From positions 1,312,001-1,376,000 of the forward strand of contig CBDAOB010000005.1 of assembly GCA_965197905.1 (NCBI GenBank): a stretch of DNA of 64,000 nucleotides, written 5' to 3'. The notes below the pieces were generated by a model, which did no database searches, was not told the DNA's origin, and was given only the letters and a program-made list of their open reading frames with translations. Position numbers and translations under genes: made by a program. Origin of the DNA: Candidatus Latescibacterota bacterium (GTDB lineage Bacteria > Latescibacterota > UBA2968 > UBA8231). Positions 1 through 64,000 of the stretch are shown here, one piece after another (position 1 is the stretch's first letter; each line of letters begins with the position of its first letter).

Positions 1-363
1 TCGAGCGTGCTGGGGGAGCTGCCGGCACCAAACAACGCGGTGTACGGCGCCACAAAGTTCGCGGTGTCCGGCCTGGCTGAAAGTCTGGAGTATGAATTGA
101 CTCCGAGGGGGGTCGGGGTGTTGCTGGTCGAGCCCGGGTCGGTGCCTACCGAATTCGCCGACGTCAGCGGCACGCCCGCGGGACAGTACCGATGGTTACC
201 GCGAACATCTCCCGAACGGGTGGCGCGCCTTATCGTCGATGCCATCGTTCGCCGACGGCGCCGACTCGTTCCCGATCGTTTTGCCCACCTTGGGATATTG
301 TGGCGTCGTTATCTGCCGCGAAGTTGGAGATTTTTTTACAGGAGTGCGCTGCGAAAGGTGTAG
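1..363 (+). CDS. SDR family oxidoreductase, C-terminal part (5' end outside window)
   Basis: YxxxK catalytic motif (VYGATKFAV) and typical SDR tail (GVGVLLVEPGSVPTEF); frame is open from base 1. Confidence 0.85.
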   Translation, partial: SSVLGELPAPNNAVYGATKFAVSGLAESLEYELTPRGVGVLLVEPGSVPTEFADVSGTPAGQYRWLPRTSPERVARLIVDAIVRRRRRLVPDRFAHLGILWRRYLPRSWRFFYRSALRKV

Positions 364-395
364 ACTAGGTCGTTTTACCGCACCCAAAATGGCGA

Positions 396-632
396 CTACC
401 ATTGCTCGGCTTCAACCATCTCCCGCGCCAGATTCCCCAGCTCTTCCACCAGCTCCGACTGGTCATCGGCACGCGCCTTGTTGGTGATTTGCATCGTGAG
501 GGCGATCAAACCCAGCCCGAAAATGCGCTGCAGGCTCTGAGGGGAGTCCGGCACCAGATTGGGTACCAGCTCGCTCAGCTTTTCCAGCAGCTGTTTGTGT
601 TTTTCCGATATTTCGATTACTTCGAGTGGCAT
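396..632 (-). CDS. Small hypothetical helical protein (78 aa)
   Basis: ATG start, protein-like composition, co-oriented downstream of the sugar-nucleotide operon. Confidence 0.55.
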   Translation of the reverse strand: MPLEVIEISEKHKQLLEKLSELVPNLVPDSPQSLQRIFGLGLIALTMQITNKARADDQSELVEELGNLAREMVEAEQW

Positions 633-709
633 GGGAGTTCGCGTGAGTGGGGTTGGCGTCTGATCAGATCCATTCTAACCATTCGGATCTCTTCCAGCAA
701 TTGGTCCAG

Positions 710-1699
710 TCAGACGTTCATCAGTACCTTGACGCCCTCCAGATCGAACTGAAAGCGCATCTCGCGCAGCCCCTGATCCGCCATGGCATGGCGCAACGCT
801 TCACGGTCCTGGGCCGGACAGTAGAACATCATAAATCCGCCTCCTCCGGCACCCAGAATCTTGCCCCCAAGCGCTCCGGCTTCACGGCCCGCCGCATACC
901 ACCGATCGATATCCTGATTCGACATCATGGATGACCGGCGCTTCTTCGCTCGCCAATGCTCATCGAGCAGCGTGCCGAACCGTTCCAGGTCGCCGGTTTC
1001 CAGACTCTTCTTGATCTCCAGGCCAATGCGTTTCACGTCGTGCAAACTCTCCACGACTTCGCTGGTTCCCTTATTCGTTTCCGTTTGTTGCTGCGAGAGA
1101 ATATCGAAGCTCTCCCGCTCGATCCCGGTGAAGAACAGCACCATGCTGTTGCGCAACTCCTCTTCGGTGTGATGGCTCAACTCCAGCTCGGACACCTCGA
1201 CTCGACCCTCCTTGTCGATGTCCAAGCAGGTTACGCCGCCGAATGCCGCGAGGTAATGATCGTGTTTCCCGGCTGGTTGGCCGGCGCAGTGGGATTCCAC
1301 GTAATACGCCTCTTCGGCCAACTCTTGTGTCGATAGCTGGTTGCGCGTATGGCCGTGCAGGGCCGCAAGCAGCGCCACGGTAAAGGCGCCGGAAGACCCC
1401 ATCCCGGTGCGCCCCGGAATGTCGGCCATTGCGCTGATCTCCAAACCGCCGACGATCTTCATGTGCACGAGGGTTTCGCGCAGCAACGGGTGTTCGATCT
1501 GGAGCGGATCCTCCACGAGCTCGGTCTGCGAATATTTGACGCGCACGAAGTCTTCGACCTTCAAGGTGTTGAGCTGGATATAGACATACTTGTCGATGGC
1601 GGCACTGAGAACGAAACCACCGAATTTGGAGTAGTAGGATGCGAGGTCGGTGCCGCCGCCACCCAAGGGAATGCGCAAGGGAGCCCGGGTCGTAATCAC
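710..1699 (-). CDS. hddA: GHMP kinase, D-glycero-alpha-D-manno-heptose-7-phosphate kinase (HddA)-like
   Basis: RAPLRIPLGGGGTD N-terminus, DIPGRTGMGSSG, GKILGAGGGGFM GHMP motifs. Confidence 0.8.
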   Translation of the reverse strand: MITTRAPLRIPLGGGGTDLASYYSKFGGFVLSAAIDKYVYIQLNTLKVEDFVRVKYSQTELVEDPLQIEHPLLRETLVHMKIVGGLEISAMADIPGRTGMGSSGAFTVALLAALHGHTRNQLSTQELAEEAYYVESHCAGQPAGKHDHYLAAFGGVTCLDIDKEGRVEVSELELSHHTEEELRNSMVLFFTGIERESFDILSQQQTETNKGTSEVVESLHDVKRIGLEIKKSLETGDLERFGTLLDEHWRAKKRRSSMMSNQDIDRWYAAGREAGALGGKILGAGGGGFMMFYCPAQDREALRHAMADQGLREMRFQFDLEGVKVLMNV

Positions 1700-1714
1700 G
1701 GGAATTTCATCTAT

Positions 1715-2437
1715 TCAAGGAAGATCGAAGACACCAGCACCCACCTGTTCAAGCGCGTGCCTGTAGCGTTCCGGCGTGTCGGTTGAAAGTAGCTGTCCCT
1801 CGAGGCGGTGTCCATGAAGTGGGCGCCCATCCTCGAGCATCGCCGGGAAGAGGTCGCTGCCGAAGTCGAGACACTGCCCATCGGGGATGTCGTCGACCAA
1901 TTCGGGTTCTATGGCGTAGATACCCGCATTCACCAGGTAGCCTTCGAAGACCTCCTCCGGTGTTGGTTTCTCCACGAGTTTGGTGATCGCTCCTTCGGCG
2001 TCGAGCTGCACGATGCCGCGAGTAGTGGGATCGTCCATCGGCAACAAGCCGATCGTTGCCATGCTGCGGCTGCTTTCGTGGTCAGCCCACAACCTTCCCA
2101 GGTCGACATTGCACAGGTTGTCGCCGTAATAGACAAGGAACCGCTCGCGAAAATGAGATCGCAGCTTTGCTACAGCGCCGGCGGTGCCGAGGAGCTCGTC
2201 TTCCCGGGAGTAGGTGATCTGCGCTCCCCACCGTTTGCCGCTGCCGCAGAAGGCTTCGATTTCGTCGGGCAGGTGGTGGAGATTGATGGCGAGCTGGTCG
2301 AAGCCGTAGCGCACCAGGAGACGAATCACGTACTCGAGCAACGGTTTGCCGGCGATTGGAATCAGCGGTTTGGGGCAGTTGTCAGTGAGTGGCTGCAGCC
2401 GCCGACCGCGTCCGGCGGCGAGAATCATCGCCTTCAC
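1715..2437 (-). CDS. Sugar-1-phosphate nucleotidyltransferase (HddC / mannose-1-P guanylyltransferase-like)
   Basis: MKAMILAAGRGRRLQPLT..PKPL, LLGTAGA, YGDN, EKP, NAGIY motifs. Confidence 0.9.
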   Translation of the reverse strand: MKAMILAAGRGRRLQPLTDNCPKPLIPIAGKPLLEYVIRLLVRYGFDQLAINLHHLPDEIEAFCGSGKRWGAQITYSREDELLGTAGAVAKLRSHFRERFLVYYGDNLCNVDLGRLWADHESSRSMATIGLLPMDDPTTRGIVQLDAEGAITKLVEKPTPEEVFEGYLVNAGIYAIEPELVDDIPDGQCLDFGSDLFPAMLEDGRPLHGHRLEGQLLSTDTPERYRHALEQVGAGVFDLP

Positions 2438-3558
2438 GGCGCCGCTTTTCGCAGCACCTTGGCTGCTCTCATTTTGCTTTCGGACTCGGCGTAGAACGCA
2501 TCGAGGTCGGGTTGCTCACGGGCCCATTCGACATAGGAAGAAATTATCGATTCCAGACCGACCTGAGGTCGCCAGCCGAGACAGCCGAGGGCAGCTGAGG
2601 AAGAAAAGGTATGACGGGTGTCTCCGAAGCGGTACTCTCCCGAGACCTCCGGCTCGAGATCCTTTCCGGCGATGCGAATCACCGCCCTGGCGTAGTCGAG
2701 GACCGAAGTCGCTTCGATGCCTCCAACATTATACGCGTTGTAGTCCGCCGCTGGGTTCTCGAAGGCGAGCAGATTTGCCTCAGCCACATCGCCGACGAAT
2801 ACGTAATCCCGCAGCTGCTGGCCGTCCTCGTAACAGACCGGCGGCTGATCGTGAAGGACTCGCATTGTAAAGAGTCGGCAGATCCCGGAATAAGCGTTGA
2901 AAAACGAGTTTCGCGGCCCTTGTACTATCGAATACCGCAAGCAGACCGTGGGCACCCTGTGCTTCCGGCCCAGCTCCCTCGAAGCCAGCTCCAGGGCGTA
3001 CTTGGAGATGCCGTAGGCGGTGTGCGGGTGAACGACCTCCTCCGTAATCTCCACCGGTTCGATCTCAGCAGCGCATCGGGGGCACCGAAGCTCCCAGTCG
3101 GACCTGTCCAGCTGTTCAGCCGGCCGGCTGTCGGGAAAAAGGCGCCCATGGGTGGCGCAGCGATAAGAGCCTTCCCCGTACACCGACTGAGATGAGGCCA
3201 GCACCACCTTGCGGACCGGCAATTCTCTGGCTGCGATGAGCTCGAACAGCATCGCCGTGCTGACGGTATTGACGTGAAAGAAAGTGCTGAAATCGGGCAT
3301 GTAGTCCTGATAGGCCGCCAGGTGAAAGACTCCGTCGACATCCGTCAGCGCCTGCTCCCAATCCGCCCTGTTGCGCACGTCTCCGCGCACCTTCTCGACC
3401 TCCGGCGGCAGGTAGCGAGGCCACCCGTCGGGATGAACCCGGTCCTGAAGGCTGTCCAGAATCCGGACCCGGTACCCCTTTTTCAGTAACACATCGACGG
3501 TGTGCGACCCGATAAACCCGGCACCCCCGGTAACCAGAACCCGGTTGAGCTCACTCAC
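2434..3558 (-). CDS. NAD-dependent epimerase/dehydratase
   Basis: VLVTGGAGFIGSH, YGISK, EDGQQLRDYVFV; 4-nt overlap with the next gene. Confidence 0.92.
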   Translation of the reverse strand: MSELNRVLVTGGAGFIGSHTVDVLLKKGYRVRILDSLQDRVHPDGWPRYLPPEVEKVRGDVRNRADWEQALTDVDGVFHLAAYQDYMPDFSTFFHVNTVSTAMLFELIAARELPVRKVVLASSQSVYGEGSYRCATHGRLFPDSRPAEQLDRSDWELRCPRCAAEIEPVEITEEVVHPHTAYGISKYALELASRELGRKHRVPTVCLRYSIVQGPRNSFFNAYSGICRLFTMRVLHDQPPVCYEDGQQLRDYVFVGDVAEANLLAFENPAADYNAYNVGGIEATSVLDYARAVIRIAGKDLEPEVSGEYRFGDTRHTFSSSAALGCLGWRPQVGLESIISSYVEWAREQPDLDAFYAESESKMRAAKVLRKAAP

Positions 3559-3777
3559 GCAAACGAGATCCTCTCGAGAAGGGTCGAACGATGCACAAAA
3601 ATTCTCTCAAACATAAGTAAAAAATGAATTTAGATCAATATTGTGGCGGGGGATATGCGCCCTGACCGAGTGCGTGAGCTGCAGACAAGGCCGTCAAAAA
3701 TGGTATACAAATGGATACTGTTTATCTTGACGTCGAGCCTAGGGGTCATTAGTTTCGCCACGACCCGGGAGGGTGCC

Positions 3778-4242
3778 ATGATAAAATGGAATCGCTTACT
3801 CAATCCGCAGCGAGTGCTGGTAGGTGTCCGTTCAACGCGACGGTTCGACGTCATACGTGAACTCGCGGCCGTTATCTCGGAGGATGAGGCTGTTGGCGAC
3901 CCCAAGCGGTTTCTGGCAGACCTTATTCGGAGGGAGAAACAGAGTTCGACGGGTATCGGTCACGGGGTCGCGATTCCCCACGTTCACGAAGACTACATCC
4001 ACAGGCAGATTCTGGCCGTTGGTGTCTCCACCGATGGCATCGACTTCGCCGGATTGGACGACATACCGGTGCGGATTGTGGCACTGTTCGCCAGCCCCCT
4101 GAAACACCAGAAGCAGCATATGAAGCTCCTTGCCGCGCTGTCCCGCCTCCTGCAGACAGCTTCTGTCCGCGATCGCTTGATCGGGGCGACCGAGGCGGCG
4201 GAGGTGATCGAGGTCTTCTCACACACGCCGCAGCCTGTCTGA
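3778..4242 (+). CDS. PTS IIA (PtsN/fructose-type) domain protein
   Basis: REKQSSTGIGHGVAIPH phospho-His motif; ATG at 3778 preceded by GGAGG-like RBS. Confidence 0.9.
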   Translation: MIKWNRLLNPQRVLVGVRSTRRFDVIRELAAVISEDEAVGDPKRFLADLIRREKQSSTGIGHGVAIPHVHEDYIHRQILAVGVSTDGIDFAGLDDIPVRIVALFASPLKHQKQHMKLLAALSRLLQTASVRDRLIGATEAAEVIEVFSHTPQPV

Positions 4243-4300
4243 GCGCGCGACTGCATTCAGGAGCTTCCTTTTTCCTTAACGCAATAGTTTTGGCAGCGCG

Positions 4301-6367
4301 ATGAAGGGTGATATCGCCGCCGCCGTCGAAGGGGCGACGGAGGGTGGATGGTCCTGTTTTCTGTCCGCACCTTCTGGCAGTGACTGGCCGCAGGCGGTGA
4401 TGGGGAGACTGCGATATCTCCTGGGCAACCGAATTCCCGGACACCAGATCCTTCTCCTGGTTCCGGACCGTGCCACCGGCATCGAGATTCGCGCCGAGCT
4501 GACGGCGCTTCAAACCGAGCCGTTCGCCCAGCTCGATCCGCAGACCTACTACAGTATGGCGGCCCGGTTTACCAGGCTGTTCTGGCCCCTGATCGCCTCG
4601 GAGACGGGTTTCGCCGACCCCAGCCGTCCTCCGGTGCTGCTGAACTACGAGATGGCGCAACACCTTCTAGGCCAGCTCATCCAACCGCTGCTGAACAAGG
4701 GATACTTTGGCGAGCTCTCCCTGCGCCCCCAGCGCATAATCAGTCAGCTCATAGACAACCTGAACCGGGCAGCGGTCAACGGCTACCCCATTGCCGCGGT
4801 CGAGTCGCGACTTGCTGCTGCGTGGAACGGTGACCCGGATAGGTTGCGGTACTACGAACAGGGACAAGAGTGCATCGATCTCTTCCGATCCCATTGCCTG
4901 AAATACGGTCTGCTAGACCTCTCGTTGTCGGTGTCCATATTTACCCAACTGTGCGCAAAAAAGGTTTTCTGGAGTTTCGTGGTGCGGCGCTACCGGCACC
5001 TTGTGGCGGAACAGGTGGAGGAGACGGTGCCCGTGGCGCAAGATATGGTGCGCCGCCTGCTGGGCGAATGTCAATCCAGCCTTCTCTGTTGCGATCCCGA
5101 AGGTGTTTACCGCTCTTTTCTCGGATCGAACCCCGCCGGCGCTACCGAGCTAGGGGAGCTTTGTCGCGACCAGGTCGAGCTGAGCACCGCAGCTGGGGCG
5201 ACGAAGGTAATTTCGTTCCTGAACGCCGTCGCCGGAGAGTTGCAGCAAGCAGCGGCGATCGAGGAGGCAAATGGGGAGCAGCCTGGGTTCGTGCGTTTGA
5301 TTCGGACCCGGTACCGCGTGGAGATGATTCGGCAGATCGGGCGCGAAATAGGCGTTCTGCAAAAACAGGGCATAGCTCCGGGCGACATTGCGGTGGTCGC
5401 TCCCTTCGCCGATGGCGGCCTCCGATTCATGTTGGGCCAGGTTTTGTCTGAAGCCGGGATCGCCTTCAAGATCGTGCGCCGCTACGAGAATCTCTTTGAG
5501 GAACCGATAGTCCGGTCGGGCATCGCGTTGGCGATGCTAGCGCACCCGCGATGGGGACGAAAGCCAACGCCATACGAGGTCGCTGAAGCATTTACATCGA
5601 TTCTCAAATGCGACCCGATCCGCGGCCGACTCGCAGCGAATCACTTGTACGACCCCCGCTCCGGCTCCTTGATGTCGCGAGTCAATCTGGACGAAACCGT
5701 GGCGTTGCGCTTGGGCGAGCGCCTCCTCTCCACTTTCGGCGCGCTGAAGAGATGGCTCGACGAGTACCTGTCGCGCCCGGTGGAGCATATCGATCATTTC
5801 CTGCGCCGTCTGTTCAACGAACCATTTCTCCAGGCGGGCTTGGAGTCTCACGACGTTGAGATCTTCAGCAAGCTCGTAGCTTCGGCGGCCGCCTTCCGTC
5901 GAACGTCGCCCTTCATGGGTCTTGGCATCGAGGAGATCGGCGATGGCTACATAGCGATGCTCGCAGAGGGGATCGTGGCCGCTCAATACCTGGTCGATTC
6001 CGGCATCGAAGCCGATGCAGACGCCGTAACCTTGATCGCACCGGTATACACCTATCTGCTCAGCCATCAGCGGGCGCGGGTACAGTTCTGGCTGGACATC
6101 GGTTCGCCATACTGGTGGGAACCGCTGCATCAGCCGCTTACCAATCATCAGGTCCTGGCCCGCAGCTGGAGTGGCGATGAGAAGTGGACGGATCTCATCG
6201 ACTACCGCCGCCGCAATCGCACCCTGCTACGTCTGCTGCGCGGCTTGGTCCGGCGCTGCGACGAAGGAATCTACCTGTGCAACAGCGAGCTCGATTCCGG
6301 AGGCAATCCGCAGCAGGGGCCGTTGCTGTTCACGGCCGAACGAGTGCTGGAGGAGGAGCCGCATTGA
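4301..6367 (+). CDS. Degenerate SF1 helicase-like protein (AddB/RecC-like, probably ATPase-dead)
   Basis: Walker A position reads FLSAPSGSDWPQ (no GKT), Walker B position RYRHLVAEQVEE; retains PGDIAVVAP motif; stop overlaps start of the helicase. Confidence 0.7.
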   Translation: MKGDIAAAVEGATEGGWSCFLSAPSGSDWPQAVMGRLRYLLGNRIPGHQILLLVPDRATGIEIRAELTALQTEPFAQLDPQTYYSMAARFTRLFWPLIASETGFADPSRPPVLLNYEMAQHLLGQLIQPLLNKGYFGELSLRPQRIISQLIDNLNRAAVNGYPIAAVESRLAAAWNGDPDRLRYYEQGQECIDLFRSHCLKYGLLDLSLSVSIFTQLCAKKVFWSFVVRRYRHLVAEQVEETVPVAQDMVRRLLGECQSSLLCCDPEGVYRSFLGSNPAGATELGELCRDQVELSTAAGATKVISFLNAVAGELQQAAAIEEANGEQPGFVRLIRTRYRVEMIRQIGREIGVLQKQGIAPGDIAVVAPFADGGLRFMLGQVLSEAGIAFKIVRRYENLFEEPIVRSGIALAMLAHPRWGRKPTPYEVAEAFTSILKCDPIRGRLAANHLYDPRSGSLMSRVNLDETVALRLGERLLSTFGALKRWLDEYLSRPVEHIDHFLRRLFNEPFLQAGLESHDVEIFSKLVASAAAFRRTSPFMGLGIEEIGDGYIAMLAEGIVAAQYLVDSGIEADADAVTLIAPVYTYLLSHQRARVQFWLDIGSPYWWEPLHQPLTNHQVLARSWSGDEKWTDLIDYRRRNRTLLRLLRGLVRRCDEGIYLCNSELDSGGNPQQGPLLFTAERVLEEEPH

Positions 6368-8568
6368 GTCCGTTCAAGCCGCGACCGGGACAGCAGCAAA
6401 TAATGGAGTATGGCGGTGGTCTCATGGGTGTGTCGGCGGTGCCAGGGAGTGGAAAGACGGCAACCATAGCCAACCTCGCGGCGCGTTTGGTCCGCGAGAG
6501 GACGGTGGGCACGGGGAGCGTGCTTGTAGTTACCTATCAGAACGCTGCGGTTGATGCTATCAAAACCCGAATCAGGTCCGAGCTCGGTCACGTCAATCGA
6601 CCTGACGGAGGGTACGACGTCAGGACACTTCACAGCTTGTCCTACGGGATAATTCAAGCTCAACCCGCCCTGGCGGGAACGACCGCAGAGTTTCACGTCG
6701 TCGACGACCGGACGCGCGCTGATCTTCTCGACAAGGCGACACGTTTGTGGAGTGAGCAGAACCGATCGGTGTGGGAGCCGCTCGCCGTCCAGGGAAAGTC
6801 CGACTGGCAGGCGGAGTGGATCGAGATCGCTCATGCCCTCGCGCGCTCACTGATCGCCACCGCAAAGAACCATCGGTTGGCGCCCGAGCGGGGCCTAGGG
6901 TTGGCTGATACGCTACCTGCGGGAATGGTGCGAACCCTGCTCACAGCCGGAATGGAGATCTACCGGCTCTATCAGCGCAATCTGACGACCATCGGCGGCC
7001 TCGACTTCGATGATCTCGTTCGCCTGGCATTGGACCTGATCACCGTACACGAAGAGCTGGCGCAGCGGCTCCGTCGGGAATGGCCGATCGTCCTCGAGGA
7101 TGAAGCCCAAGACAGCATTCCCCTGCAAGAGAAACTGCTGAGCCAACTCTCCGGCGGTTCAGGCTGGATCAGGGTAGGGGATCCCAATCAGTCGATCATG
7201 AGTACCTTCACCGCCGCCAACCCCCGATACCTGCGTCAATTTCTCGATCGCAACGATGTCGAGACGGTGGAGATGCTGATCTCGGGACGTTGCGCCCGCC
7301 CCATCCTCGAATTGGCGAACCATTTGGTGGAGTGGATCTGTGCCCACCATCCGGTGCAGTCGGTGCGTGAGCGGGCTTTCCGCAGTCAGACGATTTGCGG
7401 CACCGAACCCGGAGACAGCCAGGAAAATCCAGGTGACGAAGAAAGCGGCATTCTCTTCCGCGAATACAATGACCGAGACGATGAGCTGCAGGACATTGCG
7501 CGCCGGGCTCATGGTTTCACCCTTTCGCATCCGGACAGGACCGCGGCGATTCTCGTTCCAACCAATCGCGTCGGCACGGAGATGGTCGAGCGTCTACAGC
7601 AACAGGATGCCGCATTCGACGAAGTGCTGCAGACCTCCCGACGTTCACGAGAGACCTGCGACGCCCTTAGTTCGGTGTTGGTTTATCTCGCAGATCCGCT
7701 CAAGGCGAAAGGGTTGGAAAGGGCGTTTCAGTCGGTGTGTCAGCGGGGCCACCTGTGTGACGAGTCCGGCACCCGCGAAGGGGTGTCCAGATTGCTGCGC
7801 AGCTGCTACCGGGCCGAGTCGCTGATTTTTCCGGAAGGGGGTGCAGCTACCGCAGAGGCTTTCCCGCCCATCGGTCCAATCTCCGAAGCAGAGATGGTCG
7901 TGTTAGACGAATTCGCCACACAACTCCGTCGATGGTTAATGGCTGCCTCGTTGCCCATCGATCAGCTGGTGTTGACGTTGGGACAAGACCTGTTCGAAGA
8001 CGAGCAACTGGCAAGCGCGCAGCGAATTGCCGCGTACTTGCGCGGTAAGGCTGAGCAGAACAGCCATTGGCGGCTTCCAGATTTTGCCCGTGAACTCGAG
8101 GTGGCCATTCGTGGCCACAGTGCCATCTTCGCCGGCGACAGCGCCGAGTTTCAACCCCGTCCCGGGCGTATCACCCTTACGACTATGCACAAAGCGAAAG
8201 GGCTCGAATGGGACCTTGTTTACCTCGTCGGGGTCGACGGGGAATGGTTTCCTCACGATTTGAGCGATCGTTTTCGAGGGGAGCGAGAGTTCTTGAACGC
8301 CGACCCGGCTGAGGAGACCAAAGCAGCTTTGCTGCGTCTTCTTGGCGAATCCGCATCTTCCGAGCATTTGGCGACCGATGACGCCCATGTGGAGATCATC
8401 GCCGAGCGGCTGCGTCTCCTCTACGTCGGCATAACCAGAGCGCGCCGATATCTGGGATTCAGCTGGAGTCGACAGGTGCCATCGTTCGACCGCCATCGCC
8501 GAGTCCCGCCCGCTGCCATGTTCTCCATACTCCAAACCCACCACCTGAAATCCAAGGAAGATGACTGA
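6364..8568 (+). CDS. UvrD/AddA-like ATP-dependent SF1 helicase
   Basis: AVPGSGKT, VVTYQN, LEDEAQD, VGDPNQSI, TTMHKAKGLEWD, ERLRLLYVGITRAR; likely TTG start at 6364 overlapping upstream TGA. Confidence 0.9.
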   Translation: MSPFKPRPGQQQIMEYGGGLMGVSAVPGSGKTATIANLAARLVRERTVGTGSVLVVTYQNAAVDAIKTRIRSELGHVNRPDGGYDVRTLHSLSYGIIQAQPALAGTTAEFHVVDDRTRADLLDKATRLWSEQNRSVWEPLAVQGKSDWQAEWIEIAHALARSLIATAKNHRLAPERGLGLADTLPAGMVRTLLTAGMEIYRLYQRNLTTIGGLDFDDLVRLALDLITVHEELAQRLRREWPIVLEDEAQDSIPLQEKLLSQLSGGSGWIRVGDPNQSIMSTFTAANPRYLRQFLDRNDVETVEMLISGRCARPILELANHLVEWICAHHPVQSVRERAFRSQTICGTEPGDSQENPGDEESGILFREYNDRDDELQDIARRAHGFTLSHPDRTAAILVPTNRVGTEMVERLQQQDAAFDEVLQTSRRSRETCDALSSVLVYLADPLKAKGLERAFQSVCQRGHLCDESGTREGVSRLLRSCYRAESLIFPEGGAATAEAFPPIGPISEAEMVVLDEFATQLRRWLMAASLPIDQLVLTLGQDLFEDEQLASAQRIAAYLRGKAEQNSHWRLPDFARELEVAIRGHSAIFAGDSAEFQPRPGRITLTTMHKAKGLEWDLVYLVGVDGEWFPHDLSDRFRGEREFLNADPAEETKAALLRLLGESASSEHLATDDAHVEIIAERLRLLYVGITRARRYLGFSWSRQVPSFDRHRRVPPAAMFSILQTHHLKSKEDD

Positions 8569-9376
8569 CAAGGTTCCTGCAGGGTTCATCTTCAGCCAGG
8601 CGAATCTCAGCCTCTTCGAAGATTGTCCACGGAGGTTCTTCCTGCGATATCTGCGCAAGATGCCATGGCCTTCCGATCTCTCGGCCGCCGAGGAGGAACG
8701 GGAGAACGCCTTGGCCCGGGGCCAGCGGTTCCACTATCTGGTTCAGCAAGACGTTCTTGGTCTAGCAGCGGAGTCGGAGGTAGAGGCAAGTGAAGACCCG
8801 GTGCTGGCGAGATGGTGGTCCAACTTCAAGCTCTTCAAACACGAGGCGCCGGCAAACGAGCTATTCACCGAGCTGGAGCTGTGTGTGCCGTTCGGCGAGT
8901 TTATGGTCGTGGCGAAATTCGATCGACTGGTCGTCACGGTGAACGACGAATTTGTCATCTACGACTGGAAAACCGGTTTTCGCGAACCCAAGCTGCAGCA
9001 GTTCAAAACAAGCTGGCAAACCGCGATCTATCCGTTCGTGTTGGTTGAGGGGGGCGAGGTGATCAACGGGGAGCAGGCCATCGCACCCGACCGCGTCAGC
9101 ATTACCTATTGGTACGCCCAGTACCCTCAGACCGTACATCGCTTTCCTCACGACGAGGAGCAGCACGCGGCAACGCAGGTTCGACTGGCGCGGGCGATCG
9201 AAGAGATCTTAGGGAGGACGGGCGAGGAGGAGTTCGAACTCACTTCCGAAATCTCGCGATGTAGCGGATGTGAGTTTCGCTCCTATTGCGGCAGGCAGGC
9301 CGAGAAAGAATCCCCCATGGAAGAGGAAGGACTGGAATTTCTGGAGGATCTAGAGGTTCCGGACGAGCCGGATTAG
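8561..9376 (+). CDS. PD-(D/E)XK nuclease of Cas4/AddB type with predicted 4Fe-4S staple
   Basis: EDCPRRFF (Cys1), AKFDRL, IYDWKTG, WQTAIY, CSGCEFRSYC (3 Cys). Confidence 0.88.
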   Translation: MTDKVPAGFIFSQANLSLFEDCPRRFFLRYLRKMPWPSDLSAAEEERENALARGQRFHYLVQQDVLGLAAESEVEASEDPVLARWWSNFKLFKHEAPANELFTELELCVPFGEFMVVAKFDRLVVTVNDEFVIYDWKTGFREPKLQQFKTSWQTAIYPFVLVEGGEVINGEQAIAPDRVSITYWYAQYPQTVHRFPHDEEQHAATQVRLARAIEEILGRTGEEEFELTSEISRCSGCEFRSYCGRQAEKESPMEEEGLEFLEDLEVPDEPD

Positions 9377-10755
9377 TTGCCGTTGGTGACGGCGTCGCCG
9401 AACAAGGTGTGGGAGGTGGTGTTGTGGACGGTGACGTCTGTCAGAGAGTTTGGCGGTGCCTGTTGTGGAAAGATCACTGTCTTTCCCTGTGGCGAGCGAC
9501 CGAACATATTCCGCGTTTCTCCGCTCTGCCGTCGTGACGGGCCCTCCACGAGAACCTGCTCGATTCCTCCTATCCTCTCCTGATTTATCTCGAAGGAAAT
9601 GCGCTCCTGTAGCTGGATCACCTGCTGCAGGCGCTCACCCTTTTCCGACTCTGGAACATCGTCCGGCATGTTCTTGCTGGCGTAGGTGCCGGAGCGCTCG
9701 GAATATTTGAAGGTGAAGGCTGAATCGAAGCGGATCTCTTGCATCAACTCACAGGTCAACTCGAAGTCGGCGTCCGTTTCGCCGCAGAAACCCACGATGA
9801 TATCGGTGGTGAGCGCTAAGTCGGGAATAGCGAGGCGCAGCCGCTCGACGAGGCGGCGGTAACCGGTCAGATCATAACCGCGCCGCATGGCGGCGAGCTG
9901 CGCATCCGAGCCACTCTGCACCGGCAGATGCAGCGAAGGGCACACCGCGGGGATCTCAGCCATTGCCCGAATCGTGCGATCGTGGAAATCCTTGGGATAG
10001 GGCGAGGTGAAACGAACCCGCATGATGTCCGGGACCTCACTCACCAAACGTAGCAGATCGGCGAAGTCAGTGGTGCCGTCGTTGTAGGAATTTACCGTTT
10101 GCCCCAACAGGGTTACCTCCCTGTACCCCGCTGCCGCAATCTTCTCGACCTGCCTCACGATTTCCGCCGCGCTCACGCTGCGCTCGCGGCCGCGAACAAA
10201 CGGCACAACACAAAAGGTGCAAAACTTGTCACAGCCCCGGATGGCGGTGACCCAGGCATTGGTCCCGACAGTGCGGGCGGGGTCTATTCCGGCATACGTC
10301 TCCCCCCGACTGAGGCGCAGATCCAGCAAGGTGTCGTCCGCCGTCTCCCGTAGGATGTCCGGCAGGCGTCGGTAGGAATCGGGCCCCATCACCAGGTCAA
10401 CAAACGGCGCGCGCTGGGGTAAGGTTGCGGCCAGGTGCTGCGCCATGCAGCCCAGGATACCGATGGTGAGCTGAGGGTTCCTGTTGCGCAGTCCGTGCAG
10501 CTGACTCGCCCTGCCGATGACCCGCTCCTCGGCGTGCTCCCGCACGGCGCAGGTGTTGATCAAGATGATGTCGGCGCCGTCCGGTCGGTCCACGATGCGA
10601 TAGCCCGCATCCCTGAGGATGCTGGTTACCAGCTCCGAGTCCGCGACGTTCATCTGGCAACCGTAGGTCTCAACGTAGACGCGGCGGATCCCATCAGTGG
10701 GTATCTCCACCGCCTCGGTGGCCGGCAACGTTTCGATGTTGGTAAGTTCAACCAT
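9373..10755 (-). CDS. miaB: tRNA-2-methylthio-N6-dimethylallyladenosine synthase
   Basis: ETYGCQMNVADSE, NTCAVRE, RGCDKFCTFCVVP radical SAM motif, TRAM C-terminus. Confidence 0.96.
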   Translation of the reverse strand: MVELTNIETLPATEAVEIPTDGIRRVYVETYGCQMNVADSELVTSILRDAGYRIVDRPDGADIILINTCAVREHAEERVIGRASQLHGLRNRNPQLTIGILGCMAQHLAATLPQRAPFVDLVMGPDSYRRLPDILRETADDTLLDLRLSRGETYAGIDPARTVGTNAWVTAIRGCDKFCTFCVVPFVRGRERSVSAAEIVRQVEKIAAAGYREVTLLGQTVNSYNDGTTDFADLLRLVSEVPDIMRVRFTSPYPKDFHDRTIRAMAEIPAVCPSLHLPVQSGSDAQLAAMRRGYDLTGYRRLVERLRLAIPDLALTTDIIVGFCGETDADFELTCELMQEIRFDSAFTFKYSERSGTYASKNMPDDVPESEKGERLQQVIQLQERISFEINQERIGGIEQVLVEGPSRRQSGETRNMFGRSPQGKTVIFPQQAPPNSLTDVTVHNTTSHTLFGDAVTNGN

Positions 10756-12088
10756 GTCTCACGGTCGTCTCGCCAAATACAAGATCCTCTCGCGCCTGCC
10801 CAACTCGCACCGTGTCGAACTGGTTGGTGCCACCTTCCCCGGGCGCGAACAGGGCTTTGATGTAGTTGTCGGTCAACCCCGAAGAAAGTTCCGTTCCATT
10901 GACCTTCTCTTCCTCAACTAGCACCTCGATTTCCTCGCCGACGTGCTGTTGGTGGAAGTCGAGGCGTTTGCGCTCGCCGAGGCGAATCAACTCCTGGCTG
11001 CGGCGTTTTTTCGCCTCCGCCGACTGCTGATCGATCAGACGCTCGGCGGGCGTACCCTCCCGCTGCGAATAGGAGAACACGTGCAGGTAGGTCAGCGGTA
11101 AGTCGGCAATGAATGTCAAAGCTTCGGAAAACTGGCCATCGCTTTCTCCGGGGAATCCGACCATCACGTCGGCGCCAATGGCGCATTTGGGGACCTCTCT
11201 CGCCAACCTTTCCACAAGACTCTGATACTCGGCGCTCCCATATCTCCGTCCCATGCGGCGCAACACGCGGTCGTCTCCGCTTTGTAGCGGAATGTGAAAA
11301 TGGCGACATAGCTTATCTGACGTGACGGCAAACTCGATCAAGGCCTCCGAAAAGTATCCGGGCTCCACGGAATTCAAACGCACGCGGGACAGGCCTTCGA
11401 TCGTCTCCATCTGCTCCAGCAAAAATACCAGCGCTTCGGGTTCCTGACGGTCGTAACCGTAGCTGCCGGTGTGTACGCCGGTAAGGGCGAGCTCTCGATA
11501 TCCGGCAGCCGCCATCGATCGAGCCTGTTCGACAATCTCGGGAATCGGTCGACTTCGGCCGGGACCGCGCACCGCGGGGATGATACAATAGGTGCAGTGC
11601 TCGTCGCAGCCGTCTTGAATCTGCAAGGCGCCGCGAGTCCGTCCTAGATCGACCGCTCCGCGCTGTTGTAGAAAACCGCTGGGCGAGACGGCGCTTGGCG
11701 AAATCTCCAGGTCTCGACCTTCGAGCCGTAGATGTGACTTGAGCCGCTCGTGCAGGTTCGACTTGGCGTTATTGTCAACGACCAGGCTGGCACCCGCTTC
11801 CTCGAGCTCATGCGGTCGTCGGTGCGCGTAACATCCCGTGGCGACCACCGTCGCCTCGGGGTTAGTGCGCCTGGCGCGACGTACCGCCTTGCGTGAATCG
11901 GCATCTCCCGAACCGGTCACGGTACAGGTGTTGATCACATAGATGTCTGCCGGATCGACAAACGGCACGATGCGGCAGTCTGACGTGTCGAATCCGAACT
12001 TCAGCGCATCGATCTCGTACTGATTCAGCTTGCAGCCAACGCTCTTGAAGGCAACTCGCAGAGGGGATGTGGTTTGCTGCGTGTCCAT
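10748..12088 (-). CDS. mtaB: tRNA t6A37 methylthiotransferase
   Basis: GCKLNQYE, INTCTVT, QDGCDEHCTYCIIP, HVFSYSQREGT, GLTDNYI. Confidence 0.93.
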   Translation of the reverse strand: MDTQQTTSPLRVAFKSVGCKLNQYEIDALKFGFDTSDCRIVPFVDPADIYVINTCTVTGSGDADSRKAVRRARRTNPEATVVATGCYAHRRPHELEEAGASLVVDNNAKSNLHERLKSHLRLEGRDLEISPSAVSPSGFLQQRGAVDLGRTRGALQIQDGCDEHCTYCIIPAVRGPGRSRPIPEIVEQARSMAAAGYRELALTGVHTGSYGYDRQEPEALVFLLEQMETIEGLSRVRLNSVEPGYFSEALIEFAVTSDKLCRHFHIPLQSGDDRVLRRMGRRYGSAEYQSLVERLAREVPKCAIGADVMVGFPGESDGQFSEALTFIADLPLTYLHVFSYSQREGTPAERLIDQQSAEAKKRRSQELIRLGERKRLDFHQQHVGEEIEVLVEEEKVNGTELSSGLTDNYIKALFAPGEGGTNQFDTVRVGQAREDLVFGETTVRHG

Positions 12089-12193
12089 TCCTATCAGTCT
12101 CCGTAATGCTGAAACTTAGACGGTCGGTTGGGAATAGGCAACGCGTCGGTCGTTCAGTCCGCGGACCGGTTGCATTCTAGCTGGGAAATTTCC

Positions 12194-14431
12194 TCAAGCG
12201 GGTTCGAGTTGGGCGTAAGCGACGGCCACCTTCTTTATCCGATTGTTTCCAAAGCGGATGGATAGCTTGAGATCGGCACCGACTCCTTCGCTGGATTCGA
12301 TGCGTCCCCGTCCCCAGGTGGGATGCAGCACCCAGTTGCCTACGCTCAGGAAATCGTCGCCGGCCTCAGCGTAATCGTAACTCGGGGTGGCGGATTCGTC
12401 CCATTCGTAGTGAACGCCCTGCTTGGCGGGTTGTTTCTCAGGAGGGGGCGGCAGTATCCGCCGCGGCCGCCGTGGAGCGGAGTAGGACTGGTGTCGCGAT
12501 CTGTTCTTGTGCAAAAGGTCGGTCGGAATCTCATCGACGAATCGCGAGGGAGCCGATTCGCGAAACGCTCCGAACGCGAAACGGCGCTCGGCGTGAGAAA
12601 GGTAGAGTCGCTCGCGGGCGCGGGTGATTCCAACATAGAATAGTCGCCGTTCCTCCTCCAGAGATTCGGGATTGGTGCGAGCTTCTTCCAACGCTCTCGC
12701 CGTGGGAAAGAGATCCTCTTCCAGGCCGCAGATGAACACGATCGGGAACTCCAGTCCTTTGGCGCTGTGCAGCGTCATCAAGGTGATCGCCTCGTCCTCA
12801 TAGGACAGTTCGTCGGTGGGGGACATCAACGATTTGGCTTCCAGGAACTCCTCGAGGGTCGGATTCTCTTCTTCTTGACTGAATTCTGCCATGTCCGCAA
12901 TCAGCTGATCCACATTCTGCTCCCTCACCTCCGCCTCCGGGGTTCCCTCGGTTCTCAACATCTCCCGGTAGCCCGACTGCTCGAACACCTCCATTCCCAG
13001 GGAGGGCAGGTTGAGTTCGTCGAGCCGCTCGCGTAGCGACTTGATCATGGTATTGAATAAGCCCAGTTGTTTTCTGGAACGCGAGTTGAGCGCCGTGATC
13101 TCCGCAAGATGGTTCAGGGAATCGGTCAGCGGCAGGCGGTGTTGCCTGCCGTATTCCGCCAGGGTTCCGAGAGTCGTATCGCCGATCCCGCGCTTGGGAA
13201 CGTTGACGATGCGCCGCAGGCTAACGTCGTCGGCCGGATTGATCAAGATTCTCAGGTACGCGAGAAGGTCTTTGATCTCCCGGCGTTCGTAGAATCGCAG
13301 GCCGCCAACGATTTCGTATTTGATGCCGGCTCCCTGTAGCTCCTGCTCGAGCGCCCGCGATTGGGCGTTGGTGCGGTACAATACGGCCATGTCCTTGGCT
13401 GTGTGTACTCCGAAATGGCCGGAGATGGTCTCAGTGATTTGGCGCGCCTCTCCCCGGTCGTCGGCGCATTCCGACAACTCGATCGGATCGCCCTCCGCTC
13501 CTTCGGTCCAGAGATTTTTGCCCTTGCGACGCTGGTTGTTCTGAATGACCGCGTTGGCAGCGGCGAGGATTCGCCCGGTCGAACGGTAATTCTGCTCCAG
13601 GCGCACCGTCTTTGCATCCGGATAATCTCGTTCAAAGTCGAGTATGTTGCGGATGTCGGCGCCGCGAAACTGATAGATCGACTGATCGTCGTCCCCTACA
13701 CAACAGATGTTGCGGTGTTGTTTGGCAAGCAGTCGAGTCAGGAGGTATTGTGGACGGTTCGTGTCCTGGTATTCGTCGATAAGAACGTGCTGAAACCGGG
13801 TCTGGTAATCTTCGAGAACCTCGTTGTTATCCTGTAGACGACGCACTAATTCTACCAGAAGGTCGTCGAAGTCCATCGCGTTGTTCTGGGCCAGCGCCTG
13901 CTGATACGCTGCGTATACCTCGGCTAGCTGCCGTTTCTGATATGAGCTTCCTGCCTCTTGGCCGAAACGGGTGGCGTCGATCATGGCGTTCTTGGCGCGG
14001 CTGATCTGGCCGACGACCGATCGCGGCGTCAAATCATCCGGATTGATGTCCAAATTCTTCAATACGGTCCGCACTAGGGCCCGTCGGTCCTCCTCGTCGT
14101 AGATGGTGAAGCGAGAGTCGACGCCAAGCCGGGCCCCGTCGAACCGCAGGATCTTGGCGCAGATGGCGTGAAAGGTGCCGAGCCATATGTCGCGGGATTC
14201 GTCTCCCACCAGATCCACAACCCGCTGGCGCATTTCGCCGGCCGCTTTATTGGTGAAGGTGACGGCGAGAATCTTCCACGGCAGTACGCTGGCTTCTTTG
14301 ATCAGATGCGCAATGCGATAGGTAAGAACCCGGGTCTTTCCGGATCCAGCTCCGGCGAGAACCAATAACGGTCCCGATCTGATTTCGGCGGCTTCTCGCT
14401 GGGCCGGGTTGAGATCGTCGAGAAAATTCAT
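12194..14431 (-). CDS. pcrA: ATP-dependent DNA helicase PcrA/UvrD
   Basis: LAGAGSGKT, DEYQDTN, VGDDDQSIY, LEQNYRST, TLHSAKGLEF, C-terminal Tudor-like HPTWGRG domain. Confidence 0.95.
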   Translation of the reverse strand: MNFLDDLNPAQREAAEIRSGPLLVLAGAGSGKTRVLTYRIAHLIKEASVLPWKILAVTFTNKAAGEMRQRVVDLVGDESRDIWLGTFHAICAKILRFDGARLGVDSRFTIYDEEDRRALVRTVLKNLDINPDDLTPRSVVGQISRAKNAMIDATRFGQEAGSSYQKRQLAEVYAAYQQALAQNNAMDFDDLLVELVRRLQDNNEVLEDYQTRFQHVLIDEYQDTNRPQYLLTRLLAKQHRNICCVGDDDQSIYQFRGADIRNILDFERDYPDAKTVRLEQNYRSTGRILAAANAVIQNNQRRKGKNLWTEGAEGDPIELSECADDRGEARQITETISGHFGVHTAKDMAVLYRTNAQSRALEQELQGAGIKYEIVGGLRFYERREIKDLLAYLRILINPADDVSLRRIVNVPKRGIGDTTLGTLAEYGRQHRLPLTDSLNHLAEITALNSRSRKQLGLFNTMIKSLRERLDELNLPSLGMEVFEQSGYREMLRTEGTPEAEVREQNVDQLIADMAEFSQEEENPTLEEFLEAKSLMSPTDELSYEDEAITLMTLHSAKGLEFPIVFICGLEEDLFPTARALEEARTNPESLEEERRLFYVGITRARERLYLSHAERRFAFGAFRESAPSRFVDEIPTDLLHKNRSRHQSYSAPRRPRRILPPPPEKQPAKQGVHYEWDESATPSYDYAEAGDDFLSVGNWVLHPTWGRGRIESSEGVGADLKLSIRFGNNRIKKVAVAYAQLEPA

Positions 14432-14452
14432 TCTAGAGAGGTCGAACCGACG

Positions 14453-15490
14453 CTAGTTGGCGAGTCTCGCGCGCCGACGTTCGAGGCGCAGAGTGCGCTT
14501 GGCCTGTTCGTGCTCCTTGTTCGTGCGGCTGAAGATATGGCCGCCGTCCCCGCGGGCGACGAAATACAGATACTCGGTATCCGCTGGAAACAGGGTGGCC
14601 ATGATGGATGCACGGCCGGGATTGCCGATGGGCCCTGGGGGCAGGCCGCGGTGCCGGTATGTATTGAATGGGGAGTCTACCTGGAGGTCGGCGTTGGTCA
14701 ATCGTTTCTTGTGCACTCCGAGCGCGTACTCCACGGTGGCGCAGGATGCCAATCGCCGATTGAAATCGAGCCGGCGTTGAAAGACGGCCGAGATGACGGG
14801 CCTTTCCGCCGGGATGCGCGCTTCTCTCTCCACGATGGAGGCGAGGGTTACCGCCTGATGCAAGCTCATCCCGATCATCGGCAATCGCCGGTGAAGCGAA
14901 TCGGCAAACACCACGCGAAATTCATCGACCATACGTGCGACGACCTCCTCCTCCGTTGCGTCTAAATCCAGAAAGTAGGTCTCGGGGAAGAGGTACCCCT
15001 CCATGGTCGGTGCCTCAATGCCAAGCCGAGACAGGAAGGCGGGATCCTCGGTCAGCGCGACAATACGCGCCGAATCGAGAGTTGTCTGGCGACTCAGCTG
15101 CGACGCGGTCTCGTGACGAGTTAGTCCTTCCGGGATGGTAACGCGCTGGGTTTGGATGGGTGCGCGCAAGAGGTCTTCTAGGAGAGCACTCGTACTCCTG
15201 GTGCCATCGAGCCGATAGGTTCCCGCCTCGAGCTTATGCGCCTGTTTCCTGACCCGCGCCAACCATTCGAAGATCCGCGCATCGCGAATCAATCCCCTCT
15301 CGTAAAGCAGGTCGCCGATGGCTCGCGCGCTCATGCCCGGATCGATGCGTACATCTCTTGCTTGTCTCATTCCGGTCGGGCGGTTGAGCATCCAAACCGC
15401 CAACGCGGTGCCGGCGGCGGCAGAGCCGCTCAACAGCACCAGAATCAACAGGACGATCTTGTAATTGCGAACTATCAAGGTCGTGGACAT
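14453..15490 (-). CDS. mltG: Endolytic transglycosylase MltG (YceG)
   Basis: N-terminal TM, TIPEG, EGYLFPETY, LASIVERE, SPFNTY..GLPPGPIGNPG, YLYFVA. Confidence 0.95.
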   Translation of the reverse strand: MSTTLIVRNYKIVLLILVLLSGSAAAGTALAVWMLNRPTGMRQARDVRIDPGMSARAIGDLLYERGLIRDARIFEWLARVRKQAHKLEAGTYRLDGTRSTSALLEDLLRAPIQTQRVTIPEGLTRHETASQLSRQTTLDSARIVALTEDPAFLSRLGIEAPTMEGYLFPETYFLDLDATEEEVVARMVDEFRVVFADSLHRRLPMIGMSLHQAVTLASIVEREARIPAERPVISAVFQRRLDFNRRLASCATVEYALGVHKKRLTNADLQVDSPFNTYRHRGLPPGPIGNPGRASIMATLFPADTEYLYFVARGDGGHIFSRTNKEHEQAKRTLRLERRRARLAN

Positions 15491-15581
15491 CGGTGGGGCA
15501 GGGTCGAGCAATTCTGGGTTGGGTGGGGGGAGGAGATAGTACTATCAGCCCCGTTTCGGTGCAAGAAAGGGCGGAATGCGC

Positions 15582-16799
15582 TTACTCGCTGCGAAACAGG
15601 GTGAGAAAGAAGTCGTGAACATGGGGGCTGAGGGGCATCGGTTTTGAGGTGGTGGTCTCTACCTCTTCGCCGGCCGGGGACGCCACGTATTCAGTCTCTG
15701 AATTAGAGCGCGAATCCGAACTCATCCGCGACTTGAATTCGTTGTACCTCTTTCTCCGATTGGAGTAATCGGAGGCGAGATTGCGCAGGAATCCGTTGTG
15801 TTCGGTGGCCCAGGCGTCGCGGGCGCTCTCGAGCTCATCACACACCGAGTCAAAGAGCTCGTCCTGCCCCCAACAGCGTTGGTGGGCGCTCAGATGCACC
15901 AGATTGTCTCCCGATAACAGCGCCGTACCCGAGACGCCATTGCCGGTAAAGGCGAGGGAGCGACCGGCGCTTTTGAGACTGCGGCTCTGCAGTACGAGGT
16001 TGTTCTTGCTGGCTTCAGCAATTTCGGCCAGTACCGTCTTTACCCTGTTCGGGGAGACGACGTTGCTTCCCGACTGGGTAATCGCGTCCACCAGTGCGCT
16101 GCGAAGAACTGAGTCGTAGCGATCTTCCAGAATCTCGGGATCGGTGTAGAGTTCGACGAAGAGGTCGTGACCGACGGCGGAGATGGTGCCGACCTGTCCC
16201 GGACGCCGCGGAAACAGGTCGCTGAGGTTATGCATCTCGAAGGCGTTGTCGTTCATGACGGCATGAAGGTCATGGGTCTTCGAAACCGTACCGGCCATAT
16301 TAAGGTAGGACTTCACCTTCTCCCATACTTCGTACTGGGGAATCTCTCCCGATCGTGCCAGGTTCTCCATTTTGAATGAACGCAAGTACCAAGGGCAGGT
16401 GCTGGACTGGGTAAAACGAGCCTGGTATTCGGTGGGTTGTCCTTCCTCGACGCAATTCACTGGTAGTGACGCGCGACAGTACGGTGGGACAAGGCAGCTG
16501 TACTGCAGGGACCGCAGTTGGGTGGGGCCGAGCAACACGTCGGATTCACCGGCCAGAACCGACGCCGGCAGCGGATTTTCTACATGCACCCGGTTCACCA
16601 ATCCGGTATCGTGGAGACTCACTCCACGGCGCATCGCTTCCGAAAGCGTTATCAGGGGCGAAGGATGGGGATCCAGTGAGGGCGGAAACAGGGGATACAC
16701 CACCATGTTCGGCACGCGGCCGAGACGATCGAATTGCGGCGGACCGACAACGATGCTGTCGAGGCGATCCTGGAGGAATTTCGACAGAGAAAAGGGCAT
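15582..16799 (-). CDS. ARPP-1 / DUF6569-like domain protein with C-terminal extension
   Basis: NMVVYPL, LITLSEAM, VNRVHVEN, GESDVLLGPTQLR, VNCVEEG, QYEVW pattern recalled for this family; ATG at 16799 immediately after upstream stop. Confidence 0.65.
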   Translation of the reverse strand: MPFSLSKFLQDRLDSIVVGPPQFDRLGRVPNMVVYPLFPPSLDPHPSPLITLSEAMRRGVSLHDTGLVNRVHVENPLPASVLAGESDVLLGPTQLRSLQYSCLVPPYCRASLPVNCVEEGQPTEYQARFTQSSTCPWYLRSFKMENLARSGEIPQYEVWEKVKSYLNMAGTVSKTHDLHAVMNDNAFEMHNLSDLFPRRPGQVGTISAVGHDLFVELYTDPEILEDRYDSVLRSALVDAITQSGSNVVSPNRVKTVLAEIAEASKNNLVLQSRSLKSAGRSLAFTGNGVSGTALLSGDNLVHLSAHQRCWGQDELFDSVCDELESARDAWATEHNGFLRNLASDYSNRRKRYNEFKSRMSSDSRSNSETEYVASPAGEEVETTTSKPMPLSPHVHDFFLTLFRSE

Positions 16800-16800
16800 G

Positions 16801-17310
16801 CTACGCCAGCGCCGCCGCGAAGTTAAAAGCGCCCACCCCGAATGCCAGACTGCAGTAGCCGGCGAGAACGGCCAGTCCCACAAAGAGTGGCAGCAGGACC
16901 ACCATGGCGTAGTCCGGGTTGGCGTCTTGGGCGCTTCTCAGCTCGAGCACGGCAAGGGTGGCGTCGTGACCGAGAATCGTGCCTATGGAAGCGGTGACCG
17001 CGGCGAGAACCGTCTGGAGCTGAGACCAGCGGAGGAAATAGTCGAGAAGGAATACGGCCGATATGGCCAGCACCAGGCAGAGAGGCCAGCGCAGGTGTCC
17101 ACCGAGAACGCGGTGAAGACGCATGAAGTATATTACCGCCGCGGCGTAGGGCCCGAGGGCAAACATGCCTAGGCTTATGCCGATGGCCACTGTCAGAATG
17201 AGCTTGGGGTGCGGGCCCCAGAGGGCAATGGCGACACCGACGCCGAACCAGATGGCCATAAGTGGCCAGGCGTTCCACATACGATCGGAAAAGCTAACCG
17301 CGGAATTCAT
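16801..17310 (-). CDS. Hypothetical multi-pass membrane protein
   Basis: About five hydrophobic segments in 169 aa; stop abuts the next start. Confidence 0.6.
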   Translation of the reverse strand: MNSAVSFSDRMWNAWPLMAIWFGVGVAIALWGPHPKLILTVAIGISLGMFALGPYAAAVIYFMRLHRVLGGHLRWPLCLVLAISAVFLLDYFLRWSQLQTVLAAVTASIGTILGHDATLAVLELRSAQDANPDYAMVVLLPLFVGLAVLAGYCSLAFGVGAFNFAAALA

Positions 17311-17396
17311 TTCGATGGTTGTTCGCTGGGATTAGATCAATGCCTGGCGGAAATACCGCCTAAACTACATATCGGCAGATCTGCGGATCTCCGCTC

Positions 17397-18380
17397 TCAC
17401 TGGTACTTTTCTTCCTCTGCCGAGCTGACGATCGTGGTGATCTTGACTACCCGTTTTTTACCGTTCAAACCCGGTCGCCCCAGAAATTTCGGTCGTTCGC
17501 CCACGATTACCACGGCGGGGTCGCTCTTGGCGGTGTCGAGCTTGACCACGTCTCCCTCTTGCAGACTGGAGAGCTCTTGGAGTGAGATGTGGCCGTTAGC
17601 CAACTCCACTACTATCGGCACCTGGATCTTGGCTAGAGCAGCTTTGGATGCGGGTGGGGGTTTTCGTTTCGGACTGGCGTTTGGCACCGGGCGCCGGGGC
17701 GCCAGTCTGGACAAGACCGGGTCCAGGGTCGTCATAGGGTAGCAGAGGTGAATCTGGCCCGTAACCCCTTTCGAATTCACCTCGAAGGCAAGAACGACTG
17801 CCGGATCGGAAGGACCAGCGATGCGAATGAATTCAGGATTTGATTCGAAGGAGACATCCCTCACTTCAACGGCCGCAGCCGTCTCCCAGGCGGCCTCAAG
17901 GTTGTTCAACACCGATGTGGCCAGACGATTGACCACCTTGCGTTCGATCTGCGTAAATGTCCGAGGCTCGAACTCGACCGAATTTCCATGCCCCCCGAAT
18001 GAGCGGTCTATGACCATCATCAATAGCTCTGGCGATATGGTGAGCAGGGCCGTGCCCCCGGGGGGTTCCAGAACGTAGCTGTAGCCGGCGCAGGGATTTG
18101 CGAGCCCTAGGATGAACTCACTGTAGGGGATTTCATCACAGACCCCCAGTTCGACGTCGACCACAAGTCGGGTCGAGCCGGAGAGGGAGGCGGCAGTCAA
18201 CCGTGCAAATTGCTCGTGGATGCCCTCGAGGAACCGTGTCTGCTCCGAACTGACCCGTTGCTGCCGTTTGAAATCGTAGGTAAGAGGTAGGGGCGCCGAC
18301 GAGCTCGAATCCGACCCCGAACCCGGTTTCTGGGCGTGCAGCAACTCGTGGAGTTCCTCTTCAGAAAGCCCTTCTGCCAC
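17397..18380 (-). CDS. fliM: Flagellar motor switch protein FliM
   Basis: LSEEELHELL CheY-binding-like N-terminus, YDFKR, IHEQFAR, FESNPEF, C-terminal SpoA domain (LQEGDVVKL, GRPG). Confidence 0.9.
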   Translation of the reverse strand: MAEGLSEEELHELLHAQKPGSGSDSSSSAPLPLTYDFKRQQRVSSEQTRFLEGIHEQFARLTAASLSGSTRLVVDVELGVCDEIPYSEFILGLANPCAGYSYVLEPPGGTALLTISPELLMMVIDRSFGGHGNSVEFEPRTFTQIERKVVNRLATSVLNNLEAAWETAAAVEVRDVSFESNPEFIRIAGPSDPAVVLAFEVNSKGVTGQIHLCYPMTTLDPVLSRLAPRRPVPNASPKRKPPPASKAALAKIQVPIVVELANGHISLQELSSLQEGDVVKLDTAKSDPAVVIVGERPKFLGRPGLNGKKRVVKITTIVSSAEEEKYQ

Positions 18381-18499
18381 GGTTCTCAGTCCGTCTCCGT
18401 ACCATGTATCTAGCTAGTACTAATGAACTTAGGGCGAACCACGTAGGTTGTTAACCAGTTCCAACTATAAAGGTATCGCAACCTGTTTCAAATGATGGG

Positions 18500-18526
18500 T
18501 AAAGTTTTTCTGCCCGCCGCCGATAA
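18500..18526 (+). promoter_or_regulatory. Sigma-28 (FliA) promoter upstream of fliS
   Basis: TAAAGTTT-N11-GCCGATAA, exact match to the sigma-28 consensus. Confidence 0.85.
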
Positions 18527-18638
18527 TGGAAGAGTGATTGATAATATTTAGTATTAAGTAGTATTAATCATACTCCCCGCTCGAATACTCCCCGTCCGCT
18601 AAATAGGACGGTCTAACATGCGATATAGGAGGCCAAGG

Positions 18639-19064
18639 ATGGTCAAGCATACTCTCACTCCAGGGATGAGTCAACGACAGGTTGTGCCCGCATGGAACAG
18701 AGAAAAGGGACAACTCCTGCTCAGGCTGTACGACAAAGCCATGCACTGCATGGCCGAAGCTGTGAGCATGATAGACGCCGGCGATGTCATCGGCAAAAGC
18801 GAACAGCTCATCCGGGCCCAGGATATCATTCTGCAGTTGAGTGACGCCCTGGACAAGAATTCGTTCGATCCAACCGCCCGTTCGATTACGCACAATCTCG
18901 AACGCCTATACCTATACATCTATAGGCGGCTGATTCATGGCAACCTCTCGATTGATCGCGGGGCTGTTCTGGAAGCTCGGCGTCTCATGCAGACGTTGTA
19001 CTCAGCATGGTCTCAAGCGGTCGCCGAAGGTCCGGCCACACTAGAGGTTCAACTGGCAGGCTAA
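18639..19064 (+). CDS. fliS: Flagellar export chaperone FliS
   Basis: QLLLRLYDKA, RAQDIILQLSDALD, NLERLYLYI, LYSAWSQ; AGGAGG RBS before ATG 18639. Confidence 0.88.
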   Translation: MVKHTLTPGMSQRQVVPAWNREKGQLLLRLYDKAMHCMAEAVSMIDAGDVIGKSEQLIRAQDIILQLSDALDKNSFDPTARSITHNLERLYLYIYRRLIHGNLSIDRGAVLEARRLMQTLYSAWSQAVAEGPATLEVQLAG

Positions 19065-19202
19065 GCCATCAAGAGCTGCAGGGCCTGGTCTACCGTGATT
19101 TCTTGACGGACGCCATCGTTTGGCGTTATTAGTCCTCGCTTTTTTCACTGCGAGGGGCCGCCAGGAAAGGGCCGGGCTACCGTAAAAATACGAGAACCCC
19201 AT

Positions 19203-20156
19203 GTGGTAGACTCAGGCGCGTATATCCGGATATCGGACCTGACCAAAACCTATCCGGCCTCCCGTCGAAGCGAGGCTCGCACCGCCTTGCAGGACGTCAA
19301 TCTCGACATCACCGCCGGTGAGATGGTAGCTCTTCTGGGGCCCAACGGCAGCGGAAAATCCACTCTGCTGCGCATTTTGACGACTTCCTTGCATCCCAGC
19401 TGCGGCTCGATCGAAATCGGCCCCTGGCGGTTGCCTCAAGATGCCTCCGAGGTGCGTAAGACCCTCGGTGTCGTCTTCCAGAAGCCCGCTCTCGATGACA
19501 AAATGACAGTCTCCGAGAATCTCCGCGCCGCTGCACGTCTGCAGGGGATCCAGGCGGGCGAAATCGAACGCCGCATGGCTCGCTGGCTCGACAAGATGGA
19601 CCTCTGCGACCGGAGAAACGAGCTCGTGGGAACCCTTTCGGGTGGGTTGGCGAAGCGCGTCGAACTGGCGAAGGCGCTGCTGCACGATCCCGTGCTCCTG
19701 GTGTTGGATGAACCCACCTCTGGCTTAGACCCGGTTTCCCGTCACGAATTCTGGCGGCAAATCGACCATTTACGACAAGAGCGTGCGCCGACTGTAGTAC
19801 TGACCACTCACCAGATCGATGAAGCGAGCCGTTCCGATCGGACGGCCATTCTGCACCAGGGAACCCTGCTGGCATATGATGCTCCAGAGAAGCTCCAGGC
19901 AGGCATCGGCAAGCAGGTGCTCGCCATCAGAGCAGACGACCCGGATGCTCTACGCGCCGGACTAGAGGCTTCGCTCGGAATCGAGGGGGTCATCTTCGAC
20001 AGTGGGATCCGCTTCGAATTGGAGAATCCCGTAAGTCTGGACGGGGTGCTTTCGAGTTTCGGTGATTGCATTCGATCCCTCAGTGTTGCACCACCCTCGC
20101 TGGAAGATGTCTTCTTTCATTTCGCAGGTGAGCCGCTCTCCACCGCGGAGGGGTAG
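19203..20156 (+). CDS. ABC-2 type transporter ATP-binding protein
   Basis: GPNGSGKST, LSGG, LVLDEPTSGLDP, TTH. Confidence 0.95.
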   Translation: MVDSGAYIRISDLTKTYPASRRSEARTALQDVNLDITAGEMVALLGPNGSGKSTLLRILTTSLHPSCGSIEIGPWRLPQDASEVRKTLGVVFQKPALDDKMTVSENLRAAARLQGIQAGEIERRMARWLDKMDLCDRRNELVGTLSGGLAKRVELAKALLHDPVLLVLDEPTSGLDPVSRHEFWRQIDHLRQERAPTVVLTTHQIDEASRSDRTAILHQGTLLAYDAPEKLQAGIGKQVLAIRADDPDALRAGLEASLGIEGVIFDSGIRFELENPVSLDGVLSSFGDCIRSLSVAPPSLEDVFFHFAGEPLSTAEG

Positions 20157-20158
20157 GC

Positions 20159-20923
20159 ATGAACGGGATACTCGTGCTCGCTCAACGCGAACTGGTGCGG
20201 TTCTTTCGCCAGCGCACCCGGCTCTTCGGGAGTCTGGCGCAGCCGTTCCTTTTCTGGCTGCTTATGGGGTCAGGATTTGCCGATAGTTTCGCCCCCGGAG
20301 GATTGGCAGAGTCCTACAGTGAATTCTTCTTCCCTGGAGTGGCGCTGATGTTGCTCCTGTTCGGCGCCATCTTTTCCACCATATCACTCATCGAAGACCG
20401 GGCAGCCGGGTTTCTCCAGGGTGTGCTGGTTGCGCCGGTGTCAAGACTCAGCATCGTCCTGGGAAAAGTGATCGGCGGAACATCGATAGCGGTGCTTCAA
20501 GCAGCGGTCTTTCTCATCCTGTCCCCATTCGCGGGGTTCGAGATGACCTTCGCCCGAATCCTCGGCTTGATCGGACTCTTCGCGTTGGTGGGGATAGGTT
20601 TTACCGGCCTAGGATTCTTTGTTGCCTGGTTGTCGGAAACAGTGGCCAGCTATCACGCTGTCATGAGCATGGTGATGCTGCCTTTGTGGTTGCTCTCAGG
20701 GGCTGTGTTCCCGTTGGAGCGGGCGGCGGAATGGCTGCGGCTAGTGATGCTTTTGAATCCGGTCACCTACGCCATGCAGGTAATTTGCGGGGCCTTCTAC
20801 GAGACCGGCTATGAGTTGATGGTACAACCCGATTACCTGTTGGCGATGGGGGTCACCACACTTTGGGCGCTTTCTACCTTGCTTCTCTCAGTCTGGGTCG
20901 CGGCACGCAAGGTGACGACCTGA
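20159..20923 (+). CDS. ABC-2 type transporter permease
   Basis: RELVRFFR, FFFPG, EDRAAGFLQGVLVAPVSR, LSGAVFP, NPVTY. Confidence 0.93.
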   Translation: MNGILVLAQRELVRFFRQRTRLFGSLAQPFLFWLLMGSGFADSFAPGGLAESYSEFFFPGVALMLLLFGAIFSTISLIEDRAAGFLQGVLVAPVSRLSIVLGKVIGGTSIAVLQAAVFLILSPFAGFEMTFARILGLIGLFALVGIGFTGLGFFVAWLSETVASYHAVMSMVMLPLWLLSGAVFPLERAAEWLRLVMLLNPVTYAMQVICGAFYETGYELMVQPDYLLAMGVTTLWALSTLLLSVWVAARKVTT

Positions 20924-21017
20924 GGGTGTTGATCTGATCCCGCTGGATGTAGCGATAGCCGAGCAGGAACACGAGGGTGGAGGTGGTGTTGAGAAAAGCG
21001 TTAAGGGCGGGTATGTG
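20921..21017 (-). pseudogene. Fragment resembling the N-terminus of a DUF420 membrane protein
   Basis: Minus strand reads HIPALNAFLNTTSTLVFLLGYRYIQRDQIN with no start codon; frame not in ORF track. Confidence 0.5.
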
Positions 21018-21068
21018 GAATTACGGGGTCGACCAAGATGCGAATACGACTGCGGAAAGCGGGTGGCG

Positions 21069-21446
21069 TCAGTTCGAGCCACCCATGCCCATCTTGGTTC
21101 GCTGGATGCGTTTCTTGCGTTTAGATTCTTCCTGTTCTTCAGCAGCGTGAACGCGCTTGTCCTCTTCGAGCCGCATGTCGGTCAACTCTTCGTAGTAGTT
21201 CGTCAGCTTGTCGGTGGCGGCCTTCAGTGGGGCAACAATCGGCGTAAGCTCCTCGACCCGTTTCTTTTTGTCAGCCATGCCGTCCTTAAGTCTTTTCAGC
21301 TCCCGTTCCACTTGATCTTGTTTAGGACGCAATCCTGCCGCTGTTTGCGTAAAGAACAGGATCGAGCGGATCGACATCACCAACGAACCCACCACGAGAA
21401 TAGCGGCGAGAACCTCCGGGGTCAGCAGTCCTCCTAATATATCCAT
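21069..21446 (-). CDS. Hypothetical protein, N-terminal TM helix + coiled coil
   Basis: Hydrophobic N-terminus followed by K/E-rich heptads. Confidence 0.7.
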   Translation of the reverse strand: MDILGGLLTPEVLAAILVVGSLVMSIRSILFFTQTAAGLRPKQDQVERELKRLKDGMADKKKRVEELTPIVAPLKAATDKLTNYYEELTDMRLEEDKRVHAAEEQEESKRKKRIQRTKMGMGGSN

Positions 21447-21543
21447 TTGCTAGGCAATTCGACCATTATTTGATGTATTTGAGAGCAACTTTCCTTAAAA
21501 TAATTAAACTCAAACAAATGGCAAACCGGAAGACGGCAACTAA

Positions 21544-24500
21544 TTGTCCAACTCATTGAGAGAGAATGGCGTAGCCATTGGGGAAGGAGGCGGAACACAG
21601 GGGTTCCCCGGTACCATCGCGGCGCTGATCGGAGCTTTGGTGATCGTGGCTGAAATCCAGCAGTTCGCGACGCTTTCCAAGTTCCAGGTGATGCCCCCCG
21701 CGGCCGGTTTCAAGAGCCCGGGTGATTTCGCCGCGGAACTCCACGCCTCGGTTTCCTTCCAGCTGTGGGATTGGGGGTTGATCATCCTCCTCGCCGGCGC
21801 CGTTTTCTCCGTGCTTATCATGGAGATTCGCGGCCACCAGCTCACCAGACTGTTCGACTATTGCTTCGCCCGTGATGCTCGTGCACTGGTGCTGCTGATC
21901 ATCAGCAGCACTGTTCTAATGCGCTACTACTTCACCGTTGGGCAACTGAGCTGGGCCGGCGATGCTGCCGAACACATCGTCTATTCCTGGATCGCCGCTA
22001 GCGCTTTCGCGGCCGGGGAGTTGCCCATATGGTCGAACTACATCTCGGGCGGTTCGCCGTTCCTGCAGTTTTACGGCTTCTTGTTTTTCTATACGGTCGC
22101 GGGCGTAGATCTGGTCGTTGGCGAGATCTTCACCTCCCTGAAGCTGGTTCTGGGGATTGCGCATATCTGCTCTGGCGTTGCCGCCTACGCCTGGTTCAAG
22201 GTTATGTTCGGCTCCCGCCGCGCCGCGTACCTGGGAGCTCTGGCCTACATCCTCAGCTTTTGGCATACGCAGCAGGTGCTGTTCATGGGCCGGTTACCCC
22301 TGTCCCTGTTCTACGCTGTCCTGCCGCTGCCATTTCTCTTCTTCGAAGCTTTCAGAAGTTGGCGCAACAAAGAGCTGGCGCTGGGACTGGGTGCCGCATC
22401 CCTGGGATCGCTGGTATTGTGCGCCACGAGGCGCCAGAGAACCGGGTGGGATGCAAGGACCCACCAACGGGCTGTCGCAGCAGCCCGTTGAAGCTGGAGG
22501 CAGCCTGACCCTGGGAGCGCAGGGGAAGGTGGAAGCAGCCTCGACAACGACAGAGTGGAGTGGCACCTCCAGACACTCCACGTCTGGCAAGCAAGACGGA
22601 ATGGTGTAACCCGAAGTGAACCAGTGATGGAACCCCCTTTAGCGGCCCGCCAACCCAAACCTGGTGGATAAGGGTTGGTACGCAACGCACGTGGTCGGAT
22701 ATATGACCGACTGCGACTCTGGGGAGGTGTGATACCCACCGAAGCAGAGGCCTTGGAGAATGCCTGCGGCGTACCCAAGGCGAAGTTGCAGGGGAAAAGC
22801 TGGGCACCTCCCCCGTCAAACGGTTCATGGTGAACGTGGGAACCGAGCCGAGTCCGACCGTTATCGGGGCAGCGCGCTGTCCGCTGTGGGGCTTGGCAAG
22901 GGACGGAGCCTCTGTAGTAGTCCGCGAGCGGGAAAGCCGCTTACATGGCGAAGGGAGGCAGCAAGTTGCGCAGTGGGGTACTGGAAAAACAGGAGGACGC
23001 CGGTGAATGCCAGCGCTTCGTGGCCCGAGGCAGAACAAGCCCGTAATCGAGTACTGGAAATCCAGACCAAACTGCACCGTTGGGCTGTAGAGGATCGAAG
23101 CAAGTGCTTCGACGACCTGTTCAACCTGGTGTGTGACCCGGCGTTTTTGAGTGTAGCCTGGCGTCGGGTGCGCAGCAACAAGGGTGCTCGTTCGGCCGGA
23201 GTGGACGGACAAACGGCCTACTCTGTGGAGACGGAACGCGGCGAGGAGGCCTTTCTCGCCGAGGTGCGGGTTGATCTGAAGACCCGCAGTTTCCGGCCTC
23301 TGCCCGTACGCGAGCGGTTGATTCCGAAACCTGGCACAACGAAGAAGCGCCGGCTCGGCATCCCAACCGCTCGGGACCGAGTGGTCCAAGCCGCACTCAA
23401 GCTGGTGCTCGAACCGATCTTCGAAGCGGACTTCAAGCCGTGCTCCTACGGCTTCCGCCCGAATCGGCGGGCTCAGGACGCCATCGCCGAGATTCATCAA
23501 TTCTGCTCCCGCTCTTATGAGTGGGTGGTGGAGGGCGATATCCGTGCTTGTTTCGATGAGATTGATCACGCAGCCCTCTTGGACCGCGTGCGTCGACGTA
23601 TCGGTGATAAGCATGTTCTGAGGCTTGTAAAAGCGTTCTGCAAGGCCGGTGTCCTCACGGAACAATCGGTGTTGCAAGAAAGCACTTCGGGCACTCCGCA
23701 AGGCGGTATTCTCTCACCGCTGGTGGCAAATATCGCCTTATCCGTCCTCGACGATTATTTCACTGAGGTCTGGAGAAAGGTGGGCGCTACCTCCAGTGCG
23801 CGACAAGCGCATCGGCGAAAGGGGCTACCGACTTGTCGGCTTGTCCGTTACGCTGACGATTTCGTGCTGCTGGTGGCGGGCACCGAAGCTGCAGCGTATG
23901 ACCTGCGCGACCAAGCGGGGGTGACTCTCACCCCCATGGGTCTGCACCTGTCGGAGACGAAGACCGCCATCACGCACATCAGCCGTGGCTTCGATTTCCT
24001 GGGTTTTCGCATTCAGAAGCGACGGAAACCGGGCCCGGTTGGCGCACGCATCTATACGTGGCCAAGAAAGGAATCTCTGGCCCGGTTGAAGAGCACGGTG
24101 CGCGCAGTCACGAGAACGGGTCGGCAGAGGCCGTTGAAGAGCCTTCTGCGCCAACTCAATCCGGTGTTGCGGGGGTGGGCCAACTACTTTCAGTACGGGG
24201 TGTCGAAGGCCACTTTCAACTACGTGCGGGGCTTCACTTGGCGCCGCGTAGTGCATTGGCTGCGCCGCAAGCACCCGCGCTTTAATTGGAGGAAGCTGAA
24301 ACGCCGCTACCTGCCAGGATGGTGGCCCACCGAGGACGGGATTGCTCTTTACAACGTCGGCGAAGTAGCAGTGACTCGTTACCGCTATCGATCGGCGCGG
24401 ATCCCTTCTCCCTGGCCTGCGACAACCGGATGAGACTCTGCGGTCACACGGCACCTTGTGGAGAGCCGGATGCGTGGTAACGCGCACGTCCGGTTCGGAG

Positions 24501-26188
24501 GGCGGGCCGGAGAAACCCACATCACGCGTGTGGCGCAGGGCGCTCCGGTCCGACCCTACTATCCATCCCGGCTACGCCTTCTGGGCGGCTTTCTTCCTCC
24601 TGCTCTACATCGGCCTGCGCGTATGTTTTGAACCCTCGCACCGCCGCCAAATGGTGGTCTGGGGGAGCGGCCTGGTATTGCTCGGCACGGTGTTCGGCTC
24701 CGCCTTTGGGTTGCCCATGCTGCTTGAGGCGAATCAAACCAGCCTGGAGACCGGCGTCTCCCTGTCGGGTGTGCCCGATCCGTCCTGGCAGCATCTCCTC
24801 GGATGGTCCAACTTCCGCCTCCGTTTGTTAGCCTTGCCGGAGACCAACCACCATTGGTATGGTGGGTACCTTGGCCTGTCTCTAATCCTCATTGCGGCCG
24901 TGGCGGTCCTCGCCGCCCGCGGGCTCCGGCTGTGGCGGTTACTCGCGCCGGGGGTGGCCGGGATGGGGGTGGTGCTCGTCATCATCTTCGGGTATCGCCT
25001 GACCTTGCTACAAAGCCTAGCGCCGGTAACCGCGCTGAACTCCGGCCGCTACCTTCTCTTCGCAGTCTTCTTCCTGGCGTATCTGGTTGCCACGGCGGTG
25101 GTGGTGGTGGAACGTTCTGAGTCCTCAGCCAAAAGCGCTTCGAGACTCTACACCGCGATGTTTGCGCTCATTCTCATAGACTTGGGACCAACGACATTTC
25201 AACACCCGTACGTGCCGCGTTCGGCGATTCCAATCAACTTTCCCGCATCGACACTTCAGCAGATTCGTGCAAGCACCAGCGGCGGCGGAAGTATTCCGAA
25301 CTTTCGCACCTACGTCACCACCGAGCATAGCAACCCGTTTCAGGCAATCGGCTGGCTCTGCTTCGCTTCCGGCATTCCCACCTTTCAGGGCCTCTACAAC
25401 GAAGCCCCACGCGCACATGGCAAACTGGCGGAGCCATGGGAGACCTTTGCAGAACCGGTGTTCAACACCATCGACCACGCCCGCGAGCTCTCCTGGCACA
25501 CCCCCAGGCGGATATCATCAGTGGCGGCCTCGCGCTGTTGAATGTGCGACGCGTCGTCGCATTACAGCAGGAGGAACTCCTGACGTTCGAGTGGAACGCG
25601 AGCACTCCGATCCTGGTGTCGCCGAAAGTAGGACCGTTTCCATACGACGAGTTTGACCGCATGCAGTCGGAAGGCAAACTCCAATCGCTCTTGCGCAGCA
25701 CCTTTCCCGATTGGCCGGACCTGATCGAGCTCGCCCGCATTTTCAAGTCCCTGTGGCTCGTGCGGGCTCTTGGGGTCGACGGGGAAAACGGAACGTGTGA
25801 GCAGATCATCCTGCGCGATCCTCATTATCGCGACGATCTGAAAACCTCACCCAGCGTTGTCGTGACGGAACACCGTGTGTGGAATCAAAGAGTCGAGCTC
25901 GCGGTCGAGGTTTCCGAACAGTGCTACGCTCGCCTGGCGTACGCGTTTTATCCGGATTTGCGCGTAACGCTCAATGAGGTCGAGGTGGACGCCCTGGAAA
26001 CAGCGGGCGGTTTCATCGGGTTGAAATTGCCTGCGGGAAGGAACCGAATCGAGATCACTCCGCAACTGTCCTCGCTGCGAAAGACCACGTGGGGCGCCAG
26101 TATCCTATTGCTCGTTCTGGTGCCTGTAGGAATCGGATCCTGGAAAAGAAGGATGGGAAGGCGTTCGCACCAGCGCCGCGGTAGTTAG
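21544..26188 (+). CDS. Large polytopic membrane protein (GT-C/YfhO-like), split by group II intron (exon 1 ends 22418, exon 2 starts 24560); further frameshift near 25490
   Basis: WAGDAAEH, ELPIWSNYISGGSPFLQFYG, GGYLG and C-terminal YAFYP..GGFIGLKLPAG motifs; spliced junction reads LGSLV-F-IHPGY in frame; start codon uncertain. Confidence 0.75.
22419..24559 (+). mobile_element. Group II intron (2141 nt), sense to host gene
   Basis: 5' GTGCG at 22419; domain V GAGCCGGATGCG..CGCACGTCCGGTTC at about 24463-24496; domain VI ending CGACCCTAC at 24559; EBS1 GATACC (22731-22736) in a GGTG/CACC hairpin pairs with exon end GGTATT. Confidence 0.95.
23003..24433 (+). CDS. ltrA: Group II intron reverse transcriptase/maturase (no recognisable endonuclease domain)
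   Basis: NKGARSAGVDG, RRLGIPTARDR, SYGFRP, GTPQGGILSP, RYADDF, FDFLGF, RGWANYF; AGGAGG RBS before GTG 23003. Confidence 0.95.
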   Translation: MNASASWPEAEQARNRVLEIQTKLHRWAVEDRSKCFDDLFNLVCDPAFLSVAWRRVRSNKGARSAGVDGQTAYSVETERGEEAFLAEVRVDLKTRSFRPLPVRERLIPKPGTTKKRRLGIPTARDRVVQAALKLVLEPIFEADFKPCSYGFRPNRRAQDAIAEIHQFCSRSYEWVVEGDIRACFDEIDHAALLDRVRRRIGDKHVLRLVKAFCKAGVLTEQSVLQESTSGTPQGGILSPLVANIALSVLDDYFTEVWRKVGATSSARQAHRRKGLPTCRLVRYADDFVLLVAGTEAAAYDLRDQAGVTLTPMGLHLSETKTAITHISRGFDFLGFRIQKRRKPGPVGARIYTWPRKESLARLKSTVRAVTRTGRQRPLKSLLRQLNPVLRGWANYFQYGVSKATFNYVRGFTWRRVVHWLRRKHPRFNWRKLKRRYLPGWWPTEDGIALYNVGEVAVTRYRYRSARIPSPWPATTG

Positions 26189-26922
26189 CATTCTTCCGCC
26201 TTGCCGGTCATGGGCACGAACCTGACCGGCAACAAGGTATCGGCCCCGACACCGCTTTCGGACTTGCTCAGCCTTACCAGCTGTTGGAATTCGTCGCCAA
26301 CGGGAAGCACCATGCGGCCGCCTACTGCGAGCTGTTCGACCAAAGGTTGGGGCACATGGTCTGGTGCTGCCGTTACAATAACGGCGGAAAAGGGAGCCGC
26401 TTCGGGCCAACCTAGATAGCCGTCCCCAGCGCGGACGCGGATGTTGTCGTATCCCAACTCCTCCAACAGGGCCGCCGAACGCGCAGCCAGCACCGGCACT
26501 ATTTCTATGGTAAACACTTCCTTGACCAATTCGGCGAGGACAGCGGCCTGATACCCTGAACCGGTGCCGATCTCCAAGACCCGGTCGCCGGGTTTCAATT
26601 GCAGCGCCTGGGTCATATACGCCACGATGTACGGCTGAGAGATCGTTTGATCTTCGCCGATCGGCAATGGATGGTCGGCGTACGCAAACTCGCGCCACTT
26701 GTCGGGCACGAACAGATGCCTCGGGACTTCGCCCATAACTCGAAGCACGGCCGGGTCTGTAATATCCCGCCGCGACAGCTGGGATGTTACCATCTCCGCA
26801 CGGAGCTCGGCAAAGCGATCGGGCAGGGACTGTCGCTGACCGTGGGACGGGTCCTGGCAGGCTGCCAACACCGACCAACCCAACATCAACAGACCGGTGA
26901 TCGATGCGGCGTTGAGCGACAT
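26185..26922 (-). CDS. pcm: Protein-L-isoaspartate O-methyltransferase with lipoprotein-like leader
   Basis: VPRHLFVP, QTISQPYIVA, LEIGTGSGYQAA, GDGYLGW, VRFVPM; VLAAC leader. Confidence 0.93.
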   Translation of the reverse strand: MSLNAASITGLLMLGWSVLAACQDPSHGQRQSLPDRFAELRAEMVTSQLSRRDITDPAVLRVMGEVPRHLFVPDKWREFAYADHPLPIGEDQTISQPYIVAYMTQALQLKPGDRVLEIGTGSGYQAAVLAELVKEVFTIEIVPVLAARSAALLEELGYDNIRVRAGDGYLGWPEAAPFSAVIVTAAPDHVPQPLVEQLAVGGRMVLPVGDEFQQLVRLSKSESGVGADTLLPVRFVPMTGKAEEC

Positions 26923-26981
26923 TCGGGCCTCTATTTGAACGGTGAATGGAGGCGATGCGAAGCGCAAAAGATGGGGGGTGT

Positions 26982-27242
26982 CTATCCGTCTTTGGAGAAA
27001 CCGAACTTGGTAATATTCATGGCGCCGGTGTAGCTTTTGCCCGTCATGCGCTCGTGTTCCTCCTTGAGACCGGAGAAACTCTCCCGCTCTGAATGCAGGG
27101 TCGATTCGAGGTAGGCATTCCTCTCCGTCAGTTCCTTGTTTTCGCTCTGCAGCTGGCCCAACTCCCCCTTCATCTTTTCCATCGACGCCATAAGCCTCTG
27201 ATTGGCCAGTTCCAAAGCCACTGCCTTGCTTTGCTTCGACAT
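26982..27242 (-). CDS. Small coiled-coil hypothetical protein (86 aa)
   Basis: AAGGAG RBS upstream, heptad-like composition. Confidence 0.65.
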   Translation of the reverse strand: MSKQSKAVALELANQRLMASMEKMKGELGQLQSENKELTERNAYLESTLHSERESFSGLKEEHERMTGKSYTGAMNITKFGFSKDG

Positions 27243-27389
27243 AATCCCGTCTCCTTAGCGGGCCGGTTAGGTTCGAGCCCGTTTCGCAAGACCTACTATT
27301 ATTACTGACTTACCCATTAACCCATAATATACAACGACTTAGTGGAGTTCGCCAACGTTCGTGAGGTGACCTGATCGATGACTTTCCCA

Positions 27390-28373
27390 ATGCGCGCAGC
27401 ACGTCGCTAGTGGGACGCAGGTGGACAGCATCTGGTATTCCACTCGCACGGGTGGCCTTACCACACCACACGATGACGACGTTGCCAGCCGGCGCGGCCG
27501 CCCGCTGCTACTGGCGGCCCACACGCCGTTCAGCCTGGAGGACTGCGTACACGTTGGCGTGGATCTGGAAACATGGCTCCAGGAAGGACTGATCGACCAG
27601 TTCAGCCCGGGAGGCGATCTTGAGTCGGTTTTGCGCGATTCCTACACCGACATCATCGACCTGGGACACAAGTACGAAATCCCGGTCTATCCTTGCATGT
27701 CGTGGTCGTTTTGGGAGTACTGGGTTTTTCTCGCGTTGAGCGACGGCAAATACAAGAAGTGTGAGGATTGGATGGAAACGCTCTATGGGGGACAGTCGGA
27801 TCGCATCGGCAAGCCGGAGTATGTCTCGATATTCAACGCGTGGGAGGTGCATTCCCAGCCTGGCGCGGTGCTGCCCTGAATCTGTTTAACGCCGGCGCCG
27901 ATGGACTCTACATCTTCAATCCCGCGCTTGGTGAGCCGCGTGTGTGGAAGGAGATCGGCGAGGTGGCGACCATGGCGGGAAAGGACAGACTGTATGGCAT
28001 CGACCGTTTCGAAGGTGCCGATAGCTTCACCGCCATCCCGGAGGTAACACTCCCCGCGGCCGTGGGTTTTCAGGTGGGCGAGGATGTCGGATCTATCGGT
28101 GCGCGAAGCATCGACTTCAGCCTGCATCTGTGGGACTGGGTTCCGGGCGACGACCTCTCCGTCAGACTCAACGGGGCATCCGTCGAAGGGCTGGAACCGG
28201 CCGAGCCGGGCCGCAATCCAGCCGAAGGTCAGTGGCTACAGGGCGATCTCGATGCCAAGCAGATCAATCGTGGTGAGAATCGGCTGGAAGTGAAGGTGGA
28301 AAAACGGGGCGACACTGCATCATCTCCTGTCGTACTGGACACGGCGCAGGTGCGCGTTCGGTGCGACGCCTAG
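27390..28373 (+). pseudogene. Glycoside hydrolase-like (GHL10-type) remnant with large internal deletion and frameshift near 27846
   Basis: N-terminal GTQVDSIWYS joined directly to C-terminal GVDLETWLQEGLID and WRGAALN..AGADGLYIFN; two frames. Confidence 0.6.
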
Positions 28374-28422
28374 CCAGAAGTCCGTGCCGGCGGAGCCTGA
28401 GCCCCGCATAGAGGGATGTTCT

Positions 28423-29385
28423 TCACGTCGTTACTACCCCGATCGGTGGGCATTGCTTGAAGTACTGCATCAGCGGAGCGAGTGCTTTCAAGAGCTGCTC
28501 TTCTTCGTCAGCAGACAGCGAATCGGGAGAATCAAAGAGCGACGGCTTGCCCAGACGTGAGTCTGAAAAAATCCCGCGGCGCTTGATGATTGCCTTGTTC
28601 GTGTTTTCTCCGCCGATGTAGGACTTGAAACAGATCACACCCAGCATTTTGCTTTCGGTCTGTTCGGCGAGGATTTCATCACCCGACCTCAATGCCTCGA
28701 AGATCGCTATCACCGGTTCGATTACGTCCGCAGCAGTCATGAACAGCGTACAACCTGCCCGGTAGGACATCACAAAATTGGGCCCGGCCATCATTCCCAA
28801 TAGAATATCGCCCACTTCAGCCTGCATAGCCCGTACCTGGCGCACCCAGCGGGGTCCCTCGATTTTCATGTAACGAACGTTGGGATGGGACTGCACGATG
28901 TCCACCAAGGTGCCGACACCGAAGACCTTGTTACTTGGCCCCCCATAGATGGTATGCAGCATGACCGGAAGCTGCACTGATTCGGCGACAGTCATCAAAC
29001 ACTGGGCAGCTTCCGATTCTCTAGTCACCCATGGCGGAGGGATTACCGCTACCATGTCTGCGCCGATCTTGTCTGCTTGCTGTGCCGCGTTCACAACTTC
29101 ATGTATTCCGACACCGCCGACTGCGGCACAAACCGGAATACGACCGTTTGCCTCTTCGAGTGATATCTCGATGCACTTCTCACGTTCGGCCGGCGAAAGA
29201 CAATACGTTTCGCAGCCTAGCATCCCGGGGACGAGCAATACCGTCCCGACATCAATCACGTGGCGAACCTGGCGGCGGTATGAGGATTCATCCAGACGGC
29301 TGTCATTGTCGAATGGCGTTTTTAGAAGCGTCGCGACCCCTTTGATCTGTCTATTTCGATCCGTCAGATCGAAAGCTTTTCGCAT
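28423..29385 (-). CDS. Dihydrodipicolinate synthase (DapA/NanA) family aldolase
   Basis: TPFD, GCETYCLS..ER, GRIPV, GADMVAVIPP, HPNVRYMKIE. Confidence 0.85.
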   Translation of the reverse strand: MRKAFDLTDRNRQIKGVATLLKTPFDNDSRLDESSYRRQVRHVIDVGTVLLVPGMLGCETYCLSPAEREKCIEISLEEANGRIPVCAAVGGVGIHEVVNAAQQADKIGADMVAVIPPPWVTRESEAAQCLMTVAESVQLPVMLHTIYGGPSNKVFGVGTLVDIVQSHPNVRYMKIEGPRWVRQVRAMQAEVGDILLGMMAGPNFVMSYRAGCTLFMTAADVIEPVIAIFEALRSGDEILAEQTESKMLGVICFKSYIGGENTNKAIIKRRGIFSDSRLGKPSLFDSPDSLSADEEEQLLKALAPLMQYFKQCPPIGVVTT

Positions 29386-29901
29386 GGCGAACTCCCAATC
29401 GATATGGATGGAAAAACGAAACACATTGATGAAGTTACATGTTGAATGCTGCGCCGAGAAAAAGAACCCACCGACCGAACTGAGGAAAGTCACCCCCTTC
29501 CCAACATACTAAATAACAACGTGATCAACGCCGCGCCTGCAAGGGCGAGACGGATACTTATTCGCGTTGGCTGTCTGGACTTTTTCTCCTTTTCGTACCC
29601 AAATACGACCTTTTTCACATGCTCTTCTTCAAGTACGAAGATACGGCCATGGCTTGCTCAGATGGAAATGTTGCTGGCCAAGCCGCGGTGCCAACGCTGG
29701 GGTTTCTCAATCTCGCGCAATTCGATCGGAGCAGCGGCGAACGTAGCAGACGAATATTTGTTGAGCATGTTGATGAGTTTCAGACGCTCCTTAGGGGGAC
29801 CGCGGGAGCTAGGCGCGAGGCATCCAACAGGATTGGCGTCAGCTGTCCATAGCGGGTAGGTTGAGACCCATGCCAAGTGCTCGACCTGCTCGCCCAAGCC
29901 A

Positions 29902-30777
29902 GTGATGTCTGATCAACGCAACATGATACTCGGCATCGCCGCCTGTCTTCTGTTCGGGCGGATCGGTTCGATTCTGGCGGAACCCCCCAATGATGATGTC
30001 CCGCGGGCGGTGTCCCGCCAGGAGCTCCTGGCGGCGATGCGGTCGCACGGAGATTACGATCCTACTGCGACGACGAACGGCGCTCGCTTTCAGGCGGAGG
30101 TGCTACTCCACCTGGCCCGAGAGGCGATACGGAGCGACCCCGACGACCGCCCTCCGTTCATCGGACACGAGGAGTGGTTCGCCAGCTTCCTGGATGTGAC
30201 CGGGCTAGCCGCAGACGAGGCACCCAACTATGCGCTGTTGGCCTATCGTCACGGACAACGCGTGGAAATCAGCTTCCGGGATGGCTGCGTCATCCGAGAG
30301 GTGAAGGAGGGGCCGGTGCCGGAGCTGGCGGCAAACGTAGTTATCTGGTGGCCGCAGACACCGGGAGGGCCGACGCGATACTCCTACCGTGACACGCTTT
30401 CGACACCTCACCTGAAGGTGATGAATAACCGGGTGATTACCTACCGGCTGCTCGATCTCGGAGATCGAATCGTCTACGACCAGATCAATGGGCTGACGGG
30501 CCGCCCGACCTCGGGTATTCTGGGCTTTCTATTCCGGGCGATCGGGGAGGGCCGCATTGTGGAGTCGGCAATGGCGGTTTCCGAGGACGGACTGCAGGTG
30601 GCGCGAGCAAGGGCGAGTAAGGCTTTCTTGGAGGTGTCGACAACCGTCACCGTGTACCCCGACGGACGCACTGAGAAGGATGTGCCGAAAGATAGACCCG
30701 ATCTACTGGCCATCGAGGCACGACTGAAGGAACCCTCTGAGATAGAGTACGCGCCACTCAGATTCTCGGATAGATGA
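29902..30777 (+). CDS. Hypothetical secreted protein
   Basis: Signal-peptide-like N-terminus, 291-aa open frame with coding-like composition. Confidence 0.7.
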   Translation: MMSDQRNMILGIAACLLFGRIGSILAEPPNDDVPRAVSRQELLAAMRSHGDYDPTATTNGARFQAEVLLHLAREAIRSDPDDRPPFIGHEEWFASFLDVTGLAADEAPNYALLAYRHGQRVEISFRDGCVIREVKEGPVPELAANVVIWWPQTPGGPTRYSYRDTLSTPHLKVMNNRVITYRLLDLGDRIVYDQINGLTGRPTSGILGFLFRAIGEGRIVESAMAVSEDGLQVARARASKAFLEVSTTVTVYPDGRTEKDVPKDRPDLLAIEARLKEPSEIEYAPLRFSDR

Positions 30778-30964
30778 CTTGGGGGTGGGCTTTGGAGCTT
30801 TTGATTCACATTCGCTCGACGTGGCCCGGATTCGGAATGCCAGCGAGTCAGATGATCTGGTATACTATATCATTGCCAGTGAACATGAAGACAAAGATTC
30901 AGCTCACCGATTCGCGATCTGACCGTATAATCGACAATCATATATCTGTTAGCGAGGCTACTAC

Positions 30965-31690
30965 ATGAAGCTAGAAAACATTATCGCCGTGGTCACTGGT
31001 GCCAGTCGCGGCATCGGTTGGGAGATCGCACTCGGTTACGCCGATGAAGGAGCGGATCTCGTCGTCTGTGCACGAGACGAGCAGCGTCTTCAGCAGTTGG
31101 TCAGTCGACTTCAGGAATCGGGTCGACGTGCGTTCGCGGTCCAAGCGGATGTATCACAAGAGACAGATGTATCGCGCGTCGTCGACCGCACGCTTGAAGC
31201 GTTCGGACGTATCGATGTTCTGTGCAACAACGCCGGTGTGAACCATACGCACCCGGTCGATGAGATGCCGTTAGAAAAGTGGGAAGAGGTCATCGCGGTC
31301 AACCTACGCGGTCCCTTCCTCCTGTCACGCGCAGTGCTGCCACACATGAAGAAGCAAAACTACGGACGAGTTGTGCACGTTTCCTCCATGTCCGCCGTCG
31401 TCTGCTCCGCTGGTGCCGGGGCATACAACGCGTCGAAAGCAGCGTTGAACGCCTTGAGCCGAACGACGGCCAGCGAGACGAGGGACTACAACGTTCTCGT
31501 GAACGCCATGAGTCCGGGGTTTCTCAAGACAGACATGAACCCGGAAGGCACCCAACCCGCGAGCGCTGCAGTTCCGACGGCGATCGATTTGGCGGGACTA
31601 CCTGACGACGGCCCCAGCGGGCGATTCTTCCGCTTCCAGGAGGAGGTCATTGTGATCCCAGAATCGTCGCCTAATGGGTGGCGGAATTGA
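30965..31690 (+). CDS. SDR family oxidoreductase
   Basis: VTGASRGIG, NNAG, YNASK, PGFLKTDM. Confidence 0.93.
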   Translation: MKLENIIAVVTGASRGIGWEIALGYADEGADLVVCARDEQRLQQLVSRLQESGRRAFAVQADVSQETDVSRVVDRTLEAFGRIDVLCNNAGVNHTHPVDEMPLEKWEEVIAVNLRGPFLLSRAVLPHMKKQNYGRVVHVSSMSAVVCSAGAGAYNASKAALNALSRTTASETRDYNVLVNAMSPGFLKTDMNPEGTQPASAAVPTAIDLAGLPDDGPSGRFFRFQEEVIVIPESSPNGWRN

Positions 31691-32195
31691 TTAAGTGGGC
31701 GGCATGTTTTTGCTCTCGACAATCGCCGAATAGCTAAATCACGTAACAAAACAAACGCTACAGGGCCTTGCGTCGATAATGACGCTTGTTTGTGGAATTC
31801 GGTCTATCGGACCCGCCTCGAATCGCCATGTGACTCTTAGCTGTTTTCCGCCATGAGGTGAGCGATCCTAGTTTGGACAACAGCAGGAAGCTCGTCCCAT
31901 CCCTCGACCACTCGAAGCAGCGTCGGGTTTGACACGTATATGACACGTTTCACCTGCGTTCTCTGGCTGAGTGGCCGTTCGGGTGTGGTGGTGAAGCGCC
32001 GCTTGATTGCGGTTGAAGGCCGGGTGTTCGGAAAGATGTCCATGTAGACGTCGTGGCATTCTGTTGCGTATATGGGAGTATAGGACAGATAAGCGGTCTT
32101 ATCGAGTACAGATAAGCGGTCTTGGGGGTATCCATTTAACCGGACTGCGTGATGGTGATGTTCCCCCATAAGAGTGGACACCTCGAAGCGTCAAA

Positions 32196-32300
32196 TGGAA
32201 TTGACCCGACAAAGTAGACACTTAGAGGCCGGCTGTTGAGGCGGTTTCGAAAGTTTCCGGACTGACACCGCCGAGGTGGCTATAGACGACTCATCGATTA
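32196..32300 (-). mobile_element. IS3-family right-end remnant
   Basis: Minus strand encodes YSHLGGVSPETFE* (IS3 transposase tail) followed by an IR-like end GTGTCTACTTTGTCGGGTCAATTCCA; a second IS3-like end (TGATGTTCCCCC..GTGGACACC) at about 32156-32182. Confidence 0.65.
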
Positions 32301-32378
32301 GCACTACAAGGCGCACCTCACCCTACGGCTAAAATCGAGGTTGCGCTTTCGTGCGAACGAAAATTGGACGAAACTGGC

Positions 32379-32421
32379 AAAAAAAGAGGGTTACGAGATG
32401 TGGAATAAATCTCGTAACCCC
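32379..32421 (-). terminator. Intrinsic terminator / att-associated hairpin
   Basis: 12-bp stem GGGTTACGAGAT / ATCTCGTAACCC with T7 tail on the minus strand. Confidence 0.7.
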
Positions 32422-32457
32422 TTGTTTTTATTGGAGTCGCCAGAAGCAGCGGCAGCG

Positions 32458-32607
32458 CCTGCGCCGCCGCGAACCCAACATCTAGGGCCCGTCAGGAACC
32501 GAAATCCACGCCACACTAGGCGCCGAGCCGCTTCGGCCGCGTCGCGAGCCGCCAAACGAACCGATACATCGCCCAGTTCACGCACCCGCTGGCTTGCCGC
32601 GACTACC
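32458..32607. repeat. 150-bp dispersed repeat, copy 1 (putative IS end/MITE)
   Basis: Matches 54370-54519 with 4 substitutions by manual alignment. Confidence 0.9.
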
Positions 32608-32859
32608 GATAATGCCATATTTCTTCCTATACTTTGGTCAGCGTCAGGACCGAGATGGCGATGGTGCCCTTGGGCTTCTTGGGCGGTTTGCCGGCCGTGC
32701 CGCTCGTGTCATCCCCCTTGCCGCAACCGCCGGAGCGAGGATCATTCCCGCGAGGAGCGCCAGAGTCATCCGTTTCATCGAGGGTCTCCGGTAAAAATCG
32801 TTTCGTGCAGAGCGCGATATAGTGACATATAAAGCCGTTTCAAAGATCGAGACACGAAC

Positions 32860-33723
32860 ATGAACTTCCTTTCCAACCTGACGGGGTCGTTCGCGAAGCC
32901 GGCGAGGGAGAACCCGACCGTCGCGATGGTCGAGGCGGCGTATCGACACCACGGCCTGGACTGCCGCTACCTCAACATGGAAGTGGCGCCTGAACAGCTG
33001 GCCGACGCCGTCCGGGGTGCGCGGGCGATGGGATTCGCGGGCTTCAACTGCTCGATCCCGCACAAGGTCGCGGTGATCGAACACCTGGACGGACTGGGCG
33101 AGTCCGCCTCGCTGATGGGCGCGGTGAACTGTGTCGTCCGGCGTGACGGGAAGTACATCGGCGAGAACACCGACGGCAAGGGGTTCGTGAAGTCGTTGCG
33201 CGAGATCGTGGATCCGAAGGGCAGGTCGATCGTGATGTTCGGCGCGGGTGGCGCGGCGCGGGCGATCGGCGTCGAGACGGCGCTCGCGGGGGCCCGGAAG
33301 ATCACGGTCGTCAACCGGTCCGAGGGCCGCGGCCAGGAGCTGGCCGGGCTGTTGGGGGGGAAGGTGAAGGAGGTGACGGGCGGGTCGCTCGAGACGGCGT
33401 TCGAGCCGTGGAAGGGTGATTACGCGGTGCCGACGGGCACGGACATGGTCATCAATGCCACGTCCATCGGGCTCTACCCCGATGTCGACGCCCGCGTGCC
33501 CGTGAAGGTCGACACGCTGACGAAGAAAATGGTCGTCGCCGACGTGATTCCCAACCCGCCCCGCACGAGGCTCGTGCGTGACGCGGAGGCTCGCGGATGC
33601 CGCGTGATCGACGGGCTCGGGATGCTCGTCAACCAGGGCGTCGTCGGGATCAAGTACTGGACCGGCGTCGACGCCGAGCCTTCGGTGATGCAGGCGAAGT
33701 TGAAGGAGATCTTCGGATCATGA
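32860..33723 (+). CDS. aroE: Shikimate dehydrogenase family protein
   Basis: GFNCSIPHK, GAVNCV, GENTDGKGF, GAGGAARA, INATSIG, DGLGMLVNQG. Confidence 0.9.
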   Translation: MNFLSNLTGSFAKPARENPTVAMVEAAYRHHGLDCRYLNMEVAPEQLADAVRGARAMGFAGFNCSIPHKVAVIEHLDGLGESASLMGAVNCVVRRDGKYIGENTDGKGFVKSLREIVDPKGRSIVMFGAGGAARAIGVETALAGARKITVVNRSEGRGQELAGLLGGKVKEVTGGSLETAFEPWKGDYAVPTGTDMVINATSIGLYPDVDARVPVKVDTLTKKMVVADVIPNPPRTRLVRDAEARGCRVIDGLGMLVNQGVVGIKYWTGVDAEPSVMQAKLKEIFGS

Positions 33724-33863
33724 GATCCTTGATGCGGGCGGTGCTGCTCCCGGCGCTTCTCCTCGCGGGCGCCGCGCCCGAAGCAGGAGGTGCCTTCCCT
33801 GTAGCATTCAGCGCCGGGTGACAATACCTGCGGCAGGCTGCCGCGGCCCGGCGAGCCCTCAGA

Positions 33864-34661
33864 TCAACCGGTCCAGCCAAGCTGGCTGACGCTTTTCCCC
33901 TCGTGGACCAGTTCGACGATGCTGGCGACCATCCTCGCTGGGTCTGAGCTCTGCCAGATGTTCCTGCCCAGGGCGATGCCGAGGGCACCGCAAGCCATCG
34001 CTTCGGCAATCATTTCCAGGATCTCGAGCTCAGTGTCCGCTTTCGGTCCCCCCGCAACGACGACCGGGACCGGGCAGCAGTCGACGAGCCGCTGGAAGGA
34101 TTCGCGATCCCCTGTGTACGAGGATTTCACAATGTCCGCTCCCAGTTCCGCGCCGGCCCGAGCGGCTCGCACCACCGCTTCGGTGCCTATCTTCGAAAAC
34201 ATCTCTTCGGTCGGATACATCATCATCAGCAGCGGCAGACCCCAGCGTGAGCAGGATTCCACCACAGAGCCGGCTTGTTCCAGCATTCGCGTCTCCTGTT
34301 CCGAGCCGATGATGACCTGGATCGAAACCGCGTCGGCGCCCTGGCGCAGGGCCTGCTCCACGGTGGCTATCTGGGTGAGATCGAAGTCGTCGGTGATGGC
34401 GTTGGTCAACTGGAACACGGTTCCGCAGCGATTGACGTAACGTTCATACAGACTCGACGCCATACCGGCGTTGAAGGCGATGGCGTCCGCGCCTCCTTCG
34501 ATGACCTTATCAACGGTACCCGCGATATCATCCATGCCTTCGATCGGCCCCAGGATCACGCCGTGATCCATAGGCACCATCACTATATTGCCCGTGGCCG
34601 GATTCGCGATGCGGGACAACCGGACCTGCTTGCCGACGTCAACCATCGTTCTATGTGCCAT
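33864..34661 (-). CDS. DhnA-type class I aldolase (FBP aldolase / ADH synthase family)
   Basis: VPMDHG, GADAVS, AELGADIVKSSY, VPVVVAGGPK, GRNIWQ. Confidence 0.88.
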   Translation of the reverse strand: MAHRTMVDVGKQVRLSRIANPATGNIVMVPMDHGVILGPIEGMDDIAGTVDKVIEGGADAIAFNAGMASSLYERYVNRCGTVFQLTNAITDDFDLTQIATVEQALRQGADAVSIQVIIGSEQETRMLEQAGSVVESCSRWGLPLLMMMYPTEEMFSKIGTEAVVRAARAGAELGADIVKSSYTGDRESFQRLVDCCPVPVVVAGGPKADTELEILEMIAEAMACGALGIALGRNIWQSSDPARMVASIVELVHEGKSVSQLGWTG

Positions 34662-34689
34662 TTGAGTCTCTCCGTTTGGTGCTTCTGCA

Positions 34690-35619
34690 CTACAGGCGCG
34701 TGAACTGAAACTCATCGTGCCGCTCTTCCAAAAAAGCCTTCACTGTCGCCATCTCAGGAATTCCCGCTCGGCCCCCGAGCTTCGTGCACTTGATGGCTGC
34801 GACGGCAGCAGCGAACTCCACGATCCTGTCGATAGGCCAGCCCGCCAGCAGGCCCCGGATGAAGCCTCCGTGAAAAACGTCGCCGGCCCCGGTCGTGTCT
34901 ACGGTGTCGACTTGAAAGGCGGTGAAGCGGAACGGTCCCTCGACATTCAGGCCGACGCCGCCTTTTTCGCCCTGGGTAATGATGACGGTCTGCGGCCCCT
35001 TTTCCCGCAGTGATTCGACCGCCGGCCCGGCATCCTCGAAGCCGGTATGTTCGTGCGAAAAGGCCGTGGATGCGACGACAATGTCGGTGCAGCCGATCAG
35101 TTCGTCCGCGTCGTGACCGAGCGCTGAGACATCGGCGTCGAGCAGGACCGTCGTATTCGCCTGGCGGGCCCTTTTCGCGGCCGCCATGGCGGCCTCCGCT
35201 TCGGTGCCGTCGAGGTGCAGGATCCTCGCATCTTCGATGAGTTCTGGGGGTACCTCCTCGGCCGACAAAGCTGAGACAGTTGCCTCGCCAACCAGGATCG
35301 AGCGTTTTCCAGATTCCTTGTGGACCAATACGATGGCGGAAAGGGAGCGCTCGTCCGGTTCGATCAGGAGGTGGCTCGTATCGACGCCGAAGCGCTCGAA
35401 GTCGTGGCGAATCATCACCCCGATGAGATCATCGGACACACGACCCAGATAGGCCGCCGAAGCGCCCAACCGGGCCGCCGCCGCCAGCGCTGTTGCGACC
35501 TCGCCTCCGCCTTGCTGCAAGGAGTCGAGCAGGTCGAACTCTTCGTCGAGTTCAGGGAGCCGTGGAATGATGCCCAGAAAGTCGATGCAACAACAGCCGA
35601 TGCCGACGACGTCGACCAT
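34690..35619 (-). CDS. PfkB family carbohydrate kinase
   Basis: QGGGEVATA, ITQGEKG, VDTTGAGDVFHGG. Confidence 0.92.
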   Translation of the reverse strand: MVDVVGIGCCCIDFLGIIPRLPELDEEFDLLDSLQQGGGEVATALAAAARLGASAAYLGRVSDDLIGVMIRHDFERFGVDTSHLLIEPDERSLSAIVLVHKESGKRSILVGEATVSALSAEEVPPELIEDARILHLDGTEAEAAMAAAKRARQANTTVLLDADVSALGHDADELIGCTDIVVASTAFSHEHTGFEDAGPAVESLREKGPQTVIITQGEKGGVGLNVEGPFRFTAFQVDTVDTTGAGDVFHGGFIRGLLAGWPIDRIVEFAAAVAAIKCTKLGGRAGIPEMATVKAFLEERHDEFQFTRL

Positions 35620-35622
35620 AAC

Positions 35623-35898
35623 CTAGAGTCGGAAGTGGGTCCCGGCGATGAAGCGCGTGCCGGCGGGATTGCTCACCACCAGCGGTACGATATCGGCACG
35701 GACTTCGCCGTTGACGATAAACCGCACGTCCTGCACGTGGGCGCCACCGATACCGTCGTCGGGCGAATCGTCGGAAAAACGCACGATCACCCAGTCCTTA
35801 GGCGGCTGGTCGGGACGCAACACTCCCTTGAGGCTGTTGTTGCCCTGGGTGCTGCGATAGACATGGGAGTTGACGGCGTTGAAGCCCACGTGGCCCAC
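35623..35898 (-). pseudogene. Internal fragment of a large hypothetical protein
   Basis: Protein-like segment (VRFSDDSPDDGIGGA) without credible start or upstream continuation. Confidence 0.4.
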
Positions 35899-36099
35899 GC
35901 GATCTGCTGCTTATTCAATTCTCGGTCCACGCCGACGCACCTTTCTCCTGAGTATGCAATTTCCCGCGCGTCGAACCGTTGCCAGGGGCGCGACGACTGC
36001 AAGAACCTAATGTCAGGAGGTAGGTAATATAGAGACGAAAATACTCAGATACCAATATCCTCGAGCTTCAAAGGGATATGCTTTTCGGTTTTCCTGCCG

Positions 36100-36366
36100 G
36101 GACGGTGCAGCTGTTACCTGCGCACAGCGGTCATGCAGGCCGCTGAGGTGGCATTCTTTCGCCAGCATGACCCGCTCTTCACCGCCATCTATAAACGCCA
36201 GAAGGATCGCGGCAGGCACCACATGGTCGCACTCATACACGTTGCCACAGAATGCTACATGTGATCTTCTCGGTCTTAAAGATTGACAGACCTTACACGC
36301 CGATACTCACGTAACGAGAACCATAGACAAATGCCCATGATTGATGTTGACTCTTTACCGCTTGTC
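36100..36366 (+). mobile_element. IS110-family transposase C-terminal remnant
   Basis: Reads YLRTAVMQAAEV..HDPLFTAIYKRQKDRGRHHMVALIHVA/RMLHVIFSVLK..PYTP* with one frameshift. Confidence 0.7.
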
Positions 36367-36567
36367 TATCCTCCACAATAGCATATGGCTGATAAGGTGA
36401 CCGATGTGAGCGAAGGGGTGCTCACCGGCGCCATGGATGTGGCCGAAGCAGAAGCGGGAGCCGTCATGCTATTGGACTCCCGCTGGGATGGACGCAATGC
36501 CCGTGCCACCTTAATGCATCCGAAAAGCCAATCTTCATCTACGCCGAACCCCGACGGGAGAAAAATC

Positions 36568-37340
36568 ATGAAATCAGAAAACGCAGTCCCTGAACCCTTT
36601 CTGGACTGGTTCGGAATATGGCCCGGAGCCTCCGGGTACGAAACGGATGGACGCGGCTACCTTCACGCCTCACCTCAGGGAGTGCGCCTGGTGGTGCAGC
36701 CGCCGTCGCAAAAGCAGGACCTGAATCTGCGGCAGGACCGGGACTGGGAGGATGACGGGCCACGGGTGGAGACGCTGCTGCAGGAGGACGGGCTCTCTAC
36801 CACCGGGGCACCGACGACCTGGATGTGCAGATCGCAGTCAGCCGCAACGGCCACACCTGGTCCAGACACAAGACTCCGCTCCTCACCAGAGGTCCGGAGG
36901 GCAGTAACGAGGAAGGCATGATGTGGGTCAGGCACGGCGTCTTTACCTTCGCCGAAGATCGATGGGGGTTGCTTTACAATGGCATGGACGCGCGCCACAA
37001 CGAGAGCTACTACTATGACGCCCACCGGGTCGATTCAAACGGTTTCGCGCTGTGGAAACGGGATCGATTCGTCGGCCTCGAAGCGGAGGTAGATGGCCGC
37101 GTGACCCTCCTGCCGAGGGCCTGCGGCGGGGAACGGCTGCTGCTCAACCTGAAGACCGAAAGAGGAGGGTGGGTGCGCGCCGCCTTCATGGAGCCGATGT
37201 TGTGGCCTCCGGCAAAGATCGATCCGATCGAGGGGTTTCGGCTTCGATGACTGCGAGCCACTGCGCTCTCGACAAGATCAAACTGCATGGTGGGGGACAT
37301 GCAACAGCTCAGGGATCAGTACGGAGACATCGTCGTCCAA
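36568..37340 (+). pseudogene. Hypothetical (beta-propeller hydrolase-like) gene remnant with internal deletion and frameshifts
   Basis: N-terminal frame ..LLQEDG joins C-terminal LYHRGTDDLDVQIAVSRNGHTWSR..WKRDRFVGLEA in another frame. Confidence 0.55.
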
Positions 37341-37391
37341 CAGGTCAAACAGCTCGTAGGTCAGTGCATGAGCTAATTCCGGAGAAATATC

Positions 37392-38234
37392 ATGATTATC
37401 GACACGCACATCCATATCTACGACCCTTCTCGACCCGAAGGTGTACCCTATCCCGATCCGGACAACAAACTCCTGTATCGCACTGTACTGCCCGCGCACG
37501 CCAAGGCTCAAGCCATGCCCGCAGGTGTTACCGGCACAGTTATCGTAGAAGCCACTGATTGGTTGGAGGACAACAAGTGGGTGCTGGATCTGGCAGCCGA
37601 CGAACCGTTTATCGTGGGTCTGGTGGGCCGTATAGACCCGTGCACCCCTGATTTTGCGGAGAATGTAGCGCGTTTTGCGGAGCATCCGTTGTTCAAGGGT
37701 ATCCGTTTCCGAGGCAAGCGATATTTCGATGATATCGATCGTGGCAGTTTTATGGCGGATATGGAGACACTGGCAAACCATAGTCTTGCCCTCGACGTGG
37801 GTTTCAGTAAAGAGGACGCCAGTGGACTGTTTACGCTGCTCGAACGCCTACCCGAACTACGCGTCATGATCGACCACATCGCCGGGGTGTCGGTTGACGG
37901 AAATAAGCCGGACCATCAGTGGATTGAGCATATGGCTCAGGCGGCGACTCACCCACAGGTTTGGCTGAAAGTCTCGGCCCTTATGGAGAACAGCACCATT
38001 CAGCCGGCGCCCGCAGATGTCGCCTATTATTCGCCGACGCTGGACGCTCTGTGGGATATCTTCGGTGAAGACCATCTGGCGTACGGCAGCAACTGGCCTG
38101 TCTGCGAAAGGGCTGGAACGTATGCACGGTGTATGGATATCGTCCGGGGGTATTTTTCCGGTAAAAGCGAAGAAGCCCGGGAGAAGTTTTTCTGGAAGAA
38201 TTCTCAGCTCGTGTACAGGTGGGAAAAGCGATGA
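37392..38234 (+). CDS. Amidohydrolase family protein (L-fuconolactonase-like)
   Basis: IIDTHIH, IDH, KVSAL, YGSNWPV. Confidence 0.9.
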   Translation: MIIDTHIHIYDPSRPEGVPYPDPDNKLLYRTVLPAHAKAQAMPAGVTGTVIVEATDWLEDNKWVLDLAADEPFIVGLVGRIDPCTPDFAENVARFAEHPLFKGIRFRGKRYFDDIDRGSFMADMETLANHSLALDVGFSKEDASGLFTLLERLPELRVMIDHIAGVSVDGNKPDHQWIEHMAQAATHPQVWLKVSALMENSTIQPAPADVAYYSPTLDALWDIFGEDHLAYGSNWPVCERAGTYARCMDIVRGYFSGKSEEAREKFFWKNSQLVYRWEKR

Positions 38235-38570
38235 GTGAACCAGGACGGGCGGCCACGGCAGAGAATCGCGGGGATCGCTACCATCGAGCGCATCGAAGCG
38301 TGGATGGAAAACGCCGATTCAGCGTGCCCGCACCTGTTGTGGGTGCACTTCATTGACCCGCATTTCCCCGGACAACTGCCCGGAAGCAAGCCGATCTCAT
38401 TTGATGACGTGGTGGAGGATAGAGTGAACGCCTACCAGGAAGAGATAAACCATGATGCGGAGTTGGCATCTGTCTAGGATGAGCTGTGTCGTAATACTGT
38501 TGACAGGTGCTCTCGGGCAGGGTGCGGGCATACCAGGAAGAGATCGACGCAGCGCTGGGATTGGACTGAG
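38235..38570 (+). pseudogene. Sulfatase-like fragments
   Basis: LLWVHFIDPH and AYQEEI segments only. Confidence 0.4.
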
Positions 38571-38619
38571 GGCCTCGAATTCTTTGACACATTATTCATA
38601 AGAAGCAAGGAGAGCCAAC

Positions 38620-39779
38620 ATGAAGCGCAGTACGGATCGCATTCTGGGACTACCCACGTCGGCAGCTTGGCACGGCCTAAGGACCTGCTTGATCTGATGC
38701 AGGCCAAAGTCAACGGCGAGCCGTACGACCACGATGTCTATGCCCAGCGGATCCCGACCGCCGTGGCCGAGATCGTCCGCAAACAGGCCGAGAGCGGCAT
38801 CGACATTGTGACCGACGGCGAGCAGGGGAAGCTTGGTTTCTCCGCCTACGTGAGTGAGCGGTTGAGCGGTTATGAAGCGCGGCCGGGCGCTATCGACTCC
38901 GCTGAATTCGCGGAGGAAGTGGCCGCTTTTCCGGAGTATTACGAGCGCTACTTCGGCGCGGCCATGCATGGGGGTGCGGTCGCGCGGATAGACCCTGTAG
39001 TGTGCATCGGACCCGTCAGCTATAAGGGGATCGATGCCCTGAACCGGGACATCGAAAACCTCAAAGCCGCGGTGCAGGACGTGGAGGCGGTGGAAGTCTT
39101 CATGCCCGCCGTGGCACCGGGCGGCGTGGGCGGGAACGAATACTACCCGACGGCAGAGGAGTACCTATACGCGGTCGGCGAGGCCATGCGCACGGAGTAC
39201 CGCGCGATCGTCGACGCCGGCTTCATCTTGCAGATCGACGATCCGTGGCTCACCGTGGTCCATGGCGACGGTTCTTTGAGCGCCGCCGAGCGATTGAAGA
39301 AGATCGAGATGTTTGTCGAGGTGCTCAACTACAGCCTGCGGGATATTCCCCCGGAGAAGGTGCGCCTGCATACCTGCTACGGGATCAACGAAGGGCCGCG
39401 CATTCACGACGCGTCGCTGCAGGACATCGTGGGGATCATGCTGAACGTGAACGCGGGCGCCTATTCGTTCGAGGCCGCCAACCCGCGTCACGAGCACGAG
39501 TACCACGTCTGGGAAGATGTGAAGCTGCCGGAGGGCAAGTTGATCATCCCGGGGATGGTCGCACACGCCAACAATATTGTCGAACACCCCGAACTCATCT
39601 GCGAGCGCATCCTCCGCTACGCCAGGCTGGTGGGCCGGGAGAACGTGATCGCCGGGACCGATTGCGGCTTTTCCACCCAGGCCACCTACACCCCGGAGGT
39701 TCATCCGACCGTCGTATGGGCTAAATTCCAGGCCATGGCCGAAGGCGCACGGCGGGCAACGGAGCAGCTCTGGCGGTGA
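38620..39779 (+). CDS. Cobalamin-independent methionine synthase II family protein (frameshift near 38646)
   Basis: MKRSTDRIL + TTHVGSLARP split by 2 extra G; TDGEQGK, LQIDDP, HTCYG, EAANPRHEHE, AGTDCGF. Confidence 0.88.
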
Positions 39780-39874
39780 GACTCTAGCCGCCACGCCACC
39801 CTTTCCGTTCGCTCATTTAATCAGGAGCGTGGCTATAAGTAAACCAGTTGCTGACTTAGGGCGAGGAGGCAGAG

Positions 39875-40654
39875 ATGCGCATTGGCACCTACAACGTCTA
39901 TGGTTTTAGAGGGTACCCGAAAGAGGAGTCGGCGAAGAGAATCGGCCCTGCAGGCAGTGACGACAACGCCGCGCACTACACACGAGTGTTGGCCGAATTG
40001 TCGTGTGATATCCTGGGACTGCAAGAGGGTGTGTTTGCAGGTGACATGAAGAAGATTGCGCGCCCAATGCAATGCTACCTGGCGACGTTCCCGTCGCCGA
40101 CCGCTTGCCCAGGGCACGTGGTGTCACGCTATCCGATCCTCGAGTCGCGTGTATTCAGTCACTTCGATCCAACCGAATCGTTTCCGCCATTCAGCCGTAC
40201 CGCTGGTGCCGCCCTACTCGAGGTCGGCGAGGCTGATGCCACGCTCTGGTTCGTGGTCCTCCACCTATATCACAGGACCAGAGAAATGCGCGACCGTGAG
40301 GCAGATATCCTGCGCGACCGTCTGAACGATCTGCTTCAGACTACCGACAAAGCCGTAGTCCTTGGCGATTTCAACTGCGAGGTCGATGAGAGAGTTCATC
40401 AGCACTTACGGGAAATGGCGTTCGTCAACGCCATGGAGAGCGCGGGCGGCGGGCTCCAGGTTACCATAGACACCGTCGGTACCACCAACAGGCGTGCCAT
40501 TGACCACATATACGTCAGTCCAAGCCTCGCTCCACGTCTCAAACGCGCCGAGGTCGTCCGCAGCGACGGCTTTCGTCATGACGGTCCCCAGGTCGACGGT
40601 GTGTGGGTCCATTCGGACCACCTGCCGGTTGTCGCCGAACTCGATTGGCCGTGA
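39875..40654 (+). CDS. Endonuclease/exonuclease/phosphatase family protein
   Basis: MRIGTYNV, LGLQE, LGDFN, IDHIYV, SDHLPV. Confidence 0.92.
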   Translation: MRIGTYNVYGFRGYPKEESAKRIGPAGSDDNAAHYTRVLAELSCDILGLQEGVFAGDMKKIARPMQCYLATFPSPTACPGHVVSRYPILESRVFSHFDPTESFPPFSRTAGAALLEVGEADATLWFVVLHLYHRTREMRDREADILRDRLNDLLQTTDKAVVLGDFNCEVDERVHQHLREMAFVNAMESAGGGLQVTIDTVGTTNRRAIDHIYVSPSLAPRLKRAEVVRSDGFRHDGPQVDGVWVHSDHLPVVAELDWP

Positions 40655-40688
40655 GCGACGCTACCGCTACGGCCGCCTGGAAGTGGTA

Positions 40689-41140
40689 CTAATGTTTTTC
40701 TTGTGATACCACGGTCAACGGCAGCGTCACGTCGCTGCTCGAAAACTGTTCCAGGGTTTCCATCGCGTTCCGCAGGTCATCCGGCACGTCGGCGTAGCGC
40801 AACACCATCTCGTAGGAATCCCACCCACCCAGCTCCTTGATGCGGTCCAGTTCCACGCCGGCTCGCCGCAGCCGCGTCGCCCAGGTATGCCGCATCATGT
40901 GCAGCGTGACCAGTCGATCAAGCCCGAGCTTGGCATCTTCGGATGCTTTGTAGAGCGATTTTTTGATGTCTACTTCGGGGATCACTTTTGCCGATGGGTC
41001 ACTATCATCGGGCCACTGTATGAGCTTGTGGTTGTTTTTGCCGATACGGCGCTTGAAGGAGCGGCCTGGGCGCAGCGAGTCGATGCCATCAAGTGCTAGG
41101 AGTGTGGGGTTGGCAGTGCAGCGTCGGCAGGGCGCCGACG
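40689..41140 (-). pseudogene. Phage-type tyrosine integrase, C-terminal remnant
   Basis: LHMMRHTWATRL..GV..IKELGGW..MVLRYA; N-terminal part missing. Confidence 0.8.
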
Positions 41141-41301
41141 CTCAGTGTTTCGCAGACTAACTTGATGACCCGGTGTGTATATAGGGTAGATTGATGATCA
41201 GAGATGTGCCCAATTCTCAATCTTCCGCGTTCACGGACTCTCTCAGTTCCTTCCGTATTCACGCTGCGGCATCGACCTCCATTTACCCAATAGGTTTATC
41301 C

Positions 41302-41427
41302 GCCCAACGCAGCATTCACCTGCGGCCAGATTCGCGGTCTTCTTTGAGCAACCGATCCGATCTGTCGAACCATCGTGTTGGTCTGGTGAACTTGTGCAAG
41401 GCCCGTCAGGTGCAATGCATGTTATGC
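41302..41427 (-). repeat. attC site (126 bp)
   Basis: Minus strand GCATAAC..ATTGCACCTGACGG..CCGCAGGTGAAT..GTTGGGC, starting 1 nt after the kinase stop. Confidence 0.9.
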
Positions 41428-41428
41428 T

Positions 41429-43531
41429 TCATTTCTGTGTCCTCTGTCTATCTGTTGGCTCTTTGACATCCCCGCCGGCCATCACATTCAGGTCACTCAA
41501 CAGTCGTGGATACTCCTCCAGCGTTGCCGGCAGTTTCGCCATATCAAACATGCTGGCCTGGGTCGCCAGCTTCTCTGCCCACGTCGACAGTGGGACATAC
41601 CCAGACCTGTGTGCCTCTTCCTGCATCCGACTCGCGAACAGCTCGATGTCGTTGATCGTCAGTGTGGCACTGATCTCTGTCCACGTCTCCCTCTGCGATT
41701 CTACGAAACGAAGGAACTGGGGTAACTCAGCGCGTTCGGATACCGACAATTGGTCGGCAGACCAACTCGGTCCTGTCTCCGCGACTGTCGTCGCCATCTC
41801 GGCAGCTTGCTCGTGCGGCAGGAACTTCATCAGGGCAGCCACCAATCCGGCCCGGCTGACGGGCTTCGTGAGGAAGTCGTCACATATCTCCCGCAACTGT
41901 TCTTCCTCCTCCTTCATGGCCGAAGCTGTCACAGCAATAACAGGAACATGGGAAGATGCCGGGTCATCCTTCAGGTGCCGTGTCAATTTCATTCCGTCCA
42001 TCGCAGGCATCCGTAAATCCGTGAGGACTACGCTGGGAGCCTGGGCACGGACCGCATCGAGTGCCTCGTTCCCATCACCGGCCTCGACAACTTCGAACTC
42101 ATAATCGGAGAGATAGGTCTTAATCAGCAGCCGGTTATTTGGCACGTCGTCGACCACAAGAATCCTGGCCGGATCAAAGGATACCTCCGGTACGCTCTCG
42201 TCCGCACTGCAAGCGGCAACATCCGCCTCCGAAGCCACGGCGATTCCGTCGAGCACAATGGAGAAGGTGCTACCGACGCCCAACTGGCTGCTGAGAGTGA
42301 TGTCTCCCCCCATCATCTGGCACAAACGCTTCGAGATGGACAGCCCCAGCCCCGTGCCACCGAACTTTGCCGCGCTCTGGCCTTTGGTCTGTTCGAAGGC
42401 GCCAAAGACTTTACCCAGTTGATCGTCGGGGATTCCTATGCCGGTGTCGGTTACGTCGAAACGAAGATCGACCGCGTCATCACCCGAGGGTGATCCTGAG
42501 GCGATCAGTTTAACGTGTCCCTTGTCGGTGAACTTGATGGCATTGCCGATCAGATTGATCACGGACTGTCGCAGACGCAGCTCATCGAGCACAACACCAG
42601 CAGGGAAATCGTCGGTAACCTCAACGAGAAACTCGATCCCCTTCTCTTCGGCCTTCTGCACAAAGATCTGTGCCATATCCCGCGCGATCGCGGCCGCGTC
42701 ACACGGTCCGAACTCCAGTTCCAGTTTTCCGGCTTCCACCTTGGACAGATCGAGGATGTCGTTGATGAGTCCAAGAAGAGACTTACCGCTGGTTCTGATC
42801 GCATCGAGGAATTCTCGTTGCTGTCCCTCCCTTATGGAACTCGTAAGGATCTCCGAGAAACCGAGAATCGCGTTCATGGGTGTACGGATCTCGTGGGACA
42901 TGCTGGCGAGGAATACGCTCTTTGCCTGGTTCGCTTCTTCGGCAGCTGCTTTGGCTGTGGCCAGTTCATCCATCGTCTTCGTCAAGGCACCGATCAATTT
43001 CCCCAACGTGAACACTACAATGGTGCACAGAACCGCGAAGCCCAATACGGTCACGATCCATGCGAGGCTGGATCTGACATAGGTACTGGGTTCGACGACG
43101 AACGACATGTCACCCGCAACGACAAGGAAGGCGACGACGGCGATCGAAAGACCCCCCGTCACGGCGATAGCGATGCCGAGCCTCAGCCCGAAGAAGATCG
43201 TGGCAAGTATGGTGGTAAGGGCGATGGCACTGATGCCGACCGGGCCAAAGGAGGCCAGACCGCCGATGCCCAGAACGAGAAAGAGTGATGTCAGGAACAC
43301 GGTCTTGAGGGTGTGAGGCACCCGCTTGCGTAGGACAGCGATCGCTACAACGAACAGATAGGCGATCACATGCAGATACATGACTGGCTGCCAGCCGATC
43401 TCCGTCGACCGAGCCAGAGAAGCAACGACCGCAGGCAATGAAGAAACAGAAAGCACGATGTAGGCTACGTTGACGATCTTTTCCTGAATCGCCTGCAATC
43501 CACGATCACTCGGGATCATGCGGACCTCCAT
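41429..43531 (-). CDS. Hybrid sensor histidine kinase/response regulator (cassette)
   Basis: N-terminal TMs, FLASMSHEIRTP, NLIGNAIKFT, DTGIGI, GGTGLGL, receiver LVVDD..TDLRMP..KP. Confidence 0.95.
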   Translation of the reverse strand: MEVRMIPSDRGLQAIQEKIVNVAYIVLSVSSLPAVVASLARSTEIGWQPVMYLHVIAYLFVVAIAVLRKRVPHTLKTVFLTSLFLVLGIGGLASFGPVGISAIALTTILATIFFGLRLGIAIAVTGGLSIAVVAFLVVAGDMSFVVEPSTYVRSSLAWIVTVLGFAVLCTIVVFTLGKLIGALTKTMDELATAKAAAEEANQAKSVFLASMSHEIRTPMNAILGFSEILTSSIREGQQREFLDAIRTSGKSLLGLINDILDLSKVEAGKLELEFGPCDAAAIARDMAQIFVQKAEEKGIEFLVEVTDDFPAGVVLDELRLRQSVINLIGNAIKFTDKGHVKLIASGSPSGDDAVDLRFDVTDTGIGIPDDQLGKVFGAFEQTKGQSAAKFGGTGLGLSISKRLCQMMGGDITLSSQLGVGSTFSIVLDGIAVASEADVAACSADESVPEVSFDPARILVVDDVPNNRLLIKTYLSDYEFEVVEAGDGNEALDAVRAQAPSVVLTDLRMPAMDGMKLTRHLKDDPASSHVPVIAVTASAMKEEEEQLREICDDFLTKPVSRAGLVAALMKFLPHEQAAEMATTVAETGPSWSADQLSVSERAELPQFLRFVESQRETWTEISATLTINDIELFASRMQEEAHRSGYVPLSTWAEKLATQASMFDMAKLPATLEEYPRLLSDLNVMAGGDVKEPTDRQRTQK

Positions 43532-43722
43532 TCATCGATTAAAACGTGCAAGGCCCGCTCATTTGCCCATTCTTCCTCCCAATTGGCCCCAACACTGGCA
43601 GCCGGTGGGCGTATCCGACGTCAGGTACTGCTTCGAGCATGTCCACACCCTGATTGCTTTTCAGTGGTCGCTATGACCATTTCCGGTATCTGCATAGAGA
43701 CAGTAAGGCGGTGCCTGTGACC

Positions 43723-43848
43723 GCATAACACAGGGCTGACCTGCGGGCGGAGCTGGCGGCACTCAGTCACGCCAATCCAGCCCGGCGAATAGGCAATCCA
43801 ACTAGCTGGGCCAGCAGTGAAGTCCGTCAGGTCCAGCGCATGTTATAC
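43723..43848 (-). repeat. attC site (126 bp)
   Basis: Minus strand GTATAAC..CTGGACCTGACGG..CCGCAGGTCAG..GTTATGC; higA stop TAA lies inside the inverse core. Confidence 0.9.
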
Positions 43849-44136
43849 AGTGGTAACATCCACCTTCTTGACCTTCTTGAGATTTACGCTTCTACGTGCG
43901 TGCCAAAGATCGTACTGGTCCTGCATACTCAGCCAACTCTCGGGTGAACGACCTAAGCCCTTCGATAATCGCAGTGCCATCTCTGGTGACACGTTGCTCT
44001 GCCCGTTCAACAGGCGATTCAGTGTAGACGGCGATACGCCCAGGCTATTTGCAACCTTCCGTACACTAATGTCATAAGGGGTTAGGTAGATCTCTCGAAT
44101 AAACTCACCCGGATGCGGCGGATTGTGCATTCTCAT
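43843..44136 (-). CDS. higA: HigA family antitoxin (cassette)
   Basis: MHNPPHPGEFI, HTH, SPEMALRLSK, SPESWLSMQ..YDLW. Confidence 0.93.
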   Translation of the reverse strand: MRMHNPPHPGEFIREIYLTPYDISVRKVANSLGVSPSTLNRLLNGQSNVSPEMALRLSKGLGRSPESWLSMQDQYDLWHARRSVNLKKVKKVDVTTV

Positions 44137-44414
44137 CAGTGATAATCCTCGTAGTTGACTACGTAAGCATTGCCTTCGCGAAACTCGAACGTGAGGCGCC
44201 AATTTCCGCTCACAGTGATTGCCCAGAGGCCCTTGCGGGCTCCTCTAAGCCTATGGAGACGAAACCCTGGAATATCCATGTCATCAATCCGTGCAGCTGT
44301 ATCCAGCGCCACCAGTTGTAGTCGCAGACGCTTTCGATGAGCGGATTGAATCCCCGCCGCGTTCCCAGTTTCGTAGAAGCGTCGTAATCCCCTATGCCTA
44401 AAGGAGTTGATCAT
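44136..44414 (-). CDS. higB: HigB/RelE family toxin (cassette)
   Basis: MINSFRHRGL, PGFRLHRL, WAITVSGNWRLTFEF, YEDYH. Confidence 0.93.
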   Translation of the reverse strand: MINSFRHRGLRRFYETGNAAGIQSAHRKRLRLQLVALDTAARIDDMDIPGFRLHRLRGARKGLWAITVSGNWRLTFEFREGNAYVVNYEDYH

Positions 44415-44421
44415 TTCATGA

Positions 44422-44450
44422 AATATAGCATGTTGCGCATCGCGCTACAA
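44422..44450 (-). promoter_or_regulatory. Sigma-70-type promoter with palindromic operator for higBA
   Basis: TTGTAG-N17-TATATT; imperfect palindrome TGTTGCGC..GCGCTACA at 44431-44449; ATG about 8 nt downstream (likely leaderless). Confidence 0.65.
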
Positions 44451-44466
44451 GACTCCGCCCTCGCCC

Positions 44467-44593
44467 GTATAACGAAAGAATCACCTGCGGGGAGCGTCAC
44501 CGATCGCTCTTCCACTCGCTGATCCAACCCGGCGAAACAGCCACTCGGTCAAGTACCATTACAAGATGCCGTCAAGTAAATTCTCTGTTATAG
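44467..44593 (-). repeat. attC site (127 bp)
   Basis: Minus strand CTATAAC..ATTTACTTGACGG..CCGCAGGTGAT..GTTATAC. Confidence 0.85.
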
Positions 44594-44651
44594 GTAACTC
44601 TTTTGCTCAGTTTGTCCTCGCGTCCAGCATCACTGCGGAGGCCAAGCGTAT

Positions 44652-45209
44652 TTATAAGCCTTGGACAACCCGCTGTTCCCAGGGCCTCCTGATGAGCGTG
44701 TACCAAAGCCGATCTTCTGACCGTCGCTCTAGAAGGAAACCGCACTTTTCCATGACTCGCATGGATGTCACGTTGTCCGATTTACAGGAAGCTGAAAACG
44801 CCGCTATGTTTTTGCTCAGAAAAGCGGCCTCAATCATCGCCCTGACGGCCTCGGTTGCGTAACCGTTGCCCCAGAACTTTCTCCGCAGAAACCAACCACA
44901 GCCCCCATGTTGTGGACGTGTAATTGTGTACCCTACGTCACCAATCATCTCCTGCGTATCGTTTAGTACGACTGCGAAGAAATACCGAACCCGCGGTTCA
45001 GAATTCTGTTGGTCGATAGCATCCCGCAAGCTAGCTTCTGCCTCTGGACGGGTTCTAGGCAGCCAAGACACGTGCTTAGCCACATCAGGGTCAGTTTGCC
45101 AATCAACGTAGGAACCGATATCGTTGGCTGTGTGCTCGCGGATGTGGACTCGTTCGCCTATCATTGGCTCCGGATCGCGTTGCGAGCGCTCATTCTGTCG
45201 ATGTTTCAA
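44652..45209 (-). CDS. GNAT acetyltransferase, RimJ/RimL-like (cassette)
   Basis: GWFLRRKFWGNGYATEA, NVTSMRVMEKCGF; true start may be 45164. Confidence 0.9.
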   Translation of the reverse strand: MKHRQNERSQRDPEPMIGERVHIREHTANDIGSYVDWQTDPDVAKHVSWLPRTRPEAEASLRDAIDQQNSEPRVRYFFAVVLNDTQEMIGDVGYTITRPQHGGCGWFLRRKFWGNGYATEAVRAMIEAAFLSKNIAAFSASCKSDNVTSMRVMEKCGFLLERRSEDRLWYTLIRRPWEQRVVQGL

Positions 45210-45216
45210 TTCCTAC

Positions 45217-45343
45217 GTATAACACAGGCATCACCCGCGGGCGGCATAATTGACCAGCTCAGCAGACACGATTAATCCCGGCGAAATACTAATCCGGTAA
45301 AGATTCACCGGTAAGAGTCCGTCAGGTGCATGCCATGTTAGGC
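45217..45343 (-). repeat. attC site (127 bp)
   Basis: Minus strand GCCTAAC..ATGCACCTGACGG..CCGCGGGTGAT..GTTATAC. Confidence 0.9.
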
Positions 45344-45351
45344 TACAGGCT

Positions 45352-46595
45352 CTATCCTATCTTCTTAAGGAGATCGTTGAGCCCCGGATCAGAGTGCCGC
45401 ACCCGAAAGTGCTCCTGTCCCTCCGCGGGAACTGTCTCGATGACGACATCTCTCATTCCTCGCACTCCGTGGCCATCGCGGTAGACATCAGCAGAGTCAA
45501 ATGGCTGCTCCTTGACGATGAACGCGAGCCTGGTCAAATCCGCGGTTTGAAAATCGATGTACTCCGACTTCGCGTCGAGCCACTTGATCGGAAGACAGTC
45601 GTGACGATGTCCCTTCTCTATGACCAACCAGTCTCCCTCTGGCATCCCCGGAGCTGGAGGCACCGGCGATGAAGTCATCGAGTACAGAGACCGGACCTCC
45701 TTCACTTCAGGTCTCTGGGCGAGGATAGCCTTTGCCAGCGCGAAGTCATTACCAGATGCGTACAAGAACCTGCTGGAGCGTAACGTCTGGAGCTCATTAA
45801 GAGCCCTGCAGTAGTTCTCGTCGACAAGAAGAGGCGTGCCATCGTGGATACTCTGGTGTAGGCGGCACATGAAGGGATCTGACGGCGCCGGTCTCGGATG
45901 GGCGTCATCGATAGCCTCCGCCAAGATCTCTCGCACACTTGGGCAGTACAGGGCCAGACAGAGCCGCGGGGATATCGGGTAGTAGATCTCTGTTCCCGGG
46001 GCATCCAGGCCCAATCTCCCATATGGAAACGTATTGTGCATCACCACTGGGTTGTCCGAAACCCACAAGCTGGCTGACTCGAAATGAGGAGGACGGGATC
46101 CTTGCGCCGCATTATCTCGGCAAACCTGTCCAACTCGAAGAGCTGACCGAGGGAGATTCGCCGAGCGTCGGCGTCATCAATCACACGCGTCGGCTCGAAC
46201 TCAAGAGACTCCATCCACTCAGAGAGTTGCTTGGAGAACTCTATGGGCGAAGTTCTGATGATTCTAGTCCTAACCAGCTGGCACGCCAGGAGGACTGGGA
46301 GGTCTCGAAGGACATCTTCACTTACGCCGAGGAGTGTCCGGGTTTCGGTAAGTGCTCTGATTGCGGCGGCGAGTCGGCTGTCGATCTCCTGAAAGAGAAA
46401 TTCGTAGTTGATCTCCCGCTGTCCGATGATTACCCGATTGAAGTCGCGTTCAGCTGCCGCATCGCCGACGGCCACTTTGAACTGCTGGGCTGTCTTCTTG
46501 TCAAAGGCGAATACCTGATCCCCCCCGGGAACGAGGGCAAAGTTCCGGAGTACTGCCCGCGGAACGTAGTGGTGTTTTCTAGCCTCCTGAGGCAC
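45352..46595 (-). CDS. DUF4238 family protein (cassette; frameshift near 46070-46090)
   Basis: KHHYVPRAVLRNF N-terminus and WVSDNPV..IYYPISPRLCL in adjacent frames. Confidence 0.75.
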
Positions 46596-46608
46596 TATCT
46601 CTCACGTC

Positions 46609-46728
46609 GCCTAACACAGTGATGAGCCGCGCAGACTCACCGCAAGCCCAGAAACACAGAATGGGCAGGTGAACGCGCTCAAGATCTCAAGATCACTGTC
46701 CGATCGTCGGCTCGATCACATGTTATGC
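46609..46728 (-). repeat. attC site (120 bp)
   Basis: Minus strand GCATAAC..ATCGAGCCGACG..CGCGGCTCAT..GTTAGGC. Confidence 0.88.
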
Positions 46729-46856
46729 ATTTCCAATGGTACAATCCGTTTCAGGAAATTTTCACTTACCGATCAGTATCCGGACACAACGAGTAGCTGT
46801 GGCCACCTATGCTGCTGCATCGGCCATACCTTCACCAGGGGCCGGACGCGCGGCCG

Positions 46857-48923
46857 CTACCTTCCGAGCACTCCTTCCAGCGTCGGCACCTGACCTGCGC
46901 CTACCGGCACCGTGATGCTCGAGCCTTCGAAGTCATCCCCGATCGGCTCATATCGACCGCCGAGGTGCTCGGCCAGGAAGATCTCCGTCACCGCGTTGAA
47001 AGACAAGCGGTTCTCGGGCCTTGCGAAGCCGTGGCCCTCATCCGGGTAGATGACGTACGTAACTGGAATTCCTTTCTCCTGCATGGCGTCGACGATCTGG
47101 TCTGATTCGCTCTGCTTGACGCGCGGATCATTCGCTCCCTGACCGATCAGCAGGGGCTTCTGTATTCTCTCGACATAGGTCAGTGGCGAACGGGCCCTGA
47201 GGAACTCCCGCCCCTCCTCGGTGCGATGGTCCCCTACGCGAGTAGTGAAAAGGTTGATCATCGGCTCCCAGTAGGGAGGGATCGTCTCGAGGAGCGTCCG
47301 AAGATTGGACGGCCCCACGATATCAACGCCGCAGGCGAAGACGTCGGGTGTGAAGGTGACACCCACTAGGGTGGCGTACCCTCCGTAACTTCCCCCCATG
47401 ATCGCGATTCGCTCTACGTCAGCGATCTTCTCATCGATCAACCACTGCACGGCGTCGATCAGGTCGTCGTGCATCTTTCCCGCCCACTCGAGGTTGCTGG
47501 CGTTGATGAATTGTTTACCGAGGCCCGTGGAGCCGCGGTAGTTGACACTCAGCACCGCGTAACCGCGGCTGGCAAGCCACTGATGACGCGAGTGATAGCC
47601 CCATGAGTCTCGTCCCCAAGGGCCTCCGTGGACGAAGAGGACGGTGGGTAGTGGCGTCTGGGAGCGGCCGTCACGCTCCGGATCGGTCCAGGACGGGAGC
47701 GTCAGATAGCTGACCAGATCGAGTCCGTCGCGGGATTTGATGACGACCGGGTGCATGCTCGAGAGTGCCACCCCGACCAGTTCCTCCCGGTTAGTGAATA
47801 GAAACACCGCCTGCCGCTTGGCGCGATCGTAGAGGAAATAGCGAACTGGACCATCGTCGACGACGAACGAGATCGTCCAGGCATCGTCGTCGAGCGACCG
47901 GCTCGTCACTTTCATGTCTCCGTCAGCTAGGGTCTCCAGATAGTCGATATCGCTACGAATGGACTCGTCGAGGAGCGTCCACTCGATGCGTGTATAGTTG
48001 CTCGAAGCGGCCTGGATCGTCTTTTCTGTCGGATGTATCATGATGCCGTCTATATCTGCCCGGGGATCGGTGAAGACCACTTCCTTGTCCCCGGTCCGTA
48101 GATCGACCGCCGTCAGCGCGGCCGTGTTCCGTCCGCGGCTGTCGATCATGTAGAGCACCTGCCCACTCTTGTCGAAGGCGACCGGCCACGTCGTGAGCAC
48201 ATCCTCCATCGGAATCTTGTCGAACGAAACCCATCCGTCGCTGCCATCCGGCGTGAAGATCTCGTTGCCTCCCTCTGGCGTCATCTGCAGGGCATAGCGG
48301 ATGTTGTAGTCATCGTCGGTCTGGAAGCCGAGGAAGCGATCGTTCTGCTGGATCAGCTCCATGTCGCCGGTCAAGATGTTCAGGCGGTAGAGATCATGAA
48401 AACGCGGATTGCGTTTGTTCAATCCGATCAAGATCTCGTCGGCAAACTTGTGACTGACCTCCTGGATCTGAGCCGTCGGCCTCATCTTGTCGCCGCTCGG
48501 GAGGGTCATAGTCTCGCCATCTGGCCCGATGATCTCCTCGAACGGGGTCAGGTTTCGGTCTACCTTCGACTTGACATCGACTGCGTGCACCTGCCAGTTC
48601 TCATCCCCTCCCAGATCCTGCAAATAGAGGATGTGGTCGTTGGTGTGCGCCCAGAAGTATGTGCGAATGCCCCGCAATGTATCCTTCGTCACTGAGACGG
48701 CTTCCCCTGGATTGTTGGCATTTGCCACCCATACGTTCATCACACCGTCCAGCGGCGCCAGATAGCTGACCCTGATGCCGTCCGGGCTGATCTTCAGCGA
48801 AGTCCGGTCCGGGTTACCGAAGAGAATCTGGCGGCTGATCAGCGGCGTGCTCTCGTCAGCTGTGGCTCCACGCAGAGCGGTCCCAAGGACGAAGAGAAGG
48901 AAAGTGGAGATAGCTATGCGCAT
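46857..48923 (-). CDS. S9 family peptidase (acylaminoacyl peptidase-like), secreted (cassette)
   Basis: Signal peptide, VHGGPW, GGSYGG, GANDPRV, DEGHG; GGAGG RBS. Confidence 0.95.
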
Positions 48924-49045
48924 TGCATCCTCCGGTGGAAAAGAGTGTATGAGCCCGAGCACTCGGCTGACCTGCTGTGCACGGAGTCTCCCTGTTGTGG
49001 ATATGGCCCCAGGCGCTATCTGAAGTCGGCCTCCGTAATCTCAAC

Positions 49046-49170
49046 GGATAACGCGGGCATGACCTGAGGCCAGGGCCGTGTACCCCTGAACAGCATCCAA
49101 TGGCCCGGCAAATCACTATCGGGGCGCCCGTTCTACCGCTAGAGTCCATCAGGTCAATGCCTTGTTATAC
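49046..49170 (-). repeat. attC site (125 bp)
   Basis: Minus strand GTATAAC..ATTGACCTGATGG..CCTCAGGTCAT..GTTATCC. Confidence 0.88.
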
Positions 49171-49308
49171 GAATCCTGAGCTAATTTATCCGTCCGAAGT
49201 ACTGTTCAGGTACGGTCTAGCGATGAACACAAGTCAATCAAGACCCGTTCAACCAAGACAGAAATGTCCAAAACCAAGTGACTTCCAGTATAGGGCACCA
49301 TTCATCCG

Positions 49309-50271
49309 TCAGTTCGCAATGGATCTTTGAATCTCGCCCTCTATGATGTCACGGTGATTGTAGAACCAATCCATGTGTTCCAAGACAGGGACTTCGTCTT
49401 TGATCTCCCTCTCGTCAGGAAAGCAGGAGGCCAACATACATAACCAGAGATGATCTCGCTCAAGTGAAGAGAATGGGTTCGCCAAGTGGTATTCCCCCAG
49501 GAATCTCCCAAAGTGAGAAAGCCAATATCGGCGTTGGTCATCTTGATCGCCTCCGATTGGGAGTCCATTGCGCCCTTTGTATCGGACCATCGACGTCAGC
49601 GCTGTGACAACATCCAATAGTCTCTGTCCGTGGCAAATGTGATCGCAATCGATGAACCCTCGGAACTGATCGCCTACCAATCTGACATTGCCTCTGTGAA
49701 CGTCCAGAAAGATGACCTGAACGGGCAGTTGATCCGAAAGACGTTGCAATGGGCTTTCAAGCAACTGAAGAGTCCTCTCAACCTTAGACAGATCACCATC
49801 CGACAGGTACGGCAACCATTGCGGCGCATACTCCTCAAACACCATCGTGTGCATGTCTTCTTTCCATGTATTTACCGGTCCGTCAAACCCACGTAGGCAA
49901 GCGTGTAACCTGGCGTAGGCTCTCCCGAGGCTTCGGTAGGCTCCTGCTGACTCTGGTGCATAGAAGTCAGTCTCATCCCCTTCGATGTAGGGCATCAGAA
50001 CGAATACGCTCTCGCTAGATTGTGTGTAGAAGGAACCTTCAATTGTTGCCAGAAGATACGCGATGGGAAGCCCGGCCTCGTGCACATGTCGGGTCACCCT
50101 GAACTGCGCTTCAGTTCGCGCCAGCACCTCTGGCGTACCGACGTTCTTGAGAACGTAATGCTCTCCGTCACGGGTGTGAACGTGATAAATATCCGGCACT
50201 CCATCCAGCTCGACTGAAGAGGCTTCTAACGCCCATGCAGACAGGGATTCCTCAACCTCTTTTGTCACCAT
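49309..50271 (-). CDS. APH/homoserine-kinase-like phosphotransferase (cassette)
   Basis: YVLK, FVLMPYIEG, ARLH, FLDVHRGNV, FIDCD. Confidence 0.8.
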   Translation of the reverse strand: MVTKEVEESLSAWALEASSVELDGVPDIYHVHTRDGEHYVLKNVGTPEVLARTEAQFRVTRHVHEAGLPIAYLLATIEGSFYTQSSESVFVLMPYIEGDETDFYAPESAGAYRSLGRAYARLHACLRGFDGPVNTWKEDMHTMVFEEYAPQWLPYLSDGDLSKVERTLQLLESPLQRLSDQLPVQVIFLDVHRGNVRLVGDQFRGFIDCDHICHGQRLLDVVTALTSMVRYKGRNGLPIGGDQDDQRRYWLSHFGRFLGEYHLANPFSSLERDHLWLCMLASCFPDEREIKDEVPVLEHMDWFYNHRDIIEGEIQRSIAN

Positions 50272-50305
50272 CTTTCACCTGACCAGCGAATCCTTCGCAT
50301 TTGGC

Positions 50306-50425
50306 GTATAACGCAGTGTTCAGCTGCGGACAGTCGCACCGATTGCCTCGGTCATCCGATGGGAAAGGCGAAACACCGTCAACTCAGAGTCACCGATCCT
50401 CCGCCAGCTGCAACACATGTTATCG
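50306..50425 (-). repeat. attC site (120 bp)
   Basis: Minus strand CGATAAC..TTGCAGCTGGCGG..CCGCAGCTGAA..GTTATAC. Confidence 0.88.
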
Positions 50426-50478
50426 AATCGACCAGCCCTTCTTGTCATCGCCGGGCCATTGGTTCGGCGATGACAGGC

Positions 50479-51378
50479 CTACTTGAGCAGTGCCCGGAGA
50501 CGAACCGTAGCTGCCTTGTTCAGTCCTTTGCCCCGCTTGGTCTGATGTAGCGGTTTGGGTCTAGAGCCATCCTCATCATCAAAATCGTACTCTTTGGCCA
50601 ACTCACCGACAAACAGGATCTGGCCGCTCTTCTTTTTCACCTTGGCATCTGATGCAAGAGCTACAACAGCGCGGCCAACATACCACGGTGACTCTGTGTC
50701 TGTCATGGGTGAGTTGAACCGCATGACCCCCTCGGTGCGCACATAGCCGGGCCACAGGGACACACAACTCACGTCGCTGCTGCGCAGGTCTCGAGCCATG
50801 TCATTCGTCATTTTGTCCACACACAGCTTGGCCGACTGGTAGGCTACACCACCTTGACCGTGGCTGAAACTGTAGAAGGAAATGTTCACGATCAGTCCGT
50901 CTTGGGCTCTCAGCATCAAGGGAACGGCCAGAGAAGTCGCGATGTAACAAGAACGAACTCCCACCTCGAAGACCTCATCCCACTCGCGAACCGGCCTCTC
51001 CCAGAATCGGCCTTGGTAGAACTCGTTTCGGTGAAGGGGCTCATATCCGCCCCACGCATTGTTGACCATGACATCAAGTCGGCCGTACTCGCGGTCGATC
51101 CGATCAAAAACCCTTCGGACTTGGGTGTCACGACGATGGTCGCATCTGCAAACGATGGCCTTGCCGCCGAGAGCCTCGATCTCAGAGGCTGTCGACTGCA
51201 GCGAGCCCCGGAGCGCGACGGGGCCGCTTCCTTCCTTCAACGTTCGTCCCGTCAGATAGACCACGGCTCCAGCTTGGCCGAGAGCCAAGGCGATGCCACG
51301 ACCTACGCCTCTACTGGCGCCGGTTACCAGAGCAATCATACGAGATAGAGATGGGTCCGAGTCGGTCAACATTGCCAC
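50479..51378 (-). CDS. SDR family oxidoreductase, DHRS1-like (cassette)
   Basis: LVTGASRGVGRG, NNAWGG, YQSAK, WPGYVRTE. Confidence 0.92.
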   Translation of the reverse strand: MAMLTDSDPSLSRMIALVTGASRGVGRGIALALGQAGAVVYLTGRTLKEGSGPVALRGSLQSTASEIEALGGKAIVCRCDHRRDTQVRRVFDRIDREYGRLDVMVNNAWGGYEPLHRNEFYQGRFWERPVREWDEVFEVGVRSCYIATSLAVPLMLRAQDGLIVNISFYSFSHGQGGVAYQSAKLCVDKMTNDMARDLRSSDVSCVSLWPGYVRTEGVMRFNSPMTDTESPWYVGRAVVALASDAKVKKKSGQILFVGELAKEYDFDDEDGSRPKPLHQTKRGKGLNKAATVRLRALLK

Positions 51379-51414
51379 GATCTTGATTCGTCAGGTCTTC
51401 CTACGCGTTCTCAT

Positions 51415-51536
51415 CGATAACGCAAAGATGAGCCGCGACCAGACTCGCCGTTTGCGTTGATTAACCTAATCAGATTTGCGAATCACAGTCCACCGAGATC
51501 CACCGTTGGAATCGTCGGTTCCATCTTATGTTATCA
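51415..51536 (-). repeat. attC site (122 bp)
   Basis: Minus strand TGATAAC..ATGGAACCGACG..CGCGGCTCAT..GTTATCG. Confidence 0.88.
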
Positions 51537-51565
51537 CTCACGATCCGATTTTCGGGCATCTCTGA

Positions 51566-52360
51566 CTAACCAGAGATATCACGCTTGTCGTCAGAAAACT
51601 TGAATGCCTTGCCTCCAACGAGTTGGTCGCTGGTGATAGTTGAGCACCAGTGTGTCTCGATGTGCTGCACAACCAAATCTGTACCTTCAAAGTGATCCAT
51701 CTCATATCTATGGAAGGAATCAGTCAAGTCACGGCAGAGTAGTGGTTTCCTACCCAAGTAGACAAGCTGGCGAATTCCAAAGGGACGACCTAGTACACAG
51801 GCGTTTGTATGGACGCCCATGACGATGACATCCTCAATGTCTCGGTGTTCAAGCATATTGAATACCTCTTGGCCGTTATCGCTGATTGCGTCCTCCTCAG
51901 CAATCTTGATCGTATCAATCTGACGGGTCCAGGGGTAATGGTCGGCTGGACAGGCGGGTTCGGATAAGTCGCATGAGCACTCCCCTGGATCAGATGGGAA
52001 GGGCGGCTCCCGTTCCTGATTCCAGTATCTCCCAGTGAACTCCATCGCAGCACTTGCATGCGGTGTCTGCTGGGCCTGCGTGCGTTGTGGTGTATCGGCA
52101 TAAAATGCCATGCAATCACTGGGAGCGTGGATGATCAACACTCCTTCCTCTCGAATGCTATTTATCACCTCGTTCATGCGCGGCGCCATTTCGTCTACAC
52201 GCTTGGCGGCCGAGGTACACCAATGTGTGTCCCACATATCGCAGACGATCGCAGCAGTCTTGCCTGGTTTCCACTCGACCTCATCTATGACAACCTGAGA
52301 GGCTGTGCTATCTTCCTCCAATTGGAGACGATAACGCTTGCGTAAGCTATACCCATTCAT
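51566..52360 (-). CDS. Isochorismatase/nicotinamidase-like hydrolase (cassette)
   Basis: IVCDMWDTHWC, IIHAPS, MGVHTNACVLGRPFG. Confidence 0.85.
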   Translation of the reverse strand: MNGYSLRKRYRLQLEEDSTASQVVIDEVEWKPGKTAAIVCDMWDTHWCTSAAKRVDEMAPRMNEVINSIREEGVLIIHAPSDCMAFYADTPQRTQAQQTPHASAAMEFTGRYWNQEREPPFPSDPGECSCDLSEPACPADHYPWTRQIDTIKIAEEDAISDNGQEVFNMLEHRDIEDVIVMGVHTNACVLGRPFGIRQLVYLGRKPLLCRDLTDSFHRYEMDHFEGTDLVVQHIETHWCSTITSDQLVGGKAFKFSDDKRDISG

Positions 52361-52552
52361 TTGAGGAGATCCCCTTGTGATCCAGTGTCTCTAAGTTGGA
52401 TGTGAGACGTCTCCGGTTCAGCACTCAGGTTCATTGTTTTTGATGGTTCGGGGAAACTGCGAATTGAGATGATGGGAGAGCGTCGTCCCGGCACCTCGCT
52501 TTGGTTCCTTGAAGGATGTTCAGTTTCACCAGTCCTGGAGCTCATTCTTGTG

Positions 52553-52625
52553 TGATAACGCCACGCATCAGCGGCGCACAGCGAGCGCAACGAGTAGTGC
52601 GTCCGACTGCATGCGCTTGTTAGAC
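52553..52625 (-). repeat. attC site (73 bp, classical short type)
   Basis: Minus strand GTCTAAC AAGCGCATGCAGTCGGAC..GCCGCTGATGCGTGGC GTTATCA. Confidence 0.92.
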
Positions 52626-52631
52626 TGTATA

Positions 52632-53654
52632 TCAACCTCCAGCGGTACTCAGCATCGCCCTGGTCTCGTCCGTCAGCCGTATGTGCGGCGGGGACATGCC
52701 CGGCAGCAACACACTCGGGTCGCTCTCCACATGCGCCAGTGGATGGAGCTTTGTGAGCGCCGGGTTCGCAGAGTACTCTTTTTCCTCCCGGGGCTCGTTA
52801 AACCAGCACGGCGAAAACTCCAGAATGCGTTTCTGCCGCTCAGTGAGTTCGGGGTCGTTGGTGTCGTACGCGACGTCGCCGTGATGCATGCCAAAAGGAA
52901 CATACTTGTAGAAGAGCGTGCGACGCTCGCCGCTCGCCGCCCACGGAATTGTACCATGTTTGAGCTTCTCAGTGAACAGAATGCAGTCCCCAGCCTTGGC
53001 CTCGACCCGGTGCACCGGCACATCTTCACCCCAGTTTGGCAGCTGCGATGTCCACTCCGTGTCGCACCAGTTCGGCTTCCAGTCGCCGTCAATGTCCAGC
53101 AGTTTCTGCTCGTTGGCCGGCTTGTGTGTGCCCACAACACACCCAAAGCCCCCGTCATCTGGTCCGACGGTCTTGAGTTCATACACACAGGTGATATGAA
53201 AGCTGCCCGGGCCTCCGTGGAGCGTCCCGCCTTTGTCCTCGCCGTCTGTCGGTTTCCGGCCAGGCTTGTAGTGTATATTGTCGTGATCTAGCCGGAACAA
53301 GGTGCGAAGCTCTGCCGGCATGTGTGCAGGGGCATGGCCCCACGACGGGTCACCGAGAATCTCTTCCAAGATGGGCAGCATGGTCTCGTTGTCGATCAGG
53401 TCCCTGTAGGCTTTGCTCCAGAGCCTTCTTCCCACGTACGTGTTGCCATGCCGATCCGTTGTCTGGTGAGTGTCGCGCCCCCGGATGGAGAAGCGGATCT
53501 TTTTATCGGTGCCGCCCTTAGACCGGATCTCCTCCCGCTCAAGGATGTGCTGATCATATACTTCATTGAGCTCGTCGAGCTGCTGTTGATTGAGCACGTC
53601 GGGCACGACGACATAGCCTTGTCGTGCGAATGTGTCGCGCATCGCGTCGTCCAT
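52632..53654 (-). CDS. Phytanoyl-CoA dioxygenase (PhyH) family protein (cassette)
   Basis: FARQGYVVVPDVL, LHGG, GGFGCVVGTH, AGDCILFTE..HGT, ERRTLFYKY. Confidence 0.85.
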   Translation of the reverse strand: MDDAMRDTFARQGYVVVPDVLNQQQLDELNEVYDQHILEREEIRSKGGTDKKIRFSIRGRDTHQTTDRHGNTYVGRRLWSKAYRDLIDNETMLPILEEILGDPSWGHAPAHMPAELRTLFRLDHDNIHYKPGRKPTDGEDKGGTLHGGPGSFHITCVYELKTVGPDDGGFGCVVGTHKPANEQKLLDIDGDWKPNWCDTEWTSQLPNWGEDVPVHRVEAKAGDCILFTEKLKHGTIPWAASGERRTLFYKYVPFGMHHGDVAYDTNDPELTERQKRILEFSPCWFNEPREEKEYSANPALTKLHPLAHVESDPSVLLPGMSPPHIRLTDETRAMLSTAGG

Positions 53655-53683
53655 CTTCTAATCTCCTCGACGTGTAAGAAGTA

Positions 53684-53855
53684 AGTACGTGTTCATAAGT
53701 TTGGGTTGATTTTAAGTGATTTGAAAATCGATGCGATATTGCTGACCGTAATGTCTGAGGATGTGCTGTATCGAATCGAGTAAGGCTTTGAAATCCGTGT
53801 ACGCCGCAAAAGGCAACCACTTATACTTTATCCGCCGCCACAGAATCTCAATCTT
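53684..53855 (-). mobile_element. IS630-family transposase C-terminal remnant
   Basis: IEILWRRIKYKWLPFAAY..YRIDF tail; TA-bounded end near 53684; locally AT-rich. Confidence 0.7.
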
Positions 53856-54010
53856 CTTAGCTTGGGCGGATTGGTTGCTTGTGGTCCCACTGGTAATTTC
53901 GGGAAGCATTCGTGTGATTCTTGGGCATGCTTGGGGTTATGTCCTTTGGGTACCCACGTAACAATTGTTGGTTGCAGAGTTCTGCCTCCAATCTTAATGT
54001 TGCATGCAAG

Positions 54011-54040
54011 CAGTCTAACAATACAGTACGTGGACGTCCT
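54011..54040 (-). other. Putative attI-like recombination point at the array head
   Basis: GTTAGACTG on minus strand is complementary to the inverse core CAGTCTAAC of the first attC, but no matching attC arms are present. Confidence 0.6.
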
Positions 54041-54369
54041 CATTATCTGGCCTTACTTTTCGCCTGCCCCCACTGCGCCGACACCTTCGCCACACCAACT
54101 AAACAGCGTTAACTCCTGCAACGCAAACGAAGTTCGGCGAGGTGAGCCCTGCCAAGCTGCCCACCTCGTCGGCCCCTTTCGCGGCATATCTGATTATTAC
54201 GTGGCAAATTGGGACATTCACATTTAGTCGACGGCGTACACCCTACACCGTCGTTGCCTCCAAATATCAAGGCGATCCGGAAAGCACGATAGCGGCATAA
54301 TGGGGGCGGCACCGCTGCCATCAGGGCTCTCGATGTTACTCACGTCCCGTAGTGCACAGGTGAAGTGTA

Positions 54370-54519
54370 CCTGGGCCGCCGTGAACCCAACATCTAGAGC
54401 CCGTCAGGAACCGAAATCCACGCCACACTAGGCGCCGCGCCGCTTCGGCCGCGTCGCGAGCCGCCAAACGAACCGATACATCGCCCAGTTCACGCACCCG
54501 CTGGCTTGCCGCGACTACC
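54370..54519. repeat. 150-bp dispersed repeat, copy 2
   Basis: Direct repeat of 32458-32607. Confidence 0.9.
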
Positions 54520-54660
54520 AATGGCACGAGGTGAAATTGAGCTTTTGAGATGGCGATTGACAACATTAAGGGGTGGTCGTATAGTCGGTGCGATCCGAGA
54601 ATAATGCGTTTAAGAAAGCACTGAATTCCATCTGGGAAATGTCTTTTGGAGGTAACGCAG

Positions 54661-56775
54661 ATGTCGCAACAGAAGCGTCTTGAACACCCCGAGACACCGT
54701 TTCCCGTGGGGGTGGAATACTATAGGGCACCGATCCCCAAGCAGGAGTGCTGGGACGAGGATCTTGCCAGGCTGCGTGCGGCGGGTTTTGGCGTTATACG
54801 CAGCGCTTCCTACTGGAACTGGATGGAGCCTCGACCAGGCCAATACGAGCTTGACGATTTCGATAGGCTGTTCGACTTGGCGAAGAAACACGGATTGTAT
54901 GTATGGTTGGACATCATGCTAAACACTCATGGTGCATGTCCGGAATGGTTGATGAGGGAGTATCCTGACATGCGTATTGTAAACTATCGGGGAGAACCGG
55001 CCCATTCTTATGCTGGTGGGGCAATCCCTCAGGGCGGCATGACGCATTGCTACGACCATCCAGCATGGCGGGAGTACGGGGGAGCTTTGCTCCGGCACAT
55101 TGTGCATCGGTACAAGGATCGGCCCAATCTGCTCATCTGGGGGCTGTGGGATGGCATCCAGCCAGCATCGGCCAAGAACTCGGAGCATTACCCTTGCTAC
55201 TGCGATTACACCATCGCCAAATATAAGGCCTGGCTGAGGGAGCGGTTCACGCTAGATGAGCTAAATGCACGGTTGCTCCGTCGCTACCGCCGCTGGGAGG
55301 ATGTGGAGCCGCCGCGATCCAACCATGCCATAGTAGAGATGCTGCCCTACCGACAGTTCCACTACGAAAATCTGGTAGAGCAGCTCAAGTGGATGGTTAA
55401 GGAGGTGGAGAGTATCGACCCTCATCATGAGATGCGGGCACATTCAACCTCGAGACCCCGGCCCTTTGATGAGCAATGCGCCCGCCACATAGACAGTTGG
55501 GGCATGTCCATGAGTTCCAATGACCTGCTTGCCTCTGAAGACCCTTATAAGATTGCGGAGCGGGTCTTTGCTTTCGATTGGTCGCGCAGCGTGGGGCGCA
55601 ACGGGCGCTGGTGGATCGAGGAGATCTACGCCGGCATGAGTCCCGCCGGAGTGGGCTGGAAGACCAAGCAGTCCGACCCTCGTGAGCTGACCACTTTGCT
55701 TTGGATGTCCCTGGCCGGTGGGGCGGCGGGTGCCATGTTCTGGCAGTACCGGCCCGAATACCTCAGCTTCGAGTCGCCGGGCTTTAACCTGGTGGCCCTG
55801 GACGGTGAGCCAACGCCTCGCTTTGAGGGTGTGGCCCATGCAATCCAGCAGATCAAGGGCCTGAAGGACCACTTGCCCCTGGAGTGCCCTAAGGCAGAGG
55901 TGGGCATTGTTTACCACCCCCAGTCACAGGAGTTGTTTGGCTTCGACGACCAGTGGGGATGGGATGGCGTTAAACGCTATCTGGCCGACTTGCGCGGGGT
56001 GTACCGTACCTTGTGGACCCATGGTATACCTGCTGACGTGGTGACACCTCAGATGGACTGGTCGGGCTACCGGCTGCTGTTCCTACCCAATGTGGCATTG
56101 ATGACAGAGGAGGTGCAGCAACGGATTATGCGTACGCTGAAGGATAGCCCTGAGACCCATCTGGTTGCGGAGGGTAGCTTTGGCATGTACTCCGGCGATG
56201 GACAGTCCAGCTACCACCCGCCCGAAGGGTTTGCACAGCACTTTGGCGTGCGTGTGGCGGACGTCAACCGCGTGACCGAACTTGACATCCAGCAAGGGCA
56301 GAACACGATGGAGACCCCCTACGGCACAGTCACCATTACGACACCCTGTGGATACGCGGTCCTTGAGCCGAGAGGTGGAACCAAGGCCATTGCATCCCTG
56401 GGTACCGACACCGTGGCGGTGCGTACGGCGGACGGCCGTTTCACCTGTTATGGGTTGACCTTCTCCGCGGGATTTGGGGATGTGGGGCTGCCCAAGCTGG
56501 TGCTAGGCCAGGCTAAAGAGTTTGGTATTCAGCCACCCGTGATTGTAGAGGGAGACAGAGTGGTGCCGGTGGTGAGACGCTCTCAGCAGGGTGGCTGGTT
56601 ACTATTCTTGTTCAACATCGAGGACAAAAAGGCTCGGGTGACACTCCGTCCACAGTGGAAGACGAAGAAGGCGCAAGAGTTGCTCAAGGGCTCCACACTC
56701 TCTCTCGCTGATGGTACTTTCAGTCTTACGGTAGAGTCCTGGAGTGTGAGCGTGATTCACTGTGCCGTGGGATGA
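54661..56775 (+). CDS. GH42-like beta-galactosidase family protein
   Basis: GVEYY, WNWMEPRPGQY, CPEWL, CYDHP, FWQYRP, trimerisation domain; GGAGGT RBS. Confidence 0.88.
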   Translation: MSQQKRLEHPETPFPVGVEYYRAPIPKQECWDEDLARLRAAGFGVIRSASYWNWMEPRPGQYELDDFDRLFDLAKKHGLYVWLDIMLNTHGACPEWLMREYPDMRIVNYRGEPAHSYAGGAIPQGGMTHCYDHPAWREYGGALLRHIVHRYKDRPNLLIWGLWDGIQPASAKNSEHYPCYCDYTIAKYKAWLRERFTLDELNARLLRRYRRWEDVEPPRSNHAIVEMLPYRQFHYENLVEQLKWMVKEVESIDPHHEMRAHSTSRPRPFDEQCARHIDSWGMSMSSNDLLASEDPYKIAERVFAFDWSRSVGRNGRWWIEEIYAGMSPAGVGWKTKQSDPRELTTLLWMSLAGGAAGAMFWQYRPEYLSFESPGFNLVALDGEPTPRFEGVAHAIQQIKGLKDHLPLECPKAEVGIVYHPQSQELFGFDDQWGWDGVKRYLADLRGVYRTLWTHGIPADVVTPQMDWSGYRLLFLPNVALMTEEVQQRIMRTLKDSPETHLVAEGSFGMYSGDGQSSYHPPEGFAQHFGVRVADVNRVTELDIQQGQNTMETPYGTVTITTPCGYAVLEPRGGTKAIASLGTDTVAVRTADGRFTCYGLTFSAGFGDVGLPKLVLGQAKEFGIQPPVIVEGDRVVPVVRRSQQGGWLLFLFNIEDKKARVTLRPQWKTKKAQELLKGSTLSLADGTFSLTVESWSVSVIHCAVG

Positions 56776-56789
56776 CGACATACAGGGCA

Positions 56790-57040
56790 GGATCAGACGC
56801 CCGCAGCTACCTATCGCCGCTCCTGGGCCACATTGTTGGCACGGGTTTTTCGCCTCGAGGTGACAAGGTGTCCGGAATGCGGCGGCCCGATGAGGATCAT
56901 CGCCGCCTTCACCGACCCAACATCGATCCGCCGCTATCTGCACGGCATGGGCCTGCCAGCGCGGGCGCCGCCGATCGCACCCGCACGACCCCAACCGCAG
57001 ACTGAATTCGACTACGCCTGATCCTCTGCGGGCGAGGTAT
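56790..57040 (+). mobile_element. IS91-like transposase C-terminal remnant
   Basis: WATLLARVF..CPECGGPMRIIA..DP..IRRYL..GLPARAPPIAPARP. Confidence 0.75.
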
Positions 57041-57241
57041 GTCTACAGGCTGCGCAAAAGCGGCGTGCAGGCGCCCGAAGTGGAAGCGATAGCCTACAAG
57101 GAATGAGTAGCAGGCGAAATTTTCCTCCGGGGACTGGGAAGTAACAAAATCATTCAGAGTGTGCTTGCAGGCAGAGGCTGGTAAGGCTTTTCTTTTATTG
57201 TTTTGTAGAACGCCCAAATGGGCCGCAGAGGAGGTGTATGG

Positions 57242-59360
57242 ATGGACAAAGCGAAGCGTCTTGAGCATCCCGAGACTCCGTTCCCCATAGGTGTCGAGTA
57301 CTATAGAGCGCCCATCCCCAAGCAGGAGTGCTGGGACGAGGACTTTGCCCGGCTGCGTGCGGCCGGTTTTCGCGTTGTACGTAGCGCTTCCTACTGGAAT
57401 TGGATGGAGCCTCGACCAGGCCAATATGAGCTGGAAGATTTTGACCAGCTGTTCGACTTGGCGGAGAAACATGGATTGTATGTATGGCTAGACATCATGC
57501 TAAGCACTCATGGTGCATGTCCGGAATGGTTGATGAGGGAGTATCCCGACATTCGTATTGTAAACTATCGGGGCGAACCAGCCCTTGATTATCGCGCTGG
57601 GGCGTTCCCTCAAGGCGGCATAAGACATTGCTATGACCACCCGGCCTGGCGTGAGTACGGGGGGGCTCTGCTACGCCATGTGGTGAACCGGTATAAAGAC
57701 CGTCCTAACCTGCTCATCTGGGGGCTGTGGGATGGCGTCGCTCCAGCATCGTCCGGGCACTCGGAAAAATACCCTTGCTACTGCGACTGCACCGTCGCTA
57801 AATATATGGCCTGGCTGCGAGAGCGGTTCACGCTGGAGGAACTGAACAGGCGGCTGCTCCGTCGATACCGCCGCTGGGAGGATCCCCGTGGAGCCGCCGC
57901 GATCCAACCAAGCCATAGTAGAGATGCTGCCCTACCGACAGTTCCACTATGAAAATCTAGTGGATCACCTAAAATGGATGGTAAACGAGGTGGAGCAGAT
58001 AGACCCGAAACACGAGATGCGGGCACATTCACTCTCGAGACCCCGACCCTGGGATGAGCAATGCGCCTGCCAGGTGGACAGTTGGGGCATGTCCATGAGC
58101 TCCAATGATCTGCTCACCTCTGAGGATCCTTATAAGATTGCGGAGCGGGCCTTTGCTTTCGATTGGACACGCAGCGTGGGGCGCAATGGGCGCTGGTGGA
58201 ACGAGGAAATCTACGCCGGCATGAGTCCCGCCGGAGTGGGCTGGGAGACCAAGCAGTCCGACCCTCGGGAACTGACGATGTTGTTGTGGATGACCCTGGC
58301 CGGAGGAGCGGCGGGCGCTATGTTCTGGCAGTACCGACCCGAGTATCTCAGCTTCGAGTCGCCGGGCTTCAACCTGGTGGCCCTGGACGGTGAGCCGACT
58401 CCTCGCTTTGAGGGCGTGGCCCATGCAATTCAGCAGATCGAGGGCCTTAAGGACCACTTGCCCCTGGAGTGCCCCAAGGCAGATGTAGCAATCGTTTATC
58501 ACTCCCAGTCCCACGAAGTCTTTGGCTTCAGCGACCGGTCGCTGAAGGCATACGACGCAAGATACATGGCCGACCTGCGTGGGGTATATAGAACGTTGTG
58601 GACCCATGGCATACCCGCTGATGTGGTGACGCCTCGGATGGACTGGTCGGGCTACCGGTTGCTGTTTCTACCCAATGTGGCATTGATGACAGAGGAGATG
58701 CAGCAACGGATTATGCGTACGCTGAAGGAAAGCCCGGAGACGCGTCTGGTTGCGGAGGGCAGCTTCGGCATGTACTCCAGCGACGGCCAGTCCAGCTATC
58801 TTCCACCCGAAGGGTTTGCAGAGCTTTTTGGCATGCGCGTGTCGGACCTCAGCCGTGTGACCGAACGTGACATCCAGCAGGGGCAGAACAGGATGGAGAC
58901 TCCCTACAGCCCGGTCACCATTACGACACCGTGCGGATACGCGGTCCTTGAGCCAAGAGGTGGAACCAAGGCCATCGCATCCCTGGGTACCGACACCGTG
59001 GCAGTGCGAACGGAGGATGGACGCTTTACCTGGTACGGGTTGACCTTCTCCGCTGGATTTGGGGATGTGGGGCAGCCCACGCTGGTGCTGGGCCTGGCCA
59101 AGGAGTTTGGTGTTCAGCCGCCCGTGACTGTAGAAGGAGACAGGGTGGTGCCGGTGGTGAGACGCTCACGGCAAGGTGGCTGTTTGCTGTTCCTGTTCAA
59201 CGTCGAGGACAAAGAAGCTCAGGTGACACTATGTCCACAGTGGAAGACGAGGGAGGCGCAAGACTTGCTCAAGGGCTCCACGCTCTCTCTCACTGATGGT
59301 GCTTTTAGTCTTACAGTAGAGCCCTGGAGTGTGGATGTGATTCACTGTGCCGATGAATGA
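57242..59360 (+). CDS. Second GH42-like paralog (frameshift: CCCC inserted at 57884-57887)
   Basis: Collinear with 54661-56775; copy 1 GAGGATGTGGAG versus copy 2 GAGGATCCCCGTGGAG. Confidence 0.88.
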
Positions 59361-59422
59361 TACATTACAATAAGCCGGGACTTCCAAATCTTGATTGTTG
59401 TCGAGTAAACTACACATGGTGG

Positions 59423-61648
59423 TTACTCGTCAGCCAACTCCACCAGCACAACCTCCTCGATATGCACCTTTGGCACCAGAATCGTAGTCGGATCGTTCGT
59501 TACTTCCAACGGCCGGTTTTGAAAAGGAAGGGAAGCAGACTTTGCTTTGAAGTCGTTCAACTTGATGACGACATCATGCACAGGTAGCAATTCATCAATA
59601 TGAAAGTACTTTGCTCTGTCTGCCCGTGAGGTCCTCCAGGGGACAAAGGGCAACGGATTGTTGAGGAGATGAATCATCAACTGGCCTGGCTTGCGGTTAA
59701 AAGCCGACAGCTCTATTACTCGCGGCGCCTCTAACTCTATAGATGGCTCGGCCATTCGTGCTAGATGAGAGATAAATCGCTTCAACTGTGGGAGAGGGCT
59801 ACGGTTGTAACCATCTCCGATGTCTCCACAAACGTATATGGCTTTCCCTTTTCCGAAGGTGTTAGTAGTAACGGCAGGCAATCCTGAGTCGTAGTTTGCA
59901 TAGGCATAGAACTTTGCAAGGGGCGGCTCATGTCCCTTCCACCTAAGGTTGCTTTTTGTGAAAAGGACTTCGGGTTCGTTGCCCCGCCTTGTAGAGATGC
60001 TCGATTGTTTTGCTCCGAAGGCGACAGCGTGACCAAATTCGTCTCTTAGAGCTTCGGATTGGGGTACGTAGATGTTACTTTCGGTGGGGTCGATTTCGCC
60101 AAGTTTAGTGTCGATCTTTACTGGCTCTTGGACTTCAGAAGCTTGATAGTCAACGCCCAAAACGTCGGCCAGCCCGAAGTTATCTCTCTTCTGGCCGAGT
60201 TCATCACAGAGAGATGTCTCATGTGTGGCGATGAGACCCCCCCCCTCCGAGACGAACCGCCTTATTTCATCAACCTGACGGTCTGAGAGACAGGCACTGT
60301 TGGAAAGAAAGAGAACCTTGTAAGGTGAGAGTTTCTCGTATGTGAGTTGCTGATCGAAGAGGACTTCCGTGAGTATGTGAGATCGTTTAAGCATCTCGTG
60401 GCTTCCTCTGAGCAGGGTCCAGAAACCATCGGGATTATCATGGTACCGGAAGTCCCTCGTCTGCTGAGAAACGTGGAGGGCCAGGTGCTTGACCGATTCT
60501 CCACCCACATATGACTGAAGCTTTTTCACTTCGGAGAATACGGATTTAAGCGCATCCCCATATATAGTATGGTCTCCTGCATCAAGACCGACCGTGTTGG
60601 ATGCTCCTCCTTTGACGACGGCGGATAGGGCATGGATGGTGGCAGAGATAGGCACAGGATAAGGTACCGTCCCTACCTCGGGAGCACTCTGGTCTCCATG
60701 ATAGAAGAATCCGAAGGTCGGGCCTGCCGCTCTCAGCAGCTTAGCTAGAAAACTCGCTCCCAGATTTTCAATGCCTGCCTCCAGAAAGAAGTGGGTAGTA
60801 TCTGGCAGTGGATTGAGCGGGTGGGCTGTTTGCCAGCCTGTGTCGTGTGTCTTGTGATATTGGCGTCCGTAATAGTATGGGCGTCCGTAATAGTTCCAAT
60901 CTATGATTACGTCGGGGTGTCTGGCGTATATGCCCTTCGCCACATGTTCAACACCCTCATTAAACTTTTCATAGCGCCAGTTGATATAACGTTTGAAGTC
61001 AAGGGAGGCCATATCTACCTTCGTGGGAAGCTCTTTACCGCTCTCTTTAAGATAGAACTCCCGGCAATACGAACATATGCAACCGACAGTTCGCCTCTGG
61101 CCGGCATCAGAGTGTGAGCCCCAGTTCATATCGTCGAAGTAGATGCCATCGAAATCAAAGTAGTCGAGCATCTCGTTCAGGTATTTAGGTAGCCAGTCCC
61201 GATAGGGGGAGTTCCAGCAAAACCAGCCCTCGTTCCACACCTCCTCTCCACCATCGTCCAGCATCTGGATCATCCATTCAGGTTTTACTTTCAATAACTG
61301 TGTGGTGAAGATGAACGGATAGTAGGTCAGTACTAGTATGCCCTTTTTGTGCGCCAGATCGAGGAACCTGGAGATGCGCTCCGGGTCTGCGTCTGGAGGT
61401 GTCTCCAGCATCTTGGAGGGCCATAGCGGTATGCCCCGGCTCCCGCTCTTGGTGGCGTGGACGACCCAGACCTCGGTGCCCGCATCGGCGATGGCGTTGA
61501 TCTCCTGCTCCATAGTGGCACGTGCGACGGAGCTGCTACCGGCTGCTGGAGGATTCAGACAGGTAGGATATTTCTCAATCCTGCAAACCCTCTTTTCGTA
61601 GGGGAGTTCACTTAGTCTTTGCGCTGTTGAACCTAGCCGCTCAGTCAT
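59423..61648 (-). CDS. Glycoside hydrolase-like protein (GHL6-type TIM barrel + beta-galactosidase trimerisation domain)
   Basis: CWNSPYR, FDGIYFD, GCICSYC, LFLSNSACLSD, GGGLIATHETSL, LMIHLLN. Confidence 0.75.
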   Translation of the reverse strand: MTERLGSTAQRLSELPYEKRVCRIEKYPTCLNPPAAGSSSVARATMEQEINAIADAGTEVWVVHATKSGSRGIPLWPSKMLETPPDADPERISRFLDLAHKKGILVLTYYPFIFTTQLLKVKPEWMIQMLDDGGEEVWNEGWFCWNSPYRDWLPKYLNEMLDYFDFDGIYFDDMNWGSHSDAGQRRTVGCICSYCREFYLKESGKELPTKVDMASLDFKRYINWRYEKFNEGVEHVAKGIYARHPDVIIDWNYYGRPYYYGRQYHKTHDTGWQTAHPLNPLPDTTHFFLEAGIENLGASFLAKLLRAAGPTFGFFYHGDQSAPEVGTVPYPVPISATIHALSAVVKGGASNTVGLDAGDHTIYGDALKSVFSEVKKLQSYVGGESVKHLALHVSQQTRDFRYHDNPDGFWTLLRGSHEMLKRSHILTEVLFDQQLTYEKLSPYKVLFLSNSACLSDRQVDEIRRFVSEGGGLIATHETSLCDELGQKRDNFGLADVLGVDYQASEVQEPVKIDTKLGEIDPTESNIYVPQSEALRDEFGHAVAFGAKQSSISTRRGNEPEVLFTKSNLRWKGHEPPLAKFYAYANYDSGLPAVTTNTFGKGKAIYVCGDIGDGYNRSPLPQLKRFISHLARMAEPSIELEAPRVIELSAFNRKPGQLMIHLLNNPLPFVPWRTSRADRAKYFHIDELLPVHDVVIKLNDFKAKSASLPFQNRPLEVTNDPTTILVPKVHIEEVVLVELADE

Positions 61649-61708
61649 GTTTTTTCTCCTTGTTGTTCGCTTGCCGTAATAATTACTTTCACGATATGCA
61701 CCAGTCAG

Positions 61709-62446
61709 CTACACCCCGGAAGCCAGCATTTGATACCGCTTTTGAATCCACCAGTCAGCGTGTGGCATGCCACTGCCAAGCGCTGCTTGTATCACCAAGT
61801 TGACATCCACGGGCACACGACGTAACTCGATTCGAAGGCTGCTCTTCTCCCAACCGATAACCCCATATTCTGCCCATGCAGGATGGCGATCTTGATCTGT
61901 CTGTGGAACAGGAGCACCAACACTTCCTGGATTGAAAAGGGTGATATCTCCATAAAGACGAACCATCTGTGTGTGCTTATGTCCTCCAGCCAATACCGTG
62001 GCGTGATAGCCAAACAGCATCCGTTCGAGGTCTTCGTCAGGAGTGGTCGAAGAGATTCCTTCTACATTAGACTGTGGGGAACCGTGATAACAAAGAAGAC
62101 CTGTGGTAACATCAAGAGGCATTTCGACCGTTGCTTGGAATGTACGCAGATAATCGAGATCGTCAGGTGAAAGCTGACTGACACCCCAGAATTGAATGTC
62201 GGCGGTGAACCGATGAATCTTCTCGTTGCGCCGGGGTGGATTCAGGAACAAAGCATCCATGTTGCCCATGACGACAGAACTGTTTAGAGTTTTCAATTGG
62301 GCAATGACCTCACGTGGCTGGGGGCCATCAGCGGCGATATCACCCAGGCACACGACGTGATCAATGTGTTCTGTTTTGAGATCGCTCAAGACAGATTCCA
62401 AAGCCACTAAATTTCCATGGATATCAGAGATGATGGCGATTCGCAT
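61709..62446 (-). CDS. Metallophosphoesterase family protein
   Basis: ISDIHGN, CLGD, GNMD, HGSP, GGHKH, NPGSVG. Confidence 0.93.
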   Translation of the reverse strand: MRIAIISDIHGNLVALESVLSDLKTEHIDHVVCLGDIAADGPQPREVIAQLKTLNSSVVMGNMDALFLNPPRRNEKIHRFTADIQFWGVSQLSPDDLDYLRTFQATVEMPLDVTTGLLCYHGSPQSNVEGISSTTPDEDLERMLFGYHATVLAGGHKHTQMVRLYGDITLFNPGSVGAPVPQTDQDRHPAWAEYGVIGWEKSSLRIELRRVPVDVNLVIQAALGSGMPHADWWIQKRYQMLASGV

Positions 62447-62485
62447 GTGGCTCCTCTTTTTTAGTTGCCATTCATTCGAACATGT

Positions 62486-63079
62486 TTATGTAATCTGCTG
62501 TGGCAACAGATGGTGTACATCATTCGTCCGACAAAGCCACAAAAACCTTCCATTTTGAATTATTACCTCGTGAATAGAGGTGTTGCTTGTCTTAAAAAGA
62601 ACAGCCGTCTTTGGATTGACGCCGGCTAGAGTAGATACAAGGAAACGAATCAGAGTTCCATGGGCGGCAATGAGAATCTGATCATCCCAGGTATGTTCAG
62701 AAAGAATTTGACGAGCAAATTCCTTTATTTCTGCACGACGCTTGCGGATGTCCTCCTGAACTGCTTTTCCACCGGGCGCACGACCTGGCTTGATCATGAA
62801 TCCACTGATCTCCCGCAAGGAGGCCGTGACTGTGAAAGGCGTGCTTGGATGAAAATGTCGGATAGCAAGGCCTGTGTAATATGCCCTAGATAAATCGCTT
62901 GTGTATATGTGGGTAAAATGTTCTTTGGCTAACCGTTTCGCTACCCGAGCGGCTTGTTTCTCTCCTAAAGAAGTAAGGGGTGCTCCTAACTCTCCTGGCC
63001 TCTCTTCACCACTGGCCTGTCCATGACGAACAAGTACAATCTTGAAATCGTGAAATTCTGATCGTGTAGTTTTAGACAT
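62486..63079 (-). CDS. Histidine phosphatase family protein
   Basis: LVRHGQ, YTSDLSRA, LRE, AHG. Confidence 0.92.
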   Translation of the reverse strand: MSKTTRSEFHDFKIVLVRHGQASGEERPGELGAPLTSLGEKQAARVAKRLAKEHFTHIYTSDLSRAYYTGLAIRHFHPSTPFTVTASLREISGFMIKPGRAPGGKAVQEDIRKRRAEIKEFARQILSEHTWDDQILIAAHGTLIRFLVSTLAGVNPKTAVLFKTSNTSIHEVIIQNGRFLWLCRTNDVHHLLPQQIT

Positions 63080-63124
63080 TCACTTGCTCCTATAGACACC
63101 AATTTTCTCAATTAAACAATTTCG

Positions 63125-63208
63125 GTTCAACGTTTAATGGGTCACGAACCCACGAAGTGGGTTGGGCGAAGGCCCGCATGGGCCGAAGCCGGGACCCAGG
63201 TGTTATGT
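63125..63208 (-). repeat. Isolated attC-like site (84 bp)
   Basis: Minus strand ACATAAC..TGGGTCCCG..CGTGACCCA..GTTGAAC with internal hairpins, between co-oriented genes. Confidence 0.55.
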
Positions 63209-63314
63209 GGCGTGTGGCGAAATGCTCTATCACTCTGGTTTCGCCGGCATCTCAACCTCGTATTGTACGCCGGCACGTCAACGCCTTGAACTTCAGCTTG
63301 TCCCGCCCGACTCC

Positions 63315-63746
63315 TTATTCGTTGAGCTCCATCAACTCCAGCCAGTTACCGTCCGGGTCCTGGAGGTAGCAGGCGATCCGGCCCGGGGCGATCTGGGCAG
63401 GCGGATTCATGCTCTTCGCGCCGCCCGCTGACATTTTTGCGAACGTCGCTGAGATGTCTTCCACCTCGAACGCCAGGTGCGCCGCCCCAACCACTTTGCG
63501 CTCCTCGGTCGGACACTCGTCTGACGGCGGATTGACGTACTCAATGAGCTCCAGGATGTGGCCACCCCCCAGGTCGAGTAAGGCCAACTTCAGGTGGGCA
63601 TCCTCGTACCCGACGACCTGGTCAATTTCCGGGCCGACGCGCTCGTACTCGCTGATGACGTTGAGGCCAACGATGTCGCGGTAGAAGGCGACGGCCGTGG
63701 CTCGGTTCCGAACAACGAATCCTGTGTGGTGTAATCGCTGTATCAT
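63315..63746 (-). CDS. VOC (glyoxalase) family protein
   Basis: LHHTGFVV, FYRDIVG, LELIEY, HLAFEV, YLQDPDGNWLEL. Confidence 0.93.
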   Translation of the reverse strand: MIQRLHHTGFVVRNRATAVAFYRDIVGLNVISEYERVGPEIDQVVGYEDAHLKLALLDLGGGHILELIEYVNPPSDECPTEERKVVGAAHLAFEVEDISATFAKMSAGGAKSMNPPAQIAPGRIACYLQDPDGNWLELMELNE

Positions 63747-63809
63747 GGTTTCTTCCTTATGTTCTGGCTTTCCCTCCCTTGAGAACTAATCGTTACCCAC
63801 ATCTTTTTG

Positions 63810-63926
63810 CTCGGTGATAAAGTCGCCGAGCTACAGAAAACGGCGCCCGATGAATCGGCTGTCAAGCGATCCTTTCAGTCCGATTTATCGGACGCCGCCC
63901 GATAGCCCGCTGATTCATCGGCGGGC
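63810..63926. repeat. Cluster of REP-like short palindromes
   Basis: CCGATGAATCGG (63847-63858), GTCCGATTTATCGGAC (63878-63893), GCCCGCTGATTCATCGGCGGGC (63905-63926). Confidence 0.55.
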
Positions 63927-64000
63927 GGGAGCCGCATGCCACAAGGGCCGCAGACTTGTGGGTAAGGATTAGCCCTTGAGAAAGAGGGTCCGGTTGTAAG

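Follow-up and report, generated by a model that had tools for sequence, protein, structure and literature searches.

A chromosomal integron array in a Latescibacterota genome, very probably detached from its integrase, whose first cassette has a near-identical counterpart outside integrons

Introduction

Can an integron cassette array remain in use at a distance from its integrase, and where does a new cassette take its DNA from? These questions are raised by a 64-kb stretch of a Ca. Latescibacterota genome (hereafter the window, meaning the whole stretch analysed), in which an initial annotation had proposed a hidden array of nine attC sites. Passages in two papers call the making of new cassettes unknown (PMC4889954, PMC5371416), and a passage in a third treats cassette origin as a long-standing question (10.1101/2024.07.02.601719). 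No paper on integrons of Latescibacter or Poribacteria was found by title or start of abstract; most subscription journals lie outside this search, and supplementary tables could list the lineage.

Throughout, G000 denotes the source genome, C5 its contig with the window, C3 and C2 other contigs of G000, G002 a genome of the same genus, X1, X2, X5 and X6 sequencing runs (X1 may be the source sample of the genome), and L numbers the PhyH loci compared. The named neighbours of the G000 RecA are labelled Gemmatimonadota (81–85%), none Poribacteria. Many marine genomes labelled Gemmatimonadota belong in Ca. Latescibacterota.

A Nine-Cassette Array on the Minus Strand

All nine proposed attC sites were recovered, every one on the minus strand, between 41302 and 52625, with lengths of 73 bp (attC1) and 120–127 bp (the rest; Table 1). 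The inverted repeats described behind each gene do carry extra-helical bases: folding of the bottom strands, a check that the initial annotation had proposed, gave paired R and L boxes at the nine sites, site 7 being degenerate. The reported pairing between the core at a cassette's start and the inverse core at its end is likewise borne out, exact in 7/9 cassettes with one mismatch each in the S9 and GNAT cassettes; this was reached by 6 of 100,000 permutations, and exact matches among non-matching pairs numbered 5 of 72. We regard the nine-cassette integron array as real with high confidence. Gene order, which if kept in relatives would have spoken against cassettes, is not kept: G002 has the flanking genes and 0/9 cassette genes.

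As had been stated, the 64-kb window holds no intact integrase, and a genome search for intI returned an intact IntI on the separate contig C3. The tyrosine-recombinase remnant at 40689–41093 was considered as an IntI and rejected (TIGR02249, 20.8 bits against a cut-off of 265). The reading as a CALIN, at least two attC sites without a nearby intI in the definition given in a passage of Cury et al. (PMC4889954), holds: the sites lie less than 4 kb apart on one strand, the largest cassette is 2,436 bp, both ends of C5 are over 1.3 Mb away, and the only above-cut-off intI is on C3. In terms of a complete integron, no intI adjoins the array, and a putative, degenerate attI stands at its head. Of the two options first offered, the decapitated chromosomal integron is preferred on account of the attI-family site at the head, and we consider it very probable that the array is a chromosomal integron without intI in cis that has kept a degenerate attI. 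Like the CALINs described in parts of PMC4889954 and of Neron et al. (10.1101/2022.02.28.482270), it is a one-strand attC cluster without a nearby intI in a genome with an IntI elsewhere; it differs in having nine sites against a mean near 5–6 and in keeping an attI, which IntegronFinder seeks only in classes 1–3.

One cassette start, that of the tenth cassette, occurs behind three different attC sites. No joints skipping a single cassette were seen among the contigs listed from the runs, where contigs drop rare variants. Counterparts of the cassette genes other than PhyH were none above ~74% in 167 same-phylum genomes (two candidates scored per genome, the kinase being outside the query). Contigs of X1 and X2 cover the DUF4238 cassette without a gap. 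Loss of the array may be penalised by higBA.

Table 1. Positions of the features of the array and its flanks in the window.
Feature	Position	Strand	Remarks
ISCR/IS91-like element, downstream end	54349..54522	+	without transposase; ~330 bp from crossover, where intI would begin
attI-like site and upstream spacer	54013..54348	-	putative crossover G|TT at 54019/54018
Cassette 1 leader	53856..54018	-	may hold start of former cargo gene
IS630 transposase tail and element end	53682..53855	-	shorter than Poribacteria copies
Cassette 1 gene, PhyH-family dioxygenase	52632..53654	-	Pfam PF05721; 733-member 90% cluster
attC1	52553..52625	-	73 bp; 8/9 spacing, unlike other eight
Cassette 2 gene, isochorismatase-like	51566..52360	-	Pfam PF00857, 26.6 bits, just under cut-off; singleton cluster
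attC2	51415..51536	-	fold and covariation
Cassette 3 gene, short-chain dehydrogenase	50479..51372	-	Pfam PF00106; singleton cluster
attC3	50306..50425	-	fold and covariation; ~80% identity to sites in G002 and G014
Cassette 4 gene, APH-family phosphotransferase	49309..50271	-	best NCBIfam match homoserine kinase, below cut-off
attC4	49046..49170	-	fold and covariation
Cassette 5 gene, S9 peptidase	46857..48923	-	Pfam PF00326
attC5	46609..46728	-	fold and covariation
Cassette 6 gene, DUF4238	45352..46595	-	two frames, split near 46050; two Pfam halves
attC6	45217..45343	-	fold and covariation
Cassette 7 gene, GNAT acetyltransferase	44652..45164	-	Pfam PF13302; start uncertain
attC7	44467..44593	-	GNAT cassette; degenerate L arm, two mismatches
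Cassette 8, higB-higA toxin-antitoxin pair	43843..44414	-	PF05015; TIGR02607 over cut-off
attC8	43723..43848	-	fold; 72% identity to site in intI-linked C3 array
Cassette 9 gene, MASE11 hybrid histidine kinase	41429..43531	-	Pfam; cassette 2.4 kb
attC9	41302..41427	-	fold and covariation
Tenth cassette stub	41264..41308	-	first 45 bp, truncated; same start behind other attC in C3 array, again in G002
Tyrosine-recombinase remnant, C-terminal	40689..41093	-	flank; PF00589

An Integrase on Another Contig and the Probable Loss of intI

The IntI on C3 scores 368.6 bits with TIGR02249 (cut-off 265), and its translation has the catalytic residues R-K-H-R-H-Y; the array linked to it carries attC sites of the same family as the window array. 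The intI locus is syntenic in G000 and G002, the two sequences diverging directly after GTT, and an array of G002 that lies 2 Mb from intI shares ten collinear segments (85–98% identity) with the array linked to intI in G000. Cassettes would be inserted as circles at G|TT, and the C3 IntI may still act in trans, by attC × attC excision and insertion at either attI. With slightly less than even confidence, we propose that in this genus one IntI serves several solo-attI arrays with one-base-shorter attC sites, and that cassette 1 is a DNA-level snapshot of cassette genesis, in which ~1.2 kb from the chromosome of another phylum came to lie between the two ends of a unit with an attC and was then inserted at an orphan attI in trans. 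The solo attI sites mean that some CALINs may still take cassettes. Measured against the sedentary chromosomal integron as presented in parts of Loot et al. 2017 (PMC5371416), the system is alike in its long, related attC sites, a toxin-antitoxin cassette and an intI syntenic in two genomes, but its sites are 50–65% alike rather than ~80%, each genome has several detached arrays and solo attI copies, and the bottom strand is probably the lagging-strand template (by GC skew), the minority orientation.

A rearrangement involving the ISCR-like end may have taken away intI. At C5:670148–670477 this end is joined to a transposase tail, likewise in runs X1, X2 and X6, and four copies of the end terminate at one point. 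The window has the end and a separate 80-residue tail (56779–57018; ISCR clade Ia match, E 6e-9, far below cut-off), with no intact transposase between terIS and oriIS. A wider role, in which the end moved attI and array as one rolling-circle unit from 54522 to ~41264, would account for the absence of intI as well as for the truncation of the tenth cassette; we nevertheless think it unlikely. ISCR elements do mobilise adjacent DNA, as a passage of 10.1101/2025.01.22.634252 describes, the end is oriented outwards from the array and has a fixed terminal base in four copies, and an X1 contig joins it to half an attC and the start of the tenth cassette, if with a short side of 21 bases. No transposase lies between end and array, however, G002 offers no empty site, its flanks being scrambled there, and that the end is an origin we infer.

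A Near-Identical Non-Cassette Counterpart of Cassette 1

What is new beyond the initial annotation is a near-identical non-cassette counterpart of the first cassette. Cassette 1 shares 95.6% identity over 1,239 bp with a non-cassette Poribacteria locus, from the interior of an IS630 remnant to the exact stop codon, and its PhyH gene reaches 98% DNA identity to non-cassette copies. In L265, L266, L268–270 and L281 the identity stops at the stop codon. Upstream, 200/204 bases are identical to L266, whose IS630 frame matches NF033545 (E 3e-15); the IS630 extends further upstream in five Poribacteria loci, and its tail has no other copy in G000. The window PhyH belongs to a 16-row 100/99 clade, each of the nine members with a name being from Poribacteria. 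The comparison yielded no exact donor: in its coding part the window copy is nearer to copies lacking the IS (L354, 98%) than to L266, which bears it. A search for intI in the six closest donor-type genomes gave no match. For the leader, no real match appeared in 167 same-phylum genomes, in 176 genomes around the Poribacteria record or in the genome collection, and a search with 40 residues returned repeat proteins only.

Cassette 1 is likely a capture from a non-cassette locus and, judged from sequence comparison, looks like a recent DNA-level capture or cargo swap. Chromosomal DNA of a co-occurring bacterium would have been joined between leader and attC; by the simplest route an older cassette's cargo would have been swapped and its two ends kept; the product stands at the array's first place, where the latest insertion lies. 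We hold the cargo swap tentatively, as a possible route somewhat short of an even chance.

An origin de novo through RNA or a group II intron, in place of a DNA cargo swap, is improbable. G000 has RT-bearing group II introns, short ORF-less introns lie inside attC-like sites on C2, and a IIC-attC model of cassette formation exists (PMC7923331, in a passage crediting Leon and Roy 2009). Yet the captured piece includes a 174-bp IS remnant, follows a 163-bp non-donor leader and ends with the stop codon, leaving out the hairpin that the donor has downstream, while six foreign bases precede the inverse core. The nine sites are without introns, and the junction is six bases upstream of R''. Since cassette 1 carries upstream IS DNA, an mRNA route is not an easy source.

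That the link runs in reverse, the chromosomal copies being ex-cassettes, or that the assembly fused two organisms, is more improbable still. De-recruitment of cassette genes has been described (in a passage of PMC1382264), and a donor-like PhyH copy, more abundant by its deeper coverage, is present in the same runs, X1 and X5; but contigs of both samples bridge the 3' junction between stop codon and attC, the window copy has 17 private changes, and the attC fold test flagged 3/116 homologous PhyH copies, about the background rate, none convincingly attC-like on inspection. The 5' junction (53855/53856) is seen in the G000 assembly alone, bridged by none among the contigs listed. A home-made covariance model, R1, had no match in 50 PhyH loci, a blank that carries little weight because R1 misses the 73-bp attC1 too.

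Cassette genes with non-cassette homologues, as treated in parts of Boucher et al. 2006 (PMC1382264) and Kieffer et al. (10.1101/2024.07.02.601719), similarly have relatives outside integrons without attC. The cases given there show 62–95% protein identity and an unclear direction, whereas here DNA identity is 96–98% including non-coding sequence, both junctions can be placed, and the IS remnant gives the direction. Such a cassette/chromosome pair constrains models of cassette genesis by its upstream IS DNA and its end at the stop codon, and suggests screening for more of the kind.

A Probable Degenerate attI Heading the Array

The site at 54019 is very probably a degenerate copy of the attI of the C3 integron. 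It matches that attI at 13/22 bases without gaps, a level reached by 17 of 78,774 GTTR sites in the genome, and the alignment score of its region with a solo attI region of G002 was reached by 0/500 shuffles; similarity over the whole spacer was not significant (209/500 for G012, 94/500 for a second G002 solo site). An attI pattern derived from the sites in the window, C3 and G002 occurred at six places in 3/168 genomes (reversed control, 0), its hits at these source sites being circular. In G012 the pattern site is followed by a gene and then an attC. A contig of X6, from another study, is common to the window over 54015–54378 and diverges after 54015; this is one contig at depth 2.1, its other 770 bases outside the comparison. 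The spacer gave no match to a sigma-70 cassette promoter (Pc), in a promoter scan that was overall at chance level.

Assembly of the array at a secondary genomic site (attG), never with intI or attI here, is very unlikely. IntI inserts at short GWT sites, according to a passage of 10.1101/2022.09.11.507474, the X6 contig could represent the unoccupied site, and no intI remnant was found near the array. Against this, the attI match lies at a position predicted beforehand, the G012 site, which heads a cassette, has the left half of the window site and the right half of the C3 site, and the spacer is similar in length to that of the C3 integron (310 bp).

Folding and Geometry of the attC Sites

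Within the window, the fold test flagged 9/9 cassette ends and 0/54 control ORF ends. It was used instead of a home-made geometry scorer that failed to discriminate (site 1 scored only 5.5); a second such scorer missed sites 1 and 7 genome-wide, and both were noisy. The scan that gave the nine sites, over 41000–54600, yielded one further, unconvincing attC candidate (53811–53942). In an alignment of the eight long sites and one C3 site, with the structure drawn from the same sequences, the covariation score was reached by 0/500 shuffles, eight pairs change on both sides, and 93.4% of cells pair (slid controls, 23–38%). Folding energy alone is weak, with z from -0.47 to -2.83 and below -2 in 3/9 sites. 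Set beside the consensus RYYYAAC ... GTTRRRY of 57–141 bp, all nine sites have AAC and GTT at 73–127 bp, the outer core positions differing in several; an Rfam search matched no family within the array. A reading of the repeats as terminators or REP-like elements rather than recombination sites, as the weak z-scores of several might suggest, has next to no probability given the fixed extra-helical bases, the strand bias, the pairing cores and the exchange of neighbours at G|TT.

Eight of the nine sites have the lineage-typical geometry, one base shorter: the first extra-helical base is 7 bases from the R box (other arm, 8), as in 29/41 sites of relatives. This 7/8 geometry recurred in other taxa in 3/52 motif-matched sites among the matches listed, after 67 of 119 listed pattern matches without a right arm were dropped, and its uniqueness was rejected, at least three of 52 arm-matched sites elsewhere having it. 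The sites resemble the T-N6-G / T-N6-C attC described in parts of Larouche and Roy 2011 (PMC3053210) in their two extra-helical bases, six apart and mostly T and C, and differ from them in the 7/8 spacing from the R box.

The array and its attC sites

All recognised genes of the nine-cassette array lie on the minus strand, as initially annotated, and the bottom strand after each unit folds into a site with AAC:GTT pairing and two extra-helical bases. The proposed complementarity of core and inverse core also holds, being exact in seven of nine cassettes, a result equalled by 6 of 100,000 permutations. The attC covariation score exceeded all shuffles (500/500; structure drawn from the same sequences), while folding energy on its own was unimpressive. 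Large stretches of the array were recovered in contigs from two studies, with sample X1 a possible source. The array falls within the CALIN definition and is a CALIN, not a complete integron, in agreement with the initial annotation.

In the eight long attC sites (120–127 bp), the R box is separated from the first extra-helical base by 7 bases and the other arm has 8; the 73-bp site 1 is unlike these, with an 8/9 geometry. We found the 7/8 form in 29 of 41 scorable sites from relatives (5 of 46 were dropped for non-canonical ends), a count that the selecting model favours, and in 3 of 52 arm-matched sites from other taxa, where 44 have a left arm of 8. The 7/8 geometry is a lineage signature; that it is a unique form is ruled out by those three sites. 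PMC3053210 describes T-N6-C spacing as a substrate of several integrases.

Coordinates of features in the window (C5:1312001–1376000 of the 6.69-Mb, five-contig genome G000), in contigs C2 and C4 of that genome, and in related loci
Feature	Position	Remark
Array	41302–54019 (−)	nine cassettes
Crossover G|TT	54019/54018	array head
Cassette 1 leader	53856–54018	163 bp
Tenth-cassette stub	41264–41308	after attC9
Recombinase remnant	40689–41093	left of array
ISCR-like end	from 54349	
Flanking genes, scrambled in G002	33840–40659; 54672–63856	
REP-like palindrome	41083–41160	short; at least three similar copies in G000
GH42 beta-galactosidase pair	54646–59360	tandem, 86% alike; second split over two frames
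RT-bearing group II intron	22760–24559	same-family copy interrupts intI-linked array of G002
recA genes	C4:53737; C4:457102	both full
attI-like site	C4:474446 (−)	16/22; heads single cassette
Its attC	C4:473710–473838	
Second array	C2:10700–37700; L010	
749-base introns	C2:7475–34699; other contigs; L010 5984–6674	
tRNA-like sequence	L266 3030–3070; related loci	

Integrase, attI and cassette exchange

A genome-wide search returned one intI above the TIGR02249 cut-off, on contig C3, accompanied by a divergent cassette array; catalytic residues are present in its translation. The recombinase remnant beside the window array was rejected as an IntI. A model built from the long attC sites matched the C3 array and a few other places in the genome, and, with 114 candidates scored per genome, four of 30 relatives: the congeneric G002 (21 sites), G015 (7), G014 (2) and G001 (1). 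Three of the 30 encode an IntI above cut-off. The seven G015 matches (loci L125–L129) form four clusters in a genome with no intI above cut-off; its 324-residue recombinase fits the IntI model at both ends and not in the middle, and similar genes occur in several relatives.

The position of attI on C3 could be defined because the intI locus is syntenic between G000 and G002 and divergence begins directly past GTT. The 22 bases ahead of the window crossover match this attI at 13 ungapped positions, a level reached by 17 of 78,774 GTTR sites in the genome. A degenerate attI pattern recovered six sites in 3 of 168 genomes, three of which had been used to build it, and its reversed control none. 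One of the new sites, in G012, has the left half of the window site and the right half of the C3 site, with a gene and then an attC behind it; G002 carries two solo attI-like copies. One low-depth contig from another study matches over 54015–54378 and is different beyond, as expected if another cassette occupied the same crossover. The ISCR-like end starts approximately where intI would be expected to start. Ten segments of the intI-linked G000 array recur in order in a G002 array that lies 2 Mb away from intI, and array detachment therefore occurs in this genus.

The 45 bases past the last attC are a cassette start that recurs behind two further attC sites, one on C3 in the intI-linked array and one in G002; on C4 of G000, the G002 attC is followed by other sequence. 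None of the nine cassette genes was present in G002 when looked for there. The genes flanking the array are 97–99% identical in that genome and scrambled in 1–3 kb pieces, compared with 87–93% identity in neighbouring syntenic blocks. ISCR-like ends lie among these modules, which possibly represent a second gene-shuffling system.

Origin of cassette 1

The PhyH protein of cassette 1 belongs to a cluster of 733 members, and five other cassette proteins or pairs to clusters of 1–5 (GNAT and kinase translations were absent from the collection). A non-cassette locus labelled Ca. Poribacteria (L266) matches cassette 1 over 1,239 bp at 95.6% identity, starting at 53858 and ending with the final base of the stop codon; six bases unlike L266 and then the inverse core follow in the window. 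Ahead of the gene, the matching segment is an IS630 tail (200 of 204 bases the same as L266), inserted between the PhyH gene and promoter-like sequence known from IS-less copies, and IS630 sequence reaches further upstream in five Poribacteria loci. The attC fold test was applied to the 116 PhyH copies (112 loci) whose downstream DNA was long enough and flagged 3, a rate near background, compared with 9/9 window cassettes and 0/54 control ORFs. By eye, the three were rejected as attC: two look like transposase gene starts and the third has no arm pattern. At L266 and related loci the PhyH stop overlaps sequence like a tRNA T-arm and CCA end, in which ARAGORN found no tRNA.

In the tree, the window PhyH falls among Poribacteria-labelled copies (support 100/99). 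Judged from sequence, the host is probably not Poribacteria, since named RecA neighbours are labelled Gemmatimonadota. The coding part is 98% identical to IS-less metagenome copies, closer than to L266, and carries 17 private changes; therefore, either the donor lies outside the sampled genomes or the fragment is a mosaic. Samples X1 and X5 contain contigs that span the 3' junction, whereas the 5' junction is seen in the G000 assembly alone; the leader has no match elsewhere in the genomes and collections searched.

Once cassette 1 is circular, its leader and attC are joined in an unbroken piece with perfectly complementary cores, which makes cargo replacement the simplest route: foreign DNA would have replaced the cargo of an older cassette. 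Direct capture and an RNA route are both possible.

Mechanism and significance

The C3 IntI would serve the window array in trans, and the attI retained at its head may still take cassettes. Toxin-antitoxin higBA has an established role against loss, and in cassette 8 would work against loss of the array. Judging by GC skew, the bottom strand probably serves as lagging-strand template, an arrangement described as favouring excision (PMC5371416). IntI is described as recombining folded attC bottom strands to release cassettes as circles, which it inserts at attI (PMC3053210, PMC4889954).

Relatives of cassette genes outside integrons have been described before (PMC1382264; 10.1101/2024.07.02.601719), although the pairs described there are of lower identity than cassette 1 and unclear direction; our search of the cassette-genesis literature found no case with mapped DNA junctions among the papers returned. 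The phylum list of PMC8618304 includes Gemmatimonadota and neither Latescibacterota nor Poribacteria. The array owes its significance to the orphan attI and to cassette 1; the latter is one example, and one of its two junctions is known from assembly alone.

The second array has approximately 12 attC-like sites of another family (75–93 bp), preceded by a truncated intI-like gene in the same direction as the cassettes. An ORF-less group II intron of 749 bases has 14 starts genome-wide, 12 of them full length; five copies lie inside attC-like sites of this array, where they are on the top (cassette) strand, the reverse of the usual orientation of IIC-attC introns.
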